Part shown: positions 1 through 64,000 of the stretch, in pieces
Layout of the letters: each line of letters starts with the position of its first letter
Numbering within the stretch: the stretch's first letter is position 1
Assembly: GCA_020639315.1 (NCBI GenBank)
Contig: JACKGM010000001.1
Location: forward strand, 225,878 to 289,877
Origin: Candidatus Nomurabacteria bacterium
GTDB lineage: Bacteria; Patescibacteriota; Saccharimonadia; JAGOAT01
Reading direction: 5' to 3'
Length of the DNA: 64,000 nt
Notes under the pieces: model-generated
Told to the model about the DNA's origin: nothing
Databases searched by the model: none
Seen by the model: the letters and a program-made list of their open reading frames with translations, nothing else
Position numbers and translations under genes: made by a program

Positions 1-3000
1 GGTGAGTCTTATGATCTGAAAAACTTATTACTTGTCAGGGAGGACCAAAATGCTTCATTGGTTGATAATCAAGACGGAACATATTCTTTTCGGGGTAGTG
101 ACGGGGTAGAGGTCGTAATCGATACTACTAGCAACTCGGGAGTTGTCACAGAGCTAAAATTATCTGGTAATACTTTGAGTTATACCAATCAGCTTGGGCA
201 GACAGTAGGATTTGATTTGACTGGTTTATCAACTGATAAAATTACTCATATCAATGTCAATAGTTCCAACCAACTAATTTCCTATACCAATGAGGCTGGC
301 ACTACCACCCAGATAGATATTCGTTCTCTTGAAACTACTACCAATCTTCAAGTCGATATTCCTGGTCAAAGTATTCGTTATATCAATGAAGAGGGGGCAG
401 TAGTGACCGCTGATATTACCTCCCTCGAGACCGTTTCAACCTTGGTCGATAACAATAATGGTACCTATACCTATACCAACGAAGATGGGGCTAGCCTGAC
501 TTTTGAAAATACTCTAAGTACTCTTAGCTGTACCAACGGTCAAAGTGTTGCTTGGAATACCGCTACACTTGGTTGGGAGTGTGTTAGCTCGGTGGGCCTG
601 GATGTTTTGACGATGATTAGCGCTAGTGGCTCAACTCTATCCTATCTTGATGAATTGGGTAATACAACAGATATTGATGTCAAAGATCTCGAATCCACCT
701 CCACCCTAGTCGACAACAATAATGGTACATATACATATACTGATGAAGATGGCACCACTACTACCATCACCGATACCCTAGCCACCCTCCTCTGTACTGA
801 TAACCAAGTAGCTTCCTGGGATAATACCAATTCAGTTTGGGTTTGTGCGGACGCTTCTGCCCTTGAAACCCTGACCTACCTCAGCCTCAGTGTTGATGGT
901 CATACTCTAGAGTATCAAGATGAAGATGGATCTACTACTCAAATCAATCTAGCAACAATCATTGATAATTTCGAAAGCCTGACCGCTCTTAGTGTCAACT
1001 CTCTAGCTGGTACTCTCAACTACACTGATGAAGACGGCACAGCCAACACTATCGATCTTAAGCCTCTAATCGCAGCCAACGAAACTCTGACCACCCTGAC
1101 TGTCTCTGGCTCTACTATCACCTATACTGATGAGGATGGGGGTACTACCAATATTGACATTAAGGATCTTGAGACCCTGACCACTGTAGCCCAATCAGGA
1201 CAAGGATCGTTTAGCTACACTGATGAAGCAGGCACAACTCACACTATTGATACAACTGATCTAATCAATTCATCAGGTGATATCACTATCACTGGCTCTG
1301 GTACTACTGCTGATCCTTACATAGTAAGTTTCACTGAAACCCATACTGTATTCACTGGTCTCAATGGAACTGGCAAGGTGATTGGTACATATACTAATGA
1401 AAATGGAGACACCTTTGACTTAAGAGAAACCGTCACCAACCTAGCAATCAATACTACCAATCAAACTATCACCTATACCGATGAACAGGGAAACACAGCC
1501 ACAGCCGACATCAAGCTCCTCGAATCCACCTCCACCCTAGTCGACAACAATAATGGTACATATACATATACTGATGAAGATGGCACCACTACTACCATCA
1601 CCGATACCCTAGCCACCCTCCTCTGTACTGATAACCAAGTAGCTTCCTGGGATAATACCAATTCAGTTTGGGTTTGTGCGGACGCTTCTGCCCTTGAAAC
1701 CCTGACCTACCTCAGCCTCAGTGTTGATGGTCATACTCTAGAGTATCAAGATGAAGATGGATCTACTACTCAAATCAATCTAGCAACAATCATTGATAAT
1801 TTCGAAAGCCTGACCGCTCTTAGTGTCAACTCTCTAGCTGGTACTCTCAACTACACTGATGAAGACGGCACAGCCAACACTATCGATCTTAAGCCTCTAA
1901 TCGCAGCCAACGAAACTCTGACCACCCTGACTGTCTCTGGCTCTACTATCACCTATACTGATGAGGATGGGGGTACTACCAATATTGACATTAAGGATCT
2001 TGAGACCCTGACCACTGTAGCCCAATCAGGACAAGGATCGTTTAGCTACACTGATGAAGCAGGCACAACTCACACTATTGATACAACTGATCTAATCAAT
2101 TCATCAGGTGATATCACTATCACTGGCTCTGGTACTACTGCTGATCCTTACATAGTAAGTTTCACTGAAACCCATACTGTATTCACTGGTCTCAATGGAA
2201 CTGGCAAGGTGATTGGTACATATACTAATGAAAATGGAGACACCTTTGACTTAAGAGAAACCGTCACCAACCTAGCAATCAATACTACCAATCAAACTAT
2301 CACCTATACCGATGAACAGGGAAACACAGCCACAGCCGACATCAAGCTCCTCGAATCCACCTCCACCCTAGTCGACAACAATAATGGTACATATACATAT
2401 ACTGATGAAGATGGCACCACTACTACCATCACCGATACCCTAGCCACCCTCCTCTGTACTGATAACCAAGTAGCTTCCTGGGATAATACCAATTCAGTTT
2501 GGGTTTGTGCGGACGCTTCTGCCCTTGAAACCCTGACCTACCTCAGCCTCAGTGTTGATGGTCATACTCTAGAGTATCAAGATGAAGATGGATCTACTAC
2601 TCAAATCAATCTAGCAACAATCATTGATAATTTCGAAAGCCTGACCGCTCTTAGTGTCAACTCTCTAGCTGGTACTCTCAACTACACTGATGAAGACGGC
2701 ACAGCCAACACTATCGATCTTAAGCCTCTAATCGCAGCCAACGAAACTCTGACCACCCTGACTGTCTCTGGCTCTACTATCACCTATACTGATGAGGATG
2801 GGGGTACTACCAATATTGACATTAAGGATCTTGAGACCCTGACCACTGTAGCCCAATCAGGACAAGGATCGTTTAGCTACACTGATGAAGCAGGCACAAC
2901 TCACACTATTGATACAACTGATCTAATCAATTCATCAGGTGATATCACTATCACTGGCTCTGGTACTACTGCTGATCCTTACATAGTAAGTTTCACTGAA

Positions 3001-6000
3001 ACCCATACTGTATTCACTGGTCTCAATGGAACTGGCAAGGTGATTGGTACATATACTAATGAAAATGGAGACACCTTTGACTTAAGAGAAACCGTCACCA
3101 ACCTAGCAATCAATACTACCAATCAAACTATCACCTATACCGATGAACAGGGAAACACAGCCACAGCCGACATCAAGCTCCTCGAATCCACCTCCACCCT
3201 AGTCGACAACAATAATGGTACATATACATATACTGATGAAGATGGCACCACTACTACCATCACCGATACCCTAGCCACCCTCCTCTGTACTGATAACCAA
3301 GTAGCTTCCTGGGATAATACCAATTCAGTTTGGGTTTGTGCGGACGCTTCTGCCCTTGAAACCCTGACCTACCTCAGCCTCAGTGTTGATGGTCATACTC
3401 TAGAGTATCAAGATGAAGATGGATCTACTACTCAAATCAATCTAGCAACAATCATTGATAATTTCGAAAGCCTGACCGCTCTTAGTGTCAACTCTCTAGC
3501 TGGTACTCTCAACTACACTGATGAAGACGGCACAGCCAACACTATCGATCTTAAGCCTCTAATCGCAGCCAACGAAACTCTGACCACCCTGACTGTCTCT
3601 GGCTCTACTATCACCTATACTGATGAGGATGGGGGTACTACCAATATTGACATTAAGGATCTTGAGACCCTGACCACTGTAGCCCAATCAGGACAAGGAT
3701 CGTTTAGCTACACTGATGAAGCAGGCACAACTCACACTATTGATACAACTGATCTAATCAATTCATCAGGTGATATCACTATCACTGGCTCTGGTACTAC
3801 TGCTGATCCTTACATAGTAAGTTTCACTGAAACCCATACTGTATTCACTGGTCTCAATGGAACTGGCAAGGTGATTGGTACATATACTAATGAAAATGGA
3901 GACACCTTTGACTTAAGAGAAACCGTCACCAACCTAGCAATCAATACTACCAATCAAACTATCACCTATACCGATGAACAGGGAAACACAGCCACAGCCG
4001 ACATCAAGCTCCTCGAATCCACCTCCACCCTAGTCGACAACAATAATGGTACATATACATATACTGATGAAGATGGCACCACTACTACCATCACCGATAC
4101 CCTAGCCACCCTCCTCTGTACTGATAACCAAGTAGCTTCCTGGGATAATACCAATTCAGTTTGGGTTTGTGCGGACGCTTCTGCCCTTGAAACCCTGACC
4201 TACCTCAGCCTCAGTGTTGATGGTCATACTCTAGAGTATCAAGATGAAGATGGATCTACTACTCAAATCAATCTAGCAACAATCATTGATAATTTCGAAA
4301 GCCTGACCGCTCTTAGTGTCAACTCTCTAGCTGGTACTCTCAACTACACTGATGAAGACGGCACAGCCAACACTATCGATCTTAAGCCTCTAATCGCAGC
4401 CAACGAAACTCTGACCACCCTGACTGTCTCTGGCTCTACTATCACCTATACTGATGAGGATGGGGGTACTACCAATATTGACATTAAGGATCTTGAGACC
4501 CTGACCACTGTAGCCCAATCAGGACAAGGATCGTTTAGCTACACTGATGAAGCAGGCACAACTCACACTATTGATACAACTGATCTAATCAATTCATCAG
4601 GTGATATCACTATCACTGGCTCTGGTACTACTGCTGATCCTTACATAGTAAGTTTCACTGAAACCCATACTGTATTCACTGGTCTCAATGGAACTGGCAA
4701 GGTGATTGGTACATATACTAATGAAAATGGAGACACCTTTGACTTAAGAGAAACCGTCACCAACCTAGCAATCAATACTACCAATCAAACTATCACCTAT
4801 ACCGATGAACAGGGAAACACAGCCACAGCCGACATCAAGCTCCTCGAATCCACCTCCACCCTAGTCGACAACAATAATGGTACATATACATATACTGATG
4901 AAGATGGCACCACTACTACCATCACCGATACCCTAGCCACCCTCCTCTGTACTGATAACCAAGTAGCTTCCTGGGATAATACCAATTCAGTTTGGGTTTG
5001 TGCGGACGCTTCAACGGCACCTAGTGTTAGTCAAGTTTATTTAGTTTCGGACCTCAGCCCAAATATTGGAGGAGTACCACAAGATGATCCAGATGATCCA
5101 GCAGAGGCTGCTATGGCCTATAGTGATGATGGTGAAATCTTTTTTAGTTGGAATGTTGCTACTCAGAGTTGGGATATAGTTGAGCAAATTTCTCCGACTG
5201 GCCTAGTCTGTTCGATTTATGATTTTATTTCTCAACCGACCTGGGGGAGTGGAGAGCCTTCTGCCAATAGGTTATTTCATGATTACTTATATAACCCTAC
5301 TACTCAGAGTTATTTACTCTGGAGTAATGATGATCAGCTATACAAGGAAGCACCTTTGCCTAGCTATGGGACATTTAATATCTCGGCAATCGATGACCCA
5401 AGTGCAGAATTTACCAACTATAGCTTGGTAGCAGGAGCAATGGAACCTGCTTGGTATTATACCCAGGCTACTACATCCTTTCAGCAGTCTCGACCTTCTT
5501 CGACTGATACCTTTGATATTGGGGAGAGTTTTATCTGGTCCGCTAGTGACCTAAGTCATATGGTCGGTGTCACCAGTAGCACTACTAACGATATTGCTTA
5601 TACAAATGCAGCGATGGATTTTGTATTTTATCCGTATTTAGCTGCTTGGTCTTCCATTTATACTCCAGCTGCTGGTACTACTGCCAATGGTAATAGTGGA
5701 ACCCTGACCCTTTCCGGTCAGACCAATACCGTGATGTCAAGAACAGACCAAAACGCTTTTACTGCCCCTACTGGTAGTGTCTGGGAGATCAGGAGGACAG
5801 GAAATTTGACCTATGAGATATACGAAGATGGGGCTAAGATAGTAGATGTAGTTACCACTACTGGTGGCACCAAATATATTACGCAAGGATCTGGAGCTAC
5901 TGTTGACTATTATGCAGTAGAACAGAATATGGAGGGTTACTATGGATATGGTAGTGATTCACATAAAGAGTTTTTGCCAAGTGCAAATACTGATACGCTT

Positions 6001-7305
6001 GAAGATGCCTTAGCCAATGGCTACTTTGTCTCAAACCACGAAGCAGATGAGAAGGCAGGATCTACCTGGGATATTACAGACAATTATATACAGGAGACTG
6101 GTGGGTCTGCCAATTATTCTACCTATCTGTCTCAGGTTTATTTGGATGTTGGAGACAAGTTTGTTTATACTCTTGAAGGAGATAATGATACATATGTCGG
6201 GCTTGGAAATACCCAGGTCCCAAATATAGCCTACACGGATGTCTATAATGTATACGGCTCGATACGCTACAACCCAGCCACACCATCGATTTCCTTCGAC
6301 AGTACAGTGGTCTTAAATCCAGCCAGCCAGGGGGGTAGCGGTTATATCTATGAAATAGAAAGAGTGGCAGACGATACAGCAGTGATGAGGATTTACGACA
6401 AGAATAACCCTTCAGTCGTACTAGTAGAATCACAAAATGTATCTAGTAAAGAAAAGTTGGATCGAGCTAGGATAGGTTTTTCAACCAATGTTGATAATGT
6501 CAAAATATTACCAGTCGAAATACCTGTCACTGCTAAGTTACAAGTGGACGGTACTTATTTAGGAGATAATGATCAGGTCTATACCGAGAGTGAGATTCTT
6601 AGTAGCAGTAATGTGAACTGTACACTAGCGGGAGTTGGTGGCGGATCTAACGGAGATTCTGACTGGCTTAAGACTAATGATTCTACGCCTACTGGTATTA
6701 GTGACGATATCTACACCCTTGGTAATGTTGGGATTGGAACCAATGCCCCAAGCGTTGCCTTAGAGATAGACTCGAATACAGTAGATCAGAGTGGACTTAA
6801 GTTGACCCAACTGACAAGAGATAGTGCGGTAGTAGACTGGTATTCACAACCGATCGGGGTAGATATAGCGGGTAATGTTGTCAGGGTACAGTCTGAAGTA
6901 TTACAGGTAGTAGATGCGGTTGGTGCGACCTATATTGCCCCGAGCAATGTGATATCTTTTGATAGTGTATTATCGGGCACCACCTGGATCACTGGTGGTT
7001 GGACTTCAAATCAAGTGGTGACAATCCCTGCCGGGATGAACGCTACCTTGGACGCAGAGGTAGTATTTGGCTTGACCCCAGCTCAGACTGGTACTATTCG
7101 CTACGCTTGGAGAGAAGTTGGCACTTCAAATTATTTTGGGACAGAAGGAGTGCAGACTGTGACCAATAAGACCAAAGGGGCTCGTTATGTTCATCTGGCA
7201 GAGACTACTAGCAAACAGTATGAGCTAGTGATCGTTGATTTTGGTGGAGCTTTGAGTGTCCAGTCAGTTCAGGGTAGCTCAGAGATCTTGGTGCAGGAGT
7301 TTTAA
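1..7305 (+). CDS. Giant repetitive surface/adhesin-like protein, 5'-partial. Frame 1 is open from base 1, so the gene starts upstream of the window. It contains 5.2 tandem copies of a 277-aa repeat built from ~27-aa TYTDEDG-type beta motifs, then a unique ~760-aa C-terminal region.
   Basis: Continuous ORF with no stop from nt 1 to the TAA at 7303-7305. The ORF-track start at 58 is a TTG inside an open frame. Internal 831-nt periodicity shows as antisense ORFs recurring at 642, 1473, 2304, 3135, 3966 and 4797. Protein is low-complexity and T/D/N-rich. Confidence 0.8.
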   Translation, partial: GESYDLKNLLLVREDQNASLVDNQDGTYSFRGSDGVEVVIDTTSNSGVVTELKLSGNTLSYTNQLGQTVGFDLTGLSTDKITHINVNSSNQLISYTNEAGTTTQIDIRSLETTTNLQVDIPGQSIRYINEEGAVVTADITSLETVSTLVDNNNGTYTYTNEDGASLTFENTLSTLSCTNGQSVAWNTATLGWECVSSVGLDVLTMISASGSTLSYLDELGNTTDIDVKDLESTSTLVDNNNGTYTYTDEDGTTTTITDTLATLLCTDNQVASWDNTNSVWVCADASALETLTYLSLSVDGHTLEYQDEDGSTTQINLATIIDNFESLTALSVNSLAGTLNYTDEDGTANTIDLKPLIAANETLTTLTVSGSTITYTDEDGGTTNIDIKDLETLTTVAQSGQGSFSYTDEAGTTHTIDTTDLINSSGDITITGSGTTADPYIVSFTETHTVFTGLNGTGKVIGTYTNENGDTFDLRETVTNLAINTTNQTITYTDEQGNTATADIKLLESTSTLVDNNNGTYTYTDEDGTTTTITDTLATLLCTDNQVASWDNTNSVWVCADASALETLTYLSLSVDGHTLEYQDEDGSTTQINLATIIDNFESLTALSVNSLAGTLNYTDEDGTANTIDLKPLIAANETLTTLTVSGSTITYTDEDGGTTNIDIKDLETLTTVAQSGQGSFSYTDEAGTTHTIDTTDLINSSGDITITGSGTTADPYIVSFTETHTVFTGLNGTGKVIGTYTNENGDTFDLRETVTNLAINTTNQTITYTDEQGNTATADIKLLESTSTLVDNNNGTYTYTDEDGTTTTITDTLATLLCTDNQVASWDNTNSVWVCADASALETLTYLSLSVDGHTLEYQDEDGSTTQINLATIIDNFESLTALSVNSLAGTLNYTDEDGTANTIDLKPLIAANETLTTLTVSGSTITYTDEDGGTTNIDIKDLETLTTVAQSGQGSFSYTDEAGTTHTIDTTDLINSSGDITITGSGTTADPYIVSFTETHTVFTGLNGTGKVIGTYTNENGDTFDLRETVTNLAINTTNQTITYTDEQGNTATADIKLLESTSTLVDNNNGTYTYTDEDGTTTTITDTLATLLCTDNQVASWDNTNSVWVCADASALETLTYLSLSVDGHTLEYQDEDGSTTQINLATIIDNFESLTALSVNSLAGTLNYTDEDGTANTIDLKPLIAANETLTTLTVSGSTITYTDEDGGTTNIDIKDLETLTTVAQSGQGSFSYTDEAGTTHTIDTTDLINSSGDITITGSGTTADPYIVSFTETHTVFTGLNGTGKVIGTYTNENGDTFDLRETVTNLAINTTNQTITYTDEQGNTATADIKLLESTSTLVDNNNGTYTYTDEDGTTTTITDTLATLLCTDNQVASWDNTNSVWVCADASALETLTYLSLSVDGHTLEYQDEDGSTTQINLATIIDNFESLTALSVNSLAGTLNYTDEDGTANTIDLKPLIAANETLTTLTVSGSTITYTDEDGGTTNIDIKDLETLTTVAQSGQGSFSYTDEAGTTHTIDTTDLINSSGDITITGSGTTADPYIVSFTETHTVFTGLNGTGKVIGTYTNENGDTFDLRETVTNLAINTTNQTITYTDEQGNTATADIKLLESTSTLVDNNNGTYTYTDEDGTTTTITDTLATLLCTDNQVASWDNTNSVWVCADASTAPSVSQVYLVSDLSPNIGGVPQDDPDDPAEAAMAYSDDGEIFFSWNVATQSWDIVEQISPTGLVCSIYDFISQPTWGSGEPSANRLFHDYLYNPTTQSYLLWSNDDQLYKEAPLPSYGTFNISAIDDPSAEFTNYSLVAGAMEPAWYYTQATTSFQQSRPSSTDTFDIGESFIWSASDLSHMVGVTSSTTNDIAYTNAAMDFVFYPYLAAWSSIYTPAAGTTANGNSGTLTLSGQTNTVMSRTDQNAFTAPTGSVWEIRRTGNLTYEIYEDGAKIVDVVTTTGGTKYITQGSGATVDYYAVEQNMEGYYGYGSDSHKEFLPSANTDTLEDALANGYFVSNHEADEKAGSTWDITDNYIQETGGSANYSTYLSQVYLDVGDKFVYTLEGDNDTYVGLGNTQVPNIAYTDVYNVYGSIRYNPATPSISFDSTVVLNPASQGGSGYIYEIERVADDTAVMRIYDKNNPSVVLVESQNVSSKEKLDRARIGFSTNVDNVKILPVEIPVTAKLQVDGTYLGDNDQVYTESEILSSSNVNCTLAGVGGGSNGDSDWLKTNDSTPTGISDDIYTLGNVGIGTNAPSVALEIDSNTVDQSGLKLTQLTRDSAVVDWYSQPIGVDIAGNVVRVQSEVLQVVDAVGATYIAPSNVISFDSVLSGTTWITGGWTSNQVVTIPAGMNATLDAEVVFGLTPAQTGTIRYAWREVGTSNYFGTEGVQTVTNKTKGARYVHLAETTSKQYELVIVDFGGALSVQSVQGSSEILVQEF
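690..5010. repeat. Tandem direct repeat, period 831 bp (277 codons), ~5.2 copies. Copies appear identical at nucleotide level. It lies inside the giant CDS.
   Basis: Identical strings (e.g. ctcgaatccacctccaccctagtcgacaacaataatggtacatatacatatactgatgaagatggc) recur at 690, 1521, 2352, 3183, 4014 and 4845. The last copy is truncated near 5010, where the sequence diverges (TAPSVSQVY). Confidence 0.9.
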
Positions 7306-7308
7306 GGC

Positions 7309-7944
7309 GTGAGACCCGACAACTCTCGTCGTCGCAATCTGGCTTGGGTGGGAGTGGCAATAGTGGTATTTATGGGGTATAGCTATGCTTATGATACGAT
7401 TATGGGTAGGTCTAGACAGAGTACAGGCTTAGATACAATTTACGACTTCCCATGGTATCTCAATGACAGTGGAGGTAAATCCCAAGATCTTAGTCCGGGA
7501 CAAGAAACAATTACATCAGAAAACTTGGATCAGATTAAGGATAGGCTGGACTCACAATTATTGGTCAAGGGAGATCAGGTGTTTGTCTTTACCAAGGCTA
7601 ATGTGGGGGTGGTTTATCGGCCTGAGGAAAATAAGATAGTGCATTTATTCACCCCTAGTGCAGTCAATGCTAGGAAAGTGGCATATCTCTATGGGGATGA
7701 TTTGGAATCATTAAAGGTGGCCAAGCAAAAGCTTACTCAAGCGTATGGTCTAGCTTTGATTATTAAGACCATAGACTCGTCAGGGCTGATAGATATGGGG
7801 GTAGCGAGAGTGGTTGATGTCAAGGGGGATGAGCCCGAGGCTACGAGGCAGATAGCTGGTAGTCTTGGATTGTCAGTGTCTGGTGAGACTCCTGGCAATC
7901 TGGATTTGCCTGAGGATGCTAGTTTTTTGGTGATCATTGATTAG
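7309..7944 (+). CDS. Hypothetical membrane-anchored protein (N-terminal TM/signal anchor), 211 aa. It starts 4 nt after the giant gene.
   Basis: ORF with GTG start at 7309. Hydrophobic segment LAWVGVAIVVFMGYSYA. No recognisable catalytic motif. Confidence 0.5.
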   Translation: MRPDNSRRRNLAWVGVAIVVFMGYSYAYDTIMGRSRQSTGLDTIYDFPWYLNDSGGKSQDLSPGQETITSENLDQIKDRLDSQLLVKGDQVFVFTKANVGVVYRPEENKIVHLFTPSAVNARKVAYLYGDDLESLKVAKQKLTQAYGLALIIKTIDSSGLIDMGVARVVDVKGDEPEATRQIAGSLGLSVSGETPGNLDLPEDASFLVIID

Positions 7945-8075
7945 AGAGAAATTTCGCTGGTGTTCATCCCAAGGTGTCACCGTACAAATTAAGTGATTTA
8001 TGTCATAATCCAGGTAGACGGTATCTTTTTGTATCAAAAATACCTGCAAGGTTTCACCTCAATAAACCTCAATAA

Positions 8076-8912
8076 AAATACTGGATCCCCCGTAAGTTCT
8101 CTGAACTTCGGAGGATGACAATGCTATGGATCCCCCGTAAACCCTTCGGGTTTCGGAGGATGACAAGACAAGGGACGGGTTTCGGAGGATGACAATGCCC
8201 TCTGTGTGTCATCTTCCAAATTTCCGTAGGAAATTATGGGAGATCCACCTCCCGTGTCATCTTCGGATTACCCGGAGGGTAATACCGGAGATCCAGTATT
8301 TGAATTGAATCCCAGTAATGCAAAATACTGGATCCCCCGTAAGTTCTCCGAACTTCGGAGGATGACAATGCTATGGATCCCCCGTAAACCCTTCGGGTTT
8401 CGGAGGATGACAAGACAAGGGACGGGTTTCGGAGGATGACAATGCCCTCTGTGTGTCATCTTCCAAATTTCCGTAGGAAATTATGGGAGATCCACCTCCC
8501 GTGTCATCTTCGGATTACCCGGAGGGTAATACCGGAGATCCAGTATTTGAATTGAATCCCAGTAATGCAAAATACTGGATCCCCCGTAAGTTCTCCGAAC
8601 TTCGGAGGATGACAATGCTATGGATCCCCCGTAAACCCTCTGGGTTTCGGAGGATGACAAGACAAGGGGCGGGTTTCGGAGGATGACAAGACAAGGGGCG
8701 GGTTTCGGAGGATGACAGGAGAAGGGTGGGTTTCGGAGGATGACAAGACAAGGGGCGGGTTTCGGAGGATGACAAGACAAGGGACGAGCTTCGGAGGATG
8801 ACAAGAGAGAGGCGGAGTTTCGGAGGATGACAAGAGAGAGGCGGAGTTTCGGAGGATGACAAGACAAGGGACGAGTTTCGGAGGATGACAAGAGAAAGGC
8901 GGGGTTTCGGAG
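8076..8912. mobile_element. Cluster of three abutting copies of the composite MITE/REP-like element (family 1). Approximate copy spans are 8076-8321, 8323-8568 and 8569-8912.
   Basis: Repeated AAATACTGGATCCCCCGTAAGTTCTCCGAACTTCGGAGGATGACA arm, inverted arm TGTCATCTTCGGATTACCCGGAGGGTAATACCGGAGATCCAGTATTT, and hairpins (tccgaa-c-ttcgga, attaccc-gga-gggtaat). No coding capacity. Confidence 0.75.
8644..8912. repeat. Tandem array of ~9 units of a 29-nt sub-repeat (GGAGGATGACAAGACAAGGGGCGGGTTTC and variants). It is a minisatellite embedded in the MITE-like element.
   Basis: Direct reading shows a 14-nt core TTCGGAGGATGACA alternating with a 15-nt semi-variable segment, nine times. Confidence 0.85.
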
Positions 8913-8918
8913 GTTATT

Positions 8919-8952
8919 TTGGACTAGTTTTGTTTGAAGATTGATATATAAT
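8919..8952 (+). promoter_or_regulatory. Putative sigma70-like promoter (TTGGAC-N17-TGATATATAAT) upstream of the giant gene at 8992. It is followed by a GGAGGG Shine-Dalgarno sequence.
   Basis: Hexamers read from the sequence. The SD ggaggg lies immediately upstream of ATG 8992. Confidence 0.3.
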
Positions 8953-8991
8953 ATTAGTTAAGCTTAAGGCAGATAGAATAGAGCTGGAGGG

Positions 8992-11900
8992 ATGGAAGAA
9001 AATAATAACAATCAAGTAGGAGCAAAAGCTAGAAAGCCAAGATTTACTCATTGGGTTCGTTCGGAGTGGCTGATTGCTGGGCTACTATTTGTGATTGGGT
9101 TGGGACTGTTCGCCTACCAAGGTAACAAACCAGAACAAATTACCGAGCAACCAGAACCAACTACTGTCCTGGAAGAAGGACAAGTCGCTATAGTCGGAGA
9201 CGAAATCCTGACCGAAGAAACCCTAGCAGGTTATGTTGAATACAATCAGATAGATCGAAATCAGGCAATCGATCAATGGGTGGATCTCAAGCGGATGCAA
9301 ATAGCAGCTGAACAGGTTGGGTTGGATCTAGTGACGGGATACACAACCCGAGTCGGGGATTACCCAGGAAGCTTTGATGATCGAGATATCGAGCTAGAAA
9401 ACCAGTTTTACAAAGAGGCATTGAGCGCAGAATTGGCAAGACAGCAAGCCGGTAAGCCAGTTGGTGGGGTAATGGTCTGGAATTTTATCAAATTGGGTAA
9501 TTCTGGTCAGTACGAGGTAGATCAAGAGACCAAAGACTATGCTTTTGCCCAAGCTAAAGACTATAAGTCAAGACTAGAATCGGGCGAAATCAAAATAGTG
9601 GATGCGGTTGCTGAGCAGTCACTTGATCCTAGAGTTAAGTTTCCGACTGTTGGTAGTATATCAGCAAGTTTTGGCTACTACCCAGATCAAGAGCTGGTAG
9701 ATACTCTAAGGTTTAATAGCAAAGAGGTATTTGATACAATTGGCTCTCAAGATATAGCTGGTATTAGTGAGATACTGACCTATTCAACCAGTCAATACCA
9801 AGAGAAGGATGGCAATATTGATGCTGGATATTACTTATACTATCTAGACAAAGCTAACCCAGCTAGACCCCAGATAGAGGAAGAATACAACAAGGCAGAT
9901 CAAGAGATTACAGTAACCATCAAGGATCGTGAGTCCCAAGAGACTGAAGCAGTGTCTTGGATCAGTGCCTTGGCACCAATAGCAGAAGCGGCAGATGCCA
10001 ATGGGATACCAACTCAGCAAGAACTCCATTGGCTTGTTCATTCCAACCCTACAGCTGCAGCTGCAGATTATGGAGTGGATCCAACAGTGTTAAACTTTGC
10101 CTTATATTTTGGGGTAGTGACTCTGGATGGTCAACTATATGATAGCGAGGTTCAATGGAAAATCGAAGGCTATCTTCCAGATCCGGAATATAAATATAAG
10201 GGTACTGATGTTTTAGAATGTCCGGACTGTGATGCTAGAATTTTCGGCGATGCTAGGAGTTTTGTCGCTCCCGACCCAAACAATATGTACCCGCCAGGGT
10301 ATGACCTGGGTCTACCTAGAATTGGTAATTCTGTCTCTACCACTACCTCGGATGGTAATTTTGACCTATTAAGAAATGACGGGTTAGTAATGGACTGCTT
10401 TGGGGCTGTCGCCCAGATCAAGGTGACGGCTACTATCCCAGCTATTGGTAAATCGATCACTACACCAGCTAGTGGTTTTAGAAATATTCTGAATACTACT
10501 ATTACTTATGATCGTTTTGACTTTACTTCTGATCCTGAGCCAGAAGAACCTGAACCAGCCGGGGACGCCGAGGTTGAGATCAAAAAATGGGTAATCAACG
10601 AGACAGAGACACCTGGTCAACCTCAAGATGCCAATACGGCTGATCGGGCAGTCAAGTTTGGTCCTGGTGAGTCTATTACCTATAAAATATCTGTTCAAAA
10701 TATCAGCCAGTATCAGGCAATCAATGTCCGTGTGACTGACAATGATTTGCCTACTCAGTATGCGGATTTTTCAGGCTGGAACGGGACTTGGTATGTCGGC
10801 AATTTGTCCCCAGGTACATATAAGAAGATTGAGATTAAGGGTACAATCAAGACTGAGTTTCAGGACTATGATTATTATACCAATACGGCTAGAGTGGATT
10901 ATCAATACAAGGTGCCTTGTACTGCTCAGGAAAAGTTGATACACGATATACCATATATATTAGCAAGCACATCGCCACCCCCTTGTCCCGATAAAATCCT
11001 ATCAGGTAGCGACGATGACCCAGCCAATATCAAGCCAAAATATGCTGATCTCAAGATCGTCAAGACCACCTATGACACTGACAATCAGACTGCCTATAAG
11101 GGCAAGCCAATCAAGTGGCGGATTAGTGTGACCAATAATGGCCCGGATTCAGCAGTTAGCCTAGTCAACGACCGTGGAGCAATTGTTCAAGACCGAGTAC
11201 CAGTCGAGAGTCTCCAGGGTGAAACAGCAAAATGGTATTGTAATCCCACAAACTATTGTCAACCCAATTCTGGTATAGTTACTAGAGCCAACCCAGTAAT
11301 TAAGACAGAAGTTTTTCTCAAGAATAGCTATGCCACGGTCGATATATTTATAGAGGGGGTAGTCGGTCCATATATCGATGGGGGTAGCAATGTCGAGACT
11401 ATTCCTACTCTTGAGATTTGTAACCCATCCAATGATTTGCTCGAAGTAGTCAGCGATACCTATGTACCATGGGACCCCAATGAAGAAGACAATACCTATG
11501 AACGCTCCTGTGTGCCGGTAGTGGTTTGTTATGACGAGGACGGTAATCAGCTGACCAATTATCCCGGTGTTCCCTTCCCTGATGAATATGTTCATATGGT
11601 CGGTGTGGACAATGAAGGAGATGACCTCTACAATCCAGATAATAGCAACCAAGTCTTTGATCTTAATGGCTATGATATTATCTGCCGATTGCCGGATCCA
11701 CCTCCCAAGGAACCGGGGACTAAGGTTTGTGATGTGATTGGATTTTATGAGGACGAAAAAGGCAACAAGACTGAGATCGAAGTCCATAGGGACTTATTCC
11801 AGGGGAGTGCCGCTGGTGCCGATACCACTGCGGTCGGCCACTATACTTTTGAGATTAGTTGCTATGAGACTACGGAGAGCCCGACTCATTCTAGTATCGA

Positions 11901-12921
11901 GTTTGAAGTCATCCGCCGTCTCTTCGGTCCCTACTTCGCGATCGAAGATGGTTCAGCCACAGTGCTCGGGGAAATAGTCAAAGGTGTCTATCCTGAAGAC
12001 AATGACCTAGACATCACTCGTCATACCCACATCCTGACCGCCACCAATGAAATCTCTTCAATCTTCTGCTCACTAACCGAGATCATGGCAGCCGGAGAGA
12101 GTGTAGACTGTACTAGTCCTAGTGACCTAGCTGGAGCCGGATACCCAATCCGTCTAGACGGAGGTAGCAAGGACAACTTTGTCAATGTACTTGACTCAAT
12201 AGAGAGTCTAATCGCAGAACCAGACTCCTCCCCCTATGAAGTAGTTACTATTAACAACCTAAACCAAATCCCCCTTGACCTCAGTGATGGTAAGAGCCCA
12301 GACTTCGAACCTGATCCCAACTCCACCACTACCCCAGTCCCTTACCCCACCCTCTATGTCTATGATGGAGATCTAGAGATCTCAGCTAGTCAAGCTATGC
12401 ACTACAATGCAGGTCTAGCTACTATCTACGTCAGGGGTAATGTCTACATCAATGGAGACATCATCAGAGATGACAATACAGTGATAGAAGACATAGATGA
12501 GTATCCCAACCTAGGTATTATCTCTACTGGCAATATCTACATCAGACCAGACACCTCCAAATCAGTAGAGACTCCCCAAGTAATTGACGCCAGTCTCTTC
12601 GCCCAAGGTATGATCGAAACAGCCTACCGTCAAACCACTCAAACCCCAATCCCCGAATACTATACCAACCAACCCCTAATCTTCCATGGTACAGTAGCCT
12701 CCAAGGGAGATGAGAGTGTCCCAGGAGTCAAAGACCCAATCACCAATCAAGTCTATGCCTTCAAACTAAACAGGACCAATGTCTCAGTCACCCTAGGACA
12801 AGACTGTAACAATACTCAAGTCTCTGAATGCTTTGCACCAGACAACTCAATCTTTATTGCTACTCCTCCGGGGTTTGAGGATCGGTTGGGGGAACTAAAT
12901 AGTGATGAGATAGTATATTAG
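8992..12921 (+). CDS. Giant modular surface protein paralog 1 (1309 aa). It has an N-terminal TM anchor, DUF11-like 'conserved repeat domain' modules, and the shared ~330-aa C-terminal beta-helix-like domain.
   Basis: ATG with GGAGGG RBS. TM helix WLIAGLLFVIGLGLFAY. DUF11-like motifs VKFGPGESITYKISVQNISQYQAINVRVTDNDLP and GKPIKWRISVTNNGPDSAVSLVND. The 3' ~1 kb is near-identical to three downstream genes. Confidence 0.85.
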   Translation: MEENNNNQVGAKARKPRFTHWVRSEWLIAGLLFVIGLGLFAYQGNKPEQITEQPEPTTVLEEGQVAIVGDEILTEETLAGYVEYNQIDRNQAIDQWVDLKRMQIAAEQVGLDLVTGYTTRVGDYPGSFDDRDIELENQFYKEALSAELARQQAGKPVGGVMVWNFIKLGNSGQYEVDQETKDYAFAQAKDYKSRLESGEIKIVDAVAEQSLDPRVKFPTVGSISASFGYYPDQELVDTLRFNSKEVFDTIGSQDIAGISEILTYSTSQYQEKDGNIDAGYYLYYLDKANPARPQIEEEYNKADQEITVTIKDRESQETEAVSWISALAPIAEAADANGIPTQQELHWLVHSNPTAAAADYGVDPTVLNFALYFGVVTLDGQLYDSEVQWKIEGYLPDPEYKYKGTDVLECPDCDARIFGDARSFVAPDPNNMYPPGYDLGLPRIGNSVSTTTSDGNFDLLRNDGLVMDCFGAVAQIKVTATIPAIGKSITTPASGFRNILNTTITYDRFDFTSDPEPEEPEPAGDAEVEIKKWVINETETPGQPQDANTADRAVKFGPGESITYKISVQNISQYQAINVRVTDNDLPTQYADFSGWNGTWYVGNLSPGTYKKIEIKGTIKTEFQDYDYYTNTARVDYQYKVPCTAQEKLIHDIPYILASTSPPPCPDKILSGSDDDPANIKPKYADLKIVKTTYDTDNQTAYKGKPIKWRISVTNNGPDSAVSLVNDRGAIVQDRVPVESLQGETAKWYCNPTNYCQPNSGIVTRANPVIKTEVFLKNSYATVDIFIEGVVGPYIDGGSNVETIPTLEICNPSNDLLEVVSDTYVPWDPNEEDNTYERSCVPVVVCYDEDGNQLTNYPGVPFPDEYVHMVGVDNEGDDLYNPDNSNQVFDLNGYDIICRLPDPPPKEPGTKVCDVIGFYEDEKGNKTEIEVHRDLFQGSAAGADTTAVGHYTFEISCYETTESPTHSSIEFEVIRRLFGPYFAIEDGSATVLGEIVKGVYPEDNDLDITRHTHILTATNEISSIFCSLTEIMAAGESVDCTSPSDLAGAGYPIRLDGGSKDNFVNVLDSIESLIAEPDSSPYEVVTINNLNQIPLDLSDGKSPDFEPDPNSTTTPVPYPTLYVYDGDLEISASQAMHYNAGLATIYVRGNVYINGDIIRDDNTVIEDIDEYPNLGIISTGNIYIRPDTSKSVETPQVIDASLFAQGMIETAYRQTTQTPIPEYYTNQPLIFHGTVASKGDESVPGVKDPITNQVYAFKLNRTNVSVTLGQDCNNTQVSECFAPDNSIFIATPPGFEDRLGELNSDEIVY
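11896..12892. repeat. Copy 1 of the ~1-kb near-identical 3' coding tract (EVIRRLFGPYFAIEDG...ATPPGFEDR) shared by four giant genes.
   Basis: Nucleotide strings are identical to 17118-18107, 24165-25152 and 32325-33315, apart from a handful of SNPs. Confidence 0.9.
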
Positions 12922-12982
12922 TATTGCTTATGGTAATATAAGGATATACTATATAGAAATGAATAGTTAAGGATGGAGGGAA

Positions 12983-15900
12983 ATGGACAAAGGTAATCGA
13001 CACGGTCATCATCGCAGTTTACTTGGATTGTTTGCTGGCAGTATGATGCTATTGCTACTTGCAGGAGTCTTCTTGATTGGCATTAGAATGCAACAAAACC
13101 AGTTGCCAGGAGGGATTGTCGCTCAGGTCGGTGACCAGAAGCTAGGTGAAGAGCAGTACAATGATTTGGTCAATGCTGGTCAAAATTATGGTAATGATGC
13201 CGAGACAGTCAAACAATCCTGGGAGGAGCTGAAGCGAATCGAGATTGCCAATAAGGAGATTGGTCTAGAAATACCAGACGAAAGTCTCAATCGACTGAGA
13301 GACGGGTTTGACCAGACCAACCTTGATACCAATATTGTTCTTCAAAAAAATCTTTACAAGGAGGCAACCGAGCTAGAGCTCAAACGCAAGTCGGAAGGAG
13401 AGTTTACGGGGGGAGTATTAGTCTTTGATGCTTTAGCTTTCACTGGAGACAGGATGGTGAGTGATCCAGATAAGTTAGCGGAGGCCAAGGCTTATGCCGA
13501 GGAAGTTCACCAGAAATTGGTCGATGGTACTTGGGATTTCGATCAGGCATATAGTGATCTAGTCGATGGGATTAAATTCAATTTCCCATCCTCACCGAAT
13601 AATAGTATTAAATTTTCCAAGGATAGTAGCTATACAGATTTAGAACAGGTTTATTATTATCAAGATCAAATTGTTGATTATCTCAAGCAGGGAAAAGAAG
13701 GGCTATCGGGTGTAATGGAGTATAAGTCTAATAATATCAACTCTGATGATACGGGAGAAGATACAACAGTAGGTTATTTTATAGCAGTAGTTGACAGTCA
13801 TACTTCCGCTCAATCAGATATTCAATCAAAGTACAATCAGCAGATTAGTTCTTTGACCCCTAATAATTACCTTGCCAAAATATTAAATTGGCTAGGTCAG
13901 TCAGCTGATGCCAATGTGATAACATATAATAACAGTTTATCTGGGGATAAACATAATATTAAAGGTGCCAACGACTTATTCGGTAATCTGGCAGGCAAAT
14001 ATAGAAACTTAAACGGGACTACATATAGCGGTCCAGTATTATGGACTGTTTCTTTGACTAAACAATCATCTCAGTTTTGGGATGCTAATACATCAAATGG
14101 TTTGAGGGGAAGTTTTAATCATAATGGCAAGGTCAACATGTTTAACTACAACAATGGATTGGTCAAAAGTGTCTTTGTTGATGTAAACAAATATAATTAC
14201 AAAGGTCTTACAATACCAACTACAAGTAATATATTTGATGAAGCAAGTGGATTTAACAATCCGGATTATTGTCAAGGAGTTTGCCCTTACTTGCCACCAG
14301 TAAATGCTGATAGTGCTGGGGCACCAAATAGCCTGGTCCTATTAACAAAGACTGGTGATATGAATATGTATCGTGATTTTGGTATTCGTTACCATTGTAA
14401 TGGGGGACAGACTAAGTTTATTGTGACTGCTAGGCCTGCTACTCCACAGAATATAGTTGCCAGTACGGTTGATGGAGGGAAAGTATTGGGTTTAACCGAT
14501 CATCTAATATCAAGGGTTTATGCAGAGGAAGCTGGATCTGGTGCAAGTGTAGGTGCCACTACTGACGCTGGAGTAGATGTAGTGTCAGGAGCAAACCAAC
14601 CTGGGCATCAGGGTGGTGGTAATCCCCCTACAGGTGAAGTAGCAGAGCCAAAACCTGGGCAAGAACCTCCCGAAGTTCCAGAGCCTGAAAACCCACTTCC
14701 ACCAGTTGAGCCACCAGTAATCAAGATGATCAAAGAAGTCAGAAACGCTAGTATTGAGGGCAGTGAATTCGTCGATGCCAATTTCGAGACATTGGAAGAA
14801 GCTAAGGCCAATGCTGAATCGGTCAGATTCCATCCCGGGGATACTATAGAGTACAAAATCACTGTCAACAATGAAGGTCCTGGTTTTGCTAGAGAAGTCA
14901 CAGTGACCGATGATGATTTGGCAGATTTTGCCGATTGGAATGAATTTGACGGGTATTTAGGGGATTTAGCAGAAGGGGAATCGAAAGAACTATTAATTAC
15001 TGGTAGGATTAAGTCAGATTATGATTTTAGTCAGGCTGCTGATTTGTACCAAAAGAATATCGCTAATACTACTTGCAAATATGATGGGCTAGCTGACAGC
15101 GTCAAGATTTTAGCCAATAGTGATTTAATATCCCAACTAACTAGTCAATTTGGAGTTGCACAAAATCAGATCGATGATTATTTAAATGAGAACGGATTAA
15201 CTGATAAGGTTAGTGGTGACCAGGACTGTCAGCCAGTCTCCGACCCAGCTCATATTTCACCAAAAGTAGTCGACCTCACCATACTCAAACAAGTAGCAAA
15301 CCTCACCGAAACCCCATTCCTCTCCCCAGGCACAAGTCCCTACTACCTCAGTGATGGTCCTATCTACTATGATGCAGATAGTATAGACAATGCAGTCTCC
15401 TTCGGTCCTAGTGAAGAGATAGAGTACCGTATAGAGATAATAAACAACGGTCCAGACGAAGCCACCTCTATCAGCTTCACTGATCCTGATCTCCCAGATG
15501 AGCTAGTAGACTGGGAGTCAGACGGCTGGATCAACGCTGAGACTGGTGAAACCGTATCCTCAGGAGATACCATCTTCCCAATCCCAGCCGAAGGAGCTCC
15601 GACTGAATTCCTCTGGCCTGAAGAGTCCAAGACGATTGATCCTGAGACCAAAGCAGAAACCACAGTCAACAATATCACTGAAGGTAAGAGAGTCAGAATA
15701 GTCCTAACCAAGAAAGGTAGAATCAAGAACGACCTAGCTAATACCGATTGGTTCCAGTCTAATACTGCTCACCAAAACACTGCAGAAGTCTCTACTATCA
15801 ATCCAGAAACCAACTATGACAACAATACCAACGATGCCTACATCGACCCCAAGGTCACAGACATCATCATCGGTAAAGTCGGTCAGACTGGTAATGACAC

Positions 15901-18136
15901 TGGTCTAGCAGGTAAAGAACTAACTTGGACGATTAGAGTAGTCAACAATGGCAAAGACTCAGCTATCTCTCTCGTAGACAATGGAGGAATCAAGCTAATC
16001 GACTACCTCAACCTCAAAGACACCTACAATGAAACAGTTACCTATCAATGTGTCCCTGCCTATGCCTGCAGTGTCCCAACCGGAGAAATCAACTCCACTG
16101 ACAATCCCGAAGGTATCCTAGACCTAGAACTCTACCTCGGCCCTGGCTTTGGAGACACCGAGCAAGTAGACTTCATCGATATCCTCTCAGATGAGGAGCT
16201 GTCAGCCAACCAAACCGACACTACCACCAACAACACCACCACCAACACTGACACCACCCAAACCACCAATACTGATCTAACCACCCTCCCCGTCTGTGAG
16301 ACTGGTAGATTCATCGGTATTAACAAGGCTACTGACACTACTACAGGCTTCAACCCCGATATCAACGAGGATGGCAATGGAGACCTCTATGTTCTCTTCA
16401 ATACCAATTGCTTTAGCTCCTACCCTGACCTCAGCCACTTCGAGCTAACAGACCTCTCCCTTAGCAGTGATGAAGTAGTCAACTACCTCACCCAGTATCA
16501 AGGTGGTAAAATTGCTTACTATCAAACCCCTACTCACCTAAACACCACCAATCAAGTAGACATCCAAATCACCGCTAGACTAGCTGACCATGTCACCTAT
16601 GGTGATGATGTCACTACTCAAGCAGTAGATGAGATCTGTAATCCTAGTGACAAGAACAACCCTGATCAAAAAGTCCATGTCGAAAAGACCGAAACCGTAG
16701 CCTGGGAATTGTCACTAGACAATAACACCGCTCCCCTAAGATGTATCCCAGTAATGCTCTGTTACAACGAAGATGGTCAAGCCTTAGCTAGCTATCCCGG
16801 TAAAGAAGGAGAAGACTTCTATCTCTCATTCGTCGGAGTAGACAATGAAGGTAACAAACTCTATGATCAATCTCTAGATGAACTAATCGCTAGAGATGAC
16901 TTAGCAGGACTAGATGTGATCTGTCGTAAGCCTACTACCTGTGAGCTTAAAGTAACGCGGACGATAGTACTAGCCAATGGTACAGAAGAAACCACTGATG
17001 TCGAAGTCACCGAACTATTTGATGGCTCAGCTGCTGGTGCTGATACCACTGACCTCGGATACTACAACTTTAGCCTAGAGTGTCAAAACCTCGAAGACGG
17101 ACAATCCCCCAACCTCACGATTGAAGTCATCCGCCGTCTCTTCGGTCCCTACTTCGCGATCGAAGATGGTTCAGCCACAGTGCTCGGGGAAATAGTCAAA
17201 GGTGTCTATCCTGAAGACAATGACCTAGACATCACTCGTCATACCCACATCCTGACCGCTACCAATGAAATCTCTTCAATCTTCTGCTCACTAACCGAGA
17301 TCATGGCAGCCGGAGAGAGTGTAGACTGTACTAGTCCTAGTGACCTAGCTGGAGCCGGATACCCAATCCGTCTAGACGGAGGTAGCAAGGACAACTTTGT
17401 CAATGTACTTGACTCAATAGAGAGTCTAATCGCAGAACCAGACTCCTCCCCCTATGAAGTAGTTACTATTAACAACCTAAACCAAATCCCCCTTGACCTC
17501 AGTGATGGTAAGAGCCCAGACTTCGAACCTGATCCCAACTCCACCACTACCCCAGTCCCTTACCCCACCCTCTATGTCTATGATGGAGATCTAGAGATCT
17601 CAGCTAGTCAAGCTATGCACTACAATGCAGGTCTAGCTACTATCTACGTCAGGGGTAATGTCTACATCAATGGAGACATCATCAGAGATGACAATACAGT
17701 GATAGAAGACATAGATGAGTATCCCAACCTAGGTATTATCTCTACTGGCAATATCTACATCAGACCAGACACCTCCAAATCAGTAGAGACTCCCCAAGTA
17801 ATTGACGCCAGTCTCTTCGCCCAAGGTATGATCGAAACAGCCTACCGTCAAACCACTCAAACCCCAATCCCCGAATACTATACCAACCAACCCCTAATCT
17901 TCCATGGTACAGTAGCCTCCAAGGGAGATGAGAGTGTCCCAGGAGTCAAAGACCCAATCACCAATCAAGTCTATGCCTTCAAACTAAACAGGACCAATGT
18001 CTCAGTCACCCTAGGACAAGACTGTAACAATACTCAAGTCTCTGAATGCTTTGCACCAGACAACTCAATCTTTATTGCTACTCCTCCGGGGTTTGAGGAT
18101 CGGTTGGGGGAGACTAATGGAGGGCTTAGCTACTAA
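12983..18136 (+). CDS. Giant modular surface protein paralog 2 (1717 aa). It has an N-terminal TM anchor, DUF11-like modules, a Thr/Asn-rich linker and the shared C-terminal domain.
   Basis: ATG with GGAGGG RBS. TM LLGLFAGSMMLLLLAGVFLIGI. DUF11-like motifs VRFHPGDTIEYKITVNNEGPGFAREVTVTDDDL and VSFGPSEEIEYRIEIINNGPDEATSISFTDPDLP. The last 2.9 kb is identical to tracts in the genes ending at 25163 and 33326. Confidence 0.85.
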   Translation: MDKGNRHGHHRSLLGLFAGSMMLLLLAGVFLIGIRMQQNQLPGGIVAQVGDQKLGEEQYNDLVNAGQNYGNDAETVKQSWEELKRIEIANKEIGLEIPDESLNRLRDGFDQTNLDTNIVLQKNLYKEATELELKRKSEGEFTGGVLVFDALAFTGDRMVSDPDKLAEAKAYAEEVHQKLVDGTWDFDQAYSDLVDGIKFNFPSSPNNSIKFSKDSSYTDLEQVYYYQDQIVDYLKQGKEGLSGVMEYKSNNINSDDTGEDTTVGYFIAVVDSHTSAQSDIQSKYNQQISSLTPNNYLAKILNWLGQSADANVITYNNSLSGDKHNIKGANDLFGNLAGKYRNLNGTTYSGPVLWTVSLTKQSSQFWDANTSNGLRGSFNHNGKVNMFNYNNGLVKSVFVDVNKYNYKGLTIPTTSNIFDEASGFNNPDYCQGVCPYLPPVNADSAGAPNSLVLLTKTGDMNMYRDFGIRYHCNGGQTKFIVTARPATPQNIVASTVDGGKVLGLTDHLISRVYAEEAGSGASVGATTDAGVDVVSGANQPGHQGGGNPPTGEVAEPKPGQEPPEVPEPENPLPPVEPPVIKMIKEVRNASIEGSEFVDANFETLEEAKANAESVRFHPGDTIEYKITVNNEGPGFAREVTVTDDDLADFADWNEFDGYLGDLAEGESKELLITGRIKSDYDFSQAADLYQKNIANTTCKYDGLADSVKILANSDLISQLTSQFGVAQNQIDDYLNENGLTDKVSGDQDCQPVSDPAHISPKVVDLTILKQVANLTETPFLSPGTSPYYLSDGPIYYDADSIDNAVSFGPSEEIEYRIEIINNGPDEATSISFTDPDLPDELVDWESDGWINAETGETVSSGDTIFPIPAEGAPTEFLWPEESKTIDPETKAETTVNNITEGKRVRIVLTKKGRIKNDLANTDWFQSNTAHQNTAEVSTINPETNYDNNTNDAYIDPKVTDIIIGKVGQTGNDTGLAGKELTWTIRVVNNGKDSAISLVDNGGIKLIDYLNLKDTYNETVTYQCVPAYACSVPTGEINSTDNPEGILDLELYLGPGFGDTEQVDFIDILSDEELSANQTDTTTNNTTTNTDTTQTTNTDLTTLPVCETGRFIGINKATDTTTGFNPDINEDGNGDLYVLFNTNCFSSYPDLSHFELTDLSLSSDEVVNYLTQYQGGKIAYYQTPTHLNTTNQVDIQITARLADHVTYGDDVTTQAVDEICNPSDKNNPDQKVHVEKTETVAWELSLDNNTAPLRCIPVMLCYNEDGQALASYPGKEGEDFYLSFVGVDNEGNKLYDQSLDELIARDDLAGLDVICRKPTTCELKVTRTIVLANGTEETTDVEVTELFDGSAAGADTTDLGYYNFSLECQNLEDGQSPNLTIEVIRRLFGPYFAIEDGSATVLGEIVKGVYPEDNDLDITRHTHILTATNEISSIFCSLTEIMAAGESVDCTSPSDLAGAGYPIRLDGGSKDNFVNVLDSIESLIAEPDSSPYEVVTINNLNQIPLDLSDGKSPDFEPDPNSTTTPVPYPTLYVYDGDLEISASQAMHYNAGLATIYVRGNVYINGDIIRDDNTVIEDIDEYPNLGIISTGNIYIRPDTSKSVETPQVIDASLFAQGMIETAYRQTTQTPIPEYYTNQPLIFHGTVASKGDESVPGVKDPITNQVYAFKLNRTNVSVTLGQDCNNTQVSECFAPDNSIFIATPPGFEDRLGETNGGLSY
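15265..18107. repeat. Copy 1 of the ~2.9-kb near-identical coding module (two DUF11-like domains, TN-rich linker, beta-rich domain and C-terminal domain).
   Basis: Matches 22215-25152 and 30385-33315 base for base, except for an in-frame ~81-nt shorter (ACC/AAC)-rich linker at about 16200-16265. Confidence 0.9.
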
Positions 18137-18150
18137 TATCTAGGTAAATA

Positions 18151-19980
18151 ATGTCAATCAAAACAAAAATATTAGCAGGAGGTTTGGTTGCTAGCCTGAT
18201 CTTAGTAGTGATTGGCTTTGGTTACTATAGCCAGTTGAGCCAAGGATTGATCAAGCTAGGGGCTAGCTATCTAGATCAAGCTTACCTTGCCAGTCGAGTA
18301 GAGCTAGCTGAAGATTACGGGGTTGATGCTAGGACTGCTCTAAGAGCCAGTGCAGATTTTGATCAGTATTATCAGATTTCTAGAGAATTAGGGCTCGAGA
18401 TTACAGAGCAAGATTTAAGGGACACCGGGTATTATCTAGAGCAAGAATATAGAGAAAACATTTTATTTAGGGCCAATACATTTAAAAGAGCCTTGGATAT
18501 TAAGGTAGAGGGTAGATCTAGGGGGCAGTACCAAGGAGCTCTTTTTACATTTCCAATCGTTAGCTATGACAACCAAGAAGGGGTGATTAGGAGCGCTACT
18601 GCTGCGTCCAAACAATATGCCCTAGACCAAGCAAACCAATACCGTGAAGCGATTGCTTCAGGAAAAGACCCCGAGGTCTTGATCGAGCAAATCAAGTCAG
18701 ATCCTAGGCTAGATTTGCCGATGGCGGATAATAGCTCAAGATTAGTAGGCTACAAAGAAAATGAAAGCTGGCAAAATATCCTTGGCGCTTATCATGAGGA
18801 TGTTATTGCTGAGCTGGAGAGAGGGGTAGATCCTGGACTAGGTGAAGTAAAGTTGGCCTATAGTTACCGGGAGGATCCAGCAGATCAAGAGGAGTTTATG
18901 TATTACTTTATCGATATCGCTGAGCACGAGCCAAAGGATTCGGAGATAGATCAACTCTACCAGAGCAAGCTAGCAGATAAGAGCTTGTTACTAAGCCTGC
19001 TAAATAAGCTTGATCATAGTGACCTAGAAATAGTACCAGAAGTCTATGCGGATGAGAGTAGTAACCATCAGGCCACAGAGTCGATACGCAATCAAATGAT
19101 TGCTGCTAATCCTAGAGCAAGATTGTTTGGTGATGTCCAGGGTCAGGTACTTGGTAGTGATAACAAAGGAGTATTTGGGGCTATTGTCAAAGTGACTTTT
19201 GAGATACAAGTATCAAATTGTCTAGAGTGTGACTGGGCTTTTGTTCGGGCTAAGGATATCTTGACACCGGCAGAAGTGGCAGCAGTCAAGCAGGGTACTC
19301 TCCAGTCTATCGGTAGTTCTGCCAATGAATTTGCCCCAAGGTACAAAGAGACAAGTATTGAACTAGTCACAGATGAGGAAGGCTGGTGGTCACTCAGTAG
19401 TATTGGGCTACTAGTCGACTGTAATACATCTGGAGGACACCCTCCGACTAAGATTAAGTACAAGGTATATGATATTTTTGATGGAGATATTTCGGATTTG
19501 CCTAGTAGTATCGGTGAGGCTGATCTCAACTATGTAGGGGTCAATTCGGTTACTAGTATAGTTGGCGGCTCTGCTCCTACCCAAAGTATCGGGACTAGCC
19601 AGGCGGGGATAGTCAATGTCGGTGGAATCAATGTAGCACAGTCGATTGCCGGTAATCTAGCTAAAATGCTTGATGCCGCCAAGGCCGACGGGGTCAATTT
19701 ATCAGGAGGTGGATATCGATCAAATGCGACCCAAGTACAGCTGAGGATAAGCCACTGTGGATCTTCAAACTATGCAATTTACCAGATGCCATCCAGCCAG
19801 TGTAGTCCACCGACTGCTAGGCCAGGTAAATCGAACCATGAGAAGGGCTTAGCAATCGATTTTAATAATTGTAGTAGTCGGAGTACTGCTTGCTATAGAT
19901 GGCTCAACGCTAACGCAAATCAGTATGGATTTTATAATTTGCCGAGTGAATCTTGGCACTGGTCGGTCAATGGCAAATAG
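18151..19980 (+). CDS. Membrane-anchored secreted protein (609 aa) with a C-terminal peptidase M15 (VanY / D-Ala-D-Ala carboxypeptidase-like, LAS superfamily) domain. Its N-terminal ~450 aa are homologous to the N-terminal module of the giant protein at 25278.
   Basis: TM LAGGLVASLILVVIGFGYY. Zinc-peptidase motifs SNHEKGLAIDF (SxHxxGxAxD) and ESWHWS in the last 90 aa. Protein-level similarity to ORF 25278 residues ~140-520 (NCLECDWAFV vs NCAECDSAFV; GWWSLSSIGLLVDCN vs GYFSLSAIDIVFDCN). Confidence 0.65.
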   Translation: MSIKTKILAGGLVASLILVVIGFGYYSQLSQGLIKLGASYLDQAYLASRVELAEDYGVDARTALRASADFDQYYQISRELGLEITEQDLRDTGYYLEQEYRENILFRANTFKRALDIKVEGRSRGQYQGALFTFPIVSYDNQEGVIRSATAASKQYALDQANQYREAIASGKDPEVLIEQIKSDPRLDLPMADNSSRLVGYKENESWQNILGAYHEDVIAELERGVDPGLGEVKLAYSYREDPADQEEFMYYFIDIAEHEPKDSEIDQLYQSKLADKSLLLSLLNKLDHSDLEIVPEVYADESSNHQATESIRNQMIAANPRARLFGDVQGQVLGSDNKGVFGAIVKVTFEIQVSNCLECDWAFVRAKDILTPAEVAAVKQGTLQSIGSSANEFAPRYKETSIELVTDEEGWWSLSSIGLLVDCNTSGGHPPTKIKYKVYDIFDGDISDLPSSIGEADLNYVGVNSVTSIVGGSAPTQSIGTSQAGIVNVGGINVAQSIAGNLAKMLDAAKADGVNLSGGGYRSNATQVQLRISHCGSSNYAIYQMPSSQCSPPTARPGKSNHEKGLAIDFNNCSSRSTACYRWLNANANQYGFYNLPSESWHWSVNGK

Positions 19981-20857
19981 AGGAGTGCAGGTCATCGCTA
20001 GCATTGTCCTGGTAGGCTTAACTATCCTAGGAGGATACCACTACTGGCGATCAAATCAATCAGTCAGTGCAAAATTGATCCTGGAGGAGTATCAGGACTT
20101 TTATCATTTAGAAGAAAATCGGTACCTTGGTGACAAAGGAGAGGGAAGGTTGGATTTGATCCAGTTGGACGGAGACAGGCCTAGGGTCGATCAGTCGATT
20201 GATTATATCAGCTATTTTGTAATCCCTAGTCAGGTGATTATTTTTGACCAGGCTGGAGTCAGTGCATACTCTACTAGAGACTTTTCTAAGCAGAACCAAG
20301 ACGGTCAGTATATTCTGGGCAATCTTGACGGGGATAATATTTACCTTGATCAAGCTGGGAGCAATGACGATGATACTCTGGTCAGACTAGATTATAGGCT
20401 CAGGGGTGAACTTGTCGGTGAAGAGTTGGTGACCAGCTTGGAGGTAGCACCGATTTTTGCTAATATCGGTACCAATCATTATAGGCTGGTCTTTGATCAG
20501 TTGACCGCTACACTTGCAGTCACCCCGATCGACAAAGACTTTGAAGCGTCTGGTCAGACTGTCAGCTACAACAATGTCAAGACTTGGCGAATCGAGCAAG
20601 ATTATCTCGCGATTGACTTGTTGGATGATAGTGGTCAGAGATTTGTGGCTGAAGATTTGCTTGAGCTAAACACTACACCCTTGATCGGGCTTTGTGTTGA
20701 TTATCAATTGGGCAAGGATTACCTTTATCTAGATTATAAGACTAGACTTGATTTGCCAGCTGAGATCGATAATCAGTCCAAAGTTTATTGTCATCAAGAT
20801 AATATTTATATTTGGCTTGGACAAAAGCTATATGAGGCAAAAAGAGATGAAGTCTAG
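19970..20857 (+). CDS. Hypothetical N-terminally anchored protein (295 aa). The start overlaps the upstream stop by 11 nt (ATGGCAAATAG).
   Basis: ORF in the track begins at 19925. The internal ATG at 19970 (MANRGVQVIASIVLVGLTILGG) gives a signal anchor and an 11-nt overlap, as seen at other junctions here. No recognisable domain. Confidence 0.5.
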   Translation: MANRGVQVIASIVLVGLTILGGYHYWRSNQSVSAKLILEEYQDFYHLEENRYLGDKGEGRLDLIQLDGDRPRVDQSIDYISYFVIPSQVIIFDQAGVSAYSTRDFSKQNQDGQYILGNLDGDNIYLDQAGSNDDDTLVRLDYRLRGELVGEELVTSLEVAPIFANIGTNHYRLVFDQLTATLAVTPIDKDFEASGQTVSYNNVKTWRIEQDYLAIDLLDDSGQRFVAEDLLELNTTPLIGLCVDYQLGKDYLYLDYKTRLDLPAEIDNQSKVYCHQDNIYIWLGQKLYEAKRDEV

Positions 20858-23800
20858 ACTGTTGATATTCGGTATCCTGATAGTCGGAGTTTTTGGTCTG
20901 ATGCAGATGGTTCGACCTAGCTTGGCTGGGACTGAGCCTCCAACCCCTGAGCTTAGCCAAGAGGCATTTGACAAGGCTTTTAATCTTGAGCCCGACCAGT
21001 TTGAAGACTTTAAGACAGTCTATGGCAAGAGTGAGTATAGCCCCTTTTATGCCAAGGTTAGCCCAGCGACTCCCGAAGTCGGAAATCTTTGCTGGAAAAC
21101 AGCGGAGGAGACTGATACTGAGGCAGAGCCAACCCAATCCCAGCTAGAAGATCCTGAGTATCAGCAGTCCTTGGAGGATTGTCAGGATTGGTTGATTTCT
21201 CTCAATCCGTATTTAGCTAGAGAGATTTACCGGGATTATCTCAAGACTACCGATTGGTTCAAGGGCAGCGAATCACTGTCGGACAATGATCTGATCTATG
21301 GCAAGATGGGGGTAATGGTTTACTGCCAGGTATTGGGTCAAGATTATCAATTGAGCTTTGACGATGATAAGCAGAAGTGTTTAGAATCGATTACTGACTA
21401 TGATCAGACTGACGAAGCAGGGGTTTGTAAGGATCTAGAAGAGTTTGGGTACAATTGGGAAGATCAAGCTTGTAAGTATAGTCTGGAGTCATCAGATAAT
21501 TCTGAGCTAGATCAAGCTATAGATCAGCTTGACTTAGACCAGAACTCTAGTGCCGACGCTGGTGGTGGCCCTCCTGCAGGTAAAGTTTTAGGCAGAATAA
21601 ACGCTAGTGGGGAGTGTGAAGTAGACAATCCAATCTTGCAGTGGTGTCCACCGGTAGTGCTTGATGCGGCTGCTCCGACTGGCACTAGTGTCAGTGGCCT
21701 AGGGACTGAACCGAGAAAGGGCATACCTGATCCGCCCCGTAGCTCTGAGATTAGTAACAAGCCTGACGATTTGGGTGAGCGAGAACGCCCCGTCATCTCG
21801 ATCAAAAAATACGTCGGTCACACAGTAGATGATCTCAGTGATGCCCAAGACTCAGCTACAGCTGTCAAGTTCTATCCTGGTCAATCGATAGTCTATCAAG
21901 TAGTAATTACTCATCAGTCTGGAGCAGATGCGACCAAAGTAGTCTGGTCTGATGAAAACCTTGATGGATTTGTCTCAGGTGGACTGATGGAACTAGGAGA
22001 TTGGACTAGTGATACTCAAGTAGATGACATCTTCTCCTTCCCTCTCAAACAAGGAGAAGAGATTACCTTCTTAAGAGAAGGCACAATCTCCCTAGATGCT
22101 GGTCTCTTCGGTCTAGATCAAGAATCAGTTCTTAACTCAACTGCTGCCCTTGAAAACATCGCCAGTGTCGATGAACTCAATGATGCTGATCCTGGGATTG
22201 CTAGTAGTGATCCCGCTAATATCTTACCAATGCTTTCAGACCTCACCCTCCGTAAGCAAGTCTCCAACCTCACCGAAACCCCATTCCTCTCCCCAGGCAC
22301 AAGTCCCTACTACCTCAGTGATGGTCCTATCTACTATGATGCAGATAGTATAGACAATGCAGTCTCCTTCGGTCCTAGTGAAGAGATAGAGTACCGTATA
22401 GAGATAATAAACAACGGTCCAGACGAAGCCACCTCTATCAGCTTCACTGATCCTGATCTCCCAGATGAGCTAGTAGACTGGGAGTCAGACGGCTGGATCA
22501 ACGCTGAGACTGGTGAAACCGTATCCTCAGGAGATACCATCTTCCCAATCCCAGCCGAAGGAGCTCCGACTGAATTCCTCTGGCCTGAAGAGTCCAAGAC
22601 GATTGATCCTGAGACCAAAGCAGAAACCACAGTCAACAATATCACTGAAGGTAAGAGAGTCAGAATAGTCCTAACCAAGAAAGGTAGAATCAAGAACGAC
22701 CTAGCTAATACCGATTGGTTCCAGTCTAATACTGCTCACCAAAACACTGCAGAAGTCTCTACTATCAATCCAGAAACCAACTATGACAACAATACCAACG
22801 ATGCCTACATCGACCCCAAGGTCACAGACATCATCATCGGTAAAGTCGGTCAGACTGGTAATGACACTGGTCTAGCAGGTAAAGAACTAACTTGGACGAT
22901 TAGAGTAGTCAACAATGGTAAAGACTCAGCTATCTCTCTCGTAGACAATGGAGGAATCAAGCTAACCGACTACCTCAACCTCAAAGACACCTACAATGAA
23001 ACAGTTACCTATCAATGTGTCCCTGCCTATGCCTGCAGTGTCCCAACCGGAGAAATCAACTCCACTGACAATCCCGAAGGTATCCTAGACCTAGAACTCT
23101 ACCTCGGCCCTGGCTTTGGAGACATGGAGCAAGTAGACTTCATCGATATCCTCTCAGATGAGGAGCTGTCAGCCAACCAAACCGACACTACCAACAACAA
23201 CACCACCACCAACAACAACACTAACACCACTAACACCAATAACACCAACACCACCACCAACACTAACACTACCAACAACACTACCAACAACACTGACACC
23301 ACCCAAACCACCAATACTGATCTAACCACCCTCCCCGTCTGTGAGACTGGTAGATTCATCGGTATTAACAAGGCTACTGACACTACTACAGGCTTCAACC
23401 CCGATATCAACGAGGATGGCAATGGAGACCTCTATGTTCTCTTCAATACCAATTGCTTTAGCTCCTACCCTGACCTCAGCCACTTCGAGCTAACAGACCT
23501 CTCCCTTAGCAGTGATGAAGTAGTCAACTACCTCACCCAGTATCAAGGTGGTAAAATTGCTTACTATCAAACCCCTACTCACCTAAACACCACCAATCAA
23601 GTAGACATCCAAATCACCGCTAGACTAGCTGACCATGTCACCTATGGTGATGATGTCACTACTCAAGCAGTAGATGAGATCTGTAATCCTAGTGACAAGA
23701 ACAACCCTGATCAAAAAGTCCATGTCGAAAAGACCGAAACCGTAGCCTGGGAATTGTCACTAGACAATAACACCGCTCCCCTAAGATGTATCCCAGTAAT

Positions 23801-25163
23801 GCTCTGTTACAACGAAGATGGTCAAGCCTTAGCTAGCTATCCCGGTAAAGAAGGAGAAGACTTCTATCTCTCATTCGTCGGAGTAGACAATGAAGGTAAC
23901 AAACTCTATGATCAATCTCTAGATGAACTAATCGCTAGAGATGACTTAGCAGGACTAGATGTGATCTGTCGTAAGCCTACTACCTGTGAGCTTAAAGTAA
24001 CGCGGACGATAGTACTAGCCAATGGTACAGAAGAAACCACTGATGTCGAAGTCACCGAACTATTTGATGGCTCAGCTGCTGGTGCTGATACCACTGACCT
24101 CGGATACTACAACTTTAGCCTAGAGTGTCAAAACCTCGAAGACGGACAATCCCCCAACCTCACGATTGAAGTCATCCGCCGTCTCTTCGGTCCCTACTTC
24201 GCGATCGAAGATGGTTCAGCCACAGTGCTCGGAGAAATAGTCAAAGGTGTCTATCCTGAAGACAATGACCTAGACATCACTCGTCATACCCACATCCTGA
24301 CCGCTACCAATGAAATCTCTTCAATCTTCTGCTCACTAACCGAGATCATGGCAGCCGGAGAGAGTGTAGACTGTACTAGTCCTAGTGACCTAGCTGGAGC
24401 CGGATACCCAATCCGTCTAGACGGAGGTAGCAAGGACAACTTTGTCAATGTACTTGACTCAATAGAGAGTCTAATCGCAGAACCAGACTCCTCCCCCTAT
24501 GAAGTAGTTACTATTAACAACCTAAACCAAATCCCCCTTGACCTCAGTGATGGTAAGAGCCCAGACTTCGAACCTGATCCCAACTCCACCACTACCCCAG
24601 TCCCTTACCCCACCCTCTATGTCTATGATGGAGATCTAGAGATCTCAGCTAGTCAAGCTATGCACTACAATGCAGGTCTAGCTACTATCTACGTCAGGGG
24701 TAATGTCTACATCAATGGAGACATCATCAGAGATGACAATACAGTGATAGAAGACATAGATGAGTATCCCAACCTAGGTATTATCTCTACTGGCAATATC
24801 TACATCAGACCAGACACCTCCAAATCAGTAGAGACTCCCCAAGTAATTGACGCCAGTCTCTTCGCCCAAGGTATGATCGAAACAGCCTACCGTCAAACCA
24901 CTCAAACCCCAATCCCCGAATACTATACCAACCAACCCCTAATCTTCCATGGTACAGTAGCCTCCAAGGGAGATGAGAGTGTCCCAGGAGTCAAAGACCC
25001 AATCACCAATCAAGTCTATGCCTTCAAACTAAACAGGACCAATGTCTCAGTCACCCTAGGACAAGACTGTAACAATACTCAAGTCTCTGAATGCTTTGCA
25101 CCAGACAACTCAATCTTTATTGCTACTCCTCCGGGGTTTGAGGATCGGCTTAGCTCAGAGTGA
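20847..25163 (+). CDS. Giant modular surface protein paralog 3 (~1438 aa). It has an N-terminal signal anchor, an acidic Cys-containing unique region, shared module A, the 2.9-kb shared module and the shared C-terminal domain.
   Basis: Start moved from 20748 to the ATG at 20847 (MKSRLLIFGILIVGVFGLMQMV), which overlaps the upstream stop by 11 nt. The sequence from 22215 onward is identical to 15265-18107 and 30385-33315. Confidence 0.8.
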   Translation: MKSRLLIFGILIVGVFGLMQMVRPSLAGTEPPTPELSQEAFDKAFNLEPDQFEDFKTVYGKSEYSPFYAKVSPATPEVGNLCWKTAEETDTEAEPTQSQLEDPEYQQSLEDCQDWLISLNPYLAREIYRDYLKTTDWFKGSESLSDNDLIYGKMGVMVYCQVLGQDYQLSFDDDKQKCLESITDYDQTDEAGVCKDLEEFGYNWEDQACKYSLESSDNSELDQAIDQLDLDQNSSADAGGGPPAGKVLGRINASGECEVDNPILQWCPPVVLDAAAPTGTSVSGLGTEPRKGIPDPPRSSEISNKPDDLGERERPVISIKKYVGHTVDDLSDAQDSATAVKFYPGQSIVYQVVITHQSGADATKVVWSDENLDGFVSGGLMELGDWTSDTQVDDIFSFPLKQGEEITFLREGTISLDAGLFGLDQESVLNSTAALENIASVDELNDADPGIASSDPANILPMLSDLTLRKQVSNLTETPFLSPGTSPYYLSDGPIYYDADSIDNAVSFGPSEEIEYRIEIINNGPDEATSISFTDPDLPDELVDWESDGWINAETGETVSSGDTIFPIPAEGAPTEFLWPEESKTIDPETKAETTVNNITEGKRVRIVLTKKGRIKNDLANTDWFQSNTAHQNTAEVSTINPETNYDNNTNDAYIDPKVTDIIIGKVGQTGNDTGLAGKELTWTIRVVNNGKDSAISLVDNGGIKLTDYLNLKDTYNETVTYQCVPAYACSVPTGEINSTDNPEGILDLELYLGPGFGDMEQVDFIDILSDEELSANQTDTTNNNTTTNNNTNTTNTNNTNTTTNTNTTNNTTNNTDTTQTTNTDLTTLPVCETGRFIGINKATDTTTGFNPDINEDGNGDLYVLFNTNCFSSYPDLSHFELTDLSLSSDEVVNYLTQYQGGKIAYYQTPTHLNTTNQVDIQITARLADHVTYGDDVTTQAVDEICNPSDKNNPDQKVHVEKTETVAWELSLDNNTAPLRCIPVMLCYNEDGQALASYPGKEGEDFYLSFVGVDNEGNKLYDQSLDELIARDDLAGLDVICRKPTTCELKVTRTIVLANGTEETTDVEVTELFDGSAAGADTTDLGYYNFSLECQNLEDGQSPNLTIEVIRRLFGPYFAIEDGSATVLGEIVKGVYPEDNDLDITRHTHILTATNEISSIFCSLTEIMAAGESVDCTSPSDLAGAGYPIRLDGGSKDNFVNVLDSIESLIAEPDSSPYEVVTINNLNQIPLDLSDGKSPDFEPDPNSTTTPVPYPTLYVYDGDLEISASQAMHYNAGLATIYVRGNVYINGDIIRDDNTVIEDIDEYPNLGIISTGNIYIRPDTSKSVETPQVIDASLFAQGMIETAYRQTTQTPIPEYYTNQPLIFHGTVASKGDESVPGVKDPITNQVYAFKLNRTNVSVTLGQDCNNTQVSECFAPDNSIFIATPPGFEDRLSSE
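22215..25152. repeat. Copy 2 of the ~2.9-kb near-identical coding module. It carries the expanded TN linker at about 23170-23300.
   Basis: Direct comparison with 15265-18107 and 30385-33315. Confidence 0.9.
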
Positions 25164-25185
25164 TTTTCTGGAATCAGGCTAATGA

Positions 25186-25250
25186 GGGGGGGCATTGTCA
25201 CCCTCCGAATTCTCCTTGTCCTGTCATTCTCCAAAATCCCCTATTCCCCT
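25186..25250. repeat. Degenerate remnant of the MITE-like family 1 element in the short spacer between two giant genes.
   Basis: gggcattgtcaccctccgaattctccttgtcctgtcattctcc matches the gggcattgtcatcctccgaattctccttgtcctgtcatcctccgaag unit seen at 33590 and 34880. Confidence 0.6.
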
Positions 25251-25277
25251 TGCCAAGACTATGGCGGTTGTGGTTAA

Positions 25278-28200
25278 ATGAAAAAGAGAAGTTTATATAA
25301 ACCAAATAAAAGTGAGGGAAAGTTGAGTAATACAAAGTTTAATTTGAGGCATTTACTACTAAGTCTAAGTGGTGTCTTGGTAGTCGTGGCTATCAGCATT
25401 GGGATAGTCAAATTCATCGACTATAGCAATCCCGTGGTCGTCAGTATTGACGGAGTCGAGATCCGAGAAAACACCTTTGACAAAAATATCGAGCTAGGTA
25501 AAGACTACGACAATGGTAGAGAAGACATAGTCAATGCCACAATCGACCTCGAAGCTTGGAAGAAAATCAACCAAAACCTCGGAGTTGTCCCTCCCGACTC
25601 CTTTATCATGGAGTATGCTAGTCGATATACCGAGCAGGCAGTCAAAGAAAACGTAATCCTCCAAAAGAACCTCTACAAATACGCCACCGAGCAAATGATG
25701 CTCAATCAATACTACGGGCTCTATGATGGCGCAGTATTTGTCTTCCCATATGCCAATTTTGATCAGGGAGCTACAACGGAAGAGCAAGCCTACGCCAAGC
25801 AAAAAGCTGAGGAGTACCTAGCGAGATTTTCTAGTGGCGAAGATCCCAGATCACTAATCGACGAGATCTATGCAGATAGGAGCCTAGAGCCAGCCGTCGA
25901 TGCCCAAAATCCATCGACAATCCTCGGATTTTACGAAGATCAGAGCCCCTATGATCAATACAGGATGGGCTACTCAGAGCTACTCAATGATATTTGGTCG
26001 ATCGAGAATCGTGGTACTAGTCAGATAGTCGATATCCCTGAAGATAGAGAAAATCGTTCTGGTGGATACTACTATTTCTACAATATCAATGATTATCAGT
26101 CTCCGAGGCTAGATATCCAAGAGAGCTATGATACAGAAGTCGAGAGAATAGCTACAGACTTGACTACCCAAGCAGACAAGATCAATCGAGTCGGTCAGAG
26201 TACGGTATCCTTCCTCGGTAATAAACTCAAGGATTTAGCAATCCAGCCAGCTTACGCCAAGGATACTGTCGAGGCTCATCAGTCTGGGCCAAGTGTGCTA
26301 TTAAAGCTGATGAACGATAAGAGCTATGAGGGTAGGACACTGATCGAGCGGTTCGCTGATGTCTCTGGTAGGGTATTGGGTAGCAATGGAGATCCTTACC
26401 CCAATGCTATCGTCAGGATTAAATACAAAGATGTGCTTAAGCAAAATTGTGCAGAGTGTGATAGTGCCTTTGTCGATGTCGGTAAGATTGGTTTGGGTTC
26501 ATCTACCAATGAAAACGCTCCTCGAGTAGACTACCGCAAGGCAGGTATAGGTAAGCTCCATGATACTCCTGAGATGCAGGGTTATCACGACTATGTCGAG
26601 GTGATTTCAGGGGAGAGTGGGTATTTCTCTCTATCTGCTATTGACATAGTGTTTGACTGTAATCGCGTCAAGACAGAGTACGGAGATGGTCATCCAATAG
26701 ATGTCAATATGGAAGCCTTGGATGTCTATAAAGATGCAGAGATATCACTGGGAGGGCTAGATAGTATCAACGATCAGATAGCGATAGTCGATACTGAGCA
26801 AGTAGGGGGTAATATCGACCTTGCTTTCGCCAAGCCAGAGCATGATAGTGGATACTTGGATCGACTAGCCAGCACAGTCGGAAGTATCTTCCAGCTCGCC
26901 CGGATACCTTTAGTCCAAGGGGCGCAAGGGGGTTATGGGGAGTTAAAACCCGATGAGAATAATCAACTTGTGGACCTAGAGGATAAGAGATTCGGCCATT
27001 ATAGGGATAAGATTCAATATTTTAGAGAGAAAAGTGAGATGAATCTTGACTCTAATTTCGCAGCTGAACAATATAATTCCTATGATCCAGCTGGAAACAT
27101 AGATAAAGAGACAATGGCTTCAATTTTACTTGATACAGTAAACGGATATCTTACAGACCCGGATTTCCAGATTAATAAAGATCAGGCGCAGGGTTTAGTA
27201 GGTCTTTTATTTGCATGTGATGTTATTTATCAGGAGGGGGATAATGAAAACTATTGGTACTATGCCAATCTTATAGACAGTGATGGTAATCATCCACTGG
27301 ACTGCATGTCGCATTTTGTAGTCGAGGATGTCTTGATGGCAATTGGGATGGACCTAAGGGTAGATAATGTCTATACCAACCCTACCTTCCCCCATGCTTT
27401 CCAGGTTGATTTTCGGGAACCCCCTGAGAATTGGCCTAATGATCGGGAAGGAACAGGATCAGCAAAGGATGGGTTTGTAGTATTTTGCGAGGCAACAGGT
27501 TACAAAACAAACGATGCTAGGGATAGGTGTATACTGGATAAGTCTGATACAGAGCAAGCAACCGACGAATCAGACGACGATAACTTTGCTGAACCTAACA
27601 AACTTGCAAGGCAATGTAGCTATTTTCTTTGGGAGTTAGACCAAGCAAGGTACGAAGCGCTAGAAGGTAGAGATTGTACGAGCCTTGTGGATAAGGGAGA
27701 AGTAGGTTCTCTTAATGGAATATCAAGACGGACATTATGTGTTGATCGTTGGGGGTATACGTTTGGTAGCAACCAATGTGTCCCACCTGATGGTGTAACA
27801 TACCCTTCTAGGCGGGAAAGTTTTTGTAAAAATATAACAAATTTCATATTTAGTAATAATAGATGCAATATGTCAGGATACGAGCAAGGCGCAAGTCTGG
27901 AGCTAGCAGAAGAGTATAAAAATGCAGTATTTGGAGATGCAGTTAATGCTTCTCCGGCTCAACTTTGCTCCGACTTTTACGTAGCATTAGAGATTATGCC
28001 ACCTGGGACATATAATAGTTATGAAATGCTTAGTCAATATGGGCTGACGAATGGGAAGTATGTCTGTGATCCTAACAATTATGAGTTTAACTCTGAGACA
28101 GAGAAATATCAACTTAAAGAGAGAGGCTCTTCCTCTGACAATGAGTCTCCTAACGACGGTGTTAGCCCTGAGGTAGGCTCTACTACAGAAGACCGCCGTT

Positions 28201-31200
28201 CTTCTCTTTGTTCACAGTATTTTATCGATAAGTTGGCAGGGAAGGACTTAGATGGGTACAATGACCTAGAGTGTAACTTGAAGGAGGCTTACGATAGCTC
28301 AGATGGTGGTGACGGTCTTTCGGTAAAAGAAACATGTGTATTAATCAATCTAACTTTAAATTCTACAATAAATGATGACGGTACAACCTGTAGTAATATT
28401 GGTACAACTGGAGCTAAGATATGTACTGGCTTGGGGGCTACCACATCAGACGATACTTGCGATATGGAAAAAATAAAGAGTATTAGTGACATCGAGAGAG
28501 GAAAGCTGTTTTTTTCAGCCTATTACGCTACGCTAGAAGACGATGAACGTAAGGAAGATTATATATGTATCGGTAAATATCGTCAGCTATATACTATGCC
28601 TCACGATAACTTAGAAGCAAGCGACTTTAATGCAATAGATTGTGTAGTCCCAGAGGACGGTGGTAATTCACAAGATAGTAATATTGAAACCCCACTGGTC
28701 TCCCCAAATGATAGTTTTACCGAGACAGAGGGAGATGACGGAGTCAAGTCAATTAAGTTGGCTGAAGGATTAGATGATTACCAATCTTATTGTGAACAGG
28801 GTCTGGAGGGAACCTATCTAGATACAGATACTGACGATGACAAGCCTGGGGTTTGTAATGGTATAGATTCTACAAAAATCGATCAGCAATTCTGTACTGC
28901 AGCCGGGGGGACAGTACTCACAGACGAAACCAACACCGAGACTGATAGTGAAGATGAGGATAGTAATGCAGAAGGCACCAATACTACTTGGATCGATAGG
29001 GTGATCGATAGGGTGTTTGCCGCTTCTGATGAAGAAGATGACGATAACTCTACAGGTAGTGGTGATACTACGGCTGAGACCTACGGCTGTGACTTTAGTG
29101 AGGCGGGAGATTTTGACAAAGATAAGATCGAGGCGGCTTTGACCGAGCTGGCTAATACCCCTACAACCCCCGCCAACCCAAACAGCTCCGCAGGTGGTAG
29201 CAATAGCTCCGCCAATGCCGGCGGTGCCCCCAACGGTGTTGCTATTAGTACTGCTACAGGTAAGCCATGTAACCAAAATGAAATAAGACTCAAGAGCAAT
29301 GGCTGTGGACAGAGACAAACACTGGCGACGAGACAACCCAACCAAATAAGGACAAACGGCAATTCCCCTACTCCCCAAACTCCACCACCAGGAGGAGGTA
29401 CTACTACAGGTGAGCCTCCTCAGGCTCCTGATGATGGCCTAGATCCCCCCGAGGGGCCCGATGTCCCTGATCAGCCCGATGACCTTCCAGAGAGACCTGT
29501 AGTCTCGATCAAAAAATACGTCGGTCACACAGTAGATGATCTCAGTGATGCCCAAGACTCAGCTACAGCTGTCAAGTTCTATCCTGGTCAATCGATAGTC
29601 TATCAAGTAGTAATTACTCATCAGTCTGGAGCAGATGCGACCAAAGTAGTCTGGTCTGACGAAAACCTTGATGGATTTGTCTCAGGTGGACTGATGGAAC
29701 TAGGAGATTGGACTAGTGATACTCAAGTAGATGACATCTTCTCATTCCCTCTCAAACAAGGAGAAGAGATCACCTTCTTAAGAGAAGGCACAATCTCCCT
29801 AGATGCTGGTCTCTTCGGTCTAGACCAAGAATCAGTTCTTAACTCAACTGCTGCCCTTGAAAACATCGCCAGTGTCGATGAACTCAATGATGCTGATCCT
29901 GGGATTGCTAGTGGTGATCCTGCTAATATCTTGCCGACGATAGCCGAAGTCAAGCTCGATAAGCTAGTCAGCAATATTAGTGACAATATCTTGGATCAGC
30001 CAGCCGATGACTTAGAACATACTGTCTTTTTCGGTCCTGGAGAAGAAATCGAATACAAAATGGTCATCACCAACGAGGGTCCAGACGGAGCAGTCGGTCT
30101 GATTTGGGCTGATGATAGTCTGCCGACTTTTGCTACCTTTGAAGGCTGGAAGCTTGAGGATGGCTCAGATGCTCCCGAGATGCTATTTGACCCTTCAGTA
30201 TCAGAAGATACACTAGAGTCAGGAGAATCAATTACCCTGATCAACCGTGGTCGGATCAATCCTGATGCTGGAGACTTCGGAGTCGGTACTAGCCTAGACC
30301 CCCGGGGTGGCTATGAGAATATAGCCTCAGTCGATCCTCTGACCCACGATAGCAACCTAGAAAACAATACCAACCCAGCCTGGATCTCCCCCAAGCTAGT
30401 CGACCTCACCATCAAAAAACAAGTCTCCAACCTCACCGAAACCCCATTCCTCTCCCCAGGCACAAGTCCCTACTACCTCAGTGATGGTCCTATCTACTAT
30501 GATGCAGATAGTATAGACAATGCAGTCTCCTTCGGTCCTAGTGAAGAGATAGAGTACCGTATAGAGATAATAAACAACGGTCCAGACGAAGCCACCTCTA
30601 TCAGCTTCACTGATCCTGATCTCCCAGATGAGCTAGTAGACTGGGAGTCAGACGGCTGGATCAACGCTGAGACTGGTGAAACCGTATCCTCAGGAGATAC
30701 CATCTTCCCAATCCCAGCCGAAGGAGCTCCGACTGAATTCCTCTGGCCTGAAGAGTCCAAGACGATTGATCCTGAGACCAAAGCAGAAACCACAGTCAAC
30801 AATATCACTGAAGGTAAGAGAGTCAGAATAGTCCTAACCAAGAAAGGTAGAATCAAGAACGACCTAGCTAATACCGATTGGTTCCAGTCTAATACTGCTC
30901 ACCAAAACACTGCAGAAGTCTCTACTATCAATCCAGAAACCAACTATGACAACAATACCAACGATGCCTACATCGACCCCAAGGTCACAGACATCATCAT
31001 CGGTAAAGTCGGTCAGACTGGTAATGACACTGGTCTAGCAGGTAAAGAACTAACTTGGACGATTAGAGTAGTCAACAATGGTAAAGACTCAGCTATCTCT
31101 CTCGTAGACAATGGAGGAATCAAGCTAACCGACTACCTCAACCTCAAAGACACCTACAATGAAACAGTTACCTATCAATGTGTCCCTGCCTATGCCTGCA

Positions 31201-33326
31201 GTGTCCCAACCGGAGAAATCAACTCCACTGACAATCCCGAAGGTATCCTAGACCTAGAACTCTACCTCGGCCCTGGCTTTGGAGACATGGAGCAAGTAGA
31301 CTTCATCGATATCCTCTCAGATGAGGAGCTGTCAGCCAACCAAACCGACACTACCAACAACAACACCACCACCAACAACAACACTAACACCACTAACACC
31401 AATAACACCAACACCACCACCAACACTAACACTACCAACAACACTACCAACAACACTGACACCACCCAAACCACCAATACTGATCTAACCACCCTCCCCG
31501 TCTGTGAGACTGGTAGATTCATCGGTATTAACAAGGCTACTGACACTACTACAGGCTTCAACCCCGATATCAACGAGGATGGCAATGGAGACCTCTATGT
31601 TCTCTTCAATACCAATTGCTTTAGCTCCTACCCTGACCTCAGCCACTTCGAGCTAACAGACCTCTCCCTTAGCAGTGATGAAGTAGTCAACTACCTCACC
31701 CAGTATCAAGGTGGTAAAATTGCTTACTATCAAACCCCTACTCACCTAAACACCACCAATCAAGTAGACATCCAAATCACCGCTAGACTAGCTGACCATG
31801 TCACCTATGGTGATGATGTCACTACTCAAGCAGTAGATGAGATCTGTAATCCTAGTGACAAGAACAACCCTGATCAAAAAGTCCATGTCGAAAAGACCGA
31901 AACCGTAGCCTGGGAATTGTCACTAGACAATAACACCGCTCCCCTAAGATGTATCCCAGTAATGCTCTGTTACAACGAAGATGGTCAAGCCTTAGCTAGC
32001 TATCCCGGTAAAGAAGGAGAAGACTTCTATCTCTCATTCGTCGGAGTAGACAATGAAGGTAACAAACTCTATGATCAATCTCTAGATGAACTAATCGCTA
32101 GAGATGACTTAGCAGGACTAGATGTGATCTGTCGTAAGCCTACTACCTGTGAGCTTAAAGTAACGCGGACGATAGTACTAGCCAATGGTACAGAAGAAAC
32201 CACTGATGTCGAAGTCACCGAACTATTTGATGGCTCAGCTGCTGGTGCTGATACCACTGACCTCGGATACTACAACTTTAGCCTAGAGTGTCAAAACCTC
32301 GAAGACGGACAATCCCCCAACCTCACGATTGAAGTCATCCGCCGTCTCTTCGGTCCCTACTTCGCGATCGAAGATGGTTCAGCCACAGTGCTCGGAGAAA
32401 TAGTCAAAGGTGTCTATCCTGAAGACAATGACCTAGACATCACTCGTCATACCCACATCCTGACCGCTACCAATGAAATCTCTTCAATCTTCTGCTCACT
32501 AACCGAGATCATGGCAGCCGGAGAGAGTGTAGACTGTACTAGTCCTAGTGACCTAGCTGGAGCCGGATACCCAATCCGTCTAGACGGAGGTAGCAAGGAC
32601 AACTTTGTCAATGTACTTGACTCAATAGAGAGTCTAATCGCAGAACCAGACTCCTCCCCCTATGAAGTAGTTACTATTAACAACCTAAACCAAATCCCCC
32701 TTGACCTCAGTGATGGTAAGAGCCCAGACTTCGAACCTGATCCCAACTCCACCACTACCCCAGTCCCTTACCCCACCCTCTATGTCTATGATGGAGATCT
32801 AGAGATCTCAGCTAGTCAAGCTATGCACTACAATGCAGGTCTAGCTACTATCTACGTCAGGGGTAATGTCTACATCAATGGAGACATCATCAGAGATGAC
32901 AATACAGTGATAGAAGACATAGATGAGTATCCCAACCTAGGTATTATCTCTACTGGCAATATCTACATCAGACCAGACACCTCCAAATCAGTAGAGACTC
33001 CCCAAGTAATTGACGCCAGTCTCTTCGCCCAAGGTATGATCGAAACAGCCTACCGTCAAACCACTCAAACCCCAATCCCCGAATACTATACCAACCAACC
33101 CCTAATCTTCCATGGTACAGTAGCCTCCAAGGGAGATGAGAGTGTCCCAGGAGTCAAAGACCCAATCACCAATCAAGTCTATGCCTTCAAACTAAACAGG
33201 ACCAATGTCTCAGTCACCCTAGGACAAGACTGTAACAATACCCAAGTCTCTGAATGTTTTGCACCGGACAACTCAATCTTTATCGCTACTCCTCCGGGGT
33301 TTGAGGATCGGCTTAGCTCGGAGTGA
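25278..33326 (+). CDS. Giant modular surface protein paralog 4 (2682 aa). Its N-terminal anchor and ~500-aa module are homologous to the M15-peptidase protein. It also has a long acidic Cys-rich region, module A, an extra DUF11-like module, the 2.9-kb shared module and the shared C-terminal domain.
   Basis: ATG at 25278. TM LLLSLSGVLVVVAISIGIV. DUF11-like motifs VKFYPGQSIVYQVVITHQSGADATKVVWSDENL and VFFGPGEEIEYKMVITNEGPDGAVGLIWADDSLP. Identical tracts as described above. Confidence 0.85.
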   Translation: MKKRSLYKPNKSEGKLSNTKFNLRHLLLSLSGVLVVVAISIGIVKFIDYSNPVVVSIDGVEIRENTFDKNIELGKDYDNGREDIVNATIDLEAWKKINQNLGVVPPDSFIMEYASRYTEQAVKENVILQKNLYKYATEQMMLNQYYGLYDGAVFVFPYANFDQGATTEEQAYAKQKAEEYLARFSSGEDPRSLIDEIYADRSLEPAVDAQNPSTILGFYEDQSPYDQYRMGYSELLNDIWSIENRGTSQIVDIPEDRENRSGGYYYFYNINDYQSPRLDIQESYDTEVERIATDLTTQADKINRVGQSTVSFLGNKLKDLAIQPAYAKDTVEAHQSGPSVLLKLMNDKSYEGRTLIERFADVSGRVLGSNGDPYPNAIVRIKYKDVLKQNCAECDSAFVDVGKIGLGSSTNENAPRVDYRKAGIGKLHDTPEMQGYHDYVEVISGESGYFSLSAIDIVFDCNRVKTEYGDGHPIDVNMEALDVYKDAEISLGGLDSINDQIAIVDTEQVGGNIDLAFAKPEHDSGYLDRLASTVGSIFQLARIPLVQGAQGGYGELKPDENNQLVDLEDKRFGHYRDKIQYFREKSEMNLDSNFAAEQYNSYDPAGNIDKETMASILLDTVNGYLTDPDFQINKDQAQGLVGLLFACDVIYQEGDNENYWYYANLIDSDGNHPLDCMSHFVVEDVLMAIGMDLRVDNVYTNPTFPHAFQVDFREPPENWPNDREGTGSAKDGFVVFCEATGYKTNDARDRCILDKSDTEQATDESDDDNFAEPNKLARQCSYFLWELDQARYEALEGRDCTSLVDKGEVGSLNGISRRTLCVDRWGYTFGSNQCVPPDGVTYPSRRESFCKNITNFIFSNNRCNMSGYEQGASLELAEEYKNAVFGDAVNASPAQLCSDFYVALEIMPPGTYNSYEMLSQYGLTNGKYVCDPNNYEFNSETEKYQLKERGSSSDNESPNDGVSPEVGSTTEDRRSSLCSQYFIDKLAGKDLDGYNDLECNLKEAYDSSDGGDGLSVKETCVLINLTLNSTINDDGTTCSNIGTTGAKICTGLGATTSDDTCDMEKIKSISDIERGKLFFSAYYATLEDDERKEDYICIGKYRQLYTMPHDNLEASDFNAIDCVVPEDGGNSQDSNIETPLVSPNDSFTETEGDDGVKSIKLAEGLDDYQSYCEQGLEGTYLDTDTDDDKPGVCNGIDSTKIDQQFCTAAGGTVLTDETNTETDSEDEDSNAEGTNTTWIDRVIDRVFAASDEEDDDNSTGSGDTTAETYGCDFSEAGDFDKDKIEAALTELANTPTTPANPNSSAGGSNSSANAGGAPNGVAISTATGKPCNQNEIRLKSNGCGQRQTLATRQPNQIRTNGNSPTPQTPPPGGGTTTGEPPQAPDDGLDPPEGPDVPDQPDDLPERPVVSIKKYVGHTVDDLSDAQDSATAVKFYPGQSIVYQVVITHQSGADATKVVWSDENLDGFVSGGLMELGDWTSDTQVDDIFSFPLKQGEEITFLREGTISLDAGLFGLDQESVLNSTAALENIASVDELNDADPGIASGDPANILPTIAEVKLDKLVSNISDNILDQPADDLEHTVFFGPGEEIEYKMVITNEGPDGAVGLIWADDSLPTFATFEGWKLEDGSDAPEMLFDPSVSEDTLESGESITLINRGRINPDAGDFGVGTSLDPRGGYENIASVDPLTHDSNLENNTNPAWISPKLVDLTIKKQVSNLTETPFLSPGTSPYYLSDGPIYYDADSIDNAVSFGPSEEIEYRIEIINNGPDEATSISFTDPDLPDELVDWESDGWINAETGETVSSGDTIFPIPAEGAPTEFLWPEESKTIDPETKAETTVNNITEGKRVRIVLTKKGRIKNDLANTDWFQSNTAHQNTAEVSTINPETNYDNNTNDAYIDPKVTDIIIGKVGQTGNDTGLAGKELTWTIRVVNNGKDSAISLVDNGGIKLTDYLNLKDTYNETVTYQCVPAYACSVPTGEINSTDNPEGILDLELYLGPGFGDMEQVDFIDILSDEELSANQTDTTNNNTTTNNNTNTTNTNNTNTTTNTNTTNNTTNNTDTTQTTNTDLTTLPVCETGRFIGINKATDTTTGFNPDINEDGNGDLYVLFNTNCFSSYPDLSHFELTDLSLSSDEVVNYLTQYQGGKIAYYQTPTHLNTTNQVDIQITARLADHVTYGDDVTTQAVDEICNPSDKNNPDQKVHVEKTETVAWELSLDNNTAPLRCIPVMLCYNEDGQALASYPGKEGEDFYLSFVGVDNEGNKLYDQSLDELIARDDLAGLDVICRKPTTCELKVTRTIVLANGTEETTDVEVTELFDGSAAGADTTDLGYYNFSLECQNLEDGQSPNLTIEVIRRLFGPYFAIEDGSATVLGEIVKGVYPEDNDLDITRHTHILTATNEISSIFCSLTEIMAAGESVDCTSPSDLAGAGYPIRLDGGSKDNFVNVLDSIESLIAEPDSSPYEVVTINNLNQIPLDLSDGKSPDFEPDPNSTTTPVPYPTLYVYDGDLEISASQAMHYNAGLATIYVRGNVYINGDIIRDDNTVIEDIDEYPNLGIISTGNIYIRPDTSKSVETPQVIDASLFAQGMIETAYRQTTQTPIPEYYTNQPLIFHGTVASKGDESVPGVKDPITNQVYAFKLNRTNVSVTLGQDCNNTQVSECFAPDNSIFIATPPGFEDRLSSE
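30385..33315. repeat. Copy 3 of the ~2.9-kb near-identical coding module. It carries the expanded TN linker at about 31340-31470.
   Basis: Direct comparison. A few SNPs near the end (e.g. aatacccaagtctctgaatgttttgcaccggac vs aatactcaagtctctgaatgctttgcaccagac). Confidence 0.9.
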
Positions 33327-33510
33327 TTTTCTGGAATCAGGCTATAAGGATTTAGACTCAGAATTGTTAGTTTACAAGGAGTCATAATAGCATTATGGCG
33401 AAGAAGTGAATTAGCAATTCTGGGCTAAATAATAGAGCGTGAGCCTGAAGGGTTACTTCGAGTTAGGCCGTTAGGTTGGGGGAGACTAACCAGGCTAACT
33501 AGGGGGGTAC

Positions 33511-33996
33511 TGTCATCCTCCAGTTAAATACTGGATCTCCGGTATTACCCTAAAGGGTAATCCGAAGATGACACGGGAAGGGCATTGTCATCCTCCGAAT
33601 TCTCCTTGTCCTGTCATCCTCCGAAGTTCGGAGAACTTACGGGGGATCCAGTATTTTACATCGTGCATTGTCATCCTCCGAAGATCCGAAGGAGCTTACG
33701 GGGGATCCAGTATTTTGCATTTCTGGGATTCAATTCAAATACTGGATCTCCGGTATTTCTCTCTGGGTAATCCGAAGATGACGCGGGAAGGGCATTGTCA
33801 TCCTCCGAAGTTCGGAGAACTTACAGGGGATCCAGTATCTTGCATTGCCTTGAGATTCAATTCAAATACTGGATCTCCGGTATTTCTCTAAAGAGAAATC
33901 CGAAGATGACAGGAGGAGGGCATTGTCATCCTCCGAAACTCCGAAGGAGTTTACGGGGGAACCAGTATTTTGCATCGTGCATTGTCATCCTCCGAA
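33511..33996. mobile_element. Cluster of MITE/REP-like family 1 elements in mixed orientations (at least 4 arm pairs). It ends about 30 nt upstream of miaA.
   Basis: Multiple AAATACTGGATCTCCGGTATT...CCGAAGATGAC arms and reversed TGTCATCCTCCGAAGTTCGGAGAACTTACGGGGGATCCAGTATTT arms. Confidence 0.75.
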
Positions 33997-34026
33997 TCTC
34001 TCTCCCTTTGTGCTACACTAGAGACA

Positions 34027-34764
34027 ATGAACCCCCTAAGGCTAATCGGCATTGTCGGACAGACTGGATCGGGCAAGACAAGCCTGAGTTACCAAATTGC
34101 TGATCATATTATCAAACAAGGTCTAAAGCCGGTAATTATACTAGCAGACTCAAGAACTCTTTTTAAGGAGCTAGATATTGCTAGCGCCAAGCCTAGCAAG
34201 TCTCAGCTATCAACTTATAAACACCAGATGGTAGATATCCTAAATCCTGGTCAAAAATATACAGTCTACCAGTATCAGCAAGCGGTCAAGACCATCTTTG
34301 GAAATCTAGCAGACAACGAGATTCCTATCTTGGTCGGCGGTAGTGGGCTGTATTTTGATGCTACTATTTACGACTACCAATTCCCTCAAGACAAGTCTGA
34401 TCGAGATAGAAATACTACCAAGTATCAGACTAAGATTTTTGGCTTTCATTACCCAAGGCAGGAATTGAGAGCAAGGCTTGCTGAGAGGCTAGATTTGATG
34501 ATTGAAGAGGGCTTGATCAAGGAAGTCGAGGAAATCATGGTAGCTTATGGGTCTAACTGTATTGCCCTGAGGTCTACTACAGCCAATCGAGCTCGGGATT
34601 ATTTGCTCGGCCTAGAGACTATGGAGGAGACTAGGAGACTGATTGTCCGTGACAATCTTAGCCTTGCCAAACGACAATTCACTTGGTTTAAAAGAAACCG
34701 GGAGATCAGTTGGAACCTACCTTTAGCTCAGATACTTGGTGAGGTTGATAGCTTGGTACAGTAA
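34027..34764 (+). CDS. miaA: tRNA dimethylallyltransferase (MiaA).
   Basis: N-terminal P-loop IGIVGQTGSGKTS. Overall MiaA-like length and motifs. Start placed at the ATG at 34027 (MNPLRL) rather than the track's 33970, which lies inside repeat sequence. Confidence 0.75.
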   Translation: MNPLRLIGIVGQTGSGKTSLSYQIADHIIKQGLKPVIILADSRTLFKELDIASAKPSKSQLSTYKHQMVDILNPGQKYTVYQYQQAVKTIFGNLADNEIPILVGGSGLYFDATIYDYQFPQDKSDRDRNTTKYQTKIFGFHYPRQELRARLAERLDLMIEEGLIKEVEEIMVAYGSNCIALRSTTANRARDYLLGLETMEETRRLIVRDNLSLAKRQFTWFKRNREISWNLPLAQILGEVDSLVQ

Positions 34765-34767
34765 TCA

Positions 34768-35079
34768 AGATTCAAATACTGGATCTCCGGTATTTCTCTA
34801 AAGAGAAATCCGAAGATGACAGGAGGAGGTGGATCTCCGGTATTACCCTCCGGGTAATCCGAAGATGACAGGAGGAGGGCATTGTCATCCTCCGAATTCT
34901 CCTTGTCCTGTCATCCTCCGAAGTTCGGAGAACTTACGGGGGATCCAGTATCCCTGTATTTACAGGTATTCAATTCAAATACTGGATCTCCGGTATTTCT
35001 CTTTTAGAGAAATCCGAAGATGACAAGAAGGGCATTGTCATCCTCCGAAGTTCGGAGAACTTACGGGGGATCCAGTATC
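34768..35079. mobile_element. MITE/REP-like family 1 cluster downstream of miaA.
   Basis: Same arm, hairpin and sub-repeat signatures in both orientations. Confidence 0.75.
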
Positions 35080-35230
35080 TCGAGGTTACTTATAGCAAGT
35101 TAAAAACAAAATCAGACATTTTTATCGATCACAATCCCTGACCTGGCACTAGAGTCCATTAGGCTGAGTTTCATCTTTCACCATATCATGAATATGATTC
35201 AGTAGAAGAACTCAACTACTGGTTCTCTAT

Positions 35231-35395
35231 TAGACTTGTTCCTTAAGTAAGGTTTCTGGCACCAGATCATCTATTTTGGACTATAATAATCTTTTCACTT
35301 TATCACCTTAACTCTGTTAGGGCTCTTTACGAAAAGACTATTCTAGTCTTAAACTAGGCAATTTTGGTCTCAAAAATTATTAAGGAACAAGTCTA
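35231..35395. mobile_element. 165-bp element bounded by perfect 16-bp terminal inverted repeats TAGACTTGTTCCTTAA...TTAAGGAACAAGTCTA (MITE-like family 3).
   Basis: TIRs read directly. A degenerate second copy lies at about 59810-59980. Confidence 0.55.
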
Positions 35396-35412
35396 TTATC
35401 TTAGTCAGGGAA

Positions 35413-35440
35413 TTGGATTTTGTTTTGAGCTTGCTATAAT
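35413..35440 (+). promoter_or_regulatory. Promoter TTGGAT-N16-TATAAT, with the ATG of murT exactly 6 nt downstream of the -10 hexamer. This predicts a leaderless mRNA.
   Basis: Hexamers at 35413-35418 and 35435-35440. ATG at 35447. No SD sequence. Confidence 0.45.
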
Positions 35441-35446
35441 AACCCT

Positions 35447-36754
35447 ATGAACCCAAGCATCATCCTGACTGTCTGGTTTGTAAAAATTTTTACAGTCTTG
35501 ACCAAACTCTTCGGCTATCAAGCCAGCACCCTCCCTGGCCTAATCGGATTCAGGCTAGACTCTCAGCTTCTAGACAAGTTGATCAAAAGCTACCAGGGCA
35601 AGTTGATCCTAATCTCCGGCACCAATGGCAAAACCACTACTACCAAGCTAATAGCAGACTTCCTAAGCTCAAGTGGCAAAACTCTGGTCACTAATAGTAG
35701 TGGATCCAATCTAGAAAGAGGGATTCTAGCGAGCTTGATCAAAGGGAGTAGCTGGAGAGCTAAGCTCGAGCAGGATTACCTGGTAATTGAGATCGATGAA
35801 GCAGAGCTTGCAAGGATTGTCTCTAGGTTAGACCCAAACTACCTCCTAGTAACCAACCTTAGCCGTGACCAGCTAGATCGTTATGGTGAAATCGATAGTC
35901 TAGCTACTAAGATTGGAGGGGCAATCCGTAGCCTAGATTGTCAGCTGATAATCAATGGGGATGACCCCTTGCTAGCTAGTCTCAAGACCACAAAACCAGC
36001 TATTTATTATGGGTTTAGCTTCGATAGTCAGCAGTTACCGACTAGCGGGTCAGAGCTTTCAGATATCCCCTATGACATCAAGACCAAGCAAAAAATCAAG
36101 TACCATAATCGCTATCTGGGACATCTTGGAGACTACTATACAGATAGCCATAGCTTGACTCGACCAAAGCTAGATTACCACTTGGACAAGCTAGATCTAG
36201 AGACTGGTAAGCTCCAAATCAATCATCAGCCACTTGATACCAAGCTTAGTGGAGTCTACAACTACTATAATATCCTAGCTAGTTATAGCTTGATTTGTAG
36301 TCTGGGATACAATGATAGCCAGTTTCAGTCTTTCTTGCCAAGCTTTGAACCAGCTCCAGGTCGCAGTCAATCTTTGAGGCTTGATGGTCGAGAGCTGACG
36401 ATTGCTCTAGCCAAAAATCCAGTCGGAATGAACCAGGTCATAAGCTATGTGATCAACTCAAAGCAGTATCAAAAAGTAATCATCTTGATCAATGACCAAA
36501 TAGCCGATGGCAGAGATGTCTCTTGGCTCTATGATTGTGACTTTCAAACAGTGTTACCTACTACAAAACTGTTTGCTGGAGGACTGAGGGCAAAAGACTT
36601 AAGGCTAAGACTGACGGTGGCAGGGCTTGAGTCAAGCCTGCTTGAGAAGCTTGATAAATCTAGCCTCCTAGCCAAAACTGACCCCGATGATCGGATCCTA
36701 ATAGTGCCAAACTATACTGCTATGCAAGATGTTTTTGAGGTAATTGGCCAATAG
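35447..36754 (+). CDS. murT: Lipid II isoglutaminyl synthase subunit MurT (Mur-ligase-family protein).
   Basis: Mur ligase ATP-binding motif ISGTNGKTTTTKLIADFL. Length ~435 aa. Immediately followed by a GatD homolog. Confidence 0.75.
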   Translation: MNPSIILTVWFVKIFTVLTKLFGYQASTLPGLIGFRLDSQLLDKLIKSYQGKLILISGTNGKTTTTKLIADFLSSSGKTLVTNSSGSNLERGILASLIKGSSWRAKLEQDYLVIEIDEAELARIVSRLDPNYLLVTNLSRDQLDRYGEIDSLATKIGGAIRSLDCQLIINGDDPLLASLKTTKPAIYYGFSFDSQQLPTSGSELSDIPYDIKTKQKIKYHNRYLGHLGDYYTDSHSLTRPKLDYHLDKLDLETGKLQINHQPLDTKLSGVYNYYNILASYSLICSLGYNDSQFQSFLPSFEPAPGRSQSLRLDGRELTIALAKNPVGMNQVISYVINSKQYQKVIILINDQIADGRDVSWLYDCDFQTVLPTTKLFAGGLRAKDLRLRLTVAGLESSLLEKLDKSSLLAKTDPDDRILIVPNYTAMQDVFEVIGQ

Positions 36755-36755
36755 T

Positions 36756-37466
36756 ATGAAGCTAAAACTGATTTATCTTTACCCAGAAATAATGAATACC
36801 TATGGTGATAGGGGCAATGTGATGCTGCTCGAAGCAAGGGCCAAAGATTATGGGATTGAAATATCGACTGACTATTATACCCTTGGTGACCAGCTTGACC
36901 TCACCCAGTATCAACTCTTATTTTTTGGAGGTGGACAGGATAAGGGGCAAAATCTGATTGCCAGAGATCTCATGTATCACAAAGCTCAATTGTCAGATGC
37001 GGTAAAGAGAGGGATTGCCGGCTTGCTGGTATGTGGTGGCTATCAGATGCTGGGGAGTGAGGTCGGGCTGGCAGATGGTGGGGTGCTGGAGGGTCTATCA
37101 ATCTTACCGGTTAAGACTCTAGTCGGCAAAAATCGCAAGATTGGTAATCTATTGGTGCAGTCTGAGCAGTTTGGGTCACTGGTTGGTTTTGAAAACCATA
37201 GTGGCAACACGATTCTTGATCAGTCAGGTAAGGCTCTTGCTCAAACTATCAAGGGTTATGGCAATAATGACTCTGCCATTGATGAGGGAATTATCTATCG
37301 CAATCTGATTGGCACCTATATGCATGGACCATTTTTACCTAAAAATATTCAAGTAGCGGACTGGCTACTTTCTAGAGCAGTCGGTAAAGACCTATTGACT
37401 AATACTCAGTCTAGCCTCTACAAGGTCTCTATCTCCGCTCGTGAGTCTGTGCTTGGTGCTTTATAG
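36756..37466 (+). CDS. gatD: Glutamine amidotransferase GatD (CobB/CobQ-like GATase1), partner of MurT for peptidoglycan D-Glu amidation.
   Basis: Conserved blocks LYPEIMNTYGDRGN, FFGGGQD, CGGYQMLG, GFENHSG, GYGNNDS and GTYMHGPFLPKN match the GatD family. Start set at ATG 36756, directly after the murT stop. Confidence 0.75.
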   Translation: MKLKLIYLYPEIMNTYGDRGNVMLLEARAKDYGIEISTDYYTLGDQLDLTQYQLLFFGGGQDKGQNLIARDLMYHKAQLSDAVKRGIAGLLVCGGYQMLGSEVGLADGGVLEGLSILPVKTLVGKNRKIGNLLVQSEQFGSLVGFENHSGNTILDQSGKALAQTIKGYGNNDSAIDEGIIYRNLIGTYMHGPFLPKNIQVADWLLSRAVGKDLLTNTQSSLYKVSISARESVLGAL

Positions 37467-37509
37467 GATTTTTGGGCAACTCCGAGATACTAGACTTCTA
37501 AGTAGTACG

Positions 37510-38050
37510 AAATACTGGATCCCCCGTAAGTTCTCCGAACTTCGGAGGATGACTAATGCGCGAAATACTGGTTCCCCCGTAAACTCCTTCGGAGTTTCGG
37601 AGGATGACAAGACAAGAGAGAGTGTCGGAGGATGACAATGCCCTTCCCGTGTCATCTTCGGATTTCTCTAAAAGAGAAATACTGGAGATCCACCCTCTCC
37701 TGTCATCTTCGGATTACCCGGAGGGGAATACCGGAGATCCACCTCCTCGTGTCATCTTCGGATTACCCGGAGGGTAATACCGGAGATCCAGTATTTGAAT
37801 TTGGTATTAAAGTAATGCGAAATACTGGATCCCCCGTAAGTTCTCCGAACTTCGGAGGATGACTAATGCGCGAAATACTGGTTCCCCCGTAAACTCCTTC
37901 GGAGTTTCGGAGGATGACAAGACAAGAGAGAGTTTCGGAGGATGACAAGACAAGAGAGAGTTTCGGAGGATGACAAAAGAAGGGTGGACTTCGGAGGATG
38001 ACAGGACGAGGGGTTTCGGAGGATGACAATGCAAAGCCTGGATTCGGAGG
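37510..38050. mobile_element. MITE/REP-like family 1 cluster. It includes a ~5-unit 29-nt sub-repeat array at about 37895-38040.
   Basis: Same signatures. The array reads ggaggatgacaagacaagagagagtttc repeated with variants. Confidence 0.75.
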
Positions 38051-38065
38051 GTGGTGAGGTCTTAT

Positions 38066-38228
38066 TAACCCTGTTGCCATATAACCTCACGGCTTCAAAA
38101 CTGCCATTTTTGCCCCAGACTAGCAAAACACTTCGCAGCGTAACTCCTGTTATGCTTTGTCGTGTTTTGGTATTCTGGAATAAAAATCATCAGCTTTGAC
38201 CTCGCAAGTTTATATGGCAACAGGGTTA
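38066..38228. mobile_element. 163-bp MITE-like element (family 2) bounded by perfect 17-bp TIRs AACCCTGTTGCCATATA...TATATGGCAACAGGGTT, flanked by TA.
   Basis: Read directly. A second copy at 45234-45396 is in opposite orientation, and a related uninterrupted (empty) site is at about 59590. Confidence 0.6.
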
Positions 38229-38244
38229 CTGAGCTAAAAATGTA

Positions 38245-38273
38245 TTCGCAAACAAGAAAATCACTGGTATAAT
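38245..38273 (+). promoter_or_regulatory. Promoter TTCGCA-N17-TATAAT, with the ATG 6 nt downstream (leaderless).
   Basis: Hexamers at 38245-38250 and 38268-38273. ATG at 38280. Confidence 0.4.
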
Positions 38274-38279
38274 AGAGTA

Positions 38280-38930
38280 ATGTTAGATCAATTGTTTGGC
38301 TCCAAAACCAGAGTGAAGTTATTAACCCTATTTTATAATAATGTCGATCGTCCATATTATGTCAGAGAGATCACAAGAAAAATCGATGAGCAAATCAATT
38401 CAGTCAGACGGGAGCTGCAAAACCTGCTTTCAATCGGTATTCTCAAGTCAGTTTCTCGTTCCAACCGACTATATTATGAGGTTGACCCCGGGTTCAAGTT
38501 CTTTAAGCAATTCGAGCAAATATTCCAAAATCTAGATCAGACAGATGCCACTGATGATAAGCTAAACAAAGAAGAAGAGAAAATCACTCGAATGATCCGG
38601 AGGACTGGCAATGTCAAATTGCTCTTCCTCAGCGGCTCGTTTGTCCGAGGTTCGAGGCAGATGATCGATATCTTTGTGGTCGGAGATGTCAATAAGACCC
38701 AGCTAGCAAACTCGGTCGAGATGCTAGAGCAAGACATGAATCGGGAACTCAACTATACCGCGATGAGAATCGAGGACTTTGACTACCGCCGCAACCTCAA
38801 TGATCGGTTTTTGACAGATATTTTAGATTCCAAAAAGATTGTTTTGATTGATGAGCTTGGTCTGTATCACAAATCAGTCGGGATCAAGGATCAATCAGAG
38901 GAAGATTCTAGTGAAAGAGATCAAGGTTAG
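38280..38930 (+). CDS. Winged-HTH DNA-binding protein fused to a nucleotidyltransferase-fold domain (putative regulator).
   Basis: N-terminal wHTH-like YYVREITRKIDEQINSVRRELQNLLSIGIL. Minimal NTase motif LFLSGSFVRGSRQMIDIFVVGD. Confidence 0.45.
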   Translation: MLDQLFGSKTRVKLLTLFYNNVDRPYYVREITRKIDEQINSVRRELQNLLSIGILKSVSRSNRLYYEVDPGFKFFKQFEQIFQNLDQTDATDDKLNKEEEKITRMIRRTGNVKLLFLSGSFVRGSRQMIDIFVVGDVNKTQLANSVEMLEQDMNRELNYTAMRIEDFDYRRNLNDRFLTDILDSKKIVLIDELGLYHKSVGIKDQSEEDSSERDQG

Positions 38931-39927
38931 TTTTTCGATCCCCTCGATCCTTCAGGTGATTGGCGTGCTGGTTGGGGTTGTGGTAGTCTGGAATCTTAGA
39001 TCAGTTTTAATTCCTTTGCTTATCAGTATCATCATAGCAGCAGCGCTTAATCCGATTGTCCAGATGATGACCAGGCGAAAGATTCCCAGACCCTTAGCTG
39101 TCTTGATCGTTTTCGCTATATTGATGGCTTTACTAATCACCTTGATTGGGCTAGTGATCCCCATCCTTGCCAGCCAAATTGGTGAGATTGTCAACCAGGG
39201 TCCAACAATTGCAACTCAGTTCAAGGATTTGCTGATCGAGATAGGGTTGCCGAATAGTGTAATCCAGGAAATTAATATCGAAAGGGTTGGGCACTATGCT
39301 AGCCAACTTGAAGGACAAATCAGTGGATCAGTCGGAGCTTTGGTCAATGGTTTAGCTCAGTTTGTTACAATCATTGTTTTTACCGTTTACTTACTGCTAG
39401 GTAGTAGTACGATTGGGGCTAGCTATGATCGAGTAGTCAAGGATTGGCCAATCCGTGAACGATTAGTCAGGATTGGTGATAAAATTAGCCAAAAACTAAG
39501 CTATTGGCTCAGGGGTCAGATTGTTTTATCATTTGTAATCTTTGGGTTCAGCTACATTGGGCTAAGGATTATCGGGGTTGAGAGCGCCTTTACTTTGGCA
39601 GTGATTGCTGGCATGACCGAGGCAATTCCAATCATTGGTCCTGTTATTGCCGGGGTTATTGCTGGACTTGTGGCTTTGGTGACCTCTCCGGTTCAGGCAC
39701 TCTTGGTAGTGCTATACTATATTGTCTTGCAACAGCTGGAGAATAATCTAATCGTACCCCTAGTCATGAGAAAAGCCTTGGGTTTGCCTCCACTCACTGT
39801 ATTATTTGCTCTGCTAGTCGGAGCAAAACTTCTGGGATTTGTTGGTGTAATCTTTGCAGTACCTTTGGCTTCTATTATTACAATTACTGTGGAGGAATTT
39901 TTGAGCAATGGCGAAGAAGCGGAATAG
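38911..39927 (+). CDS. AI-2E family transporter (PerM/UPF0118-like permease).
   Basis: Polytopic membrane protein with the conserved C-terminal block GLRIIGVESAFTLAVIAGMTEAIPIIGPVIAGVIAGLVAL. Start set at GTG 38911, preceded by a GAGGA RBS. The track ATG at 38848 would overlap the upstream gene by 83 nt. Confidence 0.6.
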   Translation: MKEIKVSFSIPSILQVIGVLVGVVVVWNLRSVLIPLLISIIIAAALNPIVQMMTRRKIPRPLAVLIVFAILMALLITLIGLVIPILASQIGEIVNQGPTIATQFKDLLIEIGLPNSVIQEINIERVGHYASQLEGQISGSVGALVNGLAQFVTIIVFTVYLLLGSSTIGASYDRVVKDWPIRERLVRIGDKISQKLSYWLRGQIVLSFVIFGFSYIGLRIIGVESAFTLAVIAGMTEAIPIIGPVIAGVIAGLVALVTSPVQALLVVLYYIVLQQLENNLIVPLVMRKALGLPPLTVLFALLVGAKLLGFVGVIFAVPLASIITITVEEFLSNGEEAE

Positions 39928-42064
39928 TACTAAGAAAGTATCAAAGCAGGCTAAAACCAAAGAGCTTACTTTTAACCCAATCAAGTACGAGATAATCGCT
40001 GTCTTGATTGGATTTTTGGCAATTATGCTGCTGGCTGCCAGTTTTAATTTGGCCGGAGGTTTGGGAGAAGCAATTCTTTCAGGGTTTAAGGTGATTTTTG
40101 GTTCAGCTGTCTATGCCTTTATTTTGATTTTGCTAGTCTATGCTTATCAGCTATTTCGACTGGAAGATTTTCCGAAAAAGTTTCGGTTTGTTGCGTTGTT
40201 TATTGTGCTAGTGAGCTTGTCGGGTATATTTGGAATTTTATCAGAAGATAAGGCCTTTAGTCTTAATGCAATTAGATCCCATGGTGGACTGGTTGGTTGG
40301 ACCCTTGATAGTATTTTGGTTGGGCTGATTGGTAAACCCTTGAGTATTCTACTAATGGTGATTACGGGGTTAATCGGACTAATCTTGGCAGCCAACAAAA
40401 GTATTAAAGATTTGTTTAGTAAGGAAAAAGCAACTAGTGACAAGAAGCAGGCTGATAGCATCGATAAGGATCCAAAGTCCCAAGACCTCAATCGTTTGGC
40501 GATTCGAGGGACGATTGACGCTAGTGGAGATAAAAAGTCTTCAAGTAGCAAGGAGCAAGAGCCAATCAAACCAAGCAAAACCCTTTCGGCGCTAGTACTT
40601 GAAAGCGATCCAGATTGGCAAGCACCGAAGCCAGAATTTCTCGAAGCTACCACTACCAAACCGGACGCAGGAGATGTCAAAGAAAATGCCAAGACTATCA
40701 AGAATACCTTTGCTGACTTCAATATAGCGGTCGAAATGCACGGAGTCAATATCGGTCCGACTGTCAGTCAATATAGCTTGAAACCGCCTCCTGGAGTCCG
40801 TTTGACCAAGCTAACCACTCTTGACCACAATTTGGCACTAGCTTTGGCGGCCCATCCGATCAGGATAGAAGCACCAATCCCAGGCAAGAGTTTGGTGGGA
40901 GTAGAGATGCCCAATAAGCGTCCGGCAGTAGTCAGAATGAGGGATAGTTTATTTGCTAAATCAATGCAATCCAACCCAGATCCTCTAAGCTTTGTGATTG
41001 GCCGAGATGTCAATGGGGAAGTAGTGACAGCCAATCTTGCCAAGATGCCCCATCTACTAATTGCTGGAGCGACTGGCTCGGGTAAGTCTGTCACAGTCAA
41101 TTCCTTGATAGTCAGTATGCTTTATCGCAACTCACCCAATCAACTCAAGCTGATCTTGGTCGATCCAAAACGAGTCGAGATGACACTTTATAATGATATC
41201 CCCCATTTGTTGACCCCAGTGATTGTAGAACCAGAAAAAACCGTTTCTGCTTTGCGTTGGGCAGTGGCTGAAATGGATAGACGCTATCGTACATTGTCTA
41301 GTCACAGAAAGCGTAATATTGATGAATACAATGAGATAGAAGATCAGGACAATATGCCTTATATCGTGATCGTAATTGATGAGTTGGCAGATTTGATGGC
41401 GGTGGCTGCCAATGAAGTCGAAGGCTTAATCGTTAGATTAGCCCAGATGGCGAGGGCAGTAGGGATTCACTTGGTGCTTGCTACCCAGAGGCCGAGTGTC
41501 GATGTGATTACTGGCCTAATCAAGGCAAACTTCCCGGCTCGGATTGCTCTATCTACTACTTCTCAGATTGATTCTAGGACAATTATCGATCAGGCTGGGG
41601 CTGAGAAATTGCTCGGCAAGGGGGATCTACTCTTGGTTACCCCAGATTTCCTGAAGCCAAGACGGGTGCAGGGGGTATTTCTCAGCGAGAAGGAGGTCAG
41701 TAGCGTAACCAACTTCTTAAGAGAACAAAGACCACCTAGCTATGACCAAGAAATCCTTGCTCAAGCGGCAAAATTGGGCAACAAAGGCTCGGCTAGCTTT
41801 GGCGGAGGAGAAGATCAAGATGATTTATACCAAGACGCACTTGAGGTAGTAATTAGCTCGGGCAATGCTTCGGCATCTATGCTCCAGAGAAGGTTAAGGG
41901 TTGGTTTTCAGAGAGCTTCGAGATTACTAGATATGATGGAAGAAAATGGCATCATCTCTCCGCAGGATGGACAAAGATCGAGAGAAGTTTTGGTGGATTC
42001 GATCGAGCAAGCCAATCAGCTCTCAGAGCTAGGGGATCAAGATTCAGAGCTGGATGAATACTAA
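39908..42064 (+). CDS. ftsK: DNA translocase FtsK/SpoIIIE.
   Basis: N-terminal TM segments. Walker A AGATGSGKSVTVNS, Walker B IVIVIDELADLM, and a C-terminal gamma-domain-like winged helix. Confidence 0.85.
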   Translation: MAKKRNSTKKVSKQAKTKELTFNPIKYEIIAVLIGFLAIMLLAASFNLAGGLGEAILSGFKVIFGSAVYAFILILLVYAYQLFRLEDFPKKFRFVALFIVLVSLSGIFGILSEDKAFSLNAIRSHGGLVGWTLDSILVGLIGKPLSILLMVITGLIGLILAANKSIKDLFSKEKATSDKKQADSIDKDPKSQDLNRLAIRGTIDASGDKKSSSSKEQEPIKPSKTLSALVLESDPDWQAPKPEFLEATTTKPDAGDVKENAKTIKNTFADFNIAVEMHGVNIGPTVSQYSLKPPPGVRLTKLTTLDHNLALALAAHPIRIEAPIPGKSLVGVEMPNKRPAVVRMRDSLFAKSMQSNPDPLSFVIGRDVNGEVVTANLAKMPHLLIAGATGSGKSVTVNSLIVSMLYRNSPNQLKLILVDPKRVEMTLYNDIPHLLTPVIVEPEKTVSALRWAVAEMDRRYRTLSSHRKRNIDEYNEIEDQDNMPYIVIVIDELADLMAVAANEVEGLIVRLAQMARAVGIHLVLATQRPSVDVITGLIKANFPARIALSTTSQIDSRTIIDQAGAEKLLGKGDLLLVTPDFLKPRRVQGVFLSEKEVSSVTNFLREQRPPSYDQEILAQAAKLGNKGSASFGGGEDQDDLYQDALEVVISSGNASASMLQRRLRVGFQRASRLLDMMEENGIISPQDGQRSREVLVDSIEQANQLSELGDQDSELDEY

Positions 42065-43025
42065 GACTGATCCAGTTGATTTGGTAGCGTTGGGAGCCAG
42101 ACTTGAGTCTGCTCGCAAAGCCAAGAAGCTTAGCTTGGCTCAGGCTGAAAAATCTACTAAGATTCGGGTGTCAATTCTTGAGAAGATAGAGTCTGGGCAG
42201 TACCAACTTGATGTTTATTGGTCAGGTTTGGTCAATAATTATGCCAAGTTTTTAAACCTTGATCCTGAGATTGATAATAGCCAAGGTGCAAGCTCGATTG
42301 AAACCTCAAAGATTTTTTCAGTAAGACCGATCAATGATCGACGTTTAATATTTACACCAAAGACATTCTTGTTTTTGGTGCTAAGCTTTATATTTGGGAC
42401 TATATCAGTATTCATCGCTATCCAGCTCAGGGCTCTATTGTCGAGTCCAAAGATTGAGCTAGATAATATTGATCAAGTGATTACAATCAATCAGAGAATA
42501 TTTGAGCTCAGTGGTAAGACGGATAATGATAGTGATGTTTTTATCAATGACTCACCGGTGCTGAGCAATCAGGACGGGAGCTTTAGTGAAATGATTACTT
42601 TGAGTCAAGGGTATAATAATCTGGTAGTTTCAGCAAGAAATAGACTGGGTAAGCAAACTGACAAGGGGATAACAATCATCGTCGATGCACCTGAAGTCGC
42701 CCAGAATACCCAAGAAGAACAAGAGGATAGTTTAGGAGACCCGGGAACAGGAGAGGTAATACTAAAACTCAAAGTAGGGGATAGTGCTACTTGGCTGGTA
42801 GTTACGGTAGACGGGGTAGAGGTGTTTAGAGGGACTTTACTGGCAGGAGTCGAACAGGAGTTTGTAGCACAGGAGCAGATTGGTATCACTACTGGTAATG
42901 CTAAGAGTACCCAGCTCACTCTGACCAATGATAAGGTGACAGATTATCAGATAGGTGAGCTGGGGGGAGAAGGGGAGGTCAAGCGCGATTTGATTTTTGG
43001 GCGGGATACTGAGTTTATTGAATAG
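42054..43025 (+). CDS. rodZ: RodZ-like protein with an XRE-type HTH, a single TM helix and a DUF4115-like C-terminal domain.
   Basis: N-terminal LGARLESARKAKKLSLAQAEKSTKIRVSILEKIESGQ. TM LFLVLSFIFGTISVFIAIQL. C-terminal KLKVGDSATWLVVTVDGVEVFRGTLLAGV pattern. The 11-nt overlap with the ftsK stop is ATGAATACTAA. Confidence 0.55.
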   Translation: MNTKTDPVDLVALGARLESARKAKKLSLAQAEKSTKIRVSILEKIESGQYQLDVYWSGLVNNYAKFLNLDPEIDNSQGASSIETSKIFSVRPINDRRLIFTPKTFLFLVLSFIFGTISVFIAIQLRALLSSPKIELDNIDQVITINQRIFELSGKTDNDSDVFINDSPVLSNQDGSFSEMITLSQGYNNLVVSARNRLGKQTDKGITIIVDAPEVAQNTQEEQEDSLGDPGTGEVILKLKVGDSATWLVVTVDGVEVFRGTLLAGVEQEFVAQEQIGITTGNAKSTQLTLTNDKVTDYQIGELGGEGEVKRDLIFGRDTEFIE

Positions 43026-43029
43026 AGGT

Positions 43030-43161
43030 AGTCATCCTCCGAAACCCGCCTCTCTTCTGTCATCCTCCGAAGTTCGGAGAACTTACGGGGGATCCAGTAT
43101 CCGGCATTGTGCATTGTCATCCTCCGAATCCTCATAGAGGATTACAGGGGATCCAGTATTT
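43030..43161. mobile_element. MITE/REP-like family 1 element (two reversed arms) between rodZ-like and recA.
   Basis: tgtcatcctccgaagttcggagaacttacgggggatccagtat and gtcatcctccgaatcctcatagaggattacaggggatccagtatttt. Confidence 0.7.
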
Positions 43162-43240
43162 TGCATTAGAGTTATGTTTGCTATATATTCGTATTTGTAT
43201 TACAATATAAATCAACAGTATATTTTAATCAGGAGGAGTT

Positions 43241-44239
43241 ATGAGTAATACAAAAGATCCAGCCAAGAGTAAGGCAATCGACATGGCTTTAGAGCAGATA
43301 GAGCGACAGTTTGGTTCTGGCGCAATCATGCGTTTTGGTCAAGGCCAGAAGGTACAAGTAGAAACCTTTTCTTCTGGTAGTCTCAACCTAGACGAAGCAC
43401 TTGGTGGTGGTTTGCCAAAAGGTAGAATTATCGAGATTTATGGTCCAGAGTCTAGTGGTAAGACTACCTTATCATTGCACGCAGTGGCTGAGGTTCAAAA
43501 ATCTGGTGGTACTGCTGCATTCATCGATGCAGAGCATGCTCTGGATCCAGAATACGCAAGCAAGATTGGGGTCAAACTCGATGAGCTACTGATCTCTCAG
43601 CCAGACAATGGTGAGCAGGCACTGGAGATCTGCGAGACTCTAGTCCGCTCAGCTGCCGTCGATTTGGTAGTAGTTGATTCAGTAGCAGCTTTGGTGCCAA
43701 AAGCTGAGATCGACGGCCTGATGGGGGATAGTCATGTCGGTCTGCAGGCTAGGCTAATGTCTCAGGCTTTGCGTAAGTTGACAGGCATTGTCTCCAAGTC
43801 TAATACAACAGTAATCTTTATCAATCAGTTGAGACTCAAGATAGGAGTGATGTTTGGTAACCCTGAGACCACACCTGGTGGTCAGGCCTTGAAGTTTTAT
43901 GCATCAGTCAGGCTAGACATCCGGAGAACCGAAAGACTTACTAAGGAGCAAGAACAGATAGGCAATCGGGTCAAGGTCAAGGTGATCAAGAATAAGATTG
44001 CTCCACCCTTCAAGATTGCTGAGTTTGATATCATGTACAATCAAGGGATTTCCAGGAGTGGCGAAGCTCTAGATATTGGTCTAAACTTAGGCTTAATCAA
44101 GAAATCAGGCTCTTGGTACAGCTATGGTGAAGACAAGATTGGCCAAGGAGCTCAGGCAGCCAAGGAATTTTTGGAAGCCAACCCAAAGGTGCTTAATAAA
44201 ATAGTAAATGAAGCGAAAGCCAAGTCCAAGTCTAAATAA
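43241..44239 (+). CDS. recA: Recombinase RecA.
   Basis: [39 protein letters not shown] and the remainder are canonical RecA. An AGGAGG RBS lies 7 nt upstream. Confidence 0.95.
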
Positions 44240-44705
44240 AAAATTACCTCATTATTTCTTGCATGAAGATGAGGTAGGTCTAGCCTTGTATCGACATTAT
44301 CCATTGAGGCTAAGGTGGCCTTTTTATGGGTTTTTTTTTAGTATCATTATTGCTATCTTGATTCAGACTTATACAGGATATACTTGGGAGTATTTAGCCT
44401 TGATCCCTGCTGGGATTATTTTTTTGAGAGGTCTGGTCGGTTGGTATTATAGCTACGTCTTGGTAACCAATTACCAGGTATTAAGTATTGAACAAAACGG
44501 CTTATTTGATCGAGAGATTCGTCAAATCCAGCTAAAAAATATTCAAAATGTCAATTTTGCCCAGAGGGGTCTGGTGGCTAGTATCCTAGGGTATGGTAAT
44601 ATTGAAGTGGTAGCGACATTTAGTAATGAGATATTTTATTTTAAGGCTATCATGAAGCCACAGGAGTTACAGAATACTCTGATGAGACTGATTAGTCAGA
44701 TTTAG
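44208..44705 (+). CDS. Membrane protein with a bacterial PH (bPH_2/DUF304, YdbS/YdbT-like) domain.
   Basis: Two TM helices followed by [47 protein letters not shown]. The start is uncertain, because the ORF overlaps the recA 3' end by 32 nt. Confidence 0.45.
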
Positions 44706-44720
44706 GAGAGTATAAATGCG

Positions 44721-45175
44721 AAATACTGGATCCCCCGTAAGTTCTCCGAACTTCGGAGGATGACAAGACAAGGGGCGGGTTTCGGAGGATGACAATCCTC
44801 TCCCTGTCATATTCCAAAATCCTGTAAGGATTTATGGGATATCCAGTATTTGAGTTGAATCCCCGGAAATGCAAAATACTGGATCCCCCGTAAGTTCTCC
44901 GAACTTCGGAGGATGACAAGACAAGGGGCGGGTTTCGGAGGATGACAATCCTCTCCCGTCATATTCCAAAATCCTGTAAGGATTTATGGGATATCCAGTA
45001 TTTGAGTTGAATCCCCGGAAATGCAAAATACTGGATCCCCCGTAAACCCTCTGGGTTTCGGAGGATGACAAGACTCTTCCTGTGTCATCTTCGGATTTCT
45101 CTAAAAGAGAAATACCGGAGATCCAGTATTTGAATTTGGTATTAAAGTAATGCGGAGATACTGGGTCCCCCGTAA
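44721..45175. mobile_element. MITE/REP-like family 1 cluster. A duplicated ~155-bp unit spans 44721-44875 and 44876-45030.
   Basis: Same signatures. The two units are near-identical. Confidence 0.75.
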
Positions 45176-45233
45176 TGACCCTCGTTATATAGCAAGTTAA
45201 AAACTAAACCAGACTTTTGACCCAACTCTAGAT

Positions 45234-45396
45234 TAACCCTGTTGCCATATAAACTTGCGAGGTCAAAGCTGATGATTTTTATTCTAGACTAGCAAAACAC
45301 GACAAAGCATAACAGGAGTTACGCTGCGAAGTGTTTTGCTAGTCTGGGGCAAAAATGGCAGTTTTGAAGCCGTGAGGTTATATGGCAACAGGGTTA
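45234..45396. mobile_element. Second copy of the 163-bp family-2 MITE-like element (TIR AACCCTGTTGCCATATA), in opposite orientation to the copy at 38066.
   Basis: The internal 129 bp is the reverse complement of the copy at 38066-38228. It also carries the perfect inner inverted repeat TAGACTAGCAAAACAC/GTGTTTTGCTAGTCTA. Confidence 0.6.
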
Positions 45397-45558
45397 GTTT
45401 ATAAAGCTAGTTTTCTTACTCACCATATCTATGGATATGGCTCTTAAGAAGAACTAGCTTTCTAGTTCTCTATAGTACAGCTCAAATTGTCCGGTTTTGT
45501 TTTGAGCTTGCTATAGGTTGAGTAAATTGAAACACTGGCAGTAAGTGCGAAAGTCCAG

Positions 45559-45564
45559 TATAAT
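45559..45564 (+). promoter_or_regulatory. TATAAT -10 hexamer 6 nt upstream of ATG 45571 (leaderless mRNA).
   Basis: Read directly. No SD sequence. Confidence 0.4.
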
Positions 45565-45570
45565 AAGCAC

Positions 45571-46773
45571 ATGAAGAATACTAAGTCAGATACCCCAAAA
45601 ACAAAGACCTCAACCAAAGCAAAAACTAAAGAGACTAAAAAAACCAAAGATACCGGTGATATCAAAACCGCGCCAAAGAAAATCAATTCGATTTCGATCA
45701 AAGAAAAAAGATTGTCATCAGTAGGCAGTAAAATCAACTTCCAAGACAAGCTCAGTAAAGTAAAAGCTAGGTCTAGGGTCAGTTTTCTCAAAAAACATAT
45801 GATTGTAATGGTTTCAGGTGTGATTGGGATCGCTATTGTGATAGTAGTTGGTATTGGTATAGCTATCTATGGCTTTAAGTCAGAAAGTAAATTGGTCTAT
45901 AGGATCAGCAGGATCATTAATTATCCAGTAGTGACAATTGATTCTAAGATTTTCCCTTGGTTTAGCACTAAGTCTGCTGGCTATGATCAATATTTGTATT
46001 ATCTTGAATCGACCAGACAAGGAGAGAAAACAGTTAGGGAAAAACAAGGCAATACCAATGAGATTAGTGAGGAAGATTACCTGACTCTTAAAACAGAGAT
46101 TCTAGATAATCTAGGTGATCGTTTGATTCTCGATGCCGAGGCTAAGAAGCGGGGGATTGAGATCAGTGATGAGGAAGTCCAGACTAGGTATACGCAATTG
46201 GTAGAGAGTTCTGGGGGTGAAGAGAAAGCAAGTGAATTTATTCGCGATTATTATGGCTGGTCGGTAGCTGAGTGGCAGGAAAATATCTTAAGAAAAGGTC
46301 TTTTGGAAGAGAAGCTAGCCGAAGCACTTTCAAACGACCAAGAGCTAGCAGATCAAGCAAGGGTCAAGGCCGAGGAAGTACTAGCCAAAGTGGAGGCAGG
46401 AGAAGATTTTGCTCAGCTAGCTCAAGAGTATTCAGAAGATGGTAGTGCTCAAAATGGTGGAGACCTTGGAGTGATTGAAAAAGGAGCGACAGTACAAAGC
46501 TTTGAGGATGCGGCTTTCGCCCTTGACAAGGGAGAGACTAGTGGGATAGTCGAGACAGAGTTTGGCTTCCATATCATCAAAGTGATGGATAAAAGCGATG
46601 ATGGCAAAATCAGAGTATCTCATATCTTGATCAAGAGAGTGGATTTTGATAGCTGGATGGAGCAGGCCAGAATTGATTATGACTTGAAGTTTATGATTAA
46701 TTTTGATCATAGTACAGATTCTTCAGACAATCCAGAGTCCAACGAAGCTCAAGCTTCGGAAGCCACGGAGTAG
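45571..46773 (+). CDS. Membrane-anchored PpiC/parvulin-type peptidyl-prolyl cis-trans isomerase (PrsA/PpiD/SurA-like chaperone).
   Basis: Lys-rich N-terminus, TM VMVSGVIGIAIVIVVGIGIAIYGF. Parvulin domain EDFAQLAQEYSEDGSAQNGGDLGVIEKGATVQSFEDAAFALDKGETSGIVETEFGFHIIKV. Confidence 0.75.
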   Translation: MKNTKSDTPKTKTSTKAKTKETKKTKDTGDIKTAPKKINSISIKEKRLSSVGSKINFQDKLSKVKARSRVSFLKKHMIVMVSGVIGIAIVIVVGIGIAIYGFKSESKLVYRISRIINYPVVTIDSKIFPWFSTKSAGYDQYLYYLESTRQGEKTVREKQGNTNEISEEDYLTLKTEILDNLGDRLILDAEAKKRGIEISDEEVQTRYTQLVESSGGEEKASEFIRDYYGWSVAEWQENILRKGLLEEKLAEALSNDQELADQARVKAEEVLAKVEAGEDFAQLAQEYSEDGSAQNGGDLGVIEKGATVQSFEDAAFALDKGETSGIVETEFGFHIIKVMDKSDDGKIRVSHILIKRVDFDSWMEQARIDYDLKFMINFDHSTDSSDNPESNEAQASEATE

Positions 46774-46777
46774 ATCA

Positions 46778-47155
46778 TTGCTTGGTGTAGTCAGCAGTAT
46801 TCGAGCTGCTTTCGCTAAGCTATTTTTGGATAAGGCAATATTTGGGCTTGCTATTACTGGATTTAGTATACTCACTTTGATCCTTGGGCTGGCATTTTTT
46901 AGAGTTCGACCAAGTGCGATTGAGATTCCACTTGGGTTTAACTCCTATCTCAAGGTAGATAATCTTGGGTCTTGGTATCAGATATTTTACTTGCCAGCAT
47001 TTGGTCTAGTATGTATCATGGCCAATCTAGCGCTGGTGATTAACCCAGATACGAGTAGGAGGTTGGCTCAGTATTTACTCTTGGCGACAAATTTGATTTT
47101 GATCCTGATTTTGGTCATTGTGATCAATCTAACTAGTCTAACCTTCATCCGATGA
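46778..47155 (+). CDS. Small polytopic membrane protein (hypothetical).
   Basis: Three predicted TM helices. Start placed at TTG 46778, 7 nt after a GGAG motif and directly after the upstream stop. The track ATG at 46703 would overlap the upstream gene by 70 nt. Confidence 0.35.
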   Translation: MLGVVSSIRAAFAKLFLDKAIFGLAITGFSILTLILGLAFFRVRPSAIEIPLGFNSYLKVDNLGSWYQIFYLPAFGLVCIMANLALVINPDTSRRLAQYLLLATNLILILILVIVINLTSLTFIR

Positions 47156-48063
47156 GAAAATATTTGGCTGGTATTATCTGGTCCCTGATGGTGGGGTTGG
47201 TAGTGGCAACAATTGCTAGTATATATTATATTTATATTCAAAATACCGATAAGTTGACCAAGGAAATATCTAGTGATTGGCAGAGTCTAATCGAGGGTTC
47301 AGACAAACTAATCCAAGATGTAGATCAGTCACTAGCTAGTTTTGATTATCAGGCGATTGGTCAGTATTTTACTCAGTACTATAAGCTGGTCGAGGCCCAG
47401 AAGAGTAGCTTGGCTGAGGATAGAGGTAGACTGGTTGATCAAAACCTGCTGATTAATTACCGAGATTTTTTGGATTATTATTGGAAGTATACTAGGCAGA
47501 TTGAGGCAATGGCTACCAACCTTGCTTTGCTCAAGAGTCAAGATTTTTCTGAGCTAAATATCGTCCGTGAGGATGCCAAAAATCGTAGTCTGGAGTTGGT
47601 GGGGGATTTTGAGATTATTAGTCCTGAATTACCAGAGAAAGTTTGGGATTTTGACTTGATATTTGATCAGGGCAAGGAGGCCTTGGATAAGCAAGTAGAT
47701 CAAGGTGAGATAACCCAAGAGCTGCAAGATAGCAATCTGGATACAATACGGGAGACCACCACTACTATTCTAGAAGCCTGGATTGATTCTGAGCTTTCGG
47801 TAGTCAAGGCTTACTATGCTGATGATCTGGCCAAAAAGATTGATTTTGACCAGATGATCAAGGGGTCTAGAAAGTATCAAATTCCTGAAAAGTTTAGTAT
47901 AGACTATATCGAGAGAGTAGACGACCAGTATCTGGTAGGGTTCAAGATGTTTTATGCTTTTCCGGGTGAGAATGGTCAGTACAGTGCGATTCAGTCTAGT
48001 GTATTTTATTTTGCGTATGATCAAGAGCTAGAGCTTTGGTTGATAGTTGATCAAAAAGTCTAA
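47152..48063 (+). CDS. Hypothetical N-terminally anchored protein (303 aa).
   Basis: ORF with TM IIWSLMVGLVVATIASIYYIYI. No recognisable domain. A 4-nt overlap with the upstream gene suggests coupling. Confidence 0.5.
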   Translation: MRKYLAGIIWSLMVGLVVATIASIYYIYIQNTDKLTKEISSDWQSLIEGSDKLIQDVDQSLASFDYQAIGQYFTQYYKLVEAQKSSLAEDRGRLVDQNLLINYRDFLDYYWKYTRQIEAMATNLALLKSQDFSELNIVREDAKNRSLELVGDFEIISPELPEKVWDFDLIFDQGKEALDKQVDQGEITQELQDSNLDTIRETTTTILEAWIDSELSVVKAYYADDLAKKIDFDQMIKGSRKYQIPEKFSIDYIERVDDQYLVGFKMFYAFPGENGQYSAIQSSVFYFAYDQELELWLIVDQKV

Positions 48064-48089
48064 GACTAGATTGAAAATTTAGAAATGCA

Positions 48090-48346
48090 AAATACTGGAT
48101 CCCCCGTAAGTTCTCCGAACTTCGGAGGATGACAAGACAAGGGGCGGGTTTCGGAGGATGACGATGCCTCCTCCCCGTGTCATCTTCGGATTTCTCTAAA
48201 AGAGAAATACCGGAGATCCAGTATTTGGATTGAATAATGAGGAATGCAAAATACTGGATCCCCCGTAAGTTCTCCGAACTTCGGAGGATGACAAGAGATG
48301 AGTCATATTCCAAAATCTCGCAGGGATTTATGGGATATCTAGTACT
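48090..48346. mobile_element. MITE/REP-like family 1 cluster.
   Basis: Same signatures, with forward arms at 48090 and 48252 and a reverse arm at about 48213. Confidence 0.75.
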
Positions 48347-48377
48347 ACAGTAATAAATAAGAGTTGTCAGTTTATAT

Positions 48378-48452
48378 TGGAGCGGGTGACGGGAATCGAA
48401 CCCGTATCCTCAGCTTGGAAGGCTGATATAATAGCCGTTATACAACACCCGC
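48378..48452 (-). tRNA. tRNA-Gly (anticodon UCC), 75 nt with encoded CCA. The alternative register would give Trp(CCA).
   Basis: Reverse complement GCGGGTGTTGTATAACGGCTATTATATCAGCCTTCCAAGCTGAGGATACGGGTTCGATTCCCGTCACCCGCTCCA. The 7-bp acceptor stem is GCGGGTG/CACCCGC. The anticodon stem TCAGC/GCTGA has loop CTTCCAA (U33, anticodon UCC, A37). The T-arm is ACGGG-TTCGATT-CCCGT. Discriminator U73 is typical of tRNA-Gly. Confidence 0.7.
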
Positions 48453-48512
48453 ATAGGTAATTTGTCCGTTAACAAGCCTGATTCTATAATACCTTATTTT
48501 GATAATATTTGC

Positions 48513-48518
48513 TATACT
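48513..48518 (+). promoter_or_regulatory. TATACT -10-like hexamer 6 nt upstream of valS ATG 48525 (leaderless).
   Basis: Read directly. This supports the downstream start for valS. Confidence 0.35.
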
Positions 48519-48524
48519 AATCTT

Positions 48525-51119
48525 ATGCTAGATAAAGTATACAAGCCCCAAGACTACGAAGATCAGATTTATCAGAAGTGGCAAGACTCAAGTGCTTTTG
48601 TCCCAAGTGACGATCAGAGCAAAGGAGTTTTTTCTATCCCGATGCCTCCTCCCAATGCTACTGGAGTATTGCATATTGGACACTGTCTAATGCTGGCAAT
48701 CCAGGATTCTTTAGTCAGATACAATCGGATGCAAGGCAAATCCACACTCTGGATACCGGGGACTGATCATGCTGGCTTGGCTACCAATGCAGTGATTGAA
48801 AAGCAATTAGCCGAGCAGGGGACAAACAAATATGAGTTGGGGCGTGAAGCCTTTGTCAAACGGACCAAAGAATTCGTCGAGAATAGTCGAGGGACCATTA
48901 ACGAGCAGATCAAGCTAATGGGGGCAAGCTGTGATTGGTCTAGAGAGCGTTATACTTTTGATCCCGCCATGAATCAGATTGTCAGCCGAGTCTTTGTCAA
49001 GATGTATCATGATGGTTTAATTTACAGAGGACATCGGATAGTCAATTGGGATCCCAATTTGATGACCAATGTTTCAGATGATGAGGTAGAGCACATCTTG
49101 GAAAAAGCTAATCTTTATTATTTCAAATTTGGCCCATTTGTGATCTCGACTGCTCGACCTGAGACAAAGTTTGGGGATAAGTATATAGTAGTTCACCCAG
49201 ATGATCCTAGATATCAAGATTACCAACATCGTCAGGAACTGGAGGTGGAGTGGATCTTCGGTAAGACCAAGATCACAGTGATCAAGGATTCAGCGATAGA
49301 TATGGAATTTGGAACTGGTGCGATGACTATTACTCCCTGGCATGATGCTCTAGACTTTGAGATAGCTGTTCGGCATGATTTGGATAAGGAGCAGGTGATT
49401 GACTTTGATGGCAAAATGCTTGGGATTGCGGGTGAATGCCAAGGGATGACTATCTTGGAGGCAAGAGAGCGGGTGGTGGAAATTCTGGATCATAAAGGGT
49501 TACTAGTCAAAGTCGATCCAAATTATCAACATAGTATTGCCATCAATTCTCGCAACAAAGGCATAATCGAGCCGCAAATTCGCTTGCAATGGTTTGTAGA
49601 TGTCAACCGTAAAGCTATTGACTGGAAAGGTCAAAAGCAAAGCTTGAAGGAAGTAATGCAAGTAGTGATCAGGGATCACTCGATTGAGATTATCCCGGAA
49701 TATTTTGATAAGACATATTTTGCCTGGATTGATAACCTTAAAGACTGGTGTATATCAAGGCAAATTTGGTGGGGACATCAGATACCAGTCTGGTATCGTG
49801 AGGGTCAAATCTATGTGGATACAGTACCGCCTAAGGATGACGATAAAGGTCAGTGGGAGCAAGATCCAGATACCCTAGATACATGGTTTAGCTCTGGTCT
49901 TTGGAGCTGGAGTACTTTGATTGATCAGGAGCTTGGGGCAGATTCAAATTTATCTCTTGACCAATTACTTGAGATGAGCAGTGATTACCAAAAATATCAT
50001 CCAGTTTCTTTGCTTGAGACTGGTTATGATATCATATTTTTCTGGGTCGCTAGGATGATACTTATGACCACCTATTCTACTGGTCAAATCCCCTTCAAAA
50101 AAGTCTATTTGCATGGTCTGGTTCGGACTAAATCAGGCAAGAAGATGAGTAAATCAGACCCATCAACAATTATTGACCCTCTGGAGGTAGTGCCAGAATA
50201 TGGTGCAGATGCTCTGAGGTTAGCGATGTTGGTCGGGCTAAGTCCAGGTAGTGATAGCAAGATCTATCTTGAAAAGATTGCCAAGCATCGTAATTTTTGT
50301 AATAAGCTTTGGAATGTAGCTAGATACTTGGAGTCACTGCCAGCTGACAAAAAGCAAGACGCTAGCATTCGTAGCTCTCATGACTACTATATCGTTCAGA
50401 GGTTAAATCAACTGATGGTTGAGGTCAATGCTGGTTTTGAGTCATATAACCTATCGGTAGTCGGCCAAAGCCTGGAAAGCTTTTTGTGGGATGATTTTGC
50501 AGATTGGTATATCGAGGCTTCTAAAGTCGAAGCCAATCCAACCTTGGCTAGAGCTATTTTGCTCGAATATTTGAAGCTCCTTCATCCTCTTGCACCATTT
50601 ATCACAGAGGTAATTTGGCTAGAGCTTGGTGGTCAAGGGCTACTTATCAGTGCAAATTGGCCAAAGACTTGGCCTAGTCATGCTAGTAGCCAGGTTGTCG
50701 ACTTTGGGCGAATTAGAGCTTTGGTCGAGGAAGTTCGTTCAATCAATGCTGAGCTGGAGAACTCAGAAGTATATATTGACTTTGGAGATTCTGATTTGGC
50801 TAGCGTTGGGTTACTGGTCAGATCTCTAGCTGGAGTTAGCGATCAGCGTCCAGATCAACCAGTCGTGCTGAAGTCTGTTACTAGTAATCTTGATTTGCTG
50901 CTTGGGTTAAACCAAGCTAAGTATCTTGATCAAAAACTGAAAGCAAAGCTTGCCCGCGAAGAAAAGGCGAAAAAAAGTTTGGAGACTAGACTGGAAAATG
51001 AGTCTTATCTAGATAAAGCTCCAGCTGAAAAAATAGTCGAGACCAAGCAAGATTTGGCCAAGACAAAACTAAATATTGATAGGCTAACAGCTCAGATTGG
51101 TCAGCTAGCTGAGCTCTGA
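48525..51119 (+). CDS. valS: Valine--tRNA ligase.
   Basis: HIGH motif PNATGVLHIGH and KMSKS motif KMSKS, with an editing domain and a C-terminal coiled coil. Start moved to ATG 48525 (MLDKVYKPQDYED). Confidence 0.9.
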   Translation: MLDKVYKPQDYEDQIYQKWQDSSAFVPSDDQSKGVFSIPMPPPNATGVLHIGHCLMLAIQDSLVRYNRMQGKSTLWIPGTDHAGLATNAVIEKQLAEQGTNKYELGREAFVKRTKEFVENSRGTINEQIKLMGASCDWSRERYTFDPAMNQIVSRVFVKMYHDGLIYRGHRIVNWDPNLMTNVSDDEVEHILEKANLYYFKFGPFVISTARPETKFGDKYIVVHPDDPRYQDYQHRQELEVEWIFGKTKITVIKDSAIDMEFGTGAMTITPWHDALDFEIAVRHDLDKEQVIDFDGKMLGIAGECQGMTILEARERVVEILDHKGLLVKVDPNYQHSIAINSRNKGIIEPQIRLQWFVDVNRKAIDWKGQKQSLKEVMQVVIRDHSIEIIPEYFDKTYFAWIDNLKDWCISRQIWWGHQIPVWYREGQIYVDTVPPKDDDKGQWEQDPDTLDTWFSSGLWSWSTLIDQELGADSNLSLDQLLEMSSDYQKYHPVSLLETGYDIIFFWVARMILMTTYSTGQIPFKKVYLHGLVRTKSGKKMSKSDPSTIIDPLEVVPEYGADALRLAMLVGLSPGSDSKIYLEKIAKHRNFCNKLWNVARYLESLPADKKQDASIRSSHDYYIVQRLNQLMVEVNAGFESYNLSVVGQSLESFLWDDFADWYIEASKVEANPTLARAILLEYLKLLHPLAPFITEVIWLELGGQGLLISANWPKTWPSHASSQVVDFGRIRALVEEVRSINAELENSEVYIDFGDSDLASVGLLVRSLAGVSDQRPDQPVVLKSVTSNLDLLLGLNQAKYLDQKLKAKLAREEKAKKSLETRLENESYLDKAPAEKIVETKQDLAKTKLNIDRLTAQIGQLAEL

Positions 51120-51149
51120 GCTGTAGGCACAAACGACTTAAAATGCGGG

Positions 51150-51343
51150 GATACTGGATCCCCCGTAAGTTCTCCGAACTTCGGAGGATGACAATCCTCT
51201 TCCCGTGTCATCTTCGGATTACCCGGAGGGTAATACCGGAGATCCAGTATTTGAATTGAATCCCATAAATGCAGAGATACTGGTTCCCCCGTAAACTCCT
51301 TCGGAGTTTCGGAGAATGGCAGGAGAGAAACGGGGGTTTCGGA
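51150..51343. mobile_element. MITE/REP-like family 1 element downstream of valS.
   Basis: gatactggatcccccgtaagttctccgaacttcggaggatgaca...tgtcatcttcggattacccggagggtaataccggagatccagtattt. Confidence 0.75.
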
Positions 51344-51389
51344 GAATAGCAAAAAAGAAATAGACTTAGAGGACTACAGTTGCCTCAGA

Positions 51390-52439
51390 TTAGCTATGCT
51401 GACGAAGCTTGTAGACAGATAGGATAATAGCAGTAGCTAAAATACTAAAAATTGCTACAGGAATACCAGCCTTGGGTAAGGTAGTGAGTGGGGTAACATC
51501 TTTGGTTTCTACCACAGTGTCAGATACACCTAAAACATTGACTGTCATAGTAGAAGTAGCTTGTCCACCATTACCATCATCGATGGTGTAACTGATCATA
51601 GTTGTGCCAGTGAAGCCATCAGTTGGTTGGTAGGTAAGGGTTCCGTCACTATTGATTGTAACAGTTCCTGACATATCACCAGAGGTGATTACTGCTGAAG
51701 TAACAGTAAAGCTATCATTATCAGGATCTGTATCATTAGCTAGTACATTAAAGGTCACTGCTTGATTTGCAGATACTTGAGTATTGTCTGGATTGGCTAC
51801 AGGTACTTGATTGGTGCAGTTATCGGTGACATTGAACACAATATTATTGATAGAGTATTCTACATCTATCACACCATCAGAGTCTTCCACCGCTAGTAAG
51901 AATAGGGTATCATTGGTCACCATGATGGGGGTAGCAAAAGTCTCAATACCGATAGCGGGATCAAGCTCAGGGTCGATTTCTCCAGTGCCGAAACCAGCTA
52001 AACCATAGGGTAGGCTAGCAGAAAAGGTTCCGTCGGTATTGAGTGTAGCACCGCTGTCTTCACTAAGACCGATGCCAAACCCCTGAATCATGCCGTCGTT
52101 TTGAATGATTTCAATTTCTATAGTTGCTTGGTTGAGATAGCGAGTACAATTACTAGCTGGTTGAGGGACTACAAAAGCAGTATCAAATCCGTCACCATTA
52201 CCCGTAGATGCACCTAGCAATCCCGAGCTGACAGGAAATGTTCCATCAAAGCTCAGCAAGAAATCATCAAATGTATCGTCAGGACCAGACCCATAAGGAT
52301 CACCCACGATTGTTTGATTTTGGGACGGTGATACATCCAGGGTGGTAGTAGCAGCTTGGGTACTAATGATCGGCACAAAACTCAATAGAGCAATGGCTGA
52401 GTAGCTCAAGGCTGTTATTTTTTTACTAATTTTTGACAT
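51390..52439 (-). CDS. Secreted surface protein with an Ig-like/VCBS-cadherin-like domain and a C-terminal LPXTG-like (LPKAG) sortase sorting signal.
   Basis: Signal peptide MSKISKKITALSYSAIALLSFVPIISTQA. Block VPVANPDNTQVSANQAVTFNVLANDTDPDNDSFTVTSAV...TYQPTDGFTGTTMISYTIDDGNGG. C-terminus TLPKAGIPVAIFSILATAIILSVYKLRQHS (motif, hydrophobic span, basic tail). AAGGAG RBS. Confidence 0.6.
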   Translation of the reverse strand: MSKISKKITALSYSAIALLSFVPIISTQAATTTLDVSPSQNQTIVGDPYGSGPDDTFDDFLLSFDGTFPVSSGLLGASTGNGDGFDTAFVVPQPASNCTRYLNQATIEIEIIQNDGMIQGFGIGLSEDSGATLNTDGTFSASLPYGLAGFGTGEIDPELDPAIGIETFATPIMVTNDTLFLLAVEDSDGVIDVEYSINNIVFNVTDNCTNQVPVANPDNTQVSANQAVTFNVLANDTDPDNDSFTVTSAVITSGDMSGTVTINSDGTLTYQPTDGFTGTTMISYTIDDGNGGQATSTMTVNVLGVSDTVVETKDVTPLTTLPKAGIPVAIFSILATAIILSVYKLRQHS

Positions 52440-52500
52440 TTTTGTTTCTCCTTTTGTAATTTAATGTCAGTTTACTCTTTGATTATAATGCTTAAGCCTA

Positions 52501-53712
52501 TTAATGTAAACTAAAAAATATCAGGATAGCATTAGCAATCAAAGCAAGGATTGGAATCCAGATTGATTTGCCCAAAGGCAATTTCTTGTCTAGGCTGAGC
52601 TTGATCAGACTTAAGTTGACCAGGCCAAAAATCGCTAAAAGAATTGTACTGGTAATACTTGCTAGGGTGGACAAGTCGAACAGGTTGGTCAGAATAAAGA
52701 TTATGATCGCTGAAGCCAAGGTGATCCTGGCTGGCACATTATTGCGATTGAGTTTTTGGAGTAGACTAAACCCCATCCAGGGATGGTCGCGATTAACCCC
52801 GTAGATTAGACGAGAGACCATAATGATTTGAATCAATACACCGTTGGTGATAGCAGCTAAACCAATCAACCCAAGGATATTAAAGTCTACCCCGGTAGCA
52901 AGCTTGAAGACATCACTCAGTGGGGCATTAGTTTTTGCCAGAGCTTCCGTGCCCAGGGTAGTCTGGGCGATTATGCCTACGAGGAGGTAAACAATCCCGG
53001 CAATAATTAATGAAATATAGATCCCTCTAGGCATGTTTTTTTCGGGGGACTTGACCTCTTCGGCGACATTGGACATATCTTCAAATCCCAAGTAGGCGTA
53101 AAAGGCAATAAAACTCCCCGAGATTATAATCCCAAGGTTACCAATAATATCATTTGGGTTCAGGTTGATATCCAAAGGTTTTTGGTTGCTCTTGATATAG
53201 AGGGTACCAAAGATAATTACCCCAATTAGGCCAATGATTTCAAGCCAGGTCATCGCCCCAGCTATCTTAATAGCGCGATCCACTTGATTGGTTGCAAATA
53301 TCGCCATCAGCCCAATCAGTCCGAATAGAATTACTACGGGGCTAAGGTCTGGAATAAACTGATGAAAATAGCCAATAAAACCCTTGGATAAGGTAGCAGA
53401 AGAGATGATGCCAGAAAGGGCAATCCCCAGACCTGTTACTAGGGGTAAGAGCTTATTTTTGAAAGCCGCCTGGACATAGGCCGCTTCACCTCCGCTAGTA
53501 GGATAGGCACTAGATAGTTTGGCAAAACTATAAGCACTAAGTGCTGCTACTAGATTGGCCAGGACAAATGATACTGGCAAAAAGCTTCCTGCCCGATTAG
53601 CAACCTCTCCAACCAACACATAAATACCTGCTCCTAGAATATTCCCTAGTCCGTATAAGACTAATAGATTTAGGCTCAGGCGTCTTCGCAATTTTTGTTT
53701 TGATTTAACCAT
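52501..53712 (-). CDS. Amino acid permease (APC superfamily).
   Basis: 12-TM protein with LVLYGLGNILGAGIYVLVGEVA. Start moved to the ATG at 53712 (MVKSKQK), which is preceded by TATACT-N6 (leaderless). Confidence 0.7.
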   Translation of the reverse strand: MVKSKQKLRRRLSLNLLVLYGLGNILGAGIYVLVGEVANRAGSFLPVSFVLANLVAALSAYSFAKLSSAYPTSGGEAAYVQAAFKNKLLPLVTGLGIALSGIISSATLSKGFIGYFHQFIPDLSPVVILFGLIGLMAIFATNQVDRAIKIAGAMTWLEIIGLIGVIIFGTLYIKSNQKPLDINLNPNDIIGNLGIIISGSFIAFYAYLGFEDMSNVAEEVKSPEKNMPRGIYISLIIAGIVYLLVGIIAQTTLGTEALAKTNAPLSDVFKLATGVDFNILGLIGLAAITNGVLIQIIMVSRLIYGVNRDHPWMGFSLLQKLNRNNVPARITLASAIIIFILTNLFDLSTLASITSTILLAIFGLVNLSLIKLSLDKKLPLGKSIWIPILALIANAILIFFSLH

Positions 53713-53718
53713 AACCAG

Positions 53719-53724
53719 AGTATA
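53719..53724 (-). promoter_or_regulatory. TATACT -10-like hexamer 6 nt upstream of the permease ATG (leaderless).
   Basis: The minus-strand reading is ...gctatactctggttATG. Confidence 0.35.
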
Positions 53725-53879
53725 GCATAACAATCCTGCAAGGTGTCACCGTACAAAACGAAGCATTCATGGTGTGGTTGAGGTAAGAGTAAGGTTTTCG
53801 GTCACAAAATGTCTGCAAGGTGTCACCTTATAGGGTGGGCCGGGGGAGGGTTGGTTTTTGTTTTGGGGGTGGCGTGGTG

Positions 53880-53885
53880 TATGAT
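53880..53885 (+). promoter_or_regulatory. TATGAT -10-like hexamer 6 nt upstream of ruvA ATG 53892 (leaderless).
   Basis: Read directly. Confidence 0.35.
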
Positions 53886-53891
53886 AGTTTT

Positions 53892-54458
53892 ATGTTCGCA
53901 TTTATTACTGGGAAAATTAGAGAGGTGTCGGCTGAAGGTAAGCTAATAGTGATGGTCGGGGGCTTAGGGTTCGAGGTTCAGCTCAACCAAAGAGATCAGC
54001 TTGGTCTGGAAATTGGTCAGATCGTAGAGCTATATATTTATGAGCATATTCGAGAGGATCAATTTGGACTTTATGGATTTGTCGATAGTGCAAGTAAAGA
54101 GATATTTGTTAGGTTGATTGGTGTAAGTGGAGTCGGACCCAAGGTCGCATTGGCGATCGTTTCAAGTAATCAGACTGATCAATTGGTAAGGGCGATTGAA
54201 GATGGAGACCCTAGGTTGTTTGAGCAGGTATCTGGGGTGGGTAAGCGTACAGCCCAGAAAATTATTCTGGACTTGCGAGGCAAGCTGGTGATTGCTGATC
54301 AGAAACAAGCCAGTAATAGTTTGACTCAACCCCTAGCCCAGGCTCTTGAGCAGCTTGGGTATAAGCCCGCTCAAATCAAACAGGTTACCGGGATAATTGA
54401 CCCAGAACTTAGTCTATCGGATCAGGTCAAGCAAGCTTTGAAGGAGCTCAGGCAATGA
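53892..54458 (+). CDS. ruvA: Holliday junction branch migration protein RuvA.
   Basis: MFAFITGKI... start typical of RuvA. HhH motifs [16 protein letters not shown]. Overlaps ruvB by 4 nt. The track's upstream TTG extension was rejected. Confidence 0.8.
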
Positions 54459-55450
54459 TTGACCATAGTAGTCCAAAGCTGGTAAATACTGAAGAGATTG
54501 AGTTTGAACTCAGTCTGAGGCCTCAAAGGTTCAATGAATACATTGGTCAAGAAAGAGTCAAGTCAAGTCTTGACTTGGCGATTCGAGCCGCCAAAAAGAG
54601 AAATCAGCCGATAGACCATGTGTTGCTCTATGGGCCTCCCGGTCTGGGTAAAACTACTCTAGCTCAGGTGATAGCCAATGAACTAGGGACTAGCATCAAG
54701 ATTACTAGTGGGCCAGCTATTGAGAAGGCGGGTGATTTAGCCGCAATTTTGACCAATCTCGAGCAGGGGGATGTCTTGTTTATCGATGAGATTCATCGAA
54801 TGCCTCGTCAAGTAGAGGAGATACTATATTCTGGCATGGAAGATTTTGTCTTGGATATTATGCTAGGTAAGGGGCCTTCAGCTCAAAGTGTTCGGGTCGA
54901 TCTGGCACCCTTCACAGTCGTAGCAGCTACTACCAAGTATGGAGGATTGTCGGCGCCTCTGAGGGATCGGTTTGGCTTGATTCATCATTTGGATTTTTAT
55001 TCTGAGTCAGAGATTGCTAGTATTTTGGAGCGTTCGAGTAAGATTCTTCAGGTAGATAGTGAACGCTCAGTCTTGGAAGTCCTTGCGGGTCGATCTAGAT
55101 TAACGCCACGGATTGCTAATAGACTTCTAAAGCGAATTAGAGATTATGCCGATGTTCATGGTCAGGGGAGGGCTACCCCAGATATCGTTAGGGACTGCCT
55201 GGATCTACTTGAGATTGATAGTCTGGGGTTAGACAAGAGAGACAGGAGACTAATGAAGGTCATAAGTGAATATTATGGAGGAGGCCCAGTCGGACTAAGT
55301 GCATTAGCAGCGACCATGCATGAGGAAACTCAAACTATTGAAGATGTTTATGAGCCTTATTTGATGCAGATTGGATTTATCAAGCGGACACCTCGAGGTA
55401 GGAGCTTAACCTCAAAAGGGGAAGATTATATTAAACTTGTTCTCCCCTAA
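54455..55450 (+). CDS. ruvB: Holliday junction ATPase RuvB.
   Basis: Walker [15 protein letters not shown], Walker [10 protein letters not shown] and the RuvB C-terminal winged helix. Confidence 0.9.
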
Positions 55451-56004
55451 GTTCTCCGAACTTTTGGGGTGATAATGCCTGAGATACTGGATCCCCCGTA
55501 AAATCCTTTGGATTTTCGGAGGATGACAAGACAAGGGGCGGGTTTCGGAGGATGACAATACCCCCTCCCGTGTCATCTTCGGATTACCCGAAGGGTAATA
55601 CCGGAGATCCAGTATTTGAATTGAATACCAGAAATGCAAGATACTGGATCCCCCGTAAGTTCTCCGAACTTCGGAGGATGACAATGCACGATGCAAGATA
55701 CTGGATCCCCCGTAATCCTCTATGAGGATTCGGAGGATGACAGGAGAGGGGCGGATTTTCGGAGGATGACAGGAGTTGGGTCACCAAACCAAATTTCCAG
55801 CTCCTCCTTGGGTCACCAAACCAAATTTCCAGCTCCTCCTTGTGTCATCTTCCAAAATCCCGCCCCCTCCTTCCCGTGTCATCTTCCAAAATCCCGCCCC
55901 CTCCTTCCCGTGTCATCTTCCAAAATCCCGTAGGGATTTATGGGAGATCCACCCCGCTGTCATCTTCGGATTACCCGAAGGGTAATACCGGAGATTCAGT
56001 ATTT
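55449..56004. mobile_element. MITE/REP-like family 1 cluster with a distinct sub-repeat set (31-nt gtcaccaaaccaaatttccagctcctccttg x2; 33-nt tgtcatcttccaaaatcccgccccctccttccc x3).
   Basis: Read directly. Confidence 0.75.
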
Positions 56005-56175
56005 ATAGACCCAACACCCTGGCTTACCACTAAATTCCTGACCTATACTAGTACTAGCCACCTTTACTCCTTCTTCATATCAAAGGATATGACTCAGTCT
56101 TAAAGAAGACTATTACTTAGTCCAGGACCAAGAATTTATTGGTGGCAAGACAAAGTGTTGGGTCTATAAGTATGC

Positions 56176-56181
56176 TATAAT
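56176..56181 (+). promoter_or_regulatory. TATAAT 6 nt upstream of ATG 56188 (leaderless).
   Basis: tgctataatttttttATG. Confidence 0.4.
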
Positions 56182-56187
56182 TTTTTT

Positions 56188-56736
56188 ATGGAAGCTGACA
56201 GACGGTATCACTACCCTGGGCAAAATGAGGATGAGATTGTCAAAAGAATTACCTATAGACATTGGGCATTTCTTTTGCCAGCTTTTGGCTTGTCGGTCAC
56301 TATTGTAGCAGTAGTAGCTTTTATTTTTGTCTACGCTTGGACATCATCACTTGGCAATGAGATGAAGCTAAATCTGGGCTTGCTAGCAGTATTTTTATTA
56401 TTATTCGTCGTAGGTTTTATGCTAGCTAGTATCTGGATCTGGCACAATAATAAGATCATTATTACCAATCAAAATTTGGTAGAAGTAGAGCAAAAGAGCC
56501 TGTTTAATAAATCAATTTCAACTTTGAGACTAGTCAATATCCAGGATGTCAGTGCAGATATTGAAGGTCCCGTCCAGTCTGCCCTGGGCTATGGCACAGT
56601 CACTGTCCAGTCGGCGGGTGAAAAACGGAATTTTGTCTTTCAATATATTCCTCAGGCCTATGAACTCAAGGATTATATAAGTGATTTGCATCTTTATGCG
56701 GCAACTGAGCAGGAAGATAAATTGCTAGATCGCTAG
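56188..56736 (+). CDS. Membrane protein with a bacterial PH (bPH_2/DUF304) domain. It is a paralog of the 44208 product.
   Basis: Two TM helices then IIITNQNLVEVEQKSLFNKSISTLRLVNIQDVSADIEGPVQSALGYGTVTVQSAG. Confidence 0.5.
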   Translation: MEADRRYHYPGQNEDEIVKRITYRHWAFLLPAFGLSVTIVAVVAFIFVYAWTSSLGNEMKLNLGLLAVFLLLFVVGFMLASIWIWHNNKIIITNQNLVEVEQKSLFNKSISTLRLVNIQDVSADIEGPVQSALGYGTVTVQSAGEKRNFVFQYIPQAYELKDYISDLHLYAATEQEDKLLDR

Positions 56737-57113
56737 CGGGCTGATTTAATAAGGTATTTGTTGCTACTGGAGTTTGATTGGTCTGGTTTTTCTAGTACTG
56801 CATATAGAGTGTATTTTGTGTAAGGTCCACCTGTAGGACTAGGTTGGTATATATAGTCGTTCCCTTGGGGGTCAACAGGTAGGTTTGCAATATAAGGTTG
56901 GTTTTGATCGGATAGTATCGCTAAAGATTCTGGGTATTCTCCCTTGTCTTCATAATAGTATTCTAGTGCTTGGCCAATTTTCGTAATATCCTCTATTCTC
57001 GCAGAGTCTCGACCATTGACTGGGATAGAAGAGATTTTTGGCACTACAAAGCTCAGTACCGTAATCACGGCAATTACAGTCAGGCTAAGCTTAAGAATCT
57101 TTTTGTGGTTCAT
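56733..57113 (-). CDS. Small secreted/anchored protein with a pseudopilin/ComGC-like motif (RDSARIEDITKIGQALEYYYEDKGEYP).
   Basis: N-terminal hydrophobic helix. The motif resembles the conserved RDxxRxxDLxxIxxALExYYxDNGxYP block of type IV pilin-like proteins. No canonical GFTLIE prepilin cleavage site is present. Confidence 0.35.
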   Translation of the reverse strand: MNHKKILKLSLTVIAVITVLSFVVPKISSIPVNGRDSARIEDITKIGQALEYYYEDKGEYPESLAILSDQNQPYIANLPVDPQGNDYIYQPSPTGGPYTKYTLYAVLEKPDQSNSSSNKYLIKSAR

Positions 57114-57513
57114 GGCGTTTACTCACTGTAATATTTGGTGCAGTTTGGTACTCTGGCTCCAAATATCCTTTTTCTAGTTTAACATTGTCTAGCTGGGTTA
57201 TGCCAGCTTCAATCCAATCGGGACCATTCGCGGAGATGACTGGCTGCTTGGAATAGTAGTGCCAGGTATTGGTTAGCACTCCAGCTATTCTGATACCAGT
57301 AAATGATCCAATTTTGTCCCTCAGAACTATCCCATCGATCTGATCTAAGTCTACAATGCTTTTGATTTTTGAAATCAGCTGATCCGTTAACTGCTTGCCA
57401 GTATGTGAGAGCAGGCTTTTTATCAGGATTGGATCTGGATGTTTGGACGAAGTTTGATAAACGGATAATTTTAGGTTTGGGCTAGTAGCATCGATAGCTA
57501 AGTAAGTTTTCAT
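57091..57513 (-). CDS. tsaB: tRNA threonylcarbamoyladenosine biosynthesis protein TsaB (YeaZ-like, short form).
   Basis: N-terminal MKTYLAIDATSPNLKLSV, typical of the YeaZ/Kae1 fold N-domain. Adjacent to tsaE. Confidence 0.55.
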   Translation of the reverse strand: MKTYLAIDATSPNLKLSVYQTSSKHPDPILIKSLLSHTGKQLTDQLISKIKSIVDLDQIDGIVLRDKIGSFTGIRIAGVLTNTWHYYSKQPVISANGPDWIEAGITQLDNVKLEKGYLEPEYQTAPNITVSKRHEPQKDS

Positions 57514-58011
57514 CTAGGAATATACTAGCTCAATATTACGAAATTGGTAATCCTGGCTCTCGGTTTTGTCAGGATAATCAAAGTGAATGGTAATCTGTTT
57601 CTCAAACGGCCAGTCAAATTTATCAAGCCACTCGATTGCCACTATCGTGTAAGCCGTCTCGACTTGCTCGGTAATAGTGTGGTAGAGATTAGGGTCTAGC
57701 CTAGATAGGCGATACAAATCCCAGTGCTCGAGAGTGAATCGATCTGCCTGATAACTTCGATTGAGATTGAAGCTAGGGCTAATCAAGGTCTTTGTGATAC
57801 CCAAGGCTTTGGCAAAGGCCTTCAAGAAGCTGGTCTTTCCAGCCCCTAGCGGGCCAACCAGCTTAATCACTAGGCCAGTTTCTTGAACCGATAAGGTTGA
57901 CTTTGGGGACTCTAAGGTTTGAGTTTGGATTGTCTGAGCTAGGGTTTGGGCTAAAGCTTGCATCTGACTTAGACCCAGGGAGTAACTTTCTGATTTCTTC
58001 TCGATATTCAT
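57514..58011 (-). CDS. tsaE: tRNA threonylcarbamoyladenosine biosynthesis ATPase TsaE (YjeE).
   Basis: P-loop LVGPLGAGKTSFLKAFAKALGI and the downstream WDLYRL motif typical of TsaE. Confidence 0.7.
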   Translation of the reverse strand: MNIEKKSESYSLGLSQMQALAQTLAQTIQTQTLESPKSTLSVQETGLVIKLVGPLGAGKTSFLKAFAKALGITKTLISPSFNLNRSYQADRFTLEHWDLYRLSRLDPNLYHTITEQVETAYTIVAIEWLDKFDWPFEKQITIHFDYPDKTESQDYQFRNIELVYS

Positions 58012-58810
58012 ATATTATATAACCTACTATAGCACCGATCAGACCAATAATTAAATAGTTTGGTTGGTTGGATTTGTTGGACTGGCTAGTCTTGGTGGGT
58101 TGGCTACCAGACTGATTAGTACCTATTTGGTTAGTATCTTGGCTATAGTTGAGCGGCTGATTGAATGGTTGGCTGGTAGAATTGAGGTTGCTAGCTAAGG
58201 AGCCATCTTCCCCAGTAGGGCTACTAGTCTTGTATTCATTAAGGCCGATCGATTGGTCAGAGCTAGATTGATCGGATTGACTGCCTGAACTATTAGACCC
58301 ACTACTGGATTTGGCACTATTATCGGAAGTCTGAGTAGCCTCAATCGATACTGGTAGGGCATTGGGCTGACTAGGAGTAGGGGTCTCCAGCCATTGCCAA
58401 CCAGTCTCGGACCAGCCCCAGCTAGCATCTGTCTGGGCATTTTGATAGCTAGTCTGATCGACTATTGTCCCAGTGGGATCGAGCAGGCTAATAGTCTCTT
58501 GGTCATTGTTGAGAGACAACTTGCTGGTGTCCTTGCCGATTGCCAGGTATTGACCGGGGTCAATTACAACTTTGTCAAAGGTGTAGGCCTTCTCGGATTG
58601 GTCTACAATCTGCCAACCCTCCAGGAACACTGGATGATCAAACAAGTTTTTGATTTCCACAAATTCCTGATTGCCATCGCTCGGTTTGCCGACTATTTCT
58701 GACAATACTATGGGCGGGTAGATGATGGATTGGGCATAGACCTGAGCTACTGATATAAATTTTATATTTGTAAAAATAATAAAAATTAGAGTACAAATCA
58801 ATCTCTGCAT
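57863..58810 (-). CDS. Lamin-tail-domain (LTD) containing secreted protein with a Ser/Gln-rich low-complexity region and a C-terminal TM anchor.
   Basis: Signal peptide. LTD signature LSEIVGKPSDGNQEFVEIKNLFDHPVFLEGWQIVD. AAGGAGG RBS. The 3' end overlaps the tsaE start by 149 nt, so a possible frameshift or mis-extension is flagged. Confidence 0.55.
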   Translation of the reverse strand: MQRLICTLIFIIFTNIKFISVAQVYAQSIIYPPIVLSEIVGKPSDGNQEFVEIKNLFDHPVFLEGWQIVDQSEKAYTFDKVVIDPGQYLAIGKDTSKLSLNNDQETISLLDPTGTIVDQTSYQNAQTDASWGWSETGWQWLETPTPSQPNALPVSIEATQTSDNSAKSSSGSNSSGSQSDQSSSDQSIGLNEYKTSSPTGEDGSLASNLNSTSQPFNQPLNYSQDTNQIGTNQSGSQPTKTSQSNKSNQPNYLIIGLIGAIVGYIIYEYREEIRKLLPGSKSDASFSPNPSSDNPNSNLRVPKVNLIGSRNWPSD

Positions 58811-58871
58811 AGCTACCTCCTTTGGTGTAATACACCTATTAATAAATCAAGCACAGGATTTTCACTTTTAC

Positions 58872-59452
58872 CGTCATTCCCCTTGTCCTGTCATCCTCCG
58901 AAACTCCTCCTCGCATCGTCATCCTCCGAAACTCGCCCCTTGTCTTGTCATCCTCCGAAACTCGCCCCTCTCCTGTCATCCTCCGAAACTCCGAAGGAGT
59001 TTACGGGGGATCCAGTATTTCGCGCATTTACAGGTATCCAACTCAAATACTGGATCTCCGGTATTACCCTCCGGGTAATCCGAAGATGACACGATAAGGG
59101 TCCTGTCATCCTCCGAAACCCACCCCTTGTCTTGTCATCCTCCGAAACTCCGAAGGAGTTTACGGGGGATCCAGTATTTCTGCATTAGTCATCCTCCGAA
59201 GTTCGGAGAACTTACGGGGGATCCAGTATTTTGCATTTGCTAATGTCCCAATCCCGGGATTCAATTCAAATACTGGATTTCCGGTATTTCTCTTTTAGAG
59301 AAATCCGAAGATGACAGGAGGGGGTGGGTCTCCCATAATTTCCTAAAGGAAATTATGGGAGATGACGTGAAGAGGGGGGCGGAATTTTGGAACATGACGA
59401 GAGAAGGCTAGGCCTCGTATAAATCCCTAAAGGAAACTTAAACTATGACAAT
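58872..59452. mobile_element. MITE/REP-like family 1 cluster. It includes a reversed array of GTCATCCTCCGAAAC cores separated by ~14-nt variable segments, and a perfect 15-bp palindrome TCTCCCATAATTTCC-taa-AGGAAATTATGGGAGA.
   Basis: Read directly. Confidence 0.75.
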
Positions 59453-59809
59453 GCAAGCCCGATTTTATTTTGAAATTGTATATATAGAATTGTAACAAAA
59501 TAGTATTTGCCTTAGCAAGCATGAGCAGTAATTATAGACCTAACACCCTGACTTATAGCAAGCTAAAAAAAACCAGACTTTTGACCCAACTCTAGAGTCT
59601 ATAAAGCTAGTTTTCTATAGTACAGCTCAAATTGTCCAGTTTTGGGTTGAGCTTGCTATATCTAAGGATAAGCCTCTCTTTAGAAAGAGAACTATTACTT
59701 AGTCTAGGGTCTAGGAATTTATTGTGGCAAGACAAAGTGTTAGGTCTATAAAGATTTGGTTTTATTGGTAGTCTAATATATAATCATTGGAGTAGCCTAG
59801 GCTACTGGT

Positions 59810-59980
59810 TAGACTTGTTCCTTAAGTAAGGTTTTCGGTCCCAAACCGTCTATCTTGGACTATAATAATCTTTTCGTTTTATCACCTTAACCATGTTAGG
59901 ACTCTTTATAGGAAAGATGATTCTAGTCCCAAACTAGACAATTTTGGTCTCAAAAATTACTAGGAGTAACTCTATTAGAC
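59810..59980. repeat. Degenerate copy of the family-3 element / conserved ~170-bp intergenic module (about 80% similar to 35231-35395).
   Basis: Shared strings tagacttgttccttaagtaaggttt...ttggactataataatctttt...attttggtctcaaaaatta. Confidence 0.5.
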
Positions 59981-60103
59981 TATTTTATTTTTATTTAACT
60001 TTTCTTAGAGCAATCAAACTTAAGAGGCAACTATTTTATAATCACACTAGTGAGGCTTTGAAATATTAAGCTAAAGCTTGGTCTAGGATAGAAGGGAATT
60101 ATT

Positions 60104-61609
60104 ATGTTTATCATATCGTTTATCATCGGTCTCTTGATAGGAGGGACCAGCTTATTTCTCTATGAAAAAAAGAATAGAGTCAAAGTCGATCATAAAGCTA
60201 ACAATCTACTAGATAAGGCTAAAGATCGAGCCAAAGATATCTTGCTCGAGGCCAAACAGCAATCTATCAAGGTGATTGACGATGCCAAAGAGGACGAGAA
60301 GTCTAGAAGAAAAGTCTTAGAGGAGCAGGAAACTTTGCTCAACCAGCGACAAACCAAGCTAGATGATCGGTCTGAACATCTGGAAAGTAAGCTAGCTGAT
60401 CTATCTGATAAAGAAAAAGCAGTAGTAATCCTCGAAGATAAGCTCAACCAGCTGATTGGTCAGGAGTCAGAAAAGCTGAGTAATATTGCAAAATTGAGTA
60501 AAGATCAGGCTAAGCAGGAGCTTTTGGAGCTGACCGAACAAGAAATCAAGCCAGAGCTGATGGGTCTAATCGCCAAGCTCAAGTCAGACGCCACTGATCA
60601 GGCAGAAGAATATGCCAAAGAGATAGTATCTGCTGCTATGCAAAGAATTGCATCCGAGCAAACTGCTGAGAGGACTGTGACTTCAATCTCTATTCCCTCA
60701 GATGATATCAAAGGTAAGATTATTGGCAAGGAAGGACGAAATATCCAGTCCCTTGAAGCTTTGAGTGGGGTAGATATTTTGATCGATGAGACACCGGGTA
60801 TGATTACTATATCAGGGTTTAACCCGATCAGACGGCAGATTGCCAAGGTAGCACTAGAGGATTTGATTAAAGATGGCCGGATTCATCCAGGTAAAATTGA
60901 AGAAGTTTATCGTAAAGCTGAGAAGAAACTTGACAAGATCATTATGGCGGCCGCTGAAGATGCTTGCAGGGAAGTCGGCGTGGTCGGTCTTCCAAAAGAG
61001 ATTATGAATTATCTTGGACAGTTGAAATTTCGTACTTCATATGGTCAAAATGTATTGAAGCACTCTGTAGAGATGAGTCTAATGGCTGTGGTGATAGCTA
61101 ATGAGATTGGTGCCGATGTCCAGGTAGCAAGGACGGCTGCTCTATTACACGACCTTGGCAAGGCGGTCACTCATGAATTTGAGGGTAAGCACCATCATCT
61201 CAGTAAAATGCTCTGTGACAAATATGGGATTGACCCAGCGATCGGTCACGCCGTAGAAGCTCATCATGATGATATCGAAGCCAATACGCCTGAGGCAATG
61301 ATTATTCGAGCAGTTGATGCGATTAGTGCTAGTAGACCGGGTGCTCGCAATGATAGTATTGAAGATTTTGGCAAAAGGATGGCTGATCTCGAAAATGTTG
61401 CTAAGAAATTCAGTGGGATTGATCGAGTCTATGCGATCTCGGCTGGTCGTGAGATTAGGGTCTTTGTCAGACCTGAGGAGGTGGATGATTTTTCTGCTAT
61501 TCGGATGGCTAGAGATATCGCCAACAAGATCGAGAGTACCCTAAAGTTTCCCGGTACGATCAAAGTCAATGTGATTCGCGAGACTCGGGCTGAAGAATAC
61601 GCTAAATAG
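60104..61609 (+). CDS. rny: Ribonuclease Y.
   Basis: N-terminal TM, coiled coil, KH domain (GKIIGKEGRNIQSLEALSGVDILID) and HD domain (LLHDLGKA...HHDD). GAAGGG RBS. Confidence 0.85.
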   Translation: MFIISFIIGLLIGGTSLFLYEKKNRVKVDHKANNLLDKAKDRAKDILLEAKQQSIKVIDDAKEDEKSRRKVLEEQETLLNQRQTKLDDRSEHLESKLADLSDKEKAVVILEDKLNQLIGQESEKLSNIAKLSKDQAKQELLELTEQEIKPELMGLIAKLKSDATDQAEEYAKEIVSAAMQRIASEQTAERTVTSISIPSDDIKGKIIGKEGRNIQSLEALSGVDILIDETPGMITISGFNPIRRQIAKVALEDLIKDGRIHPGKIEEVYRKAEKKLDKIIMAAAEDACREVGVVGLPKEIMNYLGQLKFRTSYGQNVLKHSVEMSLMAVVIANEIGADVQVARTAALLHDLGKAVTHEFEGKHHHLSKMLCDKYGIDPAIGHAVEAHHDDIEANTPEAMIIRAVDAISASRPGARNDSIEDFGKRMADLENVAKKFSGIDRVYAISAGREIRVFVRPEEVDDFSAIRMARDIANKIESTLKFPGTIKVNVIRETRAEEYAK

Positions 61610-61644
61610 TAGGTGATAGCCTCAGATTAGGCATAGACAATACA

Positions 61645-62096
61645 AGGTCCCCCGTAAACTCCATGGGTTTCGGAGGATGACTGGACCCTTATCGTGTCAT
61701 CTTCGGATTACCCGGAGGGTAATACCGGAGATCCACCCTCTCCTGTCATCTTCGGATTACCCGGAGGGTAATACCGGAGATCCAGTATTTGAGTTGGATA
61801 CCTGTAGATGCGGGATACTGGATCCCTCGTAAACCCTCCGGGTTTCGGAGGATGACAGGACAAGGGACGAGTTTCGGAGGATGACAGTACCCTTTTTGTG
61901 TCATATTCCAAAATCCAAGAGGGATTTATGGGATATCCAGTATTTGAATTGAATCCCAGAAATACAAAATGCTGGATCCCCCGTAAGTTCTCCGAACTTC
62001 GGAGGATGACAATGCGAGGACGAGTTTCGGAGGATGACGATGCGAGGAGGATTTTCGGAGGATGACGATGCCAAGGCTGATTTCAGAGGATGATTA
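61645..62096. mobile_element. MITE/REP-like family 1 cluster with ~4-5 29-nt sub-repeat units.
   Basis: Same signatures. Confidence 0.75.
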
Positions 62097-62173
62097 ATGT
62101 GAGAGATACAAGTCTATTGATTTTCTGATTTTAATAGTCTACTATAAAGCTAGTGCTAAAACAAAAATAAACT

Positions 62174-63292
62174 ATGATCAAGCTTAAATCACTATTTATC
62201 CCTCATCACGGGAACCTACACAAACCCCATTTGACTAGGTGGTCTATGCTATCCGTTTTTGGGCTAGTGATTATCGGTATGCAGTTGGCCTTCAATATAG
62301 CTGTGTCAGGTCATCCTGGGGTATTGGGTTATGCTACCAATATTGATACCAGTACTTTAAATTCACTAAGCAATGCTCAGCGAACTGCCAATGGCCTACC
62401 AGCCCTAGCCTACAATCAAACCTTGGCTAATAGTGCCTATCAAAAAGCTTTAGATATGATCAACAACAACTATTGGGCGCATGTTTCGCCGAGTGGTGTT
62501 AGCCCTTGGTATTGGTTTGGGGCTGCTGGATACAGCTATACAAGTGCTGGAGAAAATTTGGCAAAAGACTTCAATACTAGTAGTGGAGTAGTCAATGCCT
62601 GGATGGCAAGCCCTACTCATAGGGCAAATGTCTTGGGTAGCAATTTTACAGAAGTTGGTTACGCGGTGGTTAATGGGACTTTGCAAGGCCAACAGACTAC
62701 TCTAGTAGTAGCACATTATGCCACACCGGTCGCTATAACCACTCCGGCGGCTAGTCCAGTTCCAGCCCAGCCTGTGCCTGCTCCTGTGGTAACACCTCAG
62801 GTAGTACAGACCCCAGTCGTTACCCAGACCCCTATACCACAACCAGCTAATGAAACTCCAGTCGAAGAGACTCCAACACCAGTAGTAGAGCAGAAAGCTA
62901 GTGTACTTGAAGAGCCAGAGCTCAAGTATGATTTGTTGCAATATCTAAAGAATCCGACTAGTAGCTATGGGGTTTATAAAGATCAGCCTGCTTTGAGCTG
63001 GGATACTGACTCGGTGAGCCTGGATCCTGTCGATCTGAGTCAGAATAGTAGCTGGATGGATCAGACTGTTTCTAGACTAGAGGCTAACTTGGCTAGCTAT
63101 AATTGGGCAATCCGACTAAGTCTACTCTTGCTTTTGCCACTGCTTCTGATAATCTCTGTAGAGTTTGCTGTAGTCTATAGCAGAAGACATATCCATCGCT
63201 CAAATCATCATCACCACGCTTTTTTGAAGGCGACCTTGGTGATAGCACTGATTGTAACCTTGCTCCATAGTGGTAGCGGGGTGATCGGATAA
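62174..63292 (+). CDS. CAP/SCP/PR-1-like domain protein. It has an N-terminal TM, a Pro/Val/Thr-rich linker and a C-terminal TM anchor.
   Basis: CAP domain block YQKALDMINNNYWAHVSPSG...NAWMASPTHRANVLGSNFTEVGYAV. Confidence 0.65.
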   Translation: MIKLKSLFIPHHGNLHKPHLTRWSMLSVFGLVIIGMQLAFNIAVSGHPGVLGYATNIDTSTLNSLSNAQRTANGLPALAYNQTLANSAYQKALDMINNNYWAHVSPSGVSPWYWFGAAGYSYTSAGENLAKDFNTSSGVVNAWMASPTHRANVLGSNFTEVGYAVVNGTLQGQQTTLVVAHYATPVAITTPAASPVPAQPVPAPVVTPQVVQTPVVTQTPIPQPANETPVEETPTPVVEQKASVLEEPELKYDLLQYLKNPTSSYGVYKDQPALSWDTDSVSLDPVDLSQNSSWMDQTVSRLEANLASYNWAIRLSLLLLLPLLLIISVEFAVVYSRRHIHRSNHHHHAFLKATLVIALIVTLLHSGSGVIG

Positions 63293-63310
63293 TTCGGTTA
63301 CTGTATAAGG

Positions 63311-63362
63311 AATCCAGTATTTCAGGTATTAATCATCCTCCGAAACCCAAAGGGTTTAAGGG
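63311..63362. repeat. Solo fragment of the MITE-like family 1 element.
   Basis: ggaatccagtatttcaggtattaatcatcctccgaaacccaaagggttt. Confidence 0.5.
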
Positions 63363-63437
63363 GTCTTGCATTTTAAATCAAAAGGTTAATATGAAAAATC
63401 TATCAGGAAGTGCAAAAGTCTTATATAATGTGTACTG

Positions 63438-64000
63438 ATGTCAGCAATCTTGGAATACTTATTGTTTGTACTAGCCACATACCTAGTATTTTACCCTGTA
63501 GAAAGATTTGCTAGAAATTTGGGGGTACTTGATTATCCCAATCATCCCAGAAAGAGACATAAGACCCCAGTAACCTCATGGGGTGGTTTAGCTATCATGA
63601 TCAGTCTGAATGTTGCAGTATTGCTTACTGGCTTAATTGACCCAACCCAGCTGATGATTGTCAATGGGTTTGGTCTAGTCGGCTTAGTCGATGATTGGAA
63701 GGGGATTGATGGCAGAGTAAAGTTGGTATTATTGGTCTTACTTTCTGCTATGCTGGTCACTACTGGGATTAGGATCGATAGTGTTAGCAATCCTTTTAGC
63801 CCAGGGTTGTTGGCTTTTGGTGGAGTTACCGCTATCATAATAAGTATTGCCTGGCTGGTATCAATACCAGTTATTTTCAATTTCTTAGATGGGGTTGATG
63901 GTCTAGTCTCTGGAATGAGCGTGCTTAGTGGGATATTTATTGCAGCAATTTCCTCTATGACCTTAGTCAATCAACCGGATTTGGCTAGGTTTGGATTGAT
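63438..64000 (+). CDS. Glycosyltransferase family 4 phospho-sugar transferase (WecA/TagO/MraY family), 3'-partial at the window edge. It is not in the supplied ORF track.
   Basis: Frame is open from ATG 63438 to the window end. Motifs PNHPRKRHKTPVTSWGG (HxRKxHxxPxPxxGG), LVDDWKG (DDxxG) and FNFLDGVDGL (NxxDGxDGL). The antisense ORF 63542..63970 is therefore considered spurious. Confidence 0.7.
   Translation, partial: MSAILEYLLFVLATYLVFYPVERFARNLGVLDYPNHPRKRHKTPVTSWGGLAIMISLNVAVLLTGLIDPTQLMIVNGFGLVGLVDDWKGIDGRVKLVLLVLLSAMLVTTGIRIDSVSNPFSPGLLAFGGVTAIIISIAWLVSIPVIFNFLDGVDGLVSGMSVLSGIFIAAISSMTLVNQPDLARFGL

Follow-up and report, generated by a model that had tools for sequence, protein, structure and literature searches.

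The window (the whole 64-kb stretch of DNA that was analysed) contains two short repeats, nearly identical in sequence and opposite in orientation. The locus raises the question of whether these repeats are copies of a mobile element and, if so, what kind of transposase could have moved them. A sequence-only reading had proposed that they are MITEs of the IS630/Tc1-mariner type, targeted to TA. Our analysis led to a different family assignment: the 163-bp repeats are very probably a non-autonomous MITE with the ends of an IS5-type / PIF-Harbinger insertion sequence. The element is selfish DNA of an ordinary sort in an unusual host.

One short element in two orientations

We refer to the two repeats as copies A and B:

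Copy A: 38067..38227, minus strand; MITE with a 161-bp core AACCCTG...CAGGGTT, in the orientation opposite to copy B.
Copy B: 45235..45395, plus strand; MITE with a 161-bp core and an intact 15-bp inner inverted repeat.

The longest inverted repeat of the window, 163 nt with 98% complementarity, is formed by positions 38066-38228 and 45234-45396. A comparison without inversion gives a likeness of only ~74%; thus, the assignment of opposite orientations is sound, and it was correctly stated earlier that one element had been inserted both ways. Three differences separate the copies, all of them within one arm of the inner inverted repeat. In copy B this repeat is perfect, as had been reported, with a length of 15 bp (AGACTAGCAAAACAC / GTGTTTTGCTAGTCT) rather than 16 bp. 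The terminal inverted repeats are perfect as well, and the length of 17 bp initially given for them should be corrected to 18 bp inside the element (AACCCTGTTGCCATATAA), which becomes 19 bp when the flanking T/A is counted. Starting with A and ending with T, the element is nearly palindromic throughout. Its 161-bp core has no coding capacity; only chance ORFs cross the element. Exact matches to AACCCTGTTGCCATATA occur exactly four times in the 64-kb window, all at the four ends of the two copies (0.19 matches are expected by chance).

Similarity between the copies ends exactly at the termini at both sites, and the flanks of copy A are unrelated to those of copy B. A sharp boundary of this kind argues against a non-mobile segmental duplication that would have left an inverted pair, perhaps acting as recombination sites that invert the 7-kb block in between. 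We consider such an origin extremely improbable, even though the window has two copies only, inverted and 7 kb apart, and the sequence flanking copy B is found again at another place in the window; copies of the element are also present in other metagenomes and in other contexts.

A third MITE copy (L059), found in another metagenome, is 97.6% identical and is located in the host repeat in which copy B is also nested (see below), but not at the same point. Members of a subfamily with 78% identity were found in L044, L039 and L060, while a 78-bp mini-element with the same ends was observed in a Saccharibacteria MAG (L007). The scan of the genome collection with the 18-mer produced 28 single matches, about the chance level, among which only the one in L007 was real. 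Two single matches in viral contigs had no partner end and were judged to be due to chance. The sequence-only reading had looked to further copies or a transposase for support; both were found, the further copies in other Saccharibacteria-like contigs and the transposase in an insertion sequence of Saccharibacteria-like and other uncultured bacteria.

The partner insertion sequence

Full-length elements with the same 19-21-bp ends were identified in L056 (1086 bp), L043 (1108 bp) and L060 (1101 bp); the element in L060 is frameshifted and the same contig carries a MITE fragment. These partner elements, originating from public metagenomes and about 1.09-1.11 kb in length, encode a single transposase of ~320 aa. 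In the transposase ORF we detected the N-terminal DNA-binding domain HTH_Tnp_4 (32.7-39.9 bits, with the Pfam cut-off of 27) and the catalytic domain DDE_Tnp_4 (3e-24 to 4e-26; 85.8-92.1 bits, with the Pfam cut-off of 24.8). Residues D146, D221 and E265 were invariant in 10/10 homologues. The best and only NCBIfam match was NF033581 (IS5 family), with scores of 62.6-64.9 bits that are under the 140-bit cut-off, so the transposase should be seen as a divergent IS5 relative and not as an equivalog. We characterized the partner as a member of the IS5 family, bacterial kin of PIF/Harbinger, which apparently belongs to an undescribed clade; its subgroup within IS5 may be ISL2- or IS1031-like, which is our guess only.

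A total of 2474 transposase homologues were found at E < 1e-20, mostly on contigs of ~1.1 kb, as expected of multi-copy insertion sequences. None of the best 120 of these 2474 homologues was named from the source assembly, and neither a transposase gene nor its remnant was seen within the 64-kb window. The MITE resembles the insertion sequence in the terminal 19-24 bp only; internally the two are unrelated. The element is short (under ~500 bp) and non-coding, has terminal inverted repeats, occupies several unrelated sites and has termini in common with an autonomous element, all in agreement with the original designation as a MITE.

The family assignment made along with it did not survive, since every full-length element with these ends encodes DDE_Tnp_4 / HTH_Tnp_4. 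Among 58 loci with the terminal sequence we found no IS630-type (DDE_3) partner; every coding partner was of the DDE_Tnp_4 type. That the same ends bound transposase genes is also at odds with an origin by segmental duplication. In the mechanism that we propose for the MITE, the transposase would be supplied in trans and would bind the termini common to the MITE and the insertion sequence. It would then cut at the A...T ends, and the element would integrate at A-N-T triplets that would become duplicated. We infer that a transposase of the L056 type moved these particular copies.

The genomes of CPR bacteria, Saccharibacteria among them, are small and streamlined. We know of no reports of MITEs in Saccharibacteria or other CPR, and a literature search for a MITE report in Saccharibacteria / CPR found none. 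Bacterial IS5-related MITEs have been described elsewhere, e.g. in Porphyromonas gingivalis (PMC4596501). The window element has much in common with IS5/PIF-Harbinger-derived ('Tourist-like') MITEs: it is short, non-coding, AT-rich at the insertion point and folds into a hairpin, its terminal inverted repeats are identical to those of a DDE_Tnp_4 insertion sequence, and relatives of that insertion sequence duplicate 3 bp. It differs from them in its host, a Saccharibacteria-like (CPR) bacterium, in having internal sequence unrelated to the insertion sequence and in having imperfect flanking triplets.

The partner can also be compared with IS5-family elements of cyanobacterial plasmids ('transposase family protein'; Nostoc punctiforme pNPUN02 and Leptolyngbya boryana pLBX), which have transposases 40-46% identical to it over >90% of length. 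Both are elements of ~1.0-1.1 kb with a single ORF, and their terminal repeats align in register (TAGAGTTGTTGGG against TAACCCTGTTGCC). The Saccharibacteria clade differs from the cyanobacterial elements in the sequence of its termini, which is its own, and in its transposase, which is longer by ~20 aa.

Insertion sites and the target-site duplication

The following features define the two insertion sites:

Left flanking triplet of copy A: 38064..38066; ATT, as also found at the empty site of the relative (gagtct-ATT-gagctaa).
Right flanking triplet of copy A: 38228..38230; ACT, followed by gagctaaaaatg as in the relative.
Left flanking triplet of copy B: 45232..45234; ATT.
Right flanking triplet of copy B: 45396..45398; AGT, the same as the triplet in the paralogous empty copy.
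Host repeat: 45188..45515, plus strand; ends TATAGCAAG...CTTGCTATA, with copy B nested within.
Paralogous host repeat, short and MITE-less: 59554..59660, plus strand; target triplet AGT at 59596-59598.

In a close relative (L029/L030/L031; RecA 96% identical) the syntenic site is devoid of copy A; this relative has the same gene order as the window and is colinear with it between copies A and B. The spacer between gatD and the next gene in the relative is 43 bp long and reads gagtct-ATT-gagctaaaaatg, while the window has ATT, the MITE, ACT and then gagctaaaaatg. The length arithmetic fits 161 + 3 bp, with the empty site being an orthologue from another species rather than an allele. As presence and absence differ at an orthologous site, we observe at the copy A locus an insertion and not an ancestral presence. 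Colinearity with the relative means that no inversion took place between copies A and B, which further weakens the case for segmental duplication and recombination. From the window it is evident that one lineage has recently gained several families of small mobile elements which are lacking in its close relative; with its partner known, the MITE could serve as a marker of strain-level insertion polymorphism in this lineage.

For copy B, the positions 59583-59615 had been put forward as an empty site. The flanks do match there, at a junction without TA (ctctag-AGT-ctataaag), and subtraction of the paralogous empty copy from copy B leaves exactly 164 = 161 + 3 bp; still, this is a paralogue of the host repeat and not a true, allelic empty site. 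The host repeat makes a separate repeat family with three copies, which accounts for the recurrence of the copy B flank that a segmental duplication might otherwise explain. The intergenic regions of the window and the relative at copy B were not alignable. Comparison of filled and empty sites, suggested along with the original claim, thus demonstrated insertion of copy A with respect to the relative and gave for copy B a comparison with a paralogue only, with no TA duplication in evidence.

In the window the triplets, ATT/ACT (copy A) and ATT/AGT (copy B), differ at the middle base only and are not identical repeats. An inversion between A and B as the cause of these mismatches was ruled out, both by the flanks of copy B being two halves of one host repeat and by the gene order matching the relative. 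A perfect duplication was seen in one of the five MITE copies (L044, AAT/AAT); the nearest homologue in a search for a closer relative of the L044 host, with an allelic empty site, was only 69% identical. A different 163-bp MITE in the same window is flanked by ATT/ATT.

For the duplication rule we turned to relatives of the insertion sequence. Duplications of 3 bp (A-W-T) flank four cyanobacterial copies, of which three have AAT/AAT and one has ATT/ATT; for one of the four there are true empty sites, in three finished Nostoc plasmids, and these confirm a duplication of 3 bp. Target duplications of IS5 / PIF-Harbinger-type elements are likewise short (2-4 bp, typically 3 bp). A groundwater metagenome clade has AGT/AGT, ACT/ACT, AAT/AAT and ATT/ATT, with perfect 3-bp A-N-T duplications at five loci. 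We worked through duplication models of TA, 1 bp, 0 bp and Harbinger-style TAA/TTA on 13 elements and rejected them in favour of A-N-T, a preference resting on the true empty sites of the cyanobacterial relative. From these patterns the imperfect triplets of the window are inferred to be former duplications. One triplet at each site matches the empty site and the other differs in its middle base, which could be due to donor-flank bases carried over during integration.

A TA duplication is the hallmark of IS630 / Tc1-mariner elements, and a Stowaway-like MITE moved by such a transposase, inserting at TA and duplicating it, would resemble the window element in size, in perfect terminal inverted repeats and in the apparent TA at each end. 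The TAACCC...GGGTTA string does give TA at both ends in 11/13 elements examined. At true empty sites of the relative, though, the apparent TA is made of the last base of the flank, T, and the first base of the element, A. In L061 and L062, with different insertion sites, TG stands in place of TA at the left end; as this TG is common to both, the second base must travel with the element. Under a TA duplication the element of the cyanobacterial relative would have to be asymmetric, while a 3-bp AAT duplication gives symmetric ends; in the window the TA model leaves unexplained 3 bases at copy B and ~5 at copy A. With window lengths fitting 3 bp and not 2, the earlier claim of a TA-targeted duplication has to be given up, and a partner transposase of a different superfamily makes the IS630 / Tc1-mariner origin highly improbable.

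The canonical Harbinger target is T-W-A, unlike the A-N-T of the relatives of the window element. Among relatives of Harbinger, duplications of TA or of 0-3 bp are seen as well (PMC12730594), and direct repeats of 2 bp are known from the IS5 family, in its IS427 group (PMC3281130); therefore, TA is not diagnostic, and the presence of TA at both ends should not by itself be taken as a sign of Tc1/mariner or IS630. The apparently undescribed IS5-type clade is now characterized by defined ends, a target rule and a set of catalytic residues.

The hairpin and the downstream genes

Both copies are predicted to fold into a long hairpin, with dG of -42 kcal/mol (z -8.95) for copy A and -48.7 kcal/mol (z -10.65) for copy B. 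When the window type was compared with the L044 subfamily (78% identity), 9 of the 64 hairpin pairs were found to have changed on both sides and to be still paired, a count that comes from two lineages only; none of 500 shuffles reached nine and shifted-register controls gave 0-2. Nine pairs changed on both arms yet paired suggest that the long hairpin is needed. Even so, we regard as rather unlikely the idea that the fold-back is under constraint, with the hairpin being needed for movement or as a co-opted intergenic RNA/DNA structure in a CPR genome. If it were needed for movement, one option would be a single-stranded or cruciform intermediate recognised by the IS5-type transposase.

One could also think of a host-maintained structured intergenic repeat, similar to ERIC/REP, in which the hairpin would act on DNA or RNA (for instance by insulating, terminating or stabilising transcripts between genes) and mobility would be secondary or past. 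Enterobacterial ERIC/REP repeats are likewise imperfect palindromes of ~130-160 bp, intergenic, found in either orientation and with a strong predicted hairpin. The very strong predicted fold (z about -9 to -10.6), the compensated pair changes and the intergenic position of every copy seen would all fit. Nevertheless, the window element differs from ERIC/REP in having transposon termini common to an insertion sequence and an insertion polymorphism with respect to the relative. The covariation would be explained just as well if transposition required a hairpin, or if the two arms were homogenised. Furthermore, the window copies are opposite in orientation relative to genes on the same strand, so that in one of the two transcripts A-C mismatches take the place of the six G-U pairs of the hairpin. 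A search of Rfam with the element gave no meaningful match, and no evidence of host function was obtained for the window element. We therefore see a host-maintained repeat as improbable and retain the reading as an IS5-type MITE.

The position of promoters with respect to the copies points in the same direction. Two promoter-like sites were found:

Promoter-like TTCGCA-17-TATAAT: 38245..38273, plus strand; followed six bases on by the ATG at 38280, with the entire site downstream of copy A.
Promoter-like site ending in TATAAT: 45535..45564, plus strand; six bases before the ATG at 45571.

The first site is also present in the MITE-less relative, and the second begins 139 bp downstream of copy B; promoters located downstream of the copies and present without the MITE are hard to reconcile with an ERIC/REP-like role. 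Both copies had been described as lying immediately upstream of leaderless-promoter genes. We did observe TATAAT-N6-ATG at both downstream genes, an arrangement compatible with leaderless transcripts as far as sequence can tell; the distances from the end of the element to the ATG are 51 bp for copy A and 174 bp for copy B.

Two inverted copies and a relative without one of them

Two MITE copies are present in the window.

38066-38228 (core 38067..38227), minus strand: copy A
45234-45396 (core 45235..45395), plus strand: copy B

The 17-mer AACCCTGTTGCCATATA occurred four times in the window, each time at an end of one of these copies (0.19 occurrences expected from shuffles), and the two copies form the window's longest inverted repeat (163 nt, 98% complementary). 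Aligned in opposite orientation, they differ at three positions, all within one arm of the inner inverted repeat, and similarity breaks off sharply at the termini; without inversion, the resemblance falls to only ~74%. The element is thus a long palindrome with imperfections, and its orientation remains assignable. The two inverted copies with perfect ends described in the sequence-only reading were confirmed, with corrected lengths: the perfect terminal repeat has 18 bp inside the element, not 17, and the inner repeat of copy B is perfect over 15 bp rather than 16.

Around the two copies lie murT, gatD, an AI-2E permease gene, ftsK, a rodZ-like gene, recA, a PpiC-type rotamase gene, valS and rny. 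The RecA encoded in the window is 100% identical to MCB9834616.1, a protein labelled Candidatus Nomurabacteria. Next by RecA comes a relative at 96% identity; this match and most other named RecA matches are to Candidatus Saccharibacteria. Contigs L029, L030 (GCA_017983775.1) and L031, which carry the 96% RecA, have gene order and strand as in the window. The spacer between gatD and the next gene is 43 bp in the relative versus 814 bp in the window, where it holds other repeats and copy A. The relative's site reads ...gagtct-ATT-gagctaaaaatgtattcgcaaac..., that of the window ...tctt-ATT-[AACCC...GGGTT]-ACT-gagctaaaaatgtattcgcaaac; since the relative has no element at the syntenic site, copy A is an insertion relative to these three contigs. 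No alignment with the relative was obtained for the copy B region.

The promoter-like sequence TTCGCA-17-TATAAT-N6-ATG downstream of copy A is found in both the window and the relative. Both copies had been placed immediately upstream of genes; copy B, however, ends 174 bp upstream. Several genes of both genomes share an arrangement of TATAAT, 6-7 bases and ATG and lack a Shine-Dalgarno sequence (window 38268-38282, 45559-45573 and 35433-35449; L029 5150-5166 and 11532-11549), which fits putative leaderless transcripts in this lineage; GGAGG precedes other genes (recA at 43241, ftsK at 39908). We also observed that the 3' end of gatD was replaced by the insertion complex (37441-37466 and 38052-38230), with the GatD C-terminus changing from ...AREASLLS* in the relative to ...ARESVLGAL* in the window; copy A now lies upstream of the former stop region (gagctaa), and gtgag(g)tct flanks the repeat array on both sides.

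Further copies and a transposase-bearing partner

A scan of the genome collection for the MITE end gave single matches at chance level, with the exception of L007, a Saccharibacteria MAG contig in which a 78-bp mini-element with the same ends lies beside a decayed transposase gene. Metagenome contigs yielded further copies as well as larger elements.

Elements with the same ends outside the window
L007 (CAYVOS010000038.1, Ca. Saccharibacteria MAG), 47-1442: left end and hairpin at 47-108; complete 78-bp mini-element at 1365-1442
L059: MITE copy, 163 bp, 97.6% identical to copy A (metagenome scan)
L044: MITE copy, 166 bp, 78%-identical subfamily (metagenome scan)
L039, L060: partial MITE copies (metagenome scan)
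L056: insertion-sequence-size element, 1086 bp, same 19-21-bp ends
L043: insertion-sequence-size element, 1108 bp, same 19-21-bp ends
L060: insertion-sequence-size element, 1101 bp, frameshifted, same 19-21-bp ends, on the contig with the MITE fragment

Compared with the consensus of copies A, B and L059, each copy has 1-2 private changes, a star-like pattern such as a master element copied recently would be expected to leave. A CapA protein encoded next to the L044 copy has named homologues in Saccharibacteria only. Between the hairpin and the mini-element, L007 contains decayed DDE_Tnp_4 / HTH_Tnp_4 fragments followed by a 153-aa GC-rich ORF; the locus looks like a decayed insertion sequence adjoining, or fused to, a minimal MITE.

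The ORF of the partner insertion sequence (320-324 aa) matched Pfam DDE_Tnp_4 (3e-24 and 4e-26) and HTH_Tnp_4, both above gathering scores; its sole NCBIfam match, to an IS5-family model, scored 62-65 bits and so fell short of the 140-bit cut-off. Residues D146, D221 and E265 are invariant across 10 transposase homologues. By Pfam criteria, then, the predicted transposase places the partner in the DDE_Tnp_4 branch of IS5, too divergent for the NCBI equivalog model. It has 2474 homologues at E < 1e-20, most of them on ~1.1-kb contigs, as is typical of repeated insertion sequences, and more copies reached via the protein had the same ends with 1-2 changes. No transposase or remnant was found within the 64-kb window, and similarity between MITE and partner is confined to the terminal 19-24 bp.

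The assignment to IS630 / Tc1-mariner was wrong: the partners encode DDE_Tnp_4 / HTH_Tnp_4, and no IS630-type domain was found among elements with these ends or their protein homologues. The element works in the manner of Tourist-type MITEs, which are non-autonomous derivatives relying on a DDE transposase of the IS5 / PIF-Harbinger type, and it is not of the Stowaway type (IS630 / Tc1-mariner). That further copies and a transposase might both be missing, the outcome on which the sequence-only reading would have been abandoned, was not what we saw (copies on L059, L044, L039 and L060; the DDE_Tnp_4 partner). By every criterion tested, save clean duplication at copies A and B, the element is a MITE. 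Our literature search found MITEs reported neither for Saccharibacteria nor for CPR; thus, the host is new, the kind of element known already.

Target duplication

All elements read T-AACCC...GGGTT-A, an apparent TA at both ends, with no direct repeats beyond it in the flanks of these elements. On L061 and L062, one insertion-sequence variant occupies two different sites and reads T-GACCC in both, so the second base is part of the element. The nearest annotated relatives are 'transposase family protein' genes of cyanobacterial plasmids (40-46% identity), and the ends of the cyanobacterial elements align in register with the Saccharibacteria-type ends (TAGAGTTGTTGGG against TAACCCTGTTGCC). For a Nostoc punctiforme copy, true empty sites exist in three other Nostoc plasmids: empty gat-AAT-taat, filled gat-AAT-[AGAC...GTCT]-AAT-taat. 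Filled and empty sites together show that 3 bp were duplicated and that the ends of the element are symmetric; under a TA duplication they would have to be asymmetric. Three further finished cyanobacterial copies have AAT/AAT (two) and ATT/ATT (one), and a third clade (55% identity; ends AGACCTGTTGCC), found in groundwater metagenomes, has AGT/AGT, ACT/ACT, AAT/AAT and ATT/ATT. Each imperfect case in this clade has one flank in common with another locus, a sign of exchanged flanks or of chimeric assembly. Contig pairs L069/L070, L085/L087, L093/L098 and L095/L099 share one insertion-sequence flank and differ in the other, which indicates that either copies of the insertion sequence have recombined or the contigs are assembly chimeras joined at the repeat; duplications on metagenome contigs are to be read with caution given such pairs.

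Together, the L061/L062 variant, the Nostoc empty sites and the groundwater triplets give the family rule, A...T element ends with an A-N-T triplet duplicated, and the TA-targeted duplication proposed earlier is not borne out. Nor is a TA duplication unique to Tc1/mariner: relatives of Harbinger duplicate 0, 2 or 3 bp (PMC12730594), and within IS5 the IS427 group duplicates 2 bp (PMC3281130).

Copy B is nested in a host repeat, a third repeat family of variable length (107-352 bp) in which two different MITEs have landed.

Host-repeat copies, ends TATAGCAAG...CTTGCTATA
35091-35438: copy with another MITE-like element
45188-45515: copy with copy B inside
59554-59660: shorter paralogue without the MITE
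L059, 757-813: copy on the metagenome contig

On L059 the MITE has entered a host repeat of this kind 4 bases further along (ctctagaatcTAT-[element]), and is therefore an independent insertion. The right end of one window copy, at 35431-35446, reads gcTATAATaaccctATG and supplies a -10 box 6 bases before the murT start.

The flanks of copy B do recur at about 59583-59615, as had been noticed, but the supposed empty site is the paralogue of the host repeat and reads ctctag-AGT-ctataaag. The junctions of copy B read ctctag-ATT-[161 bp]-AGT-ttataaag; this site exceeds the paralogue by exactly 164 bp (161 + 3), so that a TA model leaves 3 bases unaccounted for. The right junction of copy A gives the same arithmetic against the relative. 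The flanking triplets differ at the middle base only: ATT/ACT for copy A (38064-38066 / 38228-38230), ATT/AGT for copy B (45232-45234 / 45396-45398). One triplet of each window copy matches its empty-site triplet; insertion-sequence relatives in finished genomes have perfect triplets, as does one of the five MITE copies (L044).

Later point mutation of both copies is an unlikely cause of the mismatches, as the elements themselves carry just 1-2 changes. Conversion between host-repeat paralogues is possible, the triplet position being variable among host-repeat copies (AGT at 59596-59598, AAT in L059); that donor-flank bases were carried over is speculative. Inversion between copies A and B was ruled out, since the host repeat is continuous and the window is colinear with the relative.

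Hairpin fold and other repeats

Copies B and A each fold as a single long hairpin (dG -48.7 and -42 kcal/mol, z -10.65 and -8.95, respectively). Between the window type and the L044 subfamily, the two lineages that this comparison covers, 9 of the 64 predicted pairs are altered on both sides yet still paired, with pairing in 97% of cells. Neither figure was attained in any of 500 shuffles, and shifted registers gave 0-2 double changes. This suggests that the two arms do not drift independently, for which the cause could be a structural need for movement, arm-to-arm homogenisation or a host function. A strand-specific RNA role is disfavoured: the copies point opposite ways between same-strand genes, the downstream promoters are independent of the element, and an Rfam search with the element matched no family.

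A different 163-bp MITE-like element (fold z -5.8) has ends AGACTTGTTCCTTAAG, of the type seen in the IS5-like clades. A very abundant intergenic system of ~29-bp units (GTTTCGGAGGATGACAAGACAAGGG) and ~150-bp modules (ACTGGATCCCCCGTAAGTTCTCCGAACTTCGGAGGATGAC and its complement) makes up most of the window's intergenic expansion; the 20-kb syntenic region of the 96%-RecA relative has none of it.

Other repeats in the window
35232-35394: AGACTTGTTCCTTAAG-ended element, perfect ATT/ATT duplication, nested in a third host-repeat copy (35091-35438)
59811 to ~59973: AGACTTGTTCCTTAAG-ended element, decayed right end
8065-8930, 33600-35080, 37480-38055, 43050-43170, 44710-45180: intergenic repeat system
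48010-48350, 51138-51330, 55420-56010, 58880-59420, 61627-62100: intergenic repeat system, continued

Coding sequence is repetitive as well. A 2415-aa ORF (58-7305) contains six tandem 831-bp repeats at 688-5142, five of them identical over a 300-nt reference segment, and the successive giant ORFs at 8992-33326 (1309-2682 aa) have 99-100% identical segments in common at 11903, 17121, 24166 and 32329.
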